From the NCBI RefSeq assembly GCF_900232105.1, contig NZ_LT934425.1, forward strand, positions 990,001-1,022,000: DNA of 32,000 bases. The letters run 5' to 3'. This stretch comes from Candidatus Kuenenia stuttgartensis. Its GTDB lineage: Bacteria > Planctomycetota > Brocadiia > Brocadiales > Brocadiaceae. Below, in pieces: positions 1 to 32,000 of the stretch (position 1 is the first letter of the stretch; the number at the start of each line of letters is the position of its first letter). The translations under genes were made by a program, and so were the position numbers. The notes beneath the pieces were generated by a model. The model did no database searches and was not told the DNA's origin. It saw nothing but the letters and a program-made list of their open reading frames with translations.

Positions 1-353
1 GTCCCAATCACCTTAAGTCCTAAAACTTTTGCCTGGAGTCTTGCAATCTTTTCGTCTATCAGCACATGCTGGATACCTTTTTCTTTTGCCAGGATGATAA
101 CTTCTGCCTCACCTTGCTCCAGTTCATACAACAATTTTATCTTCTCAATATCGTGAACTTTTTCAATTCTTACCCATTCGCAAGTTTCCAGTTCATAAAC
201 GCCAAAACTTTTTCTTCCACCAGCCATAATCTCTTCTTTGACATGCAGTGGGACACAAACGTCCGTATAAAGCTTTTCAAGTAACGGAATCTGACCACAT
301 ATTGAAAGGGCAATCCAAGGAGATGTATTGACCACGATTCCTTTATCTGTCAC
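1..353 (-). CDS. PIN-like toxin, DUF3368 family (3' end cut by window edge)
   Basis: Reverse translation from GTG at 353 gives VTDKGIVVNTSPWIALSICGQIPLLEKLY...EQGEAEVIILAKEKGIQHVLIDEKIARLQAKVLGLKVIGT. This is colinear with the 160-aa paralog at 4359-4841. It overlaps the upstream antitoxin stop by 11 nt. The + strand track ORF 66-284 is its antisense shadow. Confidence 0.7.
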   Translation of the reverse strand, partial: MTDKGIVVNTSPWIALSICGQIPLLEKLYTDVCVPLHVKEEIMAGGRKSFGVYELETCEWVRIEKVHDIEKIKLLYELEQGEAEVIILAKEKGIQHVLIDEKIARLQAKVLGLKVIG

Positions 354-627
354 TTCTGGCTTCCTCTAGTATTTCTTCCAAATCCATCTGAAATGGAGAA
401 ACCTTGTATTTTTTTAATCTCATCAAAAACTCAACCCTGCTCAGACCAGCCATCTTTGCAGCCTTACCAGAAGATATTTTGCCAAGCTCATAAAGTTTTA
501 ATGCTAAAAGATATCTTGCTTCATCTTCGAACTCTTCTCTGGTTTCCTTAAGAGAGAGCAGGACATCATCTGAATATTTTATAGTAAGTACATTTTCTTT
601 CATTAATTTTATCTCCTCTTCCAACAA
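343..627 (-). CDS. UPF0175-family antitoxin (HTH-like)
   Basis: The 94-aa ORF contains ...ARYLLALKLYELGKISSGKAAKMAGLSRVEFLMRLKKYKVSPF, the UPF0175 pattern. It is a paralog of 4838-5119 and sits directly upstream of, and overlapping, the PIN-like ORF. Confidence 0.75.
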   Translation of the reverse strand: MLEEEIKLMKENVLTIKYSDDVLLSLKETREEFEDEARYLLALKLYELGKISSGKAAKMAGLSRVEFLMRLKKYKVSPFQMDLEEILEEARSDR

Positions 628-640
628 GGTTTGTCAAGCA

Positions 641-723
641 AATATTTGGGGTCAGACCTTGAATATAGAATACAAAATTCAGCCCGCATCTTTTTAAGTA
701 TTCTTTGTAATTATTTTTGCCAC
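641..723. repeat. Repeat family A, copy 1 (5' 83 bp only)
   Basis: aatatttggggtcagaccttgaatatagaatacaaaattcagcccgcatctttttaagtattctttgtaattatttttgccac is near-identical to the starts of 5237-5480 and 6868-7112. It is truncated after ...tttttgccac, where it abuts the 120-bp element half. Confidence 0.85.
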
Positions 724-767
724 CAGATGAACACTGCTAAAAATTTCTTTATAACCTCTTATAAATA
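721..767. repeat. Left half of the ~120-bp CACGGATGAACAC palindromic element, split by the IS
   Basis: caccagatgaacactgctaaaaatttctttataacctcttataaata matches the left half of the intact element at 3142-3261. The right half resumes at 2991. Confidence 0.8.
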
Positions 768-2990
768 TAGCCAAACAAATATGATTTTAGGAATTTGGCA
801 ATAAAATGGCTTTCTAAAAAACAGATTTATTTGACTAAGCATACTATACAACCCCCTTTCCGGAAAGATTTCAACAAAATCCTTATTTTAAGCGGGTTTC
901 CACAAATTCAAAATAATATGTAGTCGCAGAATAAATGGCCTATTTATTAATACAAATCCTTTATAACCCTATAAATACTGACTTGACAAAATATTTTATT
1001 AATGATAGTGTAGTCAAAGAATATTGGGACTACATTATGCACCTTACTTATAGCGATTCTAAATACAAAGGGAAAACCTATAAATCTTACTCTATTGCCG
1101 AATCCTACAGGGATGGCAAAAAGGTCAGAAAAAGAATACTTTGGCCCATCGGGAAACTTTCCGATATTCAAGCCGAGCAAATCAAACTGATATGTAAAAC
1201 AGTTGAAAACACAGATCAATTGCAGACTCAGCTCAAAGACGTTGCAGTCCTGGAAAGCAGGGCATATCTCGATATAGCCGTTGTTAATGAGTTGTGGAAC
1301 CAGTGGCAGCTTGATCAGGCTTTTGACTACGATGTCACTGCAGGCGCCCTTCCTACCAATATGATTGCAAAGATACTGACTATTAACAGGTGCACCGATC
1401 CGTGTTCTCATTATTCCATTCCTCATTGGGCGAAAAAGAGCGCGCTGGAGGACATTCTTAAAATTGATCTTTCAGGCCTAAATGACGATAAAATCTATTA
1501 TGAATTAGATAAAATACACAAAAACAAAATATCTATAGAGAACCACCTTTTTAACCAAACCTTCTGGAAACGTCCGGAATCCTATAAATTTATCAACTAC
1601 GACCTAACTACTTCCTACTTTGTGGGATATAACTGTGATCTATCGGCATTTGGCAAGGGCAAAATAGAGTGTCATGGCAGGCGGCAGGTCTTACTGGGTG
1701 TTCTTATCAACTCTGAGGGATATCCTTTCAAATGGGATGTATTCCCCGGGAACACCGCTGAGGTAAAAACCCTCAAACAGAATATCAATGCCTGTAAAAC
1801 CAGATTCAAATTGACTGATAAAAACGTCACCCTTGTATTTGACAGAGGCATAATCTCTGAGGACAATGCCAATTTGATAGAAGAAGCCAAACTCAAATAC
1901 ATCTCGGCATTGGATAGAAATCAGATACCCTCTTGCGGTGTCAGTTTAAAGTCTCTTAATGGGTTATCCATAGAAGATAAGGACGCCTCCGATATACCTA
2001 TCCCGCAAGGGTTTTTAAACTATGATGATGAATTATACTACCATGACAATGGCGTCATAGGAAACAAGCGTTTTATTACCGGTTTTAATCCCACTTTATT
2101 TATAGAAGACCGCAATAATAGAGACGAGAAAATAACCTTTTTTAAGGATTATCTCAAAGAAGAGAATAAAAACCTTAAAAATGCCCAAAGAGACCGGCAA
2201 TATGACGCAACAAAGAGCCGCATTGTAGATGAGCTGAAAAGGTTAAAGATTCATAAATATTTCGAAGACCCTGTTCTGACGTCCATCACCGTTACCCATA
2301 GACTGAAAAACGGGCAGGTCAAATCCGTCAAAAGTTTCAAAATAGAAATCAAGCTGTTAACTGATGTTATAGCCGCAGATAGATTGTTGGATGGCGTATG
2401 TGTTTTTATCACTAACCATACAGAACGGGAAGATGGAGGTGCGTTTAAAGCAAAACCCCAATCTATAGTTAGAGCCTATCGGGACAAGACAAAAATAGAA
2501 GATGTCTTTAAAAATGTAAAATCGTTCTTAAAAATCAGGCCCTTCTTTGTCAATACCGAGGCACATGTTAAAGCCGTCTATACTATCTGCATCCTGGCAT
2601 ATTTTATAAACCGTTATCTATCAAACCAACGAAAGGCAATAGGAGAAAAAGATTTTTTAAACTCAAAGGAACTCTATGCGCCGTTCAAAGATATAGATAT
2701 CGCCACTCTTGAGGCTAAAAATACCGGTGAAACCTTAAAGAAAGCCGTGAAACTTCCCGCCGTCACACAAATGCTATTGGAAAAACTTGGAATGTCCAAT
2801 GTTGTTTTCGGCCAGTAATTAAAAGACTTCCAAAAGACATGTAGTCGCAGAATCAATGTTTATAAGTGTTTGCCAAATTTGACTTTAGTAATTTCTTTCC
2901 GGAACATGGGATACAAGCACGCCCCTTAATTCCCTCTTTATAGAAGGGACGGGAGGTGTAAATTTTTCGAAAACCTTATTTGTTTGACTA
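768..2990 (+). mobile_element. Insertion sequence, IS1634/IS4-type (about 2.2 kb)
   Basis: Imperfect terminal inverted repeats: tagccaaacaaatatgatttt (768-) versus the reverse complement of ...aaaaccttatttgtttgacta (-2990). There is a single DDE transposase ORF. The flanks rejoin to the uninterrupted element seen at 3142-3261 (cttataaata|actacagatg). The duplication of flanking bases is ambiguous (TA or ATA). Confidence 0.8.
935..2818 (+). CDS. IS1634-family (IS4 superfamily) DDE transposase
   Basis: 627 aa. The N-terminus ...YKSYSIAESYRDGKKVRKRILWPIGKLS is typical of IS1634 transposases. Also present are VFDRGIISEDN and a C-terminal YRDKTKIEDVFKNVKSFLK (E-x6-K signature of IS4-type enzymes). 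Confidence 0.9.
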   Translation: MAYLLIQILYNPINTDLTKYFINDSVVKEYWDYIMHLTYSDSKYKGKTYKSYSIAESYRDGKKVRKRILWPIGKLSDIQAEQIKLICKTVENTDQLQTQLKDVAVLESRAYLDIAVVNELWNQWQLDQAFDYDVTAGALPTNMIAKILTINRCTDPCSHYSIPHWAKKSALEDILKIDLSGLNDDKIYYELDKIHKNKISIENHLFNQTFWKRPESYKFINYDLTTSYFVGYNCDLSAFGKGKIECHGRRQVLLGVLINSEGYPFKWDVFPGNTAEVKTLKQNINACKTRFKLTDKNVTLVFDRGIISEDNANLIEEAKLKYISALDRNQIPSCGVSLKSLNGLSIEDKDASDIPIPQGFLNYDDELYYHDNGVIGNKRFITGFNPTLFIEDRNNRDEKITFFKDYLKEENKNLKNAQRDRQYDATKSRIVDELKRLKIHKYFEDPVLTSITVTHRLKNGQVKSVKSFKIEIKLLTDVIAADRLLDGVCVFITNHTEREDGGAFKAKPQSIVRAYRDKTKIEDVFKNVKSFLKIRPFFVNTEAHVKAVYTICILAYFINRYLSNQRKAIGEKDFLNSKELYAPFKDIDIATLEAKNTGETLKKAVKLPAVTQMLLEKLGMSNVVFGQ

Positions 2991-3057
2991 TAACTACAGA
3001 TGAACTCTGAGAAACACGGTTAAAGAGGTTAATAATATTGATCCGTGTTCATCCGTG
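2991..3057. repeat. Right half of the CACGGATGAACAC element split by the IS
   Basis: taactacagatgaactctgagaaacacggttaaagaggttaataatattgatccgtgttcatccgtg matches 3196-3261. Confidence 0.8.
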
Positions 3058-3075
3058 TGAATTCGTGGTTAAGTT

Positions 3076-3133
3076 TTAGTACACTAATCTTTTCCATTCG
3101 AGCTTCGGTTTGCCAAAATTTACTATAATACCT
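3076..3133 (-). pseudogene. GxxExxY gene remnant (last ~19 codons plus stop only)
   Basis: ttagtacactaatcttttccattcgagcttcggtttgccaaaatttactataatacct is near-identical to the 3' end of the intact gene (3456-3513). The flanking gtgaattcgtggttaa is shared too. The rest of the ORF is deleted and the fragment joins directly to ...gttaaccacggatgaacac. Confidence 0.7.
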
Positions 3134-3141
3134 TTGTTAAC

Positions 3142-3261
3142 CACGGATGAACACTGATGAACACTGATAAAAATTTCTTTATAACCTCTTATAAATAACT
3201 ACAGATGAACTCTGAGAAACTCGGTTAAAGAGGTTGATAATATTGATCCGTGTTCATCCGT
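3142..3261. repeat. Intact ~120-bp palindromic element (termini CACGGATGAACAC / GTGTTCATCCGT)
   Basis: cacggatgaacactgatgaacactgataaaaatttctttataacctcttataaataactacagatgaactctgagaaactcggttaaagaggttgataatattgatccgtgttcatccgt. The terminal 12-13 nt are inverted repeats. Halves recur at 721-767, 2991-3057 and 3849-3914. Confidence 0.85.
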
Positions 3262-3361
3262 ACTACAATCCATCAACTTCTTGTTTTTTATGCTCGTTTT
3301 TCAAGCTGCACAAACGTAAGGCATTAATTAAATGATGCCTACGTAAAGTTTGGAGTATTGA

Positions 3362-3436
3362 GTTTTTGTCATTTGAAATTGTTTTGTATTTAGATATTCG
3401 TATTTCGAATTTGGTTGCGGCCAAAGGCCGCGCCAA
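3362..3436. repeat. Repeat family G (inverted paralog at 10343-10425)
   Basis: The reverse complement of tttttgtcatttgaaattgttttgtatttagatattcgtatttcgaatttggttgcggccaaaggccgcgcc aligns with ggccaggcctttggctgaaaccaaattcgaaatactaatatcgaaatacgaaacaaattcaaatgacaaaaa at 10343-10425. Confidence 0.7.
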
Positions 3437-3455
3437 GTGAATTCGTGGTTAAATT

Positions 3456-3824
3456 TTAGTACACTAATCTTTTCCATTCGAGCTTCGGGTTGCCAAAATT
3501 TACTATAATACCTATTTTTATCCCTGTTGCTTTCAAGTAGTTTATTAGTTGTGCTTCATGTTGGGGGCTTAGTTCTTTGACTGCTTTTAATTCAATAATA
3601 ACTCTGTCCTCAACGAGGATATCTGTATAAAAATCTCCAACTACTTTGCCTCTAAATAATACCTTGAGTGGCGCCTGCGCTTTTGCATCTATCTTCTTGT
3701 CAAAAAGGGCAATAGTTAATGCTTTTTCATATACACTTTCAAGAAAACCTGTTCCGAGCTCATTTGAAACCTCAAAACATGCACCAATAATTTTCTCAGT
3801 TAAATCTTTTTCTAATAATTCCAT
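3456..3824 (-). CDS. GxxExxY protein (PD-(D/E)XK nuclease-like superfamily)
   Basis: 122 aa. Contains GTGFLESVYEKAL (the GxxExxY motif), ...DILVEDRVIIELKAV... (D/ExK-like) and NYLKATGIKIGIIVNFG, the typical family architecture. Confidence 0.85.
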   Translation of the reverse strand: MELLEKDLTEKIIGACFEVSNELGTGFLESVYEKALTIALFDKKIDAKAQAPLKVLFRGKVVGDFYTDILVEDRVIIELKAVKELSPQHEAQLINYLKATGIKIGIIVNFGNPKLEWKRLVY

Positions 3825-3848
3825 GTCAGTTTAACTCCTTATGTTAAC

Positions 3849-3914
3849 CACGGATGAACACTGATGAACACTGATAAAAATTTCTTTATAACCTCTTATA
3901 AATAACTACGGATG
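3849..3914. repeat. Left half of the CACGGATGAACAC element (upstream of the GxxExxY gene)
   Basis: cacggatgaacactgatgaacactgataaaaatttctttataacctcttataaataactacggatg is identical in layout to 3142-3207. Similarity stops where the group II intron remnant begins. Confidence 0.8.
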
Positions 3915-3918
3915 TACA

Positions 3919-4330
3919 GTAGAGTAGAAACCAGACGACAAGAACTTAGGCAGAAGTTTGTTTTCTCTGTTTGCTGGCTGGTTTCCCGCCAGTGCCACCA
4001 TATCTCCGCCATATACTTATCATCTGCCCCCCTCGTCAAACCGTGCATGCGATTTTCCCGCACACGGCTTTCCGACAGTCTTCTTCTTAAGCTTTCACAG
4101 GTTGTCTGACAGAAACATATTTTGTCGGGTCTATTAGCCCATATCTATTGACTAATTCCTTAAACGCTCCTCGATTATAGAGCTTGCTCCTGCGCTGACT
4201 TTTCCTCTTATAATATCTCGTCAATCTCCTGAAAAGATAATATCGTAGGTCTCTTCTTCCTGTTTGGCTTTTCGATATAGTTTACGCTGAAAGTCTCGGA
4301 CTCTTTCCTCATCGCTCATTTGCGATTTCG
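3919..4330 (-). mobile_element. Group II intron 3' remnant (internally deleted IEP ORF, domain V, domain VI)
   Basis: On the minus strand, MSDEERVRDFQRKLYRKAKQEEE... (4320 downward) is a typical group II RT N-terminus, but a stop follows after 32 codons. A later frame gives ...NRYGLIDPTKYVSVRQPVKA*, a typical IEP C-terminus. A domain V-like hairpin follows, then GAAACCAG...CTGGTTTCTACTCTAC (domain VI-like, intron-3'-end-like). Domains I-III are absent because the TA gene stop lies 38 nt upstream. Confidence 0.6.
4038..4071 (-). ncRNA. Group II intron domain V
   Basis: The minus strand reads AAGCCGUGUGCGGGAAAAUCGCAUGCACGGUUUG. This matches the 34-nt domain V consensus pattern: AGC triad, a two-part helix and a GAAA-type loop (compare GAGCCGUAUGCGAUGAAAGUCGCACGUACGGUUC). 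Confidence 0.65.
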
Positions 4331-4358
4331 GTATTGATAGACTGAGAAACTCCAAGCT

Positions 4359-4841
4359 TTATCTTTTTTCTTTCCCCAGTAAAAGCGCATTATCATAAAG
4401 ATATTCGCTTATATAGATTCCCTCAGTTAACAGCTTATCAAGAGAATGCTTTAATTGCAGAATCTTTCCCTGCTTCTTTGCATCTAACAAAATTCCTATG
4501 GTGCCGGTGACATTGAGTCCATTCAATTTAGCGACCTTCCTGGCTTTATCCTCGTCTATAATAACAAGGCCGATATCCTTTTCTTGAGCCAGGACGATTA
4601 CCTCTGCCTCTCCTTCATCAATGATTAACCCAAGTGCTGTCTTTGCTTTAATGTCTAAAACATCCGCCTTCCTGTTTTCCCCCCATTTTTCAATGACAGA
4701 AGCCTTTCGTTTCCCTTTCCTCGTTGTCTCTTTAAAAACGGCGTTAGGGATATATATTTCTTCAAAAAGTTCATCCAGCAAAGACAATCTGTCAATAATA
4801 GCCAGGGAGATGAGTGGTGTGGAATTGATTACCGCCTTCAT
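4359..4841 (-). CDS. PIN-like toxin, DUF3368 family
   Basis: 160 aa: MKAVINSTPLISLAIIDRLSLL...DEGEAEVIVLAQEKDIGLVIIDEDKARKVAKLNGLNVTGTIGILL. It has a 4-nt overlap with the upstream UPF0175 gene and is a paralog of 1-353. Confidence 0.8.
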   Translation of the reverse strand: MKAVINSTPLISLAIIDRLSLLDELFEEIYIPNAVFKETTRKGKRKASVIEKWGENRKADVLDIKAKTALGLIIDEGEAEVIVLAQEKDIGLVIIDEDKARKVAKLNGLNVTGTIGILLDAKKQGKILQLKHSLDKLLTEGIYISEYLYDNALLLGKEKR

Positions 4842-5119
4842 CTTAAGGCTTCCCTTGCCTTTTGGATACTGCGTAAGTCCTCTTCCAGTTCTTCCGGTGG
4901 GTAGTTATACACAGATATCTTGTTATTGGATAACAATTCCATGAAATCTAATTTGCTCATCTCTGCCAATTCAGCAGCCTTTCCCAAGGATAGTTTACCT
5001 ATTTCAAAGAACTTGATGGCAGCAAATATTTTCACATCTTTAAGGAACTCTGCCGGCTTTTCATTTAGAGCCAGTAATATATCTTCAGCAACGGACAGTT
5101 CCATCTTTTTTACCAACAT
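4838..5119 (-). CDS. UPF0175-family antitoxin
   Basis: 93 aa: ...AAIKFFEIGKLSLGKAAELAEMSKLDFMELLSNNKISV. It is a paralog of 343-627 and is translationally coupled to the PIN-like gene. Confidence 0.8.
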   Translation of the reverse strand: MLVKKMELSVAEDILLALNEKPAEFLKDVKIFAAIKFFEIGKLSLGKAAELAEMSKLDFMELLSNNKISVYNYPPEELEEDLRSIQKAREALR

Positions 5120-5236
5120 TTCGGCATCTCCTTATGAAAAATAGAAAAAATAGGTCCAACTCAGCCTCGTCGGGATAAGTATCCTTGAGAACTTCTATCT
5201 TATGCAATAACTCCATTGTCAATCCCTCCTTCTGAA

Positions 5237-5480
5237 AAGTATTTGGGCTCAGACCTTGAATATAGAATACAAAATTCAGCCCGCATCTTTTTAAGTATTC
5301 TTTGTAATTATTTTTGCCACTAATGGACTAAGACACAAACGGGTAAATTCCAAATAACAAATCCCAAAAATCAAATAACAGACAACATCCAATTTAGTAA
5401 TTACTGCACAACAAAGCCTGCCCTCATGGAAATAGTGTACGCAAAGAAAAGCAGATCATAAACATATTTTAGCCGTGAAT
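5237..5480. repeat. Repeat family A, copy 2 (full length, ~240 bp)
   Basis: Near-identical to 6868-7112 over its whole length (aaaagtatttgggctcagaccttgaatatagaa...tttttgccac...ggactaagacacaaacgggtaaattccaaataacaaatcccaaaaatcaaataacagacaacatccaatttagtaattactgcacaacaaagcctgcc...). Confidence 0.9.
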
Positions 5481-5541
5481 AAAAGATAGACAGGATCAGC
5501 CCTTGTAACTATTTAGCGTAAACATTACACGACTCCCCGCA

Positions 5542-5932
5542 GGTTCAGGTTTGTAACCCAATGTCATTAAGTTAAGCAACCTGCCAGAAAAGTCCCCCTT
5601 AATAAAGGAGGAAAAAGGGGGTTGTTTTTAATAAAATAATTCTTAACACCTTAGTTATTTGAAAAATCCAAGGGGATATAAAAAACAATGTAGCCCCTTT
5701 AGGGGCGGTCTGTTTGTAGCGCAATAAAATTCAACAGGTAAATAGCTCCATAGGAGCGGCCTGTATATGCTTGACAGGAAGACAGGCCGCTCCTGACGGA
5801 GCTAATATCTGTTATGGTATCCTATCTACTACAAACAGGTTGCTCCTACGGAGCTTATCGGTAATACGTTTTTTTTAAACCAAAGTGTTACAATAATTCT
5901 TAACTTAATGACATTGGTTTGTAACCTGAACC
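5542..5932. repeat. Second-layer palindromic element (TIR ggttcaggtt..aatgtcattaagttaag)
   Basis: ggttcaggtttgtaacccaatgtcattaagttaag (5542-5576) pairs with cttaacttaatgacattggtttgtaacctgaacc (5899-5932). A solo hairpin version, ggttcaggttacaaacctgaacc, lies at 6073-6095. Confidence 0.75.
5643..5891. repeat. Family B MITE copy B1 (TIR ~GTAACACTTTAGTTTTTTGAAAAA) with 8-bp TSD
   Basis: ttaacaccttagttatttgaaaaa (left end) pairs with ttttttttaaaccaaagtgttac (right end). The direct duplication aataattc occurs at 5635-5642 and 5892-5899. It carries an inner palindrome, tagctccataggagcggcctgt...acaggccgctcctgacggagcta. Confidence 0.75.
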
Positions 5933-6332
5933 TATGAGTTTATGCGTATAATGGGGCCATGTACTGCGGTAAAATTCCAATGCCCAAATCACAAAATCCC
6001 TGTTTGGAACCTGGAATTTATTTGTCATTTGTTCTGCTAATAGAAGGCTGAATTGAAAGTATAAAACGTTTGGTTCAGGTTACAAACCTGAACCCGCGAA
6101 TGTAGTTTCCATTGCCATTACGTTCCCAAACAGATACTTCACTATGTTCAGTACAAGGTTTGAGAACGAGTTGTGCTTCGGTAGTTTAATAGATTACGCT
6201 GAATAGTTACCAGCCCTTTATAATTCAAATGCCTAATACGAGAAACAACCCTGACAGGGATTTAAACCCTGTCAGGGTTAATACATTTTCAGGTTAAGGT
6301 TAATAAGTTAAAGATAAATAGAGCATATATAT

Positions 6333-6545
6333 TTACACAGAGACAGACATTTTCTCAGTTTTTTCGTCTACAGCACGAATAATCTGTTGGATTGTATCTG
6401 CTTCTGCCTCATCAAAGTATACTTCGCCACATTGCGCGCACACCCAGGCAGGAATAGTATCCAACATCAGATGATAGCTTTTACGATCAATGTGGAAAGG
6501 TGCAGTTCCCCGCTCCATTTCACCTTGACAATACATACATTTCAT
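6333..6545 (-). CDS. YgiT-type zinc-finger protein (MqsA-like antitoxin N-domain, no HTH)
   Basis: 70 aa: MKCMYCQGEMERGTAPFHIDRKSYHLMLDTIPAWVCAQCGEVYFDEAEADTIQ. It has two CxxC pairs in the YgiT layout and is coupled to the upstream DUF4258 ORF by a 1-nt overlap. Confidence 0.75.
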   Translation of the reverse strand: MKCMYCQGEMERGTAPFHIDRKSYHLMLDTIPAWVCAQCGEVYFDEAEADTIQQIIRAVDEKTEKMSVSV

Positions 6546-6796
6546 TATAGTTTCCTCCTTTTAAAATTCTCTTCCCATTCCTGCTCGCTTAGAAGGTAAG
6601 CAGTAATAACGGCCGGATATTCTGTTTTCGGTGAACAGACAACATGTATTGGACGATTGCTTTCTCCCTGACCAGGAATAAGACAACTATGGCCACGAAC
6701 ATCTTCCGGATAATCTTCTACCAGTTCTCCATTTCCGATAGCAAGGCAAACTTCAGCCATGCTTATCATTCTATCAGGACGTGACATTTGTCTCAC
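6545..6796 (-). CDS. DUF4258-family putative toxin (start uncertain)
   Basis: ...HAVRQMSRPDRMISMAEVCLAIGNGELVEDYPEDVRGHSCLIPGQGESNRPIHVVCSP fits the DUF4258 pattern. The track start is a GTG. The same frame stays open upstream to about 6869 (YIYEYSESCRQSAEKRILVLPHAV...) without an ATG. Confidence 0.65.
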   Translation of the reverse strand: MRQMSRPDRMISMAEVCLAIGNGELVEDYPEDVRGHSCLIPGQGESNRPIHVVCSPKTEYPAVITAYLLSEQEWEENFKRRKL

Positions 6797-6867
6797 AGCA
6801 TGAGGAAGAACTAAAATCCTCTTTTCTGCACTTTGCCTGCAAGACTCAGAATATTCATAAATATATT

Positions 6868-7112
6868 AAAAGTATTTGGGCTCAGACCTTGAATATAGAA
6901 AACAAAATTCAGCCCACATCTTTTTAAGTATTCTTTGTAATTATTTTTGCCACGAAGGGACTAAGACACAAACGGGTAAATTCCAAATAACAAATCCCAA
7001 AAATCAAATAACAGACAACATCCAATTTAGTAATTACTGCACAACAAAGCCTGCCTTCATGGAAATAGTGTACGCAAAGAAAAGCAAATTAAAAACATAT
7101 TTAGCCACAAAT
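6868..7112. repeat. Repeat family A, copy 3 (full length)
   Basis: Near-identical to 5237-5480. It is followed by a further repeat module at 7113-7180 (tccgtacgataaccttcggttccctacagggcaggcacggataaacacagataaaaaaa) that recurs at 9703-9760. Confidence 0.9.
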
Positions 7113-7211
7113 TAAATCCGTACGATAACCTTCGGTTCCCTACAGGGCAGGCACGGATAAACACAGATAAAAAAACGAATCCCAATTTCTCCAGGATATA
7201 TTTAACTTCGG

Positions 7212-7655
7212 CTACTTTTTTAACGGATTAAAAACCCTGGCGCCAATATACTCTGCAACCTTGCAAAGGTTTTCATCCGCAGAGACAAAAAGCCAGGCAC
7301 TTTCAGAAACCAAACTAAAACATCCGAGATGTAATGCGTCCAATGTTCTAAGCCCATGTTCCTTGCCGTGTCTTTTTAACAAGTCTTCTGCCTCTTGAAC
7401 AATTGCATGACTTAAGGGTTCGATGTTGAAACGAGTGAGTTCTGCTTCAAATCCGTCAATTGCTTCAGCTAACGACTTTTCATTTATTTCTTTACCTCTA
7501 AACCTTCTATGTAAAACACTGATAAACTCTAGTGTTGCCAATTCCAAAATCCAGGGTTCGTTCTCTTGCGAATTTAACAGGTCGGTAATCGCTTCCGTGC
7601 CCTCTTCATTATGGAAGAATTTTGCAAGCGCCGAGGTATCAAAGAATAGAATCAT
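7212..7655 (-). CDS. PIN-domain toxin (VapC-like)
   Basis: 147 aa: MILFFDTSALAKFFHNEEG...LRTLDALHLGCFSL...FVSADENL. It has the conserved acidic residues of PIN domains and a 4-nt overlap with the upstream small ORF. Confidence 0.85.
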   Translation of the reverse strand: MILFFDTSALAKFFHNEEGTEAITDLLNSQENEPWILELATLEFISVLHRRFRGKEINEKSLAEAIDGFEAELTRFNIEPLSHAIVQEAEDLLKRHGKEHGLRTLDALHLGCFSLVSESAWLFVSADENLCKVAEYIGARVFNPLKK

Positions 7656-7867
7656 ATCCTATCTTCTCTCTGTAATTTTATATCCTCACTCAACGACCCT
7701 TTACATTGCTTTAAAGCCTTCCTAACCCTCAGATAGGCTGGTTCCCCCTCTCGGCTCTCACGTTTTCTATCCCTCGCTTTCAAGGAAAGTATCATTTCAT
7801 ACACTGTTATCAATTCAGAAGGGCTCAATGTTTCAAGTTCTTTTATTGTCTGTTCTTTTATTTTCAT
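7652..7867 (-). CDS. Putative antitoxin partner of VapC-like toxin
   Basis: A 71-aa ORF directly upstream of and overlapping the PIN gene, with a charged C-terminal tail ...KGSLSEDIKLQREDRI. The family is not recognised, so the call rests on position and size. Confidence 0.55.
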   Translation of the reverse strand: MKIKEQTIKELETLSPSELITVYEMILSLKARDRKRESREGEPAYLRVRKALKQCKGSLSEDIKLQREDRI

Positions 7868-8077
7868 TTAAATACCTCCCAACAAATAATGGTATTGCCG
7901 TGTTCATGGCATGGGGTCATGGGGTCAAGTCTTGTTTCTTGATTCTGCCGAAAAAGTCGTCTGCCAAAGAGGATGCCAGGAATTTTCTATCCAGAATGCC
8001 CCACAATCGACTTTCTCCGTTCTATGTAATGGTATCAAACCTTCATTATTTAATTATCATCCTCTTCAATTTCTGGC

Positions 8078-8112
8078 TAATTATTTTTGCCACGAAGGCA
8101 CTAAGACACAAA
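8078..8112. repeat. Family A-like core fragment
   Basis: taattatttttgccacgaaggcactaagacacaaa matches the central core of family A (taattatttttgccacgaagggactaagacacaaa at 6935-6969). A further variant, ttttgccacgaagacacttagacacaaagg, lies at 9650-9679. Confidence 0.7.
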
Positions 8113-8291
8113 TAGCATTCTTACCACAGATACAGGCAAATACCAAATCTCAAACAACAAATTTCAAATAATATACAAAATCCAATTTTAATAATACAAG
8201 TTTTATTATTTTGACTTGCCAAAGTTATTTTTACTCAATATCTTTTATCAGTGCTTATTTGTATATCTGTAGCTACATAATTGTTACTCTT

Positions 8292-9596
8292 TTATGCTCT
8301 TTTTACCTTATCAGAATGATTCGTATGATTCTTAATTAAATTTCTCGTATCAACGATAAGCTTTGAATTTTTTAGAATGAAATCAGGGTCGTAATCAGCA
8401 TGCTCTGTTGCGATAACAACCGCATCATATTTAGCAAGCGTCTCGGCATGTAAAGGGACTGAACTATTATTAAAGGAATATTTCCTCATTTTCGGGAGAA
8501 CCGGTATATACGGGTCGTTGTAGTCAACATGGGCGTCTTTCTCCCCAAGAAGCTCCATGATCTTCAGCGAGGGAGATTCACGGGTATCGTCTATATCTTT
8601 TTTATATGAAAGCCCCAGTATTAAAATCTTTGCGCCCTTAATGCTTTTCCCTTTCTCATTAAGCGCCTCAACAGTCTTTTGAACCACATAATAAGGCATG
8701 TTGGTATTTATTTCCCCTGCAAGCTCTATAAACCGGGTGGAAAACTCGTATTCCCGCGCCTTCCAGGTCAAATAAAAGGGATCGATAGGTATGCAATGTC
8801 CACCAAGACCCGGGCCGGGATAAAATGCCTGAAATCCAAAGGGTTTTGTCTTCGCCGCCTCTATGACCTCCCACACATCAATCCCCATCCTGTCAAAAAG
8901 CATCTTCAGTTCGTTCACCATCGCAATATTCACTGATCTATAGATATTCTCAAGTAGTTTTGTGGCCTCCGCAACTCTTGTTGAAGAAACCGGGACGGTC
9001 TTTACCACTACCGAATCATAAAGGGCTTGTGCAACGGTAAGACAATTATTCGTATAACCGCCAACCACTTTCGGGATGGTCCTTGTTGAAAAACCCTTAT
9101 TATTCGGGTCTTCCCGCTCCGGTGAAAACGCCAGATAAAAGTCCTCGCCAGCTTTTAACCCTGACTCCTCAAGCATGGGTCTCATGTCCTCATCCGTAGT
9201 CCCTGGATACGTAGTAGATTCAAGGACAATAAGCTGACCCTTGCGAAGATTTCTGGCAATGGTCTTTGTTGTGTTAAAGACATATGACATATCAGGCTCA
9301 CGGTATTTGTTCAGAGGCGTCGGAACACATATGATGATGCAGTCCATAGCTGACAACATCGAAAAATCCGTGGTGGGAGTGAAACGCGATCCGGCGTCCG
9401 TGATACGTGAACTATCAATATGTTTTATGTAGCTTTTGCCCTGGCTCAATAATGTTACTTTTTCTTGATCAATGTCGAAGCCGGTAACCTGAAACCCAGC
9501 CTTACAGAATTCAATGACCAGCGGCAATCCAACATAGCCGAGGCCGATGATACCAATATGCGACTTCTTTGATTTAATTTTTTCGATTAGTTCCAT
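8292..9596 (-). CDS. Nucleotide-sugar dehydrogenase (UDP-GlcNAc/UDP-ManNAc 6-dehydrogenase family)
   Basis: 434 aa, with an N-terminal Rossmann motif IGIIGLGYVGLPL, ...GGHCIPIDP (catalytic Cys region) and the C-terminal UDP-binding domain LGLSYKKDIDDTRESP. Confidence 0.9.
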   Translation of the reverse strand: MELIEKIKSKKSHIGIIGLGYVGLPLVIEFCKAGFQVTGFDIDQEKVTLLSQGKSYIKHIDSSRITDAGSRFTPTTDFSMLSAMDCIIICVPTPLNKYREPDMSYVFNTTKTIARNLRKGQLIVLESTTYPGTTDEDMRPMLEESGLKAGEDFYLAFSPEREDPNNKGFSTRTIPKVVGGYTNNCLTVAQALYDSVVVKTVPVSSTRVAEATKLLENIYRSVNIAMVNELKMLFDRMGIDVWEVIEAAKTKPFGFQAFYPGPGLGGHCIPIDPFYLTWKAREYEFSTRFIELAGEINTNMPYYVVQKTVEALNEKGKSIKGAKILILGLSYKKDIDDTRESPSLKIMELLGEKDAHVDYNDPYIPVLPKMRKYSFNNSSVPLHAETLAKYDAVVIATEHADYDPDFILKNSKLIVDTRNLIKNHTNHSDKVKRA

Positions 9597-9759
9597 AGTT
9601 GTTTTGTTTTAGCCTCGCGATTACAAAAGATATATTTTTAACCCGTGAATTTTGCCACGAAGACACTTAGACACAAAGGGGTTTTGCCACAGATGGAGAC
9701 CCCGTACGATATAACCTTTGGTTCCATACAGGGCGGGCAAGGATAAATACAAATAAAAA

Positions 9760-10053
9760 ATAACATTTTAGCTTTTTGAAAAATTCACAGGATAGAAAAA
9801 ATACCATGTAGCCCCGGCAGGGGCGGTCTGTTTGTAGCACAATAAAATTCAATAGAATAAATAGCTCCGTAGGAGCGGCATGTCCGTATTCAGGCAGACC
9901 TGTTTATATGGATTTACAAAAGACAGATCACTCCTAATTGCAGAGACAGGTTTCAAACCTGTCTCTACGATCTGTTATAATATCCTATTTTACCACAAAC
10001 AGGCTGCTCCTACGGAGCTTATTAGTACATTTTTCAAAAAACTAAAGTGTTAC
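9760..10053. repeat. Family B MITE copy B2
   Basis: ataacattttagctttttgaaaaa (9760-9783) pairs with tttttcaaaaaactaaagtgttac (10030-10053). The cargo is related to B1 (gtagccccggcaggggcggtctgtttgtag...tagctccgtaggagc...) plus the hairpin gagacaggtttcaaacctgtctc. ataaaaaa(taac) is repeated at both flanks. Confidence 0.75.
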
Positions 10054-10425
10054 GATAAAAAATAACTCACAAATCCCAAATAATTTCTCTATGGATCATA
10101 TGCATTCACTTACATACCTGCCAGCAGGCAGGCCGCGCCTGCTGATTTAATTTACAGGGACTTCGTCCCTCTCAGTTACATGAATAACTTCTGTAACCAG
10201 TTAACGAATACAGCATAAACCTGGCAGTCAGAGATCAGAGGTCAGCAGTCGGTAGTCGGCAATTTGCCGGGCGCCGAGTGCTACGGCATCTTAGAAAATT
10301 CCAGGGATCTATGCCATACGCAGCCAAAAAGAGTTTAACCACAAAGGGATTGGCCAGGCCTTTGGCTGAAACCAAATTCGAAATACTAATATCGAAATAC
10401 GAAACAAATTCAAATGACAAAAAAC

Positions 10426-10575
10426 ATAACACTTTAGTTTTTTGAAAAATTCCAACAGTAACGATGTTTGCCGCATAGTGTAGGGGCGAAGCATTTGCTG
10501 TAATTGCCATAAATGCGTTCATACTCAAATGAGCAAATGCTTCGCCCCTACTTTTTCAAAAAAGTAGAGTATTAC
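10426..10575. repeat. Family B MITE copy B3 (inverted relative to B4/B6; right TIR degenerate)
   Basis: ataacactttagttttttgaaaaa...gtaggggcgaagcatttgct-gtaattgccataaatgcgttcatactcaaatg-agcaaatgcttcgcccctac...tttttcaaaaaagtagagtattac. Confidence 0.7.
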
Positions 10576-10897
10576 TGGCACATCGTTTCGTTAAAATGTA
10601 TACGTAAAAAAATGTCATTGCGAGGAGTAGAGCGACGAAGCAACCTCTTGTTCCCAAAAAACTTAAGATTGCTTCGCTGTCGCCCGCAATGACGGTATCA
10701 ATGTAGATATTTTAATGAAACGCTATACTAGATTTTCACCGTCATACCTGCCTACAGGCTGTCTTCAGTCGGCGGGCCGCGGTCTGTAATTTGTAATTTG
10801 CGGGAGTATTCCCGATTTTTTGTAAAAATGCCATTAGCAGGGGGGTGTGGAAGAATAGTGACTCAAGCTTCCAGCTTGAGGGTAAAATAACGCAAGC

Positions 10898-11007
10898 AGT
10901 CATCATGTTGCATTAGCAACACTCAGAAACGATGAAAATGGTTTTATAGCCATATCGTGTTGTAGTATCTGTGTTTAAACTATTTTTTGTAGTCTTACTT
11001 CCGAGTT
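10898..11007. repeat. 110-bp direct repeat, copy 1
   Basis: gcagtcatcatgttgcattagcaacactcagaaacgatgaaaatggttttatagccatatcgtgttgtagtatctgtgtttaaactattttttgtagtcttac... is about 90% identical to 11358-11467. Confidence 0.85.
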
Positions 11008-11138
11008 GGAAACATCTGGCATTTCTGTTTCTGTACCAGTTCACCTTAGTATATGGCCATCCAAAAGGTATCAGCTTGTCATTACAGTGGGTCTCCGCTT
11101 GTCTCCGCTTGTCATTGCGAGGGTCTTTTCCGAAGCAA

Positions 11139-11279
11139 TCAATATACTACGAGATATTTCGTGACATAAGAAACGCCATATCGCGGGAGAAGCAAATTAA
11201 GGGTGGCTCAAGGGCTAAAAAAATAGAATTAGTTAATGGGATGAATGCAGGATGGAAGGATCTCTTTGACGGTTTATGA
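11139..11279 (+). pseudogene. GIY-YIG nuclease (UPF0213-like) C-terminal fragment
   Basis: ...YYEIFRDIRNAISREKQIKGGSRAKKIELVNGMNAGWKDLFDGL* matches the C-terminal half of small GIY-YIG proteins, but the GIY/YIG N-terminal half is missing. It is bracketed by inverted repeats gtcattgcgagggtcttttccgaagcaa (11111-11138) and ttgcttcggaaaagaccctcgcaatgac (11282-11309). Confidence 0.65.
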
Positions 11280-11357
11280 GGTTGCTTCGGAAAAGACCCT
11301 CGCAATGACAAGCTGATGCCCTTGTAATGACAAAATAAGTCATCAGCATCAGTCAAC

Positions 11358-11467
11358 AGTCATCATGTTGCATTAGCAACACCCAGGAACTATGAAAATG
11401 GGTTTATAACCATATAGTGTTGTAGTATCTGTACTTAAACTATTTTTTGTAGTCTTATTTTCGAGCC
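11358..11467. repeat. 110-bp direct repeat, copy 2
   Basis: See 10898-11007. The two copies are spaced 460 bp apart and flank the GIY-YIG remnant. Confidence 0.85.
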
Positions 11468-11469
11468 AG

Positions 11470-12072
11470 GATGCTTGTGGTACAGTGTACAATTAGTTAA
11501 CCAAAAGTCGGGAATGCTCCTGTTCAAACTATGTCCCCCGCTGGCGGGGGTGCAGGGGGTGGACCGGATTTCTCCATCGATTCAACTACCCCTTTATTAT
11601 GAAAACAAATTTGCCCCTCTTTCCCACGCAGACAGACTGGGCAAAATGAACTTTGCTGTCTCAAAAGCGGGAACAACTCCCGGCATTATGCCTGTTTTCA
11701 ACCATATTTAGTACTATTTTCCCATTAAAGTGGGGAATGCCTGTCGTAAAATAGGATAAAATTGCCCATTTGACCAGGCCTGAGAGCTTGGGAATGAGAA
11801 GAAAAACTTATGGCTATTCATGTTATAAACCTCCAGGATTTCCTCCGCAGACAATTCCACCCCCTTAATCCCCCGCCAGCGGGGGACAGGCTTACCACAT
11901 CCCTTGCAGGCTTTCATGCCCTTGTGGGGTTGATACTATGGAGCAAATTAAGGTGCATTCCCGGTTTTTTGTGACTTCTGCCATGTTTTAATGAAACGTA
12001 CAGTAGTATTAACCCCTGGCAGCGTTGTTTTGCCCCAATCACACAAACGGTTACAAAAAATCGGGTATGCTC
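11470..12072. repeat. Repeat family C, uninterrupted copy (internal inverted arms around CCCCCGCTGGCGGGGG)
   Basis: ...aaagtcgggaatgctcctgttcaaactatgtcccccgctggcgggggtgcagggggtggaccggatttctccatcgattcaactacccctttattatgaaaac... and ...ttccacccccttaatcccccgccagcgggggacagg...ggttacaaaaaatcgggtatgctc. It is paralogous to 22469-22566 plus 24579-24873, the copy split by the second IS. Confidence 0.8.
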
Positions 12073-12207
12073 TTCGCCTCTCTGTTGTGTCAACACTTTA
12101 TTTACGCGTAGCAGTTTACAGACGCATGCAATGCGTCTCTACAAAAATATTGAAATTCCTATACGTAAATTCAGCGCCTAAACCCTGTCCTTACTCCTTA
12201 CTTATAA

Positions 12208-14760
12208 TCATCTATAATAATACGCGCCGGTTTCTGTATAATTCATGATGGTGCCAAGAAGTTTTGTTTTTGTTTCTTTTATAATAGCTGTTGCCTGATC
12301 AACCTCATCAACGGTGACATGCCCTGATTTGGCCACCAGGATCACACCATCTGCCAATGGCAGTAATGGAGTAACACTGCCCGTTGCGTTTAACAAGGGC
12401 GGTGTATCCACAAGCACCACGTCATACCGTTGTTTCAACAGGTTCAGGAATTTTTCAAAAAGCTGAAAATAGGTCCTTCCTTCCGGAAAAATCTCCCCGG
12501 TTCCAAATCGCAGGAGTGAGATATTTGAGCCATTTAACGTTGTCACGTTCGATAATATCTCACGTTCCAATAATCTGCTTCCCCCCAAACGCCCCAAACG
12601 GTTGATCACCGGAGTAAAGTCCTCCTGGAAAAATACCCTTTTATCTTCGTACGTTTCTATACTTCCCGGTTTGAATGAATACGTTCCCTCTTTCCAACTG
12701 AATAGTTTCTGGAGATGTTCTTCTATCTGCAATTTGATAGGACCTTTTAATTGTTCCTGATTTATATAGCCCGCATTGATGAGGATATATCCCAACGGCA
12801 ATTTCGTGCGCTGGTTTCGTTCCATGGCGTCTTTCAACTGGGTCTCATTGATAAAACCCCCTCGCAGGAGCATCGTTCCCAATCTGTTGGTAAATGGAGT
12901 GTCCTCATTGTCAATATGAAAAAGGTTGCCATTTTCAAAGATGGTGGTAATCTTTTGTAATTCGTTGGAAACAGTCAGCTCTCCGCTCAATTTTTTTAAT
13001 GAAATAATGGAAAAAAGATCGTCCACACTGCAATTGCACAAAGAACCATCCTGTATTTGCCATGACCGGATTTTTTCCATTGCATTTGACATTCCGGCAT
13101 TTTCATTATCTTTTAATCCAAACAAATTGCTTAAACTCGTGTTGTACACGTCCGCATCCACCATTATCACGCGTAACCCACCCTTTGCCATACTTACTGC
13201 CAATTTTGTAATAACCGTGGTCTTACCCTCCCCCGGCGTGGCGCTTCCTACCATCATGGCCTGCCCGCTCATTCCTGTCTGCATAAAAGGCAACCGGTTG
13301 ATAATACAATCGGAATTGGTGTGATAATAATAACCGCCTTTCTGATTCTTCTGCCCCGGAGATTTTCCGTTGCCGGATAAAGCCAGCACCCCCTCTTTCT
13401 TTAATGATTTCATATACGGTATCGTGCCGAGAACCGGCATACTCGTACACTGGACAATTTCTTCCTGAGTTTTGACCGTGTTGTCCATATATTCACGGAA
13501 AAATACAAGGCCTGTTCCAAATGTTAAGCCTACCACGACCGATAGAAGGACGTTTAATTTCTTTCTTGGTTTTGATGGAAATAGAGGAGCTTCCGCTTTA
13601 TCAACAACACGGATTGTGTCCTTCTTCATGTTTCCTGTTAAATTAATCTCCTTTGCCTGATTAATCAGGATATCGTAAATCGCCTGATCACTCATTGCCT
13701 CCAGATGTAAAATATCGTAATTTATTGCTCCTCCCGCCTTGACCAAAGACATTTGTTCCTGGATATCCTGCATTTTTGGGTTTGTACTTTCAAAGGCGAT
13801 GATACTGTCCAGTTCTCTCTTAATTGACGAACAGACCTTCTTCACCTCTTCAATGATTTCCTGCTCAAGCCCCTTTATGCTTGCATTTGCTTCTATCATC
13901 CTGGGATGATTTGGCCCGTACTTTTTAGTGTTTGCCAATACCGATTCTTTAAGGCTGCACAGTTGTTTGTAAAGTTCATCAATAACTTTATTTTCTTTTA
14001 TTTCGGGAAACAAGAATATACTTTCATCGTCAAAAGAAAAGGATCGAAGTTTTTCATATTTATATTGAAATGCCGCCTTCTGCGAATCACCTACTTTAAA
14101 CTTCTGCCCTTGAATCTGTGATTTCAGCCAATCGAGCGCCTGCTGTGATGACATACGTTGTATCTGGCTACTCCTCTCTATAAAAGCATGGGCGTGGGCA
14201 TTGGCTACGCGTGCGGATGTTTCCGGGGATTTGTTTGAAAAGCTGATATTTACCAGATGTGTTTCACGAATGGGTTCTATCTGAAGATTTTTTAAATACC
14301 AGTCGATCATTTCAGATGTCACCTCTGCGTCTGACAAAGGCAAGGAACTTTCGGTATCGTTCTCATCGGGAGCTGTCTCTGGTGAACCTGTTTTCTCAGG
14401 CGCATCACGATAAAATACTTCACTGAGTTCGTTCTCCTGAATAACTTGTTTCGCAAGACTCCTGCTGGCAAGTAGTTTGTATTGTGTCTGGTAGTACTCC
14501 TTATCCGTGGCGTCTATCCGCATAACATCAGCCATTTCTTCCATAAAAGACTTTTTGTTATCGATGATAATCTGTGTTGTCGCTTTGTAGACAGGCGTTA
14601 CAGTAAACGACAGATAGGTAACGACGGAAACCACTGCAGTGAAGAAAATTACCAATATCCATATATGTTTTCTTATGATGTTAAGATAATCCGTAAGATG
14701 AACCTCGCGATTAAGCGGTTTCCTACCAAATGTATTGTTAAATTCGTTATTTTGGTTCAA
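12208..14760 (-). CDS. Polysaccharide co-polymerase / tyrosine autokinase (Wzc/GumC-like BY-kinase) with inserted DUF4388 + MshEN-like module
   Basis: 850 aa with a TTG start preceded by aaggagag. It has an N-terminal TM, a long coiled region and a second TM. Kinase motifs are Walker A SATPGEGKTT, Walker A' VIMVDADV and Walker B YDVVLVDTPP, with a C-terminal Tyr cluster GAYYYR. About 250 aa separate A' from B (see findings). Confidence 0.85.
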   Translation of the reverse strand: MNQNNEFNNTFGRKPLNREVHLTDYLNIIRKHIWILVIFFTAVVSVVTYLSFTVTPVYKATTQIIIDNKKSFMEEMADVMRIDATDKEYYQTQYKLLASRSLAKQVIQENELSEVFYRDAPEKTGSPETAPDENDTESSLPLSDAEVTSEMIDWYLKNLQIEPIRETHLVNISFSNKSPETSARVANAHAHAFIERSSQIQRMSSQQALDWLKSQIQGQKFKVGDSQKAAFQYKYEKLRSFSFDDESIFLFPEIKENKVIDELYKQLCSLKESVLANTKKYGPNHPRMIEANASIKGLEQEIIEEVKKVCSSIKRELDSIIAFESTNPKMQDIQEQMSLVKAGGAINYDILHLEAMSDQAIYDILINQAKEINLTGNMKKDTIRVVDKAEAPLFPSKPRKKLNVLLSVVVGLTFGTGLVFFREYMDNTVKTQEEIVQCTSMPVLGTIPYMKSLKKEGVLALSGNGKSPGQKNQKGGYYYHTNSDCIINRLPFMQTGMSGQAMMVGSATPGEGKTTVITKLAVSMAKGGLRVIMVDADVYNTSLSNLFGLKDNENAGMSNAMEKIRSWQIQDGSLCNCSVDDLFSIISLKKLSGELTVSNELQKITTIFENGNLFHIDNEDTPFTNRLGTMLLRGGFINETQLKDAMERNQRTKLPLGYILINAGYINQEQLKGPIKLQIEEHLQKLFSWKEGTYSFKPGSIETYEDKRVFFQEDFTPVINRLGRLGGSRLLEREILSNVTTLNGSNISLLRFGTGEIFPEGRTYFQLFEKFLNLLKQRYDVVLVDTPPLLNATGSVTPLLPLADGVILVAKSGHVTVDEVDQATAIIKETKTKLLGTIMNYTETGAYYYR

Positions 14761-14814
14761 GGCTTTGCTCTCCTTATAAAAGATACGTATAGTTTCTTAT
14801 CAGTAATTTTTTTG

Positions 14815-14951
14815 GCAACACTTTAGTCTTTTGAAAAAGTAGGGGCGAAGCATTTGCTCGTTTGGGTATGAACGCATTTATGACAATTTACAGCAAATGC
14901 TTCGCCCCTAAACTACGACTATTGGAATTTTTCAAAAAACTAAAGTGTTGC
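14815..14951. repeat. Family B MITE copy B4, inserted in the wzc-like leader
   Basis: gcaacactttagtcttttgaaaaa-gtaggggcgaagcatttgct...agcaaatgcttcgcccct...-tttttcaaaaaactaaagtgttgc. The flanking leader sequence is contiguous in the paralogous wza-like leader (16168-16212). Confidence 0.8.
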
Positions 14952-15472
14952 CTCCTTTGTATTTTTTGGCAAAATATTTAATGGTTAAATCCGAAATACT
15001 AAATACAAATCCCCCCCCTGCACCCTCGCCAGCGGGGGACATTCTCCCCCTTTGTAGGGGGCAAGGGGGAGGATTTTAGAATATGTTTCATATTTTCATG
15101 CTTCGCGCTTGCTTGGTGGGAGCATTCCTGATTTTTTGTAACAGTTTAGATTTTTGGAAAAACAAAAATGCTCGTTCCCAAGCTCCGGCTTGGGAACGTA
15201 ATTGCGTTGGAAGCTCTAGCTTCCATTTAGCCGGCAAGCGAAGCTTCATGTATTATTCGATTCAAAAGAGGTTTCCAAATATCTTGGGTAACATACTGAA
15301 AAGCCTCCAAGCTGACATCCTGGGTTCATTCCCTTTTCCATTCGAAGCTGGAGCTTCTCAAACAATCCCGTTCCCAAGCCGGAGCTTGGGAACGAGCGGT
15401 TTTTTTACCCACCCATTATTCCCCTCTTGGGAAGGGAATAATGAGTGGGTTGACGGCATAATGAAAAACCTT

Positions 15473-15510
15473 GAAACACTTTAGTCTTTTTCAAAAAACT
15501 AACGTGTTAC
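15473..15510. repeat. Family B minimal copy B5 (two TIRs back to back, 38 nt hairpin)
   Basis: gaaacactttagtctttttcaaaaaactaacgtgttac consists of the TIRs only, with no cargo. It lies 26 nt downstream of the wza-like stop. Confidence 0.75.
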
Positions 15511-15535
15511 AAAAATTCACACTTCAAGCCGATTT

Positions 15536-16105
15536 TTAAAAATACCTTACAGGCACTCTGATAATATCGTTTGGCTTTACCAGTGCATCAAGTTTTGCTT
15601 TATACTCCTCTTCTTTTCCATCTTTCGTCCTCACTACGATTACGCGGCGAGGAGATGCTTTTTCCGTTACCCCACCCGCCTGCGCAATTGCCTGGCGGAC
15701 GGTCATACTGTTTTTCCAGTAGTATTCACCGGGGGTTGTTACTTCCCCAACCACATACACTTTTTTACTCCGATACTTTTTTACCCTTATCGTTACTTGC
15801 GGAGAGACAAAATATCCTCCCTCCAATAATTTCTTCTCCATAAGTATTTCCAGATCAAAGACTGACAGGCCGTCGGCATCCACCTTGCCAATTAAGGGAA
15901 AGGTAAAGGCTCCGTTTTGTGATACTTCAACCATTCTGTCCATGTCTTCGTTGTCCCACACACGGATATCAAGGATATCTTCAGGCCCGACCACATATTC
16001 ATTATTTGAAATGTTGTCGGCTGAGAAGGCAAAGGATGTCGTGCACAGTAATCCTATAAAAATGCATATTATTTGTAATGTAGTTTTCGACTGTTTTTTT
16101 CTCAT
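15536..16105 (-). CDS. Polysaccharide export protein (Wza-like; Poly_export + SLBB domains)
   Basis: VGPEDILDIRVWDNEDM...FTFPLIGKVDADGLSVFDLE...YVVGEVTTPGEYYW...MTVRQAIAQAGGVT...IIRVP fits the family. I prefer the ATG at 16105 (MRKKQSKTTLQIICIFIGLLCTTSFAFS signal peptide, preceded by aaaggag) over the track start at 16147. Confidence 0.85.
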   Translation of the reverse strand: MRKKQSKTTLQIICIFIGLLCTTSFAFSADNISNNEYVVGPEDILDIRVWDNEDMDRMVEVSQNGAFTFPLIGKVDADGLSVFDLEILMEKKLLEGGYFVSPQVTIRVKKYRSKKVYVVGEVTTPGEYYWKNSMTVRQAIAQAGGVTEKASPRRVIVVRTKDGKEEEYKAKLDALVKPNDIIRVPVRYF

Positions 16106-16240
16106 ATCAGGCTCCTTTCTTTTAAGTAAATAGTTGTTATTAGTCATTATTCATTATTCATTGGTACCTTATCAGTAATTTCTTTGCTTTTTTGGGCAAA
16201 ATATTTAATTGTCCAGTCGGCAGTCGGCAAATTGCAGATT

Positions 16241-16268
16241 GAGGACTGAGGACTGAGGACTGAGGACT
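16241..16268. repeat. Heptamer tandem repeat (GAGGACT)x4
   Basis: gaggactgaggactgaggactgaggact lies in the glmS-wza spacer, next to cagtcggcagtcggcaaattgc, which resembles 10243-10268. Confidence 0.9.
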
Positions 16269-16311
16269 GTTTTCTTTCTTGCTTGTCTGGTTCTGGCTAT
16301 GCCAGCTTATA

Positions 16312-18138
16312 TTATTCAACCGTTACGCTCTTTGCCAGGTTTCTTGGTTTATCCACATTGCACCCTCGCATAACTGCCATGTGGTATGCCAGTAATTGAA
16401 GGGGGATGACAGAAAGCAAAGGGGTTAGTACTGCCGGTGCATCCGGGATATACACTACGTGATCCGCTTTCCCCTGTATCTGCTCGTCGCCTTCTGTCGC
16501 GATAGCAATGACCCTCCCTTTTCTTGACTTTACCTCTTCGATATTGTTGAGTATTTTCCCATATGTGGCGTCCTTTGTAGCAATAACTATTACCGGCATG
16601 TTTTCGTCTATTAACGCAATAGGCCCGTGTTTCATCTCCGCTGCCGGATATCCCTGCGCGTGAATATATGATATCTCCTTCAGCTTTAAAGCGCCTTCAA
16701 GCGCTACGGGATAGTTGAACCCACGCCCCAGATACAACGCATGATTTTTATCTTTGTAGGCATCCGCCATCTCACGGATTTCCTCTTCTCTATCAAGGAT
16801 CTTTTGAATCTTGCCTGGAATGGAATTAATTGCAGTTATCATTTCCGGAACTTTTGGGTCCGTCTTGTGCCTTAACAATAGTATATGGAGGGCAAACAAA
16901 TAGAAGGCGGCTACCTGAGCAGTAAATGCCTTTGTAGAGGCAACTCCGATTTCAGGGCCTATGTGTAGATATATGCCGGCATCGGCCTCTCTGGCAATGC
17001 TACTCCCGACGACATTACAAATAGCAAGTACTTTTGCACCTTTATTTTTTGCCTCCCTCATAGCCGCCAGGGTATCGGCGGTTTCTCCCGACTGGCTTAT
17101 TGCCATTACCAGTGTATCTTTTTCGATTATAGGATTGCGATATCTGAATTCAGAGGCATATTCAACTTCAACCGGTATTCGTGCAAGCTCTTCCAGCATG
17201 TATTCTCCTACCAGACCTGCATGCCATGATGTGCCGCAGGCAATGACCACAATGCGTTTAACTGCAAGAAGGTCTTTTTCACAATGGGAAAGTCCGCCCA
17301 GTTTTATAGGGGCTTTGCCACCATCTACCCTTCCCCTCATAAGATTTTGAAGCGCCTGCGGTTGTTCGTGAATCTCCTTCAGCATAAAGTGTTGGAAACC
17401 GGATTTTTCAATCATATCCATGTTCCAGAGCACTTCTTCGATCTTTTTCAACGACGTGATGTTTTCGATGGTCTTTGTCTCGTAGTTATCAGGGGTGATA
17501 ATCGCAACCTCAAGATCGTCCAGATAGATAACATTTCTCGTATGTTCCAGCGTAGCCGAGACGTCCGACGTGATGAAATATTCATTATCGCCGATTCCAA
17601 TAATCAATGGAGAACCTTTTCTCGCAGCCACTATTTTCCCCGGATCCTTCGTGGATATAACGGCAATGCCGTACGTTCCCTCAATCATCTTGACGGCGCT
17701 CATTACGGCTTCTTCCAGGTTGTTGGTTAGATTTTCTTCAATTAAATGCGCCAGCACTTCTGTATCTGTCTGACTTTTAAATATGTGCCCTCTTTTTTCT
17801 AAATAAGAGGTTAAATAGTCGTAATTTTCAATAATGCCATTGTGCACAACAGCAATTTCACAACGGCAATCCATGTGTGGGTGCGCGTTTTCAACCGTAG
17901 GCGCACCATGGGTTGCCCATCTGGTATGGACAATACCCATATTTGCAATGATAGGATTCGTATTCAGTTTATGTTCAAGTTCGACAACCTCTCCTATGGC
18001 CTTCTCGTATCGCAATGTGCCGTTTTCAATACATGCGATACCGGAAGAATCGTATCCGCGATATTCGAGTCGTTTAATGCCATCCAAAAGCACCTTTCCG
18101 GCTTCTTTGTTTCCAATATATCCTACAATTCCACACAT
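16312..18138 (-). CDS. glmS: Glutamine--fructose-6-phosphate aminotransferase (isomerizing)
   Basis: 608 aa with the N-terminal nucleophile MCGIVGYIG, two SIS domains and the C-terminal ...LAKSVTVE, the canonical GlmS end. Confidence 0.97.
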   Translation of the reverse strand: MCGIVGYIGNKEAGKVLLDGIKRLEYRGYDSSGIACIENGTLRYEKAIGEVVELEHKLNTNPIIANMGIVHTRWATHGAPTVENAHPHMDCRCEIAVVHNGIIENYDYLTSYLEKRGHIFKSQTDTEVLAHLIEENLTNNLEEAVMSAVKMIEGTYGIAVISTKDPGKIVAARKGSPLIIGIGDNEYFITSDVSATLEHTRNVIYLDDLEVAIITPDNYETKTIENITSLKKIEEVLWNMDMIEKSGFQHFMLKEIHEQPQALQNLMRGRVDGGKAPIKLGGLSHCEKDLLAVKRIVVIACGTSWHAGLVGEYMLEELARIPVEVEYASEFRYRNPIIEKDTLVMAISQSGETADTLAAMREAKNKGAKVLAICNVVGSSIAREADAGIYLHIGPEIGVASTKAFTAQVAAFYLFALHILLLRHKTDPKVPEMITAINSIPGKIQKILDREEEIREMADAYKDKNHALYLGRGFNYPVALEGALKLKEISYIHAQGYPAAEMKHGPIALIDENMPVIVIATKDATYGKILNNIEEVKSRKGRVIAIATEGDEQIQGKADHVVYIPDAPAVLTPLLSVIPLQLLAYHMAVMRGCNVDKPRNLAKSVTVE

Positions 18139-18178
18139 ATATGGTTATTCCTTTCGCTTAATAACTATTTTCTATCTA

Positions 18179-18319
18179 TTAAAGACTCTTACTTGCCGGA
18201 ACTGTTTTTTGTGGAACCGGCAATAGTTGAAATATATCAACATTGCATTTCAAATTCGCCTGTTCAGATTTTACTACGGGTTTTTTGTATACTTTTTTTG
18301 TTTTTTTTGTTTTGTCCAT
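18179..18319 (-). CDS. Hypothetical 46-aa Lys-rich small ORF (not in the supplied track)
   Basis: Manual reverse translation gives MDKTKKTKKVYKKPVVKSEQANLKCNVDIFQLLPVPQKTVPASKSL*. The ATG lies 24 nt after the PqqD-like stop, on the same strand. There is no clear SD sequence, the region is A-rich, and coding status is unproven. Confidence 0.25.
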   Translation of the reverse strand: MDKTKKTKKVYKKPVVKSEQANLKCNVDIFQLLPVPQKTVPASKSL

Positions 18320-18342
18320 GTTGGTACTTATTAAGGCAAAAC

Positions 18343-18663
18343 TTATTTATAAACGATTAAGTTTTTAACAGAAAGGTCTTCCAGAAAACATAACACATCA
18401 AAACACGCAGCATTTGCATCCACCTGATACTCATTACATAGTTTTTCCGCTATTTCTCTGACCGTAAATACGCCATTACACATATTCCATATTTCAGCCC
18501 CTACATCATTCAGTTGATGAAGCCATTGGCCATCCTCAGAAAAAAGGACAGTATCACCACCTACCTTCCTCCAAAAGCACTTATTTTCGTTTCGGCAAGG
18601 AACCTTATTTTTATTGTCCAAAATGATGCGCATGTGTTTCGCCATAAGCCTTATTATCAACAA
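18343..18663 (-). CDS. PqqD-family protein (RRE-type peptide-binding domain)
   Basis: ...WRKVGGDTVLFSEDGQWLHQLNDVGAEIWNMCNGVFTVREIAEKLCNEYQVDANAACFDVLCFLEDLSVKNLIV fits the PqqD pattern (LN..a..iW...dG..tv.ei...l). The real start may be an internal Met. Confidence 0.75.
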   Translation of the reverse strand: MLIIRLMAKHMRIILDNKNKVPCRNENKCFWRKVGGDTVLFSEDGQWLHQLNDVGAEIWNMCNGVFTVREIAEKLCNEYQVDANAACFDVLCFLEDLSVKNLIVYK

Positions 18664-18677
18664 ACTATTCTAACGGA

Positions 18678-21509
18678 TTACCTCGTTTGTGAATACTGCG
18701 TGGTATCCGTTGTGCCGGCATATTCCAATTGAAAGATTTTGTTCCGGGCGTATTTAATATTCCTATACTTAATTTCATACACCGCAGTACAATCCACTAT
18801 ACTGCTTATTATTCTTAATTTTTCCGAGAAAAGGTTTTTATTATCAATACCGTTTAAATCACATGGATAGATATTGTTCATAAGGGCAACTGCAACCTCC
18901 TTGCCGCTTAATTTTTTAAATGAATTATTTGCATCCGTACCTAATAAAATAACTGCCTCTAACGGTGCAATCTTACTATTTTGTTTTGTAATCTCTGTTT
19001 TCACGGGAAACTGAGAAATGTAATATGAGCCTTTTTCTTCCGTAGCTACGATTAATTCATCCGAAAGGATTTCCGCCTCGTGAGTAAACAGGCTTGATAT
19101 AATCGTTTTATTATCGCCGGATTTCTCTACAAGAAGAAATCCTCTTCCATCCGTCACTACGCCTGCCGCAGGGATGAAAAAATCATTTGCACCCTTTCCG
19201 TTGTGTATGCCTTTCTTAAAAAATCCCTCATAAATGCAACGACACATATACTCCACAACAGATAGCTTCCCGGCAGTGGGGATAAATACCCTTTTTTCCG
19301 CTTCAGAGGAATTTATACAATAATATTTTTCCTGCTTATAATTTATTTCTTCCCCATCATTATACAATCTGTTGCTCTCCTGATATCCGAATATAAACCG
19401 GCAGTCATTTTGACCATTCATTTCAGAGAAATGGAAATATTTTTGCGCTTCTTCCTCGAGTTCTTTGTTCAAAAATGAAAAGGCTAAACACATTTTCCCA
19501 ATGTTCAATGTTAATCCGCCATTATTCCCGACAGGCCTTTGGTATCCACGCCGTTCAAGAGGCAATACATATTTTTTCAGCATGTCCCTGACTTTTTCAT
19601 AATGATCCATTGCGGAAAGATTCTTCAGGAGTGTTTCAAACTCACTGAGTATTTTATTTATTTCGTGCAAAGAGAACATCCCGCTATTCTTCGCAAAAAA
19701 TACCTTCTCATGCCTGCTTGCGGTTGTGCCTTCTTCTGCGGTAAGTATTTCTTCGTAAAGCTTTTCACCAGGCCTCAAACCGGTAATCTTTATGTCTATG
19801 TCCTGATAGGGTTTCAAGCCATGGATCTTTATTAAGTCTTCCGCTAACGCCAAAAGCTTTACAGGTTCTCCCATGTCCAGGACAAGGATATCTCCGCCTT
19901 TCCCTAAAATTGCCGCCTGAAGAACCAGTGACACCGCCTCCGGAATCGTCATGAAATATCTTTCGACATCTTTATGGGTCACAGTAAGGGGCCCTTCCTC
20001 CTTTAGCTGCTGCAAAAACAACGGTAAAACACTCCCGCGGCTGCCTAAGACATTTCCAAATCGCACCGATAAAAACTCTGTATTTGACATCCCTTCAAAC
20101 GCCCTGCAAATATGTTCCGCCATCCTCTTTGTCGCGCCCATAATACTAGTCGGCCTAACCGCTTTATCCGTAGAGATTAAAACAAACTTTTCCACCTTAT
20201 TCTCCATCGACACCTTTGCTACTTTGTACGTCCCAAACATATTCACTTTGACCGCTTCTTTGGAGTTATATTCCATCATAGGCACATGTTTGTAAGCAGC
20301 GGCATGGAAGACAATCTGCGGTTTCATATGTTTAAAAACACTGGTAACGGACTCTTCGTCCCTTATATCGCCGGCAATAAATAATACTTTTTGCAACATT
20401 TGCGAATTGACGCGCTGGTTATGAAGCAGATGCGGAAATCGTTTTTCCAAATGAAGTTTCAAAGAATGTAATTCTGTTTCATCTGTATCGAAAAGTATTA
20501 CTTTTTCGGGATGAAAGGAACAAACCTGCACAGCTATTTCAGAACCGATAGAGCCGCCGGCGCCGGTAATAAGAACAACCTTGTTATGTATAAACCGTTC
20601 TATCCCTTTATGGTCAATCTCTACCGCCTGCCTGCCTAAAAGATCTTCAATACTGATATTTTCAAGATTGTGAATATTTATTGCAGGTTCACAGTTATCG
20701 TATATGCGTGGAATAATCTTTATCTCCACGTCATACCTGTTTGCGATATTGTATAATCTCCTCAATGATTTGTAGTTTAATGATGGAATGGCAACAACCA
20801 TTGCCTTGACCCTCTTTTCTTTTATAATATCTTCCAATATGTCGGTTTTGCCAAACACCGGAATACCGTGTATGCTTTTTCCCACTTTGCCAACATCGTC
20901 ATCAAGCAATCCAACGGGGCAATAATCTTTATAACCCCCTTCTTTCAGATCCCTGAGGACCATGCTTCCTGTGTTCCCGGCGCCGATGATAATGGTTCTC
21001 TTCCCATGCTTTGCGTTGATTCTTCCGTAAATGTATTTTGAAAATACTCTTTTTGAAATTCTTAATCCGCAAAATAATGTGAGAGAAATCAGGCATTCAA
21101 TAAAAATGATACTTCGAGGAAAACCCTGAACTGGAAATAAAGAATAAAGGCCGGAAATATTTATAATGTTATTTGATATATATGGATTCCAGATTATCGC
21201 CCCAAGAACAGTTAATGCTACAAACTGTGATAATGTGATATAGATGAAATCAGGGATGCTTACATATTGCCATGTGATTTTATATATTTTAAAAAGAGCA
21301 AGCATGCCCATTTTGACAAGCAAAAACAGGGGCAATGCCCTCAAAATCATCCATCTATATTGCGGGGAAATCTCAAAATCAAAGCGAAAAAGAAAGGATA
21401 CAAAAAGGGAAAATGCAATGATAACTACATCACACGCACAAAAGAACATCGTACGCTTAAAATAGGTGGGATAGAATAATTTATTTATAGCTCTTCCTGC
21501 TGTCACCAA
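18678..21509 (-). CDS. Membrane-bound CapD/PglF/WbpM-type NDP-sugar 4,6-dehydratase fused to a ~295-aa HprK-related-kinase-like C-terminal domain
   Basis: 943 aa. It has N-terminal TM helices, IIGAGNTGS and TGAGGSIGSE Rossmann motifs, and AAAYKHVPMMEYN. After ...LKKYVLPLERRGY (about 19545) the frame continues with ...FIPAAGVVTDGRGFLLVEKSGDNKTIISSLFTHEAEILSDELIVA... Confidence 0.85.
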   Translation of the reverse strand: MVTAGRAINKLFYPTYFKRTMFFCACDVVIIAFSLFVSFLFRFDFEISPQYRWMILRALPLFLLVKMGMLALFKIYKITWQYVSIPDFIYITLSQFVALTVLGAIIWNPYISNNIINISGLYSLFPVQGFPRSIIFIECLISLTLFCGLRISKRVFSKYIYGRINAKHGKRTIIIGAGNTGSMVLRDLKEGGYKDYCPVGLLDDDVGKVGKSIHGIPVFGKTDILEDIIKEKRVKAMVVAIPSLNYKSLRRLYNIANRYDVEIKIIPRIYDNCEPAINIHNLENISIEDLLGRQAVEIDHKGIERFIHNKVVLITGAGGSIGSEIAVQVCSFHPEKVILFDTDETELHSLKLHLEKRFPHLLHNQRVNSQMLQKVLFIAGDIRDEESVTSVFKHMKPQIVFHAAAYKHVPMMEYNSKEAVKVNMFGTYKVAKVSMENKVEKFVLISTDKAVRPTSIMGATKRMAEHICRAFEGMSNTEFLSVRFGNVLGSRGSVLPLFLQQLKEEGPLTVTHKDVERYFMTIPEAVSLVLQAAILGKGGDILVLDMGEPVKLLALAEDLIKIHGLKPYQDIDIKITGLRPGEKLYEEILTAEEGTTASRHEKVFFAKNSGMFSLHEINKILSEFETLLKNLSAMDHYEKVRDMLKKYVLPLERRGYQRPVGNNGGLTLNIGKMCLAFSFLNKELEEEAQKYFHFSEMNGQNDCRFIFGYQESNRLYNDGEEINYKQEKYYCINSSEAEKRVFIPTAGKLSVVEYMCRCIYEGFFKKGIHNGKGANDFFIPAAGVVTDGRGFLLVEKSGDNKTIISSLFTHEAEILSDELIVATEEKGSYYISQFPVKTEITKQNSKIAPLEAVILLGTDANNSFKKLSGKEVAVALMNNIYPCDLNGIDNKNLFSEKLRIISSIVDCTAVYEIKYRNIKYARNKIFQLEYAGTTDTTQYSQTR

Positions 21510-21653
21510 TGTGAGATTTCCTTTTTAAGTTTTAAGTAGACTCTTTTTATTATGATTGAGCAGATTTTTAAAACATAACCCAGACAATCCGGAGACACCG
21601 CCTACTTTTGGTCTCACAACACTTTTTGAAAATATCCTTAAAAACAAAAAACC

Positions 21654-21784
21654 GTAACACTTTAGTTTTTTGAAAAAGTAGTGGCGATACATTTGCCCGT
21701 CTGGGTATGAACGCATTTATGACAATTTACAGCAAATGCTTAGCCACTACTTTGCAATTATTAGAATTTTTCAAAAAAACTAAT
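21654..21784. repeat. Family B MITE copy B6 (right TIR truncated)
   Basis: gtaacactttagttttttgaaaaa-gtagtggcgatacatttgcc...agcaaatgcttagccactac...-tttttcaaaaaaactaa has the same cargo as B4. Confidence 0.75.
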
Positions 21785-22196
21785 CTTAAAGAAAAACCCA
21801 TACCACATATCATATTAAAAATAATAACTCTGTAAATACCCTATTTGGGGTATATACAAATGGGTGTCTTCTTTTGAGTTAATGGATAGCGTGCGCGTGC
21901 GCCTGCACTTATGCAGATTTATTCGTATGCAATAATGAAGTAACCGGGTATTTTGAATTAGAACGAAATCGGTTTGAACATCGAAAAATAGAGGGACACT
22001 TCCCGTATTTCAAAAATTACTGTGGGAAGTGTCCTTTCTTAAAGAAAAATCCATATCACATATCATATTAAAAATAATAACTCTGTAAATACCCTATTTG
22101 GGGTATATACAAATGGGTGTCTTCTTTTGGGTTAATGGATAGTGTGCGCCTGCGCTTCTGCAGATTTATTCGTATGCAATAATGACGTAGCCGGGG
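21785..22196. repeat. Tandem duplication, period 253 bp (1.6 copies)
   Basis: cttaaagaaaaacccataccacatatcatattaaaaataataactctgtaaataccctatttggggtatatacaaatgggtgtcttcttttg... (21785-21947) repeats at 22038-22195. Copy 1 has a 6-nt gtgcgc expansion. Confidence 0.9.
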
Positions 22197-22336
22197 GGAG
22201 CATTCCCGATTTTTTGTAACCGCTCATGAGGTCAGGACTAAACAACCCTGACAGGGTTTCAAACCCTGTCAGGGTTAATGCTCTGCAACGTTTCACCGAA
22301 ACCAGCGGAAGTCGCAAAAAATCAGGAATGCCCTCC
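22197..22336. repeat. 140-bp MITE-like element (TIR GGAGCATTCCCGATTTTTTGTAAC)
   Basis: ggagcattcccgattttttgtaac...ccctgacagggtttcaaaccctgtcaggg...gtcgcaaaaaatcaggaatgccctcc. The same TIR word recurs at about 10801-10825, 11952-11974, 12050-12072, 15118-15141, 22495-22520 and 24848-24873. Confidence 0.75.
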
Positions 22337-22566
22337 ATCTACTATACCTTACGAGTTCACAAGTTAGGCCTTTGGCGACTTTTTCGTTGATGTAGAGCGA
22401 AGTGCCACTTCGCTCGAACGAAGCAATCGCTTCGTTCTACAACTTTGAAAAATTCCTGAACGGCAAGCAAGATGCTTGTGATACAATGTGATAAAATTTA
22501 CAAAAAATCGGGAATGCTCCTGTTGTTCAAACTATGTCCCCCGCTGGCGGGGGTGCAGGGGGTGGA

Positions 22567-24578
22567 CTAGCGTGAGTTTATCACAAAATAAGGCATGAAG
22601 CAACGTAACATAAATACAGTCAATGCGTTAAGCACAACATCAATTGTATACACTGAGTCCTTGAAGTTTCAGCCGATGTTTGTGGAAATCCATAATGCCT
22701 AACGCATTCATCAACAGAGATTCCTTGTCGGACATTTCTTCCAATTTGTAGGTAGCCTTAACTCTCCCTCTGGCCTTTGTTTCTTCAAGCATAGCAGAAA
22801 GCCTTATATTATTAAGGGTGTCTAACAGGGTATCTAACGTTCCACTAAATTGTGCGTGCGCTTTTGCCTGATACCACACAATCGCCGCCATTAGGTATCC
22901 GAGGACGCAAATAAAAAAATGCACCCTGATTTTCTGATCCGTCCAGTGAAATTGCGGTTTTAAAGCAAGGTGATAGGGGTTCTTGAGATTTCTAAAGGCA
23001 TGTTCAATTTTTGATTGCCCATAGTAGGCTTTTATAATGTCCGCGGTATCCCAATCGTGATGGTCTGTCATAAGAATCCTGAACCCCAGTTCCCCTTCTA
23101 TTTCTTCGAGCTTTTTCTGGTCGATTGAAAAATTCAATTGAAACTTGCCTTCAGATACCTCTTTTAACGACCAATCGATAACATCCTTCGCAAATTGACA
23201 TTTCACTACACTTCTTATCGTATCCTCCAGACCCTCTTTGTCCCGCATCTTTCCCTTTGGATTACACAGATGCTGCTGTAAGAGCTTTAACTGATGTTCT
23301 GCCTTTTCCAGAGACTGAGACATTCCCCTTAATTGCCCAACCTTTAATTTCTCGGAAATAAATACGACAACGGTTCTTTCCTGCCCCCAAATAACCCGTT
23401 TGTCATGGTACACCTGTATCTTACTGCCGTCAACGTCATATTCCCTGAAATTACACATGGCATCCCCTACCAACTGCTTGTGATGATACGGTGTAAGCGC
23501 TCCAACGTAATGCAATGCCAATCTCTCTACAATAGCCATATTGTCCATGGAATTGTTTCCACGATCAAAAACAATAGTGTGCTTTTTGCTGTCGAAACCT
23601 AATCCGGTCATCCTGTCTTTTATCGTCTCAAGAACCGCGCTGAACACCTTTGCATCCGCCATGTTCCCCTGATAGGTATGGTGAAACAACGGTATCATGT
23701 CGTTACGTGTAACGACCATCGCCAACCCGACCTGCCTGAGATCGTATCGCTTTTGTTTGTTTTTCCCCCGCCGGGCAATAGTGCATCGCAGATTAGTTGT
23801 GTCGATATACGTGAAAAAATTGGTTGTATCAAAAAACAGTGTGTCGCTTTGAAGGTTGTATGTTTTAAATGTCTTTTCAATTAATTCGCGCTCGATTTCT
23901 GCAATGGATTCTTCAGGAAGTGCATCCATCAAATCCCAGAAATGCTGACTGTCTATTTTACTCAAGCTGTGTCTGAGTAAGTATTCGGCAGTAGTCGTCT
24001 TTGCCCAATCCCACCATCCTCTTTTGCTGGTAGGCACACACACTCTCCCCACGGCACCCAACAAGAGGGTACTTCCGGCGGTCAGATTATTTCGAACAGG
24101 TTTTTTAGCACAATACTGCCGTGGCGACTTTATATATTTATTAATCACGGAAGGGACGTCCAGGGCATTGGCCACACTTAGCAATGCGGCTACCGCGCCA
24201 TGTGAATAAGATTTGAGCCGTAATTTTTCGGTAAGACCTTGCAGTTGTTTTAATAAATCGTCTGCCTTGCCAAGATAGGCCAGGACGATGGGCCTGGGCT
24301 TGCCGTTAACGCGCCGCGATTCGACAATATACCAATATTTATAACCTCTGGAGTTTTTAGATTGAATGGTAGCCATGGCTATTAGTTGTTAGTGTATACG
24401 TAATAGATTAATACTCCGTGTATAATAGTATATACAGGCATATAATGCAATATAAATATAGTATTATTCAGTGTATACATAATTTTTTAGACAAAAAAAG
24501 TCGCAACCCGATACAAATCATTGGATTGCAACTTGATGTCTTTGTCTTACACCTTATTTCGTGATAAACTCACGCTAG
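22567..24578 (-). mobile_element. Insertion sequence, IS1634/IS4-type (about 2.0 kb)
   Basis: Terminal inverted repeats are ctagcgtgagtttatcacaaaataagg (22567-) and the reverse complement of ccttatttcgtgataaactcacgctag (-24578), matching 26/27. The flanks rejoin to the uninterrupted family C copy at 11555-11575 (ggtggaccggatttctcc). Confidence 0.85.
22640..24376 (-). CDS. IS1634-family (IS4 superfamily) DDE transposase
   Basis: 578 aa. The N-terminus MATIQSKNSRGYKYWYIVESRRVNGKPRPIVLAYLGK is typical of IS1634. Also present are VFDRGNNSMDN and YYGQSKIEHAFRNLKNP (E-x6-K). Confidence 0.9.
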   Translation of the reverse strand: MATIQSKNSRGYKYWYIVESRRVNGKPRPIVLAYLGKADDLLKQLQGLTEKLRLKSYSHGAVAALLSVANALDVPSVINKYIKSPRQYCAKKPVRNNLTAGSTLLLGAVGRVCVPTSKRGWWDWAKTTTAEYLLRHSLSKIDSQHFWDLMDALPEESIAEIERELIEKTFKTYNLQSDTLFFDTTNFFTYIDTTNLRCTIARRGKNKQKRYDLRQVGLAMVVTRNDMIPLFHHTYQGNMADAKVFSAVLETIKDRMTGLGFDSKKHTIVFDRGNNSMDNMAIVERLALHYVGALTPYHHKQLVGDAMCNFREYDVDGSKIQVYHDKRVIWGQERTVVVFISEKLKVGQLRGMSQSLEKAEHQLKLLQQHLCNPKGKMRDKEGLEDTIRSVVKCQFAKDVIDWSLKEVSEGKFQLNFSIDQKKLEEIEGELGFRILMTDHHDWDTADIIKAYYGQSKIEHAFRNLKNPYHLALKPQFHWTDQKIRVHFFICVLGYLMAAIVWYQAKAHAQFSGTLDTLLDTLNNIRLSAMLEETKARGRVKATYKLEEMSDKESLLMNALGIMDFHKHRLKLQGLSVYN

Positions 24579-25011
24579 ATTTCTCCATCGATTCAACTAC
24601 CCCTTTATTATGAAAACAAATTTAACCCTCTTTCTCACGCTTCGCAGACTGGTCAAATGGACGATTTTATCCTGTTTCGTGACATGCATTCCCGCAGAGC
24701 GCAGGAATGAGAAGAAAAACTTATGGCTATTCATGTTATAAACCTCCCAGATTTCCTCCGCAGACAATTCCACCCCCTTAATCCCCCGCCAGCGGGGGAC
24801 AGGCTTGCCACATCCCTTGCAGCGTTGTTTTGCCCCAATCACACAAACGGTTACAAAAAATCGGGAATGCTCCCGATTGTAGCAAGGCTAATAGCAGGGT
24901 ATTTTGAATTAGATCGAAATCTGTTTGAACACCGAAAAATAGAGGGACACTTCCCATATTTCAAAAATTAATGTGGGAAGTATCCTTCTATTACATTCGT
25001 TCAGAAAACCC

Positions 25012-25041
25012 TTGGATTTTTCCCAGGCGATGGCATATAAT
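25012..25041 (+). promoter_or_regulatory. Candidate sigma70-type promoter for serS
   Basis: TTGGAT (25012-25017), an 18-nt spacer and TATAAT (25036-25041), 44 nt upstream of the serS ATG. The RBS-like agaggagag lies at about 25068-25076. This rests on pattern only. Confidence 0.35.
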
Positions 25042-25084
25042 CCACTTCTCAATTTAGCAATTCGCCAGAGGAGAGACAAAACAT

Positions 25085-26404
25085 ATGCTTGATATACATT
25101 TCATAAGAAATAATGTGAACGCAGTGAAAGAGGCAATTGCCAATAAACAGGAAATTGCCGTAAACATTGATGCTATTTTAGAAATAGACGCCCAACGCAG
25201 GAAAAAGATTCAGATCTGCGAACAGTTGAAAAATCAACGGAATGAAAAGTCAAGGGCGGTGAGTGAACTAAAAAAGAACGGACAAGACGCTTCCGCTATC
25301 ATTGAGGAAACAAAAAAGATTGGCGATGATATAAAATCCATTGATGGGGAATTACGGGATATGGAATCCCAACTTAACGACCTGTTGCTTGGAATCCCCA
25401 ACATACCGGCAGCGGATGTACCTGTTGGCAAAGACGCCTCTGGCAACGAAATAGTGAGACACTGGGGAGAGCGGAAAACATTTCATTTTACGCCGCAGCC
25501 GCACTGGGAGCTGGGAAAGACGCTGGATATTCTCGACCTTGAACGGGCAGCTAAAATTACCGGTTCCGGTTTTATTTTATTAAAGGGTGCTGGCGCAAAA
25601 CTTGAGCGGGCGCTCTTTAATTTTATGCTGGATATACATACCCGTGACCACGGATATACAGAAATCTTTCCCCCCTTTCTCGTAAACAGGAAGTCCATGA
25701 CGGGCACCGGGCAATTGCCGAAACTGGAAGACGACATGTATCGGACATTACAAATGTACACCGCGCATGCGTCTGAAAAAAAAGCCGTTGCTGAAGATCT
25801 CTTTCTTGTTCCAACTGCGGAAGTGCCCGTAACCAACATTCACAGGGACGAAATCCTTCTGTATAAAAACCTCCCCATTTATTATACCGCGTATACTCCC
25901 TGTTTTCGGAGGGAGGCAGGTTCTTATGGAAAGGACACTCGGGGCATCATGCGGGTGCATCAATTCAATAAGGTGGAATTGGTAAAACTGGTGCGGCCCG
26001 AAACCTCGTATGGTGAATTGGAAACACTGCTCGCTAATGCGGAAAAGATACTGCAATTGCTTGGACTGGAATACAGGGTGGTGAAATTGTGTACGGGGGA
26101 TATGAGCTTTGCCGCCGCTAAGTGTTATGATATTGAAGTCTGGGCGCCAGGAGTAGATAAGTATCTTGAAGTTTCTTCCTGCAGCAATTTTGAAGACTTT
26201 CAGGCACGGCGCATTAACTTGCGTTTTCGCAACGAAGACGGGAAGCTACAATATGTACATACTTTAAACGGTTCCGGATTAGCGTTGCCGAGGACGGTAA
26301 TAGCAATCCTTGAAACGTATCAGCAGGAAGACGGTTCAATCCTGATTCCGGACGTCCTTCAGCCCTATATGAAAGAAACCAGGATCATTGCAAATCAATC
26401 GTAA
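25085..26404 (+). CDS. serS: Seryl-tRNA synthetase
   Basis: 439 aa with the N-terminal coiled-coil arm [10 protein letters not shown]... and class II motifs ...[25 protein letters not shown]... and ...[18 protein letters not shown]. Confidence 0.97.
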
Positions 26405-26456
26405 CGCGGTATAACCTCGTGAGGTTCACGGTTGAAAACCTGTGAATTCCAAACCT

Positions 26457-26656
26457 AATAAGCGCTAAGTTGTTTTTTATATTTTTTACGCGGAGTCCAA
26501 TAGGCTAAAAAATATTCGTTATTCTTTAGCATCTATTCGCGTTTATTAGCGTTCATTGGCGGTTCCTTTATTAACCGCAAATAGCCGCTAATAAACGCGA
26601 ATATGGAGATTTTATTACACGGATAAATTAATCCGTAATTTTAACTTAGCGTTTAT
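26457..26656. repeat. Nested palindromes in the convergent serS / membrane-protein spacer
   Basis: The outer pair is ataagcgctaagtt (26457-26470) / aacttagcgtttat (26643-26656). The middle pair is a perfect 17-mer, attcgcgtttattagcg (26535-26551) / cgctaataaacgcgaat (26587-26603). The inner hairpin is ggcggtt...aaccgc, and acggataaattaatccgt lies at 26619-26636. Confidence 0.8.
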
Positions 26657-26684
26657 GCCCCGGAGCCCAGAACCCTTCATAGCT

Positions 26685-27377
26685 TTATTTCAAGGAATAG
26701 CTCTTTCCAAACATTTCTATCCCAATCCATCTTCCCTCAGAAGCAACCAATAACCGTCCCTTACCGGTAATAAGCAAGAACAATACGAGTAAAGGAAATA
26801 CTACCGGAAAGGCAATTATCAGGACAGAAAGTGTCACAAAAATTACAGGCACAGAGGTAACAAGGATTACCGCCAGTATAGGGAAGATCAACATAAATAC
26901 GATGATAAGGATTCCAAACGCAAACATTAAAGCAGGAGGCAGGACAAAGATGGAGATTAATCCCCAAAATACCTTTCCGAACTTGCCGGAGATTTGTTTA
27001 TCACGCAAAATAACCCCGTTTTTTAAATCTTCCCGGGGCAAAAATGGAATTTCGGGGAGGTCTTCAATGCCTGTTTCTTCCAGCGTAACTTCTTCTGAAG
27101 TTGTGCTTCCTGCAACAGGAACGGCAAGGGTGTAGTCTGATTCTTCCACACCCTCACTTTTCATTACCGAAAGGTCAGCGTTTTCTTCTTTCTGCATAAC
27201 CTCTGCTTCAGATGGTTCTTCAATGCCTGTTTCCTTCAGTGCAACTTCTTCTGGGGTTGCGCTTCCCGCAACAGGATCGGTAAGGGTAGGGTTGTCTTCT
27301 TCAATGCCTTCCCTTTGGATTTCAGAACCGGCAGTGTCTTTTTCTGTTTCTTTTTTCTTTCTTTTCCAAATTGCCAT
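26685..27377 (-). CDS. Hypothetical membrane protein with acidic tandem-repeat N-terminus
   Basis: 230 aa. The N-terminal half contains two ~51-aa repeats (NPTLTDPVAGSATPEEVALKETGIEE / DYTLAVPVAGSTTSEEVTLEETGIED). The C-terminal half is strongly hydrophobic, with about 4 TM segments. No family is recognised. Confidence 0.6.
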   Translation of the reverse strand: MAIWKRKKKETEKDTAGSEIQREGIEEDNPTLTDPVAGSATPEEVALKETGIEEPSEAEVMQKEENADLSVMKSEGVEESDYTLAVPVAGSTTSEEVTLEETGIEDLPEIPFLPREDLKNGVILRDKQISGKFGKVFWGLISIFVLPPALMFAFGILIIVFMLIFPILAVILVTSVPVIFVTLSVLIIAFPVVFPLLVLFLLITGKGRLLVASEGRWIGIEMFGKSYSLK

Positions 27378-27400
27378 AGTACTGTAACCTTATTATTTTA

Positions 27401-27877
27401 TTAAGTATTTTCGTGTAAACCCGCTATTGCTTGTGCTGCGATCGCTTCCCCGCGGCCAATTGCATCTACACCTTCCATTGTTGTTGCCTTTATGTTTACC
27501 CTGTTTGTATTTAAATGTAACAATTGTGCTATATACTGTCTCATTTCCTGTTTTCTCAAGCCTATTTTTGGTTTTTGCGCTAGTATGATGACGTCTATAT
27601 TATTGATTTTAAAATTGCCTTCTTTTAAAAGATCAACAACTTTTAAAAGAATAACCGAACTGGAAACATCTTTCCATTTTTCGTCGGTATCGGGGAAGTG
27701 TTCTCCAATATCGCCAAGAGCTGCAGCCCCTAACAATGCGTCACAGATAGCATGAATAACCACATCCGCATCGGAATGACCCAGTAAGCCGAGATGGTAA
27801 TCAAACGAAACCCCACCTAAAATAAGCTTCCGGTTTTCGACTAGACGATGAATATCATATCCAATCCCAAAGAGCAT
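27401..27877 (-). CDS. ispF: 2-C-methyl-D-erythritol 2,4-cyclodiphosphate synthase
   Basis: 158 aa: GIGYDIHRL...GHSDADVVIHAICDALLGAAALGDIGEHFPDTD...ATTMEG, the canonical IspF motifs. Confidence 0.95.
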   Translation of the reverse strand: MLFGIGYDIHRLVENRKLILGGVSFDYHLGLLGHSDADVVIHAICDALLGAAALGDIGEHFPDTDEKWKDVSSSVILLKVVDLLKEGNFKINNIDVIILAQKPKIGLRKQEMRQYIAQLLHLNTNRVNIKATTMEGVDAIGRGEAIAAQAIAGLHENT

Positions 27878-27909
27878 ACAAAATAGTTCCCCATTAACTT
27901 ACTTTTTGT

Positions 27910-29667
27910 TTAGCTAAGACCGCTCTTCCGCATAAGGTTTTTAACACTTTCCAACAATGCATTTACTTCTGAAATTTGCCGTGTCGTTTCTTCCCTTTCC
28001 GTCCATCTGAGATCACGATAAGATGAAATGTTGTTGCTTATATCTTCAATTACACGATCGATAGCCTTATTCACCTCAAACTTCATAAACTCCACAAAAC
28101 GTTCACAGATAGCGTCTGCCCGCCTTAAAAATTCATTTCTGAAGGTTTTACGCTTTTGAGGGAAAATAGCTAACCCTATAAAAGCCAGTGCTACAGAAAT
28201 ACCTATCGTTACCGGTGGAGGCGCGATCCAGGAAAACATCATTATTCCCACAACGCCAATTCCTATAGCAAATGTTTCGATGAGCAGAAAACTGATAAAA
28301 CCTGCTTGCACTAATCCATTAAGTTTTTCAGATTCCCGTTCCGTATCCAATTCCCGAAACTCTTTGGAACGGGTCTTTAATGCAACTTCAATTTCATGTT
28401 TGCGGTCATCATAATGGCGTTCAATATGCCCGTTAACTATATTCCCCGCCATGCGGTCATACCCAACTTCCTTCTCAACATGATCTCTGGCCATATCCCA
28501 TAATGCACGGTTATTTCGTGCCACATAATCAACTACATCATCAATAATTCGGTCGAGGTCTGTTTGCGGATTTAAAAGCCCATACACCTCTCTTTTAAAT
28601 CGGTCATTCAGTTTTTCTCTTCCTATTTTTGACATAAGAACCGATCTGGCAGTAACATAAGTGTTTAAAAAATTTTCTAGTTTTTCTTTTAATCGCGAGA
28701 ATACCAGCCTGATCTCATCTTTATATTTTAACGTGTACTCCTGCATATCCTGTTTTTTGTTTTTCAGGCGCGTTTCAAATCTTTCAATATTTTTAATATC
28801 CGTGTTGCATTTATTCACCTTTTCCCCAAGCCTTTGTTGTAGTTCGGTGAATACATTAAACAGATATTTTAAAGGGCTTACGAGTTTGAAATCTATTTTT
28901 GTATCAAGGTCAAGTTTTTCAAACATAAACGCCTCAACTTCTTCAATACCGCTCTGTTTCAGCAGCGCTTCATTATTTTCGCTTCGTGCTTTGTATGCCT
29001 CTTTTGCGGAAACGGATAAAACCTTTGGCTCAAAACCCAGCAGCCGGTAACAATTTTTTTCCACAAACGATATAATATCAATAAGCTCTTTCGGCGTCTT
29101 TAAATCAATTTTATTCAGTATAAAAAGTACCTTACGTCCCCATTTACCCTTTAAGAATTGCAAAAACTGCCGTTCGCTTTCGGTAAAAGGATGATCGGCA
29201 GAGGTAATGAAGAGTACGAGTTCAGCCCTGTGTACAAAACCTTCCGTTAGTGCGGAGTGTTCTAAAATAATTGAATTTGTTCCCGGCGTGTCTACCAGGG
29301 TAATATCTTTCAAAACCTCCATCGGGTATGTTGCCCGGCATAAATGGTCTCCTACCTCCTTTACTTCCACTTTATCCCCATAGGTCAGCAAAGTAATTCT
29401 GTTAGTGGTGGGGGTCGGGCCATCCACTAAGACACGTTCACCACACAAGGCATTGATAAAACTGGATTTGCCGGAATTATATTCTCCTGCAACCAGCAAA
29501 TAGAAAGGTTCTTCCAATTGAGAACGCATTTCCTCTACTCGTTTCTCCATCTCTGTAATACCAATTCTTTCGAAGAATTTTTTTGAATTATCCAGCAAAT
29601 TTACTATTTCCGGATAGATATCTCTTCGCTGTGTCTTTGATGTGATGTTTAACATAGATTGGATCAA
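27910..29667 (-). CDS. Dynamin-family GTPase (bacterial dynamin-like protein)
   Basis: 585 aa with G1 GEYNSGKSSFINAL, G3 DTPGTN and G4 NKID. It has a long helical stalk and a hydrophobic paddle GFISFLLIETFAIGIGVVGIMMFSWIAPPPVTIGISVALAFIGLAIF. Confidence 0.85.
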   Translation of the reverse strand: MIQSMLNITSKTQRRDIYPEIVNLLDNSKKFFERIGITEMEKRVEEMRSQLEEPFYLLVAGEYNSGKSSFINALCGERVLVDGPTPTTNRITLLTYGDKVEVKEVGDHLCRATYPMEVLKDITLVDTPGTNSIILEHSALTEGFVHRAELVLFITSADHPFTESERQFLQFLKGKWGRKVLFILNKIDLKTPKELIDIISFVEKNCYRLLGFEPKVLSVSAKEAYKARSENNEALLKQSGIEEVEAFMFEKLDLDTKIDFKLVSPLKYLFNVFTELQQRLGEKVNKCNTDIKNIERFETRLKNKKQDMQEYTLKYKDEIRLVFSRLKEKLENFLNTYVTARSVLMSKIGREKLNDRFKREVYGLLNPQTDLDRIIDDVVDYVARNNRALWDMARDHVEKEVGYDRMAGNIVNGHIERHYDDRKHEIEVALKTRSKEFRELDTERESEKLNGLVQAGFISFLLIETFAIGIGVVGIMMFSWIAPPPVTIGISVALAFIGLAIFPQKRKTFRNEFLRRADAICERFVEFMKFEVNKAIDRVIEDISNNISSYRDLRWTEREETTRQISEVNALLESVKNLMRKSGLS

Positions 29668-29764
29668 ATACTGTAAAGTGAAAAATGGTTATTAAGGAAT
29701 ACCTTTGCGTTAATTGTTGCGAAGGTTGATGTTATCAATTTTAGCAATGCAAGTCAATTTCTTT

Positions 29765-30148
29765 TCAGCCGGCAGTTGCAATGGCTTCGATCTCGATAGC
29801 AACGTCCTTCGGCAGCCTGGACACCTGCACCGCAGCTCTGGCTGGCGGTTCATTTTGAAAAAATTCCTTATAGACGTCATTCACCGCCGCATAATCATTT
29901 AAATCCTTCATAAAAATAGTCGTCTTTACCACCTTATCCAAAGAAGCACCTGCCGCATCCAATATATTTCTCAAATTATTTAAAACCTGTCGTGTTTGTA
30001 CCGCAGCATCGCCATGTAATGTTTCACCTGTTTCGGGTATTATAGGAATTTGTCCGGAAACAAATACCAGATTGCCGGCCTTAATAGCCTGGGAATATGG
30101 ACCAATTGCCGCAGGCGCAGCCTTTGTTGAGATTACCATTTTTTTCAT
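29765..30148 (-). CDS. ridA: RidA/YjgF-family reactive intermediate deaminase
   Basis: 127 aa: [32 protein letters not shown]...[23 protein letters not shown]. Confidence 0.9.
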
Positions 30149-30527
30149 TTATTTACTCTCTTAATTAATGAAAGATGTACACTCTGCGAAGATGTTAAAA
30201 TCGGGGAGATGGGAAGCCCTTTTTATTCAAATAGATTTGCAAACAACACGGTTTTTTCATTGATTACACACGTCTTTTTTGCTTCAATCCTTCCCGGTTT
30301 GTGTCTTCTGCTGAATTTAGCCCGGTAAGGTTAGGTTTTGTGCCTCAACCCAACCTTATAACTTACATAAACTTTGTGCGCAGAAGGCTCGTGTATATTT
30401 CATTACGATTTTTCCAAATTTTTAATAAGTATATCTTTTTATCATGCACCGGTAAAAGTATTTTTTCTGCAAATGTGATTGTTTATTTCCTTTTATCTCA
30501 CAATTAAGGTTTTTTAATTAAATATTC

Positions 30528-31262
30528 ATGCGTAACGTACGCCTTACTATTGAATACGAAGGTACTAATTATGCGGGCTGGCAATGGCAAAAAAACGCCA
30601 TTTCGGTACAGGAGACCCTTACCCATGCAGTAAGGACCGTTATCCGGGAAGAGGTGGAAATACATGGTGCAGGCAGGACTGACGCCGGAGTACATGCCCT
30701 TGGCCAGGTTGCCAATTTTAAAACGTATTCTGCCATTCCTGCAAAACAGCTATTACGGGCAATAAATTTTCACTTGCCACAAGATATTACAATAAAAGAT
30801 GTTGCCGACATGGAAGAAGGTTTTCATGCACGATACAGTGCGACGTCTAAGGTGTACCGGTACACCGTGTTGAATGACTGGTTAAGAACCTCCCTGAATC
30901 GTAATTTTTGTTATGTGTATGGCTTCCCATTAGATCTTTCTAAAATGATGACAGCGGCGCAATACCTTATCGGCACCCATGATTTTACTTCATTTACCAC
31001 AAAGGCCTTGGATAATAAGGACAGGATACGGACAATCAAGAACCTGGAGATTCAGAAAGAGGGGAAATATATTTATTTTGTAGTTGAAGCAAACGGCTTT
31101 TTATACAAAATGGTAAGAACGATTGTCGGTACACTCCTGGAAATAGGACGTGGAAAAATGGACGTCTATCTTATAAGAAAACTCTTAGAGACCGGGAACA
31201 GAGATGACGCCGGCCCAACGGCCCCTGCGAAAGGATTATGCATGAAAGAAGTAAAATATTAA
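30528..31262 (+). CDS. truA: tRNA pseudouridine(38-40) synthase
   Basis: 244 aa: MRNVRLTIEYEGTNYAGWQWQ...GAGRTDAGVHALGQVANF...FLYKMVRTIVGTLLEIG. Confidence 0.95.
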   Translation: MRNVRLTIEYEGTNYAGWQWQKNAISVQETLTHAVRTVIREEVEIHGAGRTDAGVHALGQVANFKTYSAIPAKQLLRAINFHLPQDITIKDVADMEEGFHARYSATSKVYRYTVLNDWLRTSLNRNFCYVYGFPLDLSKMMTAAQYLIGTHDFTSFTTKALDNKDRIRTIKNLEIQKEGKYIYFVVEANGFLYKMVRTIVGTLLEIGRGKMDVYLIRKLLETGNRDDAGPTAPAKGLCMKEVKY

Positions 31263-31302
31263 TATGTAGCGTCTGACCCGAATAAATGAGGTACGAAGTA
31301 CG

Positions 31303-31328
31303 CGAATTACGATTTAAATCGTAATTCG
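31303..31328. repeat. Perfect 26-nt AT-rich palindrome downstream of truA
   Basis: cgaattacgatttaaatcgtaattcg is followed by taattcgtaa (a gtaattc direct iteration). It may be a terminator-like hairpin, but there is no U tract. Confidence 0.7.
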
Positions 31329-31403
31329 TAATTCGTAAAATGTTACGTTGACATAAATTTTAAAATTGGCTATAGTTATGTAGATTTTTGAAAGGACTTG
31401 CAG

Positions 31404-31730
31404 ATGATATCAATTGAAGATTTTTTACGGGTAGAGTTACGAGTTGCGGTAATAAAACATGCGGAGCCGCACCCAAATGCGGACAAATTGTTAGTATTAA
31501 AGATTGACGCCGGCGATGGAAACCAGGAAAGGCAGATTGTTGCCGGGATAAAAAACTATTACACCCCGGAAGAACTTATCGGAAAACAAATTGTTATCGT
31601 AAACAACCTTGCTCCCTCTGTCATTCGGGGCGTTGAAAGCCAGGGTATGCTGCTTGCCGCAAAAGATGCAGAAAAATTAGCAATCTTAACGACAGAAAAA
31701 AACGTTCAACCCGGTTCAGGAATCCAATAA
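31404..31730 (+). CDS. tRNA-binding domain protein (CsaA / MetRS C-terminal-like)
   Basis: MISIEDFLRVELRVAVIKHAEPHPNADKLLVLKIDAGDG...IVAGIKNYYTPEELIGKQIVIVNNLAPSVIRGVESQGMLLAA. I prefer the ATG at 31404 (aaagga 7 nt upstream) over the TTG at 31398 used in the track. Confidence 0.85.
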   Translation: MISIEDFLRVELRVAVIKHAEPHPNADKLLVLKIDAGDGNQERQIVAGIKNYYTPEELIGKQIVIVNNLAPSVIRGVESQGMLLAAKDAEKLAILTTEKNVQPGSGIQ

Positions 31731-31784
31731 ATCGCAACAATAAATCCTAAAATCCTATTTTGCAGAAATATGGTATAGTGTTCT

Positions 31785-32000
31785 GTGCTGCAAGAATTAT
31801 ATATTTCCAATTTTGTATTAATTGATAAAGCAACCATTACGCTCAGTGAAAGATTAAATGTATTCAGCGGGGCGACAGGGGTGGGGAAATCTCTTGTAAT
31901 TGGCGCTTTACATTTTATTCTTGGCGGTCGTTTTACGCAGGACATTGTGCGAAACGGCAAAGATGAGGCAGTGGTGGTTGGCAAATTTTACCTGAAGGAC
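31785..32000 (+). CDS. recN: DNA repair protein RecN (5' partial, continues beyond the window)
   Basis: Manual translation from the GTG at 31785 gives (M)LQELYISNFVLIDKATITLSERLNVFSGATGVGKSLVIGALHFILGGRFTQDIVRNGKDEAVVVGKFYLKD, the RecN N-terminal Walker A region. The track ORF 31706-31984 (-) is its antisense shadow. Confidence 0.85.
   Translation, partial: MLQELYISNFVLIDKATITLSERLNVFSGATGVGKSLVIGALHFILGGRFTQDIVRNGKDEAVVVGKFYLKD

Follow-up and report, generated by a model that had tools for sequence, protein, structure and literature searches.

A probable nest of three non-coding MITEs in an intergenic spacer of Candidatus Kuenenia stuttgartensis

A stretch of 722 bases (positions 5497-6218) was examined in the 32,000-nt piece of Candidatus Kuenenia stuttgartensis DNA that is referred to here as the window. 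It is very probable that this stretch consists of three non-coding MITEs, nested one inside another and each furnished with its own target duplication (TSD), and that it was built by three successive cut-and-paste insertions, each driven in trans by a DDE transposase whose gene lies elsewhere. In the proposed course of events, a MITE with IS66-family ends (GTAACTATTYAGCGTAA; layer 1) would have entered the spacer between two toxin-antitoxin operons, duplicating 8 bp (CAGCCCTT). A 101-nt MITE with IS1675-type IS4-family ends (CAATGTCATTAAGTTAAG; layer 2) would then have entered the center of a 23-nt palindrome inside layer 1, an insertion that would have duplicated 10 bp (GTTTGTAACC). Finally, a 249-nt, Kuenenia-specific, GTAAC-ended MITE (layer 3) would have entered the inner edge of the right end of layer 2, with duplication of 8 bp (AATAATTC). 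The order given is the one suggested by the nesting, and mobilization in trans is what we infer for the MITEs.

An earlier, sequence-only reading of this DNA had described a nest of at least four palindromic elements, two of them with TSDs. When the sequence was re-examined, all of the repeats that it had listed were found at their coordinates, and its view of them as real, nested, non-autonomous transposition products mobilized in trans was borne out. Both of the 8-bp TSDs that it had named obey the rule measured for their respective element classes. The count was revised: there are three insertions, all three have TSDs (8, 10 and 8 bp), and the supposed fourth layer is internal structure of the third. 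Among nested transposons it is a tidy but commonplace example, with each part of a known kind (IS66-type MITEs, an IS1675-type MITE, one element inserted in another, and an IS that is directed to a repeated palindrome), and how transposons are generally understood is not altered by it. The nest provides a worked, datable record of three insertions in an anammox genome, with the elements tied to transposase families already described (IS66 and IS1675-type IS4); in the literature, no published account of MITEs in this genome and no paper connecting Kuenenia with MITEs was found.

Layer 1 and the intergenic locus

The window is ca. 40% G+C and repeat-dense, and hairpin repeats, some of them terminator-like, abound in the genome. 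The nest lies in a 1213-nt intergenic spacer (ca. 1.2 kb) with a UPF0175/DUF3368 toxin-antitoxin pair (4359-5119, minus strand) on one side and a DUF4258/MqsA-like pair (6333-6796, minus strand) on the other. Loci were collected by exact-protein look-ups, and the 1213-nt spacer was 99.8-100% identical in every assembly spanning it. The locus is present in GCA_022180985.1, GCA_900232175.1 and GCA_027493735.1, and in reactor metagenomes as well; one rearranged copy (L016/L018) departs from the window at the second of two hairpins in layer 1. A genome scan showed that the same repeat families are present in “Candidatus Kuenenia sp. Bin_40”. Because the nest is fixed across the assemblies while IS1634 copies nearby are polymorphic, the MITE insertions are probably old. 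No orthologous empty site for layer 1 or layer 3 was found among the assemblies spanning the locus or among relatives of the antitoxin gene; near homologues of the MqsA-like antitoxin (84-96% identity) have non-collinear contexts. A 235-nt repeat (5235-5469 and 6868-7102) was considered as a paralogous empty site for layer 1 and was discarded, as it stops before the insertion point.

Layer 1 occupies 5505-6210 (706 nt as found; 338 nt after subtraction of layer 2 and one copy of its TSD) and is flanked by two copies of CAGCCCTT at 5497-5504 and 6211-6218. Its left end, GTAACTATTTAGCGTAA (5505-5521), agrees with the reverse complement of 6194-6210 at 16 of 17 positions, and these ends are the sole two matches in the 32 kb even when 3 mismatches are allowed (0.20 expected). 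The element is small and multi-copy, has no ORF of note, and is one of a “long” Kuenenia subfamily, whose members carry two 23-nt hairpins in inverted orientation. Hairpin 1 is the one interrupted by layer 2; hairpin 2 (6072-6094; GGTTCAGGTTACAAACCTGAACC) is a perfect 23-nt palindrome and is unoccupied in the window. Other copies of the family were located at different loci: one in L014 (18283-18904) and others in L043, L084 and L128 of Kuenenia sp. Bin_40. The L014 copy, from the same species, is a 127-nt short form of layer 1 that carries another nested MITE and has no TSD (ggcaagtc v. gcaacgga). The block formed by hairpin 1, the spacer between the hairpins and hairpin 2 has inverted arms (5538-5558 and 6078-6098), and the 127-nt short form of L014 lacks it. 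This block may be a further, older layer, but it has no clean TSD and was never seen alone as a whole.

When one genome per bacterial species was scanned for exact matches to the 17-mer GTAACTATTYAGCGTAA, at least 120 stretches were returned. Approximately 140 chance matches are expected for a 17-mer with one Y in 596 Gb (both strands), and isolated matches inside genes are probably noise. Among the matches listed, many phyla are represented, including Desulfobacterota, several Gammaproteobacteria, Chloroflexota, Bacteroidota and four anammox lineages. Many of these matches occur several times per genome, many are situated 100-140 nt from contig ends, and 39 have an inverted partner, in most cases 129-322 nt away; the bulk of them are therefore not attributable to chance. 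For the 39 inverted-end pairs among the matches listed, an exact 8-bp TSD was found in 23, and 7 more agreed at 7 of 8 positions. As a built-in control, the same 39 pairs were compared at 6, 7 or 10 bp, and no matches resulted. Most TSDs of this end class are AT-rich; that of layer 1 itself is GC-rich.

Elements with the same ends also encode transposases. A 1708-nt element in L037 has exact 17-mer ends, a TSD (CGAAATTG) and an ORF for an IS66-family transposase (PF03050, E = 2.7e-39; NF033517, 220.7 bits against a cutoff of 180). A second element, of 1594 nt (L122; TSD AATTTAGA), likewise has exact 17-mer ends; its ORF carries only the DUF6444 N-terminal domain, and similarity to IS66 transposases also adjoins its end. 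IS66 coding fragments lie next to the 17-nt end in 11 loci among the matches listed, and an Oceanisphaera plasmid bears a 1570-nt IS66 element whose ends have the first 13 nt in common. Thus, given same-ended elements that encode IS66 transposases and the 8-bp TSD rule, layer 1 is a MITE with IS66-family ends. A TSD of 8 bp is the norm in the IS66 family (ISfinder). The GTAA start is shared with IS66 elements (single-ORF, ca. 1.6-1.7 kb, ISBst12-group type) and the MITEs derived from them; unlike the IS66 elements, layers 1 and 3 are non-coding. Ends of the family have been quoted as GTAAGCG... and GTAACCG... (PMC12888890).

Layer 2 and the hairpin that surrounds it

Layer 2 spans 5559-5916 (358 nt as found; 101 nt without layer 3). 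Its ends (5559-5576 and 5899-5916; CAATGTCATTAAGTTAAG) are perfect inverted repeats (18/18). A metagenome scan with this 18-mer returned at least 119 stretches. Among the matches listed, the 18-mer bounds elements of 1.44-1.67 kb that encode IS4-family transposases (PF01609; NF033592, ca. 153 bits v. 115), and these are 42-45% identical to plasmid proteins designated “IS4-like element IS1675 family”. The annotated IS1675 of a Lactococcus lactis plasmid terminates in this 18-mer too and is flanked by a 10-bp TSD (GAGTATACCC). In the 47 end pairs among the matches listed, a 10-bp TSD was perfect in 11 and present in 16 at no more than one mismatch; an 8-bp TSD was found in none. Many pairs among those matches are MITE-sized (71-282 nt). 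Because its ends are identical to these and the 10-bp TSD rule is followed, layer 2 is a 101-nt IS1675-type MITE. It shares the 18-nt end and the 10-bp TSD with IS1675 (IS4 family), and differs in being a 101-nt non-coding derivative that resides in a planctomycete and in that its Kuenenia relatives, at five junctions, are always located in one particular hairpin.

A second member of the layer-2 family was found in the rearranged copy of the locus (L016/L018), where it occupies hairpin 2 and is flanked by a 10-bp TSD of its own (GTTGCAAACC). Its interior is 91.7% identical to that of layer 2 over 109 nt. This copy bears on the possibility that layer 2 entered the hairpin as a full-length IS1675-type IS and was later shortened in place by internal deletion, such that no MITE ever transposed. 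We consider that account unlikely. It draws on the sister species, in which the same hairpin position is filled by other interiors that run off contig ends; these may be full-length IS, since multi-copy full-length IS behave in this way. It is opposed by the second copy, in which the same short interior appears in the other hairpin with a separate 10-bp TSD, and by the commonness in metagenomes of 71-282 nt elements that have the same ends and a 10-bp TSD. The L016 copy could, in turn, have come about by copying between the two inverted hairpins instead of by transposition.

The sequence-only reading had given layer 2 TIRs of ca. 34 bp and a span of 5542-5932. The inverted arms in question (5542-5576 and 5899-5932) are real, measuring 35 and 34 nt, respectively. 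To the left of the 18-nt end they comprise GGTTCAG followed by the left TSD copy (GTTTGTAACC, 5549-5558), which together make up 5542-5558; to the right, 5917-5932 is made up of the other TSD copy (GTTTGTAACC, 5917-5926) and TGAACC. The outer 16-17 nt of the arms represent the two halves of the first 23-nt hairpin of layer 1, which was divided by the insertion. When layer 2 and one TSD copy were excised in silico (5542-5558 joined to 5927-5932), the product was GGTTCAGGTTTGTAACCTGAACC, the exact reverse complement of hairpin 2 (6072-6094). Homologous sites of this form exist: in L043 and L084 (Bin_40), the sequence reads GTAACTATTCAGCGTAA-ACATTACACGA...GGCG-GGTTCAGGTTTGCAACCTGAACC-TATGAGTTTATGCG..., i.e. 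layer 1 with an intact 23-nt hairpin at the place where the window has 368 extra bases. The boundaries of these empty sites differ from the ends that had been proposed, and the element, its ends being 18 nt and its TSD 10 bp, is accordingly corrected to a span of 5559-5916. The case shows that a target palindrome, once split, can pass for a long terminal repeat.

For these reasons, a reading with four nested palindromic elements, in which layer 2 has ca. 34-bp TIRs (5542/5932) and no TSD and a fourth element sits inside layer 3, is quite improbable. The 35/34-nt inverted arms and the inner arms on which it relies do exist, and GGTTCAGGTT..AACC precedes every layer-2-type end seen in Kuenenia. 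Yet in homologous copies of layer 1 the core is missing and the 23-nt hairpin is intact. Moreover, the TGT triplet at the center of the hairpin, in its loop, is repeated directly in both complete layer-2 copies (window and L016), as a TSD predicts, whereas a TIR predicts an inverted repeat. Both the direct triplet and the 35/34-nt asymmetry follow from the presence of the 10-bp TSD within the split hairpin. Elsewhere, an 18-nt end, a 10-bp TSD and variable flanks are the rule, annotated IS1675 included.

The positions of IS1675-type ends were compared in the Kuenenia DNA examined (ca. 100 kb, non-redundant). Five end junctions were available from two Kuenenia species: that of the window, the second copy in L016, and those in L128, in L084 near 6364 and in L116. 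All five are 16 or 17 nt into the 23-nt palindrome, a spacing that results from a 10-bp staggered cut near the palindrome center. At least three different element interiors, in both orientations, are represented at these junctions. Empty hairpins were also observed (hairpin 2 of the window, hairpin 1 of L043, L084 near 68, and hairpin 2 of L128). In four of the five junctions the hairpin is inside a layer-1-type element; in L116, what can be seen of the flank resembles ordinary genomic DNA. Among the metagenomic targets of the layer-2 class, several are palindromic, one of them matching its own reverse complement at 24 of 26 positions.

From these five junctions, which carry no genome-wide statistic, the sequence data suggest that the IS1675-type transposase prefers this hairpin. 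Whether the 23-nt palindrome (GGTTCAGGTTNNNAACCTGAACC), present as two inverted copies in the long IS66-type MITE, serves in Kuenenia as a landing pad dedicated to IS1675-type IS4 elements is, in our judgment, evenly balanced; this landing pad is the only part of the analysis that goes beyond routine annotation. If it is real, one transposon family would spread the preferred target of another, and the nesting would stem from target specificity, not from chance. It would also be a compact natural case of one mobile element offering another a safe insertion site. The contention that the elements of the nest prefer to land in one another can be retained for the layer-2 class only, by way of its hairpin target, and is dropped for the GTAAC-ended classes, for which mostly AT-rich targets in other taxa were seen together with repeated nesting. 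Nesting among these families recurs at other loci.

Layer 3 and its inner arms

Layer 3, a MITE of the “family B, long” type, occupies 5643-5891 (249 nt; ends TTAACACCTTAG... / ...CCAAAGTGTTAC). Its TSD (AATAATTC) is found at 5635-5642 and 5892-5899, and the last base of the right copy is the first base of the right end of layer 2. Since the first five bases of layer 3, TTAAC, equal the bases that come after the right TSD copy, a direct repeat of 13 nt (AATAATTCTTAAC) is an alternative reading. An empty homologous site is provided by the second layer-2 copy in L016, which is uninterrupted at the layer-3 insertion point (...aatcaaatatccttaactt...) and is therefore a paralogous one.

The ends GTAACACTTTAG(TTTTTTGAAAAA) mark an abundant family (family B) whose interiors vary and which was observed in Kuenenia alone. 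In the window there are 9 occurrences of the 12-mer end GTAACACTTTRG (0.21 expected) and at least six other copies with layer-3 ends. The ends of layer 3 itself are degenerate, the worst of the three layers, with 3 and 6 mismatches against the 24-nt consensus and T in place of G as the first base. Among distinct family-B copies, a perfect 8-bp TSD was found twice (AATAATTC here and GAAATTTG at L001 19476-19664); otherwise, the flanks agreed at 7 of 8 positions in three or four copies, one being a segmental duplicate, and at 6 of 8 once. No coding element with family-B ends was found among the loci examined, and viral contigs gave no match. From its GTAA(C) start and its 8-bp TSD, the only features used for the assignment, it may be supposed that layer 3 was mobilized by an IS66-type transposase.

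Folding of layer 3 as single-stranded DNA gives a single long hairpin (-48.9 kcal/mol, z = -7.6). The inner arms that had been taken for a fourth inserted element, along with the innermost palindrome (5743-5805; perfect core 5752-5764 / 5782-5794), are present. Copies of the long subfamily (window 5643 and 9760, L014 16331 and L011 19748) were aligned, and the arms GGCGGTCTGTTTGTAG / CTACAAACAGG and the GCTCC..GGAGC hairpins were located at the same positions in the full-length ones; in the shorter L011 copy, the left arm is intact and the right arm is degenerate. No TSD flanks the arms in the aligned copies, and in ca. 100 kb of non-redundant Kuenenia DNA the segment was never encountered outside the long subfamily of family B. 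Differences in length between copies are hairpin indels (a 20-nt gap in L018, the reduced length of the L011 copy, and one small additional hairpin in the copy at 9760). The supposed layer 4 is thus the hairpin body of the palindromic layer-3 MITE, not a separate insertion, a result that also counts against the four-element reading discussed above.

It is hardly credible that the whole stretch consists of REP-like structural palindromes, or of products of local duplication or recombination, flanked by 8-mers that match by chance: the wealth of hairpin repeats in the genome, some terminator-like, and the one layer-1 copy that lacks a TSD would fit, but two exact 8-mers (ca. 1.5e-5 each) and one exact 10-mer (ca. 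1e-6) all abut inverted ends, each TSD has the length measured independently for same-ended elements, transposase-bearing relatives exist, and an Rfam search of the region gave no family matches.

Transposase sources and related systems

Autonomous elements with matching ends were sought for each layer; they were found, in other organisms, for layers 1 and 2, and none was found for layer 3. No IS66 or IS1675-type transposase was detected in the ca. 100 kb of non-redundant Kuenenia DNA examined, the window included. The transposases of K. stuttgartiensis have been given as IS630, IS4 and ISL3 only (PMC7814187). That the window contains no transposase with matching ends, as stated in the earlier reading, was confirmed. 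Its two transposase genes were considered as mobilizers and rejected, both being of the IS1634 family with unrelated ends: one element has ends CCCCCTTTCCGGAAAG and a 6-bp TSD, and the other is bounded by an inverted repeat of 27 nt that begins with CTAGCGTGAG. Tandem ORFs of 518 aa in L013 were likewise considered as an IS66 transposase and set aside, as no supporting domain was present.

Targets of the kind seen for layer 2 have parallels. IS1397 inserts in the loops of palindromic units, and IS231A prefers the symmetric target GGG(N)5CCC. REP palindromes are targeted by ISPpu9, ISPpu10, ISPsy8 and ISPa11 (Tobes and Pareja 2006, PMC1525189). In common with those elements, the layer-2 class enters a short palindrome that is itself repeated, always at one fixed point; unlike in those systems, the palindrome in four of the five junctions is inside a MITE of another family and is not a free-standing REP.

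Nested MITEs and small mobile repeats occur in plants and, as Nezha, in cyanobacteria; small dispersed repeats are reportedly the subject of Elhai et al. 2008. As in other nested MITEs, non-autonomous elements lie inside one another here and the TSDs reveal the order of events, whereas the host lineage and the element families differ from those of plants and cyanobacteria. The MITEs break short-read Kuenenia assemblies at predictable places. Several Kuenenia contigs end ca. 100-140 nt inside them.

Distribution and nesting of the IS66-ended MITEs

The genome scan was carried out with the exact 17-nt IS66-type end of layer 1 (5505-6210), using one genome per bacterial species. Among the matches listed (loci L021-L140), this end recurred in anoxic-sediment and reactor bacteria of unrelated phyla, and 130- and 170-nt MITE subfamilies also carried it exactly. 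One metagenome-assembled genome, MAG240, featured more than 20 copies among the matches listed. These data suggest that one IS66 lineage has spread horizontally and recently.

Nesting within this family was also observed at other Kuenenia loci. The layer-1 family is represented at L014 (18283-18904) by a short form of 127 nt, which hosts a GGGAGCATTCCC-type MITE; the latter is bordered by the 9-bp direct repeat TTCCCAAAC, and layer 1 of the window represents the empty site for this insertion. In L084, a locus of Kuenenia sp. Bin_40, a layer-1-family copy is located within a short family-B MITE (...atgacaatttac|GTAACTATTCAGCGTAA; reverse strand, ca. 6301-6395), and the nesting order is thus the opposite of that in the window. 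At a second Bin_40 locus (L043, ca. 3307-3329), a 23-nt insert, cttcgtcgtgagctcagccgaac, interrupts hairpin 2 of the layer-1 copy.

IS1634-family elements

An IS1634-family element encoding a 627-aa transposase occupies 852-2910 of the window, with ends CCCCCTTTCCGGAAAG / CTTTCCGGAACATGGG and a 6-bp target-site duplication (ATACAA). Its copy number and positions vary among assemblies of the same species, and therefore it appears to be active at present. In the Kuenenia locus L018 (JGI metagenome 3300009868; ca. 1100-1240), a stretch of ca. 140 nt matching the IS1634 element's left end stands in place of the left end of layer 3; in addition, the innermost palindrome of layer 3 is short of 20 nt. 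This variant could be a true rearrangement or an assembly chimera.

A second nest was located at 22196-24873, where a ca. 490-nt MITE having GGGAGCATTCCCGATTTTTTGTAA ends harbors an IS1634-family element (transposase gene at 22640-24376; inverted ends of 27 nt at 22567-22593 and 24552-24578). An uninterrupted copy of this MITE is found in L014 (18340-18830).

Small palindromic units and other features

A palindrome of about 35 nt, AACCCTGACAGGG-N7-CCCTGTCAGGGTT, is repeated in the window (6246-6280 and 22240-22279) and in L016, L043, and L014. On the minus strand, the copy at 6246-6280 looks like an intrinsic terminator: it has a 14-bp stem with a T-rich tail behind it and lies 53 nt past the MqsA-like gene's stop codon. 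These palindromes may be a REP-like family that also serves as a terminator.

The 38-nt unit at 15473-15510 contains nothing but a pair of family-B ends arranged back to back (GAAACACTTTAGTCTTTTT / CAAAAAACTAACGTGTTAC); it may represent a MITE in minimal or collapsed form. One long family-B copy contains a 29-nt hairpin, GCAGAGACAGGTTTCAAACCTGTCTCTAC (9940-9968), that is absent from layer 3 and is possibly a mobile palindrome of very small size; similar hairpins were found in L014 and in another Kuenenia locus, L116.

Upstream of three different toxin-antitoxin operons is a conserved segment of 84-235 nt (640-723, 5235-5469, and 6868-7102; 95-98% identical), which is probably a common promoter or leader. 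On the minus strand, 3919-4072 matches the Rfam model for the catalytic domain of group II introns (RF00029, 47.9 bits).

Follow-up and report, generated by a model that had tools for sequence, protein, structure and literature searches.

A predicted pseudokinase domain fused to a PglF/CapD-type dehydratase in a polysaccharide locus of Candidatus Kuenenia stuttgartensis

What is a kinase-like domain doing at the end of a sugar dehydratase in a bacterial polysaccharide locus? The question is raised by one gene in a stretch of 32,000 nucleotides from Candidatus Kuenenia stuttgartensis (NZ_LT934425.1:990001-1022000, GCF_900232105.1; the window, hereafter). The gene lies on the minus strand at 18678..21509 and, judged by its open frame, by Pfam and by orthologs in closed genomes, encodes a membrane anchor, a CoA_binding_3 domain, a PglF/CapD dehydratase and a ScmC/HprK-like tail. 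An original prediction, made from the DNA alone, held that the frame runs from the dehydratase into the tail without a stop; translation yields 943 open codons, in which the peptide strings quoted at the time are present. The probability that the last 283 codons are open by chance is about 1e-10, and 0/20000 shuffles left them open. Fusion proteins of 942-943 aa form a cluster of 45 members from independent assemblies, the ORF being open in all 45, and the cluster takes in closed K. stuttgartiensis genomes on contigs of 4.33 and 4.41 Mb (CAJ73944.1, QII10964.1, SOH03446.1). Upon inspection for a missed stop or frameshift the fusion thus proved intact in independent assemblies, two closed genomes among them. 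The Kuenenia proteins are named "polysaccharide biosynthesis protein" or "putative UDP-glucose 4-epimerase" only, and their C-terminal kinase-like domain carries no annotation in the closed genomes. Independent fused orthologs occur in two further Kuenenia, sp. Bin_40 (locus L006) and sp. SOET01 (L015), as well as in Brocadia sp. WS118 (L007) and a Brocadiaceae MAG (L003), and the kinase-like domain also has free-standing relatives. The Brocadiaceae ortholog is distant (39% identity) with its frame open, and the reading frame is kept in five fused lineages with differing linker sequences. We find no paper in the searchable literature that mentions the kinase-like family or its CapD fusion, in agreement with the earlier remark that such a fusion to a nucleotide-sugar dehydratase was not known to have been described.

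The gene product is a membrane-anchored PglF/CapD-type UDP-HexNAc 4,6-dehydratase. Hydrophobic membrane segments (aa ~20-160, 21030-21450, minus strand), read directly by eye from the translation, precede a CoA_binding_3 Rossmann-like domain (aa 162-267, 20709..21026, minus strand; PF13727, E 1.9e-8). The catalytic Polysacc_synt_2 (SDR) domain of PglF type follows at aa 312-607 (19689..20576, minus strand; PF02719, E 3.4e-112, 374.9 bits against a cut-off of 20.2). PDB entry 5BJU, WlaL/PglF of C. jejuni, matches the dehydratase with an E of 5.5e-80, TGAGGSIG and STDKAVRPTSIMGATK being conserved. ITGAGGSIGSE and ISTDKAVRPTSIMGATKR line up with it column by column, so that the NAD-binding TGxxGxxG and the catalytic T-D-K/M...K are present and the STDK...MGATK block is kept. 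Residues 1 to about 650 therefore do form the complete CapD-type enzyme that had been proposed, sharing anchor, CoA_binding_3 and SDR architecture with the membrane-bound UDP-GlcNAc 4,6-dehydratases PglF, CapD and WbpM; in contrast to those, the protein goes on, as the solved homologs match no further than query residue 622 and leave the tail uncovered.

The surroundings are those of a polysaccharide locus, all on the minus strand. glmS, encoding GlcN-6-P synthase (16312..18138; recognised from its translation), is 82% identical to its counterpart at the same position in the SOET01 locus (L015). A Wza-type export protein (15536..16147; Pfam Poly_export and SLBB) and a Wzc-like Wzz/BY-kinase (12208..14760; Pfam) are also encoded, the latter with a DUF4388/PatA_N domain in an architecture found again in L001, L004, L014 and L016. 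The last recognisable gene of the locus within the window encodes a UDP-sugar dehydrogenase (8292..9596; Pfam, UDPG_MGDP_dh family), 77% identical to the product of the L014 gene that precedes an NTP_transf_5 gene. Toxin-antitoxin modules, IS elements and an intron fragment are scattered through the locus.

What, then, is the tail (aa 666-943, 18681..19514, minus strand)? A word-indexed homolog search gave a single fragment, whereas an exhaustive phmmer search gave 100 relatives, including PF27840-annotated ones with E from 1e-56 to 1e-10; pattern scans of genomes and of metagenomes with the family alignment returned two loci each. An AlphaFold2 model built from the multiple alignment reached a pLDDT of 85.2 and a pTM of 0.82 (a single-sequence model, pLDDT 34, was set aside), and Foldseek placed it with PEPCK (4e-7) and HPr kinase/phosphorylase (2.5e-5). 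The family profile matches the HprK chains 1jb1 and 1ko7 well past the P-loop. As modelled, the tail is a PEPCK/HprK-type P-loop kinase fold of ~280 aa with two lobes, a beta-rich N-lobe that in the Foldseek alignments lies nearer the PEPCK N-domain than clearly the HprK N-domain, and a P-loop lobe. The HprK-like character first read from the DNA is thereby borne out by structure comparison and by profile.

Profile searches assign the family less sharply. HprK_rel_A is the sole NCBIfam model to touch the tail, at the P-loop (E 0.18; 10.9 bits against a cut-off of 200), and no other Pfam or NCBIfam model matches it at E<=1; no model, that of HPr kinase/phosphorylase included, reaches its cut-off. 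The relatives match ScmC, HprK_rel_B and HprK_rel_A: TIGR04249 (ScmC) is hit by 61/72 at 26-42 bits against an equivalog cut-off of 125, the HprK-related kinase A and B models (TIGR04352, TIGR04355) at best with E of 5.8e-9 and 1.8e-10, all below cut-off, and TIGR00679 by just 6/72. The window tail itself does not match TIGR04249. Precomputed PF27840 annotation is found on relatives P0003-P0007, P0010, P0011 and P0143-P0150 as well as on the tails of the Brocadia and SOET01 fusions. By these sequence comparisons the tail is placed in the branch nearest ScmC and the HprK-related kinases A/B; the HprK-type fold of the original prediction stands, but the nearest curated family is ScmC, of the SynChlorMet cassette, rather than HprK-related kinase A. 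ScmC proteins resemble the family in length (about 270-290 aa) and, like the relatives, are encoded beside a PqqD homolog and rSAM/SPASM maturases; the window domain differs in its fusion to a dehydratase, its degenerate P-loop and the absence of an rSAM gene. To our knowledge ScmC has no experimentally known function. Searchable literature returned no paper on ScmC or SynChlorMet ("ScmC" appearing as unrelated acronyms only), and nothing on HprK-related kinases or on a combination of HPr kinase, rSAM and RRE. PADLOC matched neither the tail nor its PqqD neighbour to a defence system, and no HPr or PTS gene was noticed among the scanned window ORFs.

The PEPCK-like P-loop fold and the motif H-A-x-G ... 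G-x-S-G-x-G-K-[ST] ... D-[DE] are common to the family and to HPr kinase/phosphorylase and the HprK-related A/B kinases, whereas the window tail has lost the Walker A and the His. In place of the consensus GxSGxGKT it reads EKSGDNKT (aa 795-802, 19104..19127, minus strand), within the 19101-19130 interval where both glycines had been said to be replaced; alignment with 72 relatives confirms this, Gly157 being conserved in 100% of them and Gly152 in 96%. The His137 of HAxG, present in 72/72 background sequences, is Pro780 in the window (19170..19172, minus strand); Kuenenia sequences have Pro or Ser at this site, and the Brocadiaceae fusion has Arg. Two positions invariant in the relatives, His137 and the Gly157 before the P-loop Lys, are thus replaced. 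Within the single genus Kuenenia the degenerate positions differ (E/G, N/S, P/S), with EKSGDSKT, EKSGDNKT and GKSGDNKT as Walker A variants. Retained are Lys158, Ser-Gly, Thr159 and the Asp-Glu of S-D-E (aa 816-818, 19056..19064, minus strand), which we take to correspond to the catalytic acidic pair of HprK. This segment falls inside the region where the family profile aligns to HprK chains (profile positions 129-182 for 1jb1), and in the relatives Asp174 is invariant and Glu175 nearly so. With these residues in place, some remaining phosphoryl transfer, or binding of nucleotide or phosphate, is conceivable. In some fused orthologs, those of Kuenenia sp. SOET01 and Brocadia WS118, the P-loop is intact.

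Although these residues are lost, the tail remains under constraint. Compared with Bin_40 (L006), dN/dS is 0.137 for the whole gene, 0.071 for the dehydratase, 0.172 for the tail and 0.236 for PqqD; the tail shows 22 synonymous and 16 non-synonymous changes, a synonymous excess with P=4e-7. Both tail and PqqD evolve under purifying selection. A faster rate in the degenerate tail was tested for and rejected, unique changes numbering 35 there against 34 in an intact fused ortholog.

Immediately downstream lies the PqqD gene (18343..18663, minus strand), as originally claimed; it encodes an RRE-type peptide chaperone of the PqqD family (PF05402, E 2e-15, 57.2 bits against 23.4), and the partnership is conserved across the family, with PqqD orthologs adjoining ScmC-like genes in nine other loci. 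Its first possible start is a TTG 14 nt past the fusion stop, and homologs favour an ATG at 18633 or 18645 as the probable start. The best NCBIfam matches, all below cut-off, are to lasso and GeoRSP PqqD families, and no PqqD model specific to the HPr-rel-A system was among the hits.

Beyond PqqD lies a 46-aa precursor-like ORF (18179..18319, minus strand; MDKTKKTKKVYKKPVVKSEQANLKCNVDIFQLLPVPQKTVPASKSL), annotated KsCSTR_15870 and absent from the earlier reading of the sequence. Alignment of leaders shows the motif [KR]xYx[KR]Px[IV]xSE to be common to the window, L003, L004, L010, L013, L015 (pep62) and both peptides of L016, loci that are deeply diverged; L015 has a second peptide, in which the leader Glu is Lys. 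The leaders of the window (..VYKKPVVKSEQANL) and of the rSAM-bearing Kuenenia locus (..VYRKPEISSEQANL) are nearly identical, while the window core has diverged and lacks the Cys-x4-Cys. Between two Kuenenia genomes 3/3 substitutions in the first 38 codons are non-synonymous, and a 1-nt indel in Bin_40 changes the frame over the last 8-10 residues. Given the unconserved core and this indel, the peptide may matter through its leader only, or be dispensable. A scan of the precursors against curated peptide families returned nothing, and the K. stuttgartiensis CSTR1 papers and supplements searched hold no expression data for KsCSTR_15850, _15860 or _15870. The PqqD-glmS spacer is 97% identical between species, above the synonymous sites of the flanking genes; a glmS ribozyme or other RNA was rejected there, as Rfam gave no match even at E<=1.

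Related loci indicate the system from which these pieces derive. Free-standing, motif-intact family members adjoin a PqqD gene in all informative loci, and in L010, L012 and L013 kinase stop and PqqD start abut or overlap, which suggests a stoichiometric complex. Of the loci that extend far enough to judge, most (L004, L005, L010, L013, L015, L016) have an rSAM/SPASM maturase nearby. A SipW-type peptidase is encoded in L004, L010, L014 and probably L016; L003, L004, L014 and L016 have an NTP_transf_5 gene, and most cassette loci a short precursor with a YxKPx[IV]xSE leader and a core that contains Cys. By gene content, kinase, PqqD, rSAM/SPASM, SipW-type peptidase, NTP_transf_5 and precursor appear as one RiPP-like cassette. 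In Brocadiales it is embedded within Wza/Wzc polysaccharide loci, amid sugar and export genes (DegT, CapD, Wza/Wzc, Wzx, Wzy). Another Kuenenia species carries the full cassette in its orthologous polysaccharide locus, and an rSAM gene is present in the orthologous SOET01 locus. No rSAM gene is found in the 32-kb window, in L006 or in L003, and the window lineage lacks the rSAM, peptidase, ABC-2 and NTP_transf_5 genes at the locus, keeping the fused pseudokinase, PqqD and the 46-aa ORF. This same reduced trio of degenerate fusion, PqqD and peptide occurs in two lineages with differing replacement residues. Brocadia WS118 has an intact fused domain, yet neither PqqD nor the peptide is encoded within 10 kb of it; the tail apparently need not have these two as neighbours.

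The pairing of an HprK-like kinase with PqqD had been likened to phosphorylated lasso-peptide clusters. The pairing itself is real, but a lasso cluster is rejected because neither a cyclase (Asn-synthase-like, C) nor a transglutaminase-like B2 protease is present in the window or related loci, by ORF size and Pfam; the system is instead the rSAM/SPASM cassette described above. The cassette leader YxKPx[IV] resembles the lasso recognition motif YxxPxL. A rSAM/SPASM maturase and a SipW-like leader peptidase set the cassette apart from lasso kinase systems, as do, in the window, the degeneracy of the kinase and its fusion to a sugar dehydratase. The lasso kinases PadeK, ThcoK and PsmK remain instructive, in that an HprK-family kinase and a PqqD-type RRE act there on a ribosomal precursor, and PsmN, an "uncharacterized nucleotidyltransferase" of which the NTP_transf_5 (PF14907) genes of the cassette may be counterparts, adds a hexose to the phosphate (PMC8498205, PMC6993621).

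How often did the fusion arise? In neighbour-joining bootstraps, with distances capped as they were otherwise saturated, monophyly of all fused proteins was recovered in 0/500 replicates; together with the different linkers this suggests two separate origins of the fusion to CapD. The active site was probably lost twice as well, the rSAM gene disappearing in each case; that these degenerations were independent is based on a node with 67% bootstrap and on CapD identities.

We favour, at about an even chance, the reading that the tail has no catalytic role but serves for docking or regulation, linking a peptide bound by PqqD to the dehydratase, in line with the earlier suggestion of a pseudokinase or binding module: the invariant His and Gly are gone, and purifying selection is kept. 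The tail would no longer phosphorylate anything, but would form a docking platform for the PqqD-peptide complex on the cytoplasmic face of the dehydratase, PqqD binding the leader and the former kinase binding PqqD, as in the parent cassette. Presence of the small peptide would in this manner be coupled, by regulation or scaffolding, to the first committed reaction in the amino-sugar pathway of the locus. Where the fused P-loop is intact, in SOET01 and Brocadia WS118, phosphorylation of the precursor by the domain probably continues, and by analogy with the PsmK/PsmN pair of pseudomycoidin a sugar may next be added to the phosphate.

It is conceivable, though in our estimate unlikely, that the tail still works as a kinase or phosphotransferase despite its deviant P-loop. 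It would act on the neighbouring peptide, in the manner of the HprK-like kinases of lasso peptides, or on a sugar or lipid intermediate, possibly with a different phosphate donor such as pyrophosphate. The retained Lys, Ser-Gly, Thr and Asp-Glu pair, the strong purifying selection and the fact that HprK-type enzymes phosphorylate RiPP precursors (PMC8498205) are consistent with it, and fused orthologs with intact motifs indicate that fusion as such is compatible with catalysis. Nevertheless, His137 and Gly157, invariant in 72/72, are both replaced, variation at the replaced positions within one genus is unexpected for a working active site, and a second lineage shows the same losses with other residues, the rSAM partner being absent in both.

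Somewhat more doubtful is that the PqqD-bound peptide is held at the dehydratase as a sugar acceptor, giving rise to a peptide- or phospho-linked glycan or a polymer primer. The cassette does sit persistently within nucleotide-sugar and export loci and includes NTP_transf_5 genes, the dehydratase fusion apparently arose twice, and PsmK with PsmN offers a precedent by placing hexoses on the phospho-Ser of a RiPP, pseudomycoidin (PMC6993621). Yet with a degenerate kinase site and no NTP_transf_5 gene in the 32 kb, chemistry of this type cannot run from the window locus alone.

We consider it improbable that tail, PqqD and small ORF are a non-functional remnant of the RiPP cassette, in frame with CapD by chance and not yet purged. 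The missing rSAM, peptidase, ABC-2 and NTP_transf_5 genes, the lost active-site residues, the diverged peptide core with its frameshift in one genome, and the toxin-antitoxin modules, IS elements and intron fragment throughout the locus would fit such decay. Against it stand a dN/dS of 0.17 in the tail (P=4e-7 against neutrality) and 0.24 in PqqD, a rate no higher than in the intact ortholog, an ORF open in 45/45 cluster members and in the Brocadiaceae ortholog at 39% identity, a fold predicted with high confidence, and a PqqD-glmS spacer conserved beyond flanking synonymous sites. That the fusion is an assembly or sequencing artefact, really two genes, is virtually impossible, no support having been found even though the window holds repeats and mobile elements, and the 45-member cluster with its two closed genomes and the frame conserved over five lineages with unlike linkers refuting it.

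One may speculate, tentatively and with the balance still against it, that Brocadiales, the anammox bacteria, encode within their polysaccharide loci an as yet undescribed RiPP-like pathway made up of the cassette components. It would yield a peptide that is phospho-glycosylated or linked to a glycan, or else one by which polysaccharide synthesis is gated. Repeated fusion of kinase and dehydratase would then reflect a physical hand-over between peptide and nucleotide sugar, and in K. stuttgartiensis the pseudokinase would make the dehydratase peptide-sensing. ScmC and the HprK-related kinases, computationally defined families without assigned function, gain from this series of loci a concrete and testable context. 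The precursor family is defined, the RRE partner is conserved, and two "Rosetta-stone" fusions, apparently independent of each other, link the peptide machinery with the enzyme that catalyses the first committed reaction of an amino-sugar pathway. One genus contains both intact and degenerate versions of the fused protein, which offers a natural experiment on how a RiPP tailoring enzyme turns into a pseudoenzyme. Anammox granulation and reactor performance rest on extracellular polymers and surface glycans; if Kuenenia and Brocadia do have a peptide-coupled step of control or modification in their main Wza/Wzc locus, it would be a new handle on granulation.

The gene at 18678-21509 on the minus strand of the window remains open for 943 codons and, as the original prediction had it, runs from a PglF/CapD-type dehydratase into a C-terminal tail in one frame. 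The peptide strings quoted in that prediction are present in the product, with EKSGDNKT at residues 795-802 (19104-19127). At this base composition the chance of an open frame over the last 283 codons is ~1e-10, and 0 of 20000 shuffles stay open over that length. Pfam places CoA_binding_3 at residues 162-267 and Polysacc_synt_2 at residues 312-607 (E 3e-112), and the best solved homolog, C. jejuni PglF/WlaL 5BJU (E 5.5e-80), covers query residues 284-622 and shares the TGAGGSIG and STDKAVRPT-IMG-TKR blocks. None of the solved homologs of the fusion reaches beyond residue 622. The tail alone matches neither a Pfam family nor any PDB sequence.

The tail had been read as an HprK-related-kinase-like domain, and the analysis supports this reading. 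The sole curated match of the tail itself is to HprK_rel_A, at 10.9 bits and confined to the P-loop, and it is the relatives that match HprK-type profiles more broadly. Exhaustive phmmer searching of 1.84 billion representatives with the tail as query yields 100 relatives, most of which are free-standing and 260-300 aa long. Among 72 aligned relatives, TIGR04249 ScmC is matched by 61, HprK_rel_B by 54, HprK_rel_A by 48, PEPCK by 9 and HPr(Ser) kinase by 6, always under the curated cut-off, and precomputed annotation assigns Pfam PF27840 'ScmC' to many relatives and to the tails of two fused orthologs. An AlphaFold model built with the alignment of relatives is confident and two-lobed (pLDDT 85, pTM 0.82); compared with the PDB by Foldseek it matches ATP-dependent PEPCKs across both lobes (E 4e-7, TM ~0.5) and the HPr kinase/phosphorylases 1knx (2.5e-5) and 3tqf (3e-5). 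Aligned to HprK 1jb1, 2qmh and 1ko7, the family profile matches over 54-64 residues, reaching well past the P-loop. Together, profile matches, model and Foldseek comparison show a P-loop kinase-like domain of the HprK/PEPCK fold, in an uncharacterised branch whose nearest curated family is ScmC. A 4060-aa protein, P0009, matches the tail in six separate stretches, the best covering tail residues 198-249, and may be a repeat protein with a fragment of the domain.

The family consensus reads H-A-x-G ... G-x-G-[FY]-x-F-x-G-x-S-G-x-G-K-T-T ... [LN]-D-E. Conservation across 72 background sequences is 100% at His137 and Gly157 (tail numbering) and 96% at Gly152 and Thr160. In the window these four read Pro, Asn, Glu and Ile, respectively, so that its Walker A, EKSGDNKT, is indeed degenerate with both glycines replaced. 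The motif varies within Kuenenia (EKSGDSKT in K. stuttgartiensis, EKSGDNKT in the window or GKSGDNKT in Kuenenia sp. Bin_40), where the family His becomes Pro or Ser, and in the fusion of a Brocadiaceae MAG (L003) the His is Arg and Walker A reads GIPGDVKN. The fused proteins of Brocadia sp. WS118 and Kuenenia sp. SOET01 keep the His and GESGAGKT. A simple distance phylogeny of the tails (NJ, 500 bootstraps) puts the intact SOET01 fused tail into one clade with the degenerate tails of Kuenenia and of the Brocadiaceae MAG, at 100% support; within this clade the SOET01 tail groups with the K. stuttgartiensis-type tails (67%), and CapD-part identities of 81%, 71% and 70% agree with this grouping. 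Given this grouping, the active site was probably lost twice, with different replacement residues. Both degenerate lineages also lack an rSAM gene between PqqD and precursor and still have PqqD and the peptide ORF.

Fused orthologs occur in L003, Kuenenia sp. Bin_40 (L006), WS118 and SOET01, and the related locus L016 has an unfused CapD. The WS118 tail lies outside the clade, amid free-standing proteins, all fused tails are monophyletic in 0 of 500 replicates, and the WS118 linker is ~70 aa longer, with a duplicated CapD C-terminal helix that is also found in the unfused CapD of L016. Position, monophyly test and linker point to an apparent second, independent fusion to CapD. The tandemly duplicated helical segment (..LP.xEDYEIIRD.L..Y...ERR) lies in L007 7745-10789 (WS118), where it forms the long linker to the kinase domain, and in L016 14792-16897, where it ends the protein.

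Downstream of the fusion lies, as predicted, a PqqD-family ORF (18343-18663; PF05402, 57 bits), and 23 nt past its stop begins a 46-aa precursor-like ORF (18179-18319, minus strand), listed in the annotation of strain CSTR1 as hypothetical protein KsCSTR_15870. The proposed pairing of PqqD with this kinase family holds: a PqqD gene adjoins the free-standing intact members in all seven loci concerned (L002, L004, L005, L010, L012, L013 and L016), with stop and start codons abutting or overlapping in L010, L012 and L013. On sufficiently long contigs the free-standing members also adjoin an rSAM/SPASM maturase gene. A SipW/archaeal-type signal peptidase I occurs in L004 (above the TIGR02228 cut-off) and L010, with likely homologs in L014 (SOET01) and L016, and an NTP_transf_5 gene in L003, L004, L014 and L016. 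In Brocadiales-type loci these cassettes reside among polysaccharide genes, surrounded by Bac_transf, Wza and Wzc-PatA_N in L004, by Wzc, NTP_transf_5, Wzx, polysaccharide deacetylase, DegT and an unfused 701-aa CapD in L016, and by DegT in L002. Each locus that is long enough has a short ORF with the leader [KR]xYx[KR]Px[IV]xSE and a Cys-containing core: L003 12837-13016, L004 12068-12250, L010 2345-2521, L013 10212-10418, two in L015 of SOET01 (6753-6941 and 12138-12293) and two in L016 (1051-1230 and 10860-11015). The family spans 46-68 aa with two Cys core types, CxPxxCGAGS and ACTCSGS, and matches no curated family. A five-lineage alignment gives Met1, Lys8, Tyr11, Pro14, Ser18, Glu19 and one Cys as invariant; the second SOET01 peptide has Lys for the leader Glu. 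In the Bin_40 small ORF (L006 11202-11348) a 1-nt indel in an A-run alters the last 8-10 residues relative to 18179-18319 of the window, and none of the three substitutions within its first 38 codons is synonymous. The 207-nt PqqD-glmS spacer is 97% identical between window and Bin_40, exceeding synonymous-site conservation of the flanking genes; in the window it has no Rfam match.

The SOET01 locus (L014/L015) runs CapD-ScmC fusion (944 aa, intact active site), PqqD, rSAM/SPASM, precursor pep62, ABC-2 permease and glmS, then a free intact ScmC-like gene, rSAM/SPASM, precursor pep51 and SipW-like, then Wza, Wzc-PatA_N, Ugd-like, NTP_transf_5, GFO/hexapeptide, DegT, Wzy and glycosyltransferases. 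The window, ordered degenerate fusion, PqqD, 46-aa ORF, glmS, Wza, Wzc, Ugd-like, is a reduced version of this locus. The leader of the window peptide, KKVYKKPVVKSEQANL, is almost the same as the pep62 leader, KRVYRKPEISSEQANL, and the Cys-x4-Cys core of pep62, LCGPEGCGAGS, has become KCNVDIFQLL in the window. After Ugd-like, toxin-antitoxin modules, a PD-(D/E)XK gene, an intron fragment and IS elements stand in place of the remaining SOET01 sugar genes. The small genes at 3456-7867 (minus strand) are PD-(D/E)XK_3, DUF3368 with UPF0175, MqsA-like with DUF4258, and PIN with a small upstream ORF, where SOET01 has NTP_transf_5, acetyltransferase, DegT, Wzy and glycosyltransferases; L003 likewise has modules of these kinds scattered among its genes. 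A group II intron hit (3919-4072, minus strand; RF00029, 47.9 bits, above gathering score) has no adjacent reverse-transcriptase ORF within the window, and RVT_1/GIIM genes occur in the corresponding L001 locus. DDE_Tnp_1 transposase genes at 935-2818 (plus strand) and 22640-24376 (minus strand) flank the polysaccharide region on both sides, in keeping with the reported plasticity of Kuenenia genomes (PMC7709395). A repeated intergenic element (window ~9667-10530, 15083-15484 and 21525-21716; L001 12958-13401; upstream region of L009), with recurring translations FFKKLKCY, FPSRSLGTS and SQAPAWER, is common to Kuenenia and Brocadia loci. The Wzc-like protein (12208-14760, minus strand) combines Wzz, GNVR and a P-loop ATPase, with DUF4388/PatA_N inside the C-terminal ATPase region and a Tyr-rich C-terminus (..GAYYYR), an architecture common to Brocadiales loci (window, L001, L004, L014, L016). 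Directly upstream of the CapD fusion, SOET01 (L015 1-2053) and WS118 (L001 6743-9577) have a sigma-54 activator with PocR sensor domain and a STAS or STAS-PilZ protein, which may regulate the locus; at the corresponding position the window has a transposase.

The dehydratase itself is ordinary, and the domain family is one already defined computationally. The suspicion that the fusion had gone undescribed stands: its tail is unannotated in public genomes, and searchable literature yields no mention of ScmC, SynChlorMet or HprK-related kinases. The CapD-kinase-like fusion and its apparent recurrence, a pseudokinase state retained under selection, the precursor family and the systematic residence of the cassette in anammox polysaccharide loci all appear undescribed.

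HprK-type lasso-peptide kinases phosphorylate precursor peptides (PMC8498205), and by analogy the PqqD RRE of the parent cassette would bind the leader and the precursor would be presented to maturase and kinase. In pseudomycoidin the HprK-family PsmK and an 'uncharacterized nucleotidyltransferase', PsmN, jointly install hexoses on phospho-Ser (PMC6993621). This pair is a precedent for a kinase and nucleotidyltransferase tying a RiPP to sugar chemistry, and it helps to explain why fusion to a nucleotide-sugar dehydratase would recur. All fused lineages compared keep Lys158, Ser-Gly, Asp174 (with Glu175 next to it) and Pro192, and the tail may have residual kinase activity; with His137 and both glycines replaced, we regard this as unlikely. 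That the peptide serves as a sugar acceptor, along the lines of pseudomycoidin, is somewhat more doubtful. Less probable again is that the tail is an inert relic. Between the window and L006, whose tails are 94% identical, dN/dS is lowest in the dehydratase core (0.071), followed by the membrane/CoA part (0.167), the tail (0.172) and PqqD (0.236). The tail value comes from 22 synonymous and 16 non-synonymous changes and departs from neutrality at P=4e-7. Tajima's relative-rate test with P0003, a relative of the tail, as outgroup counts 35 unique changes in the window tail vs 34 in the intact SOET01 fused ortholog, thus no acceleration, and five other outgroups give similar results. The tail is under purifying selection and is not decaying; change is limited to catalytic positions, and constraint on the remaining domain equals that in the catalytically intact ortholog. 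An artefactual fusion is refuted: the 942-943-aa protein recurs in independent assemblies, and its cluster of 45 members takes in closed genomes of Ca. Kuenenia stuttgartiensis (CAJ73944.1, QII10964.1, SOH03446.1), where it goes by the names 'polysaccharide biosynthesis protein' or 'putative UDP-glucose 4-epimerase' only. This places the window in Ca. Kuenenia, an anammox lineage of the Brocadiales. Given that the chemistry of the cassette appears to be gone in K. stuttgartiensis, we favour, with an even chance of being right, a non-catalytic role, in which the tail would be a docking or regulatory module coupling the PqqD-peptide complex to the dehydratase.
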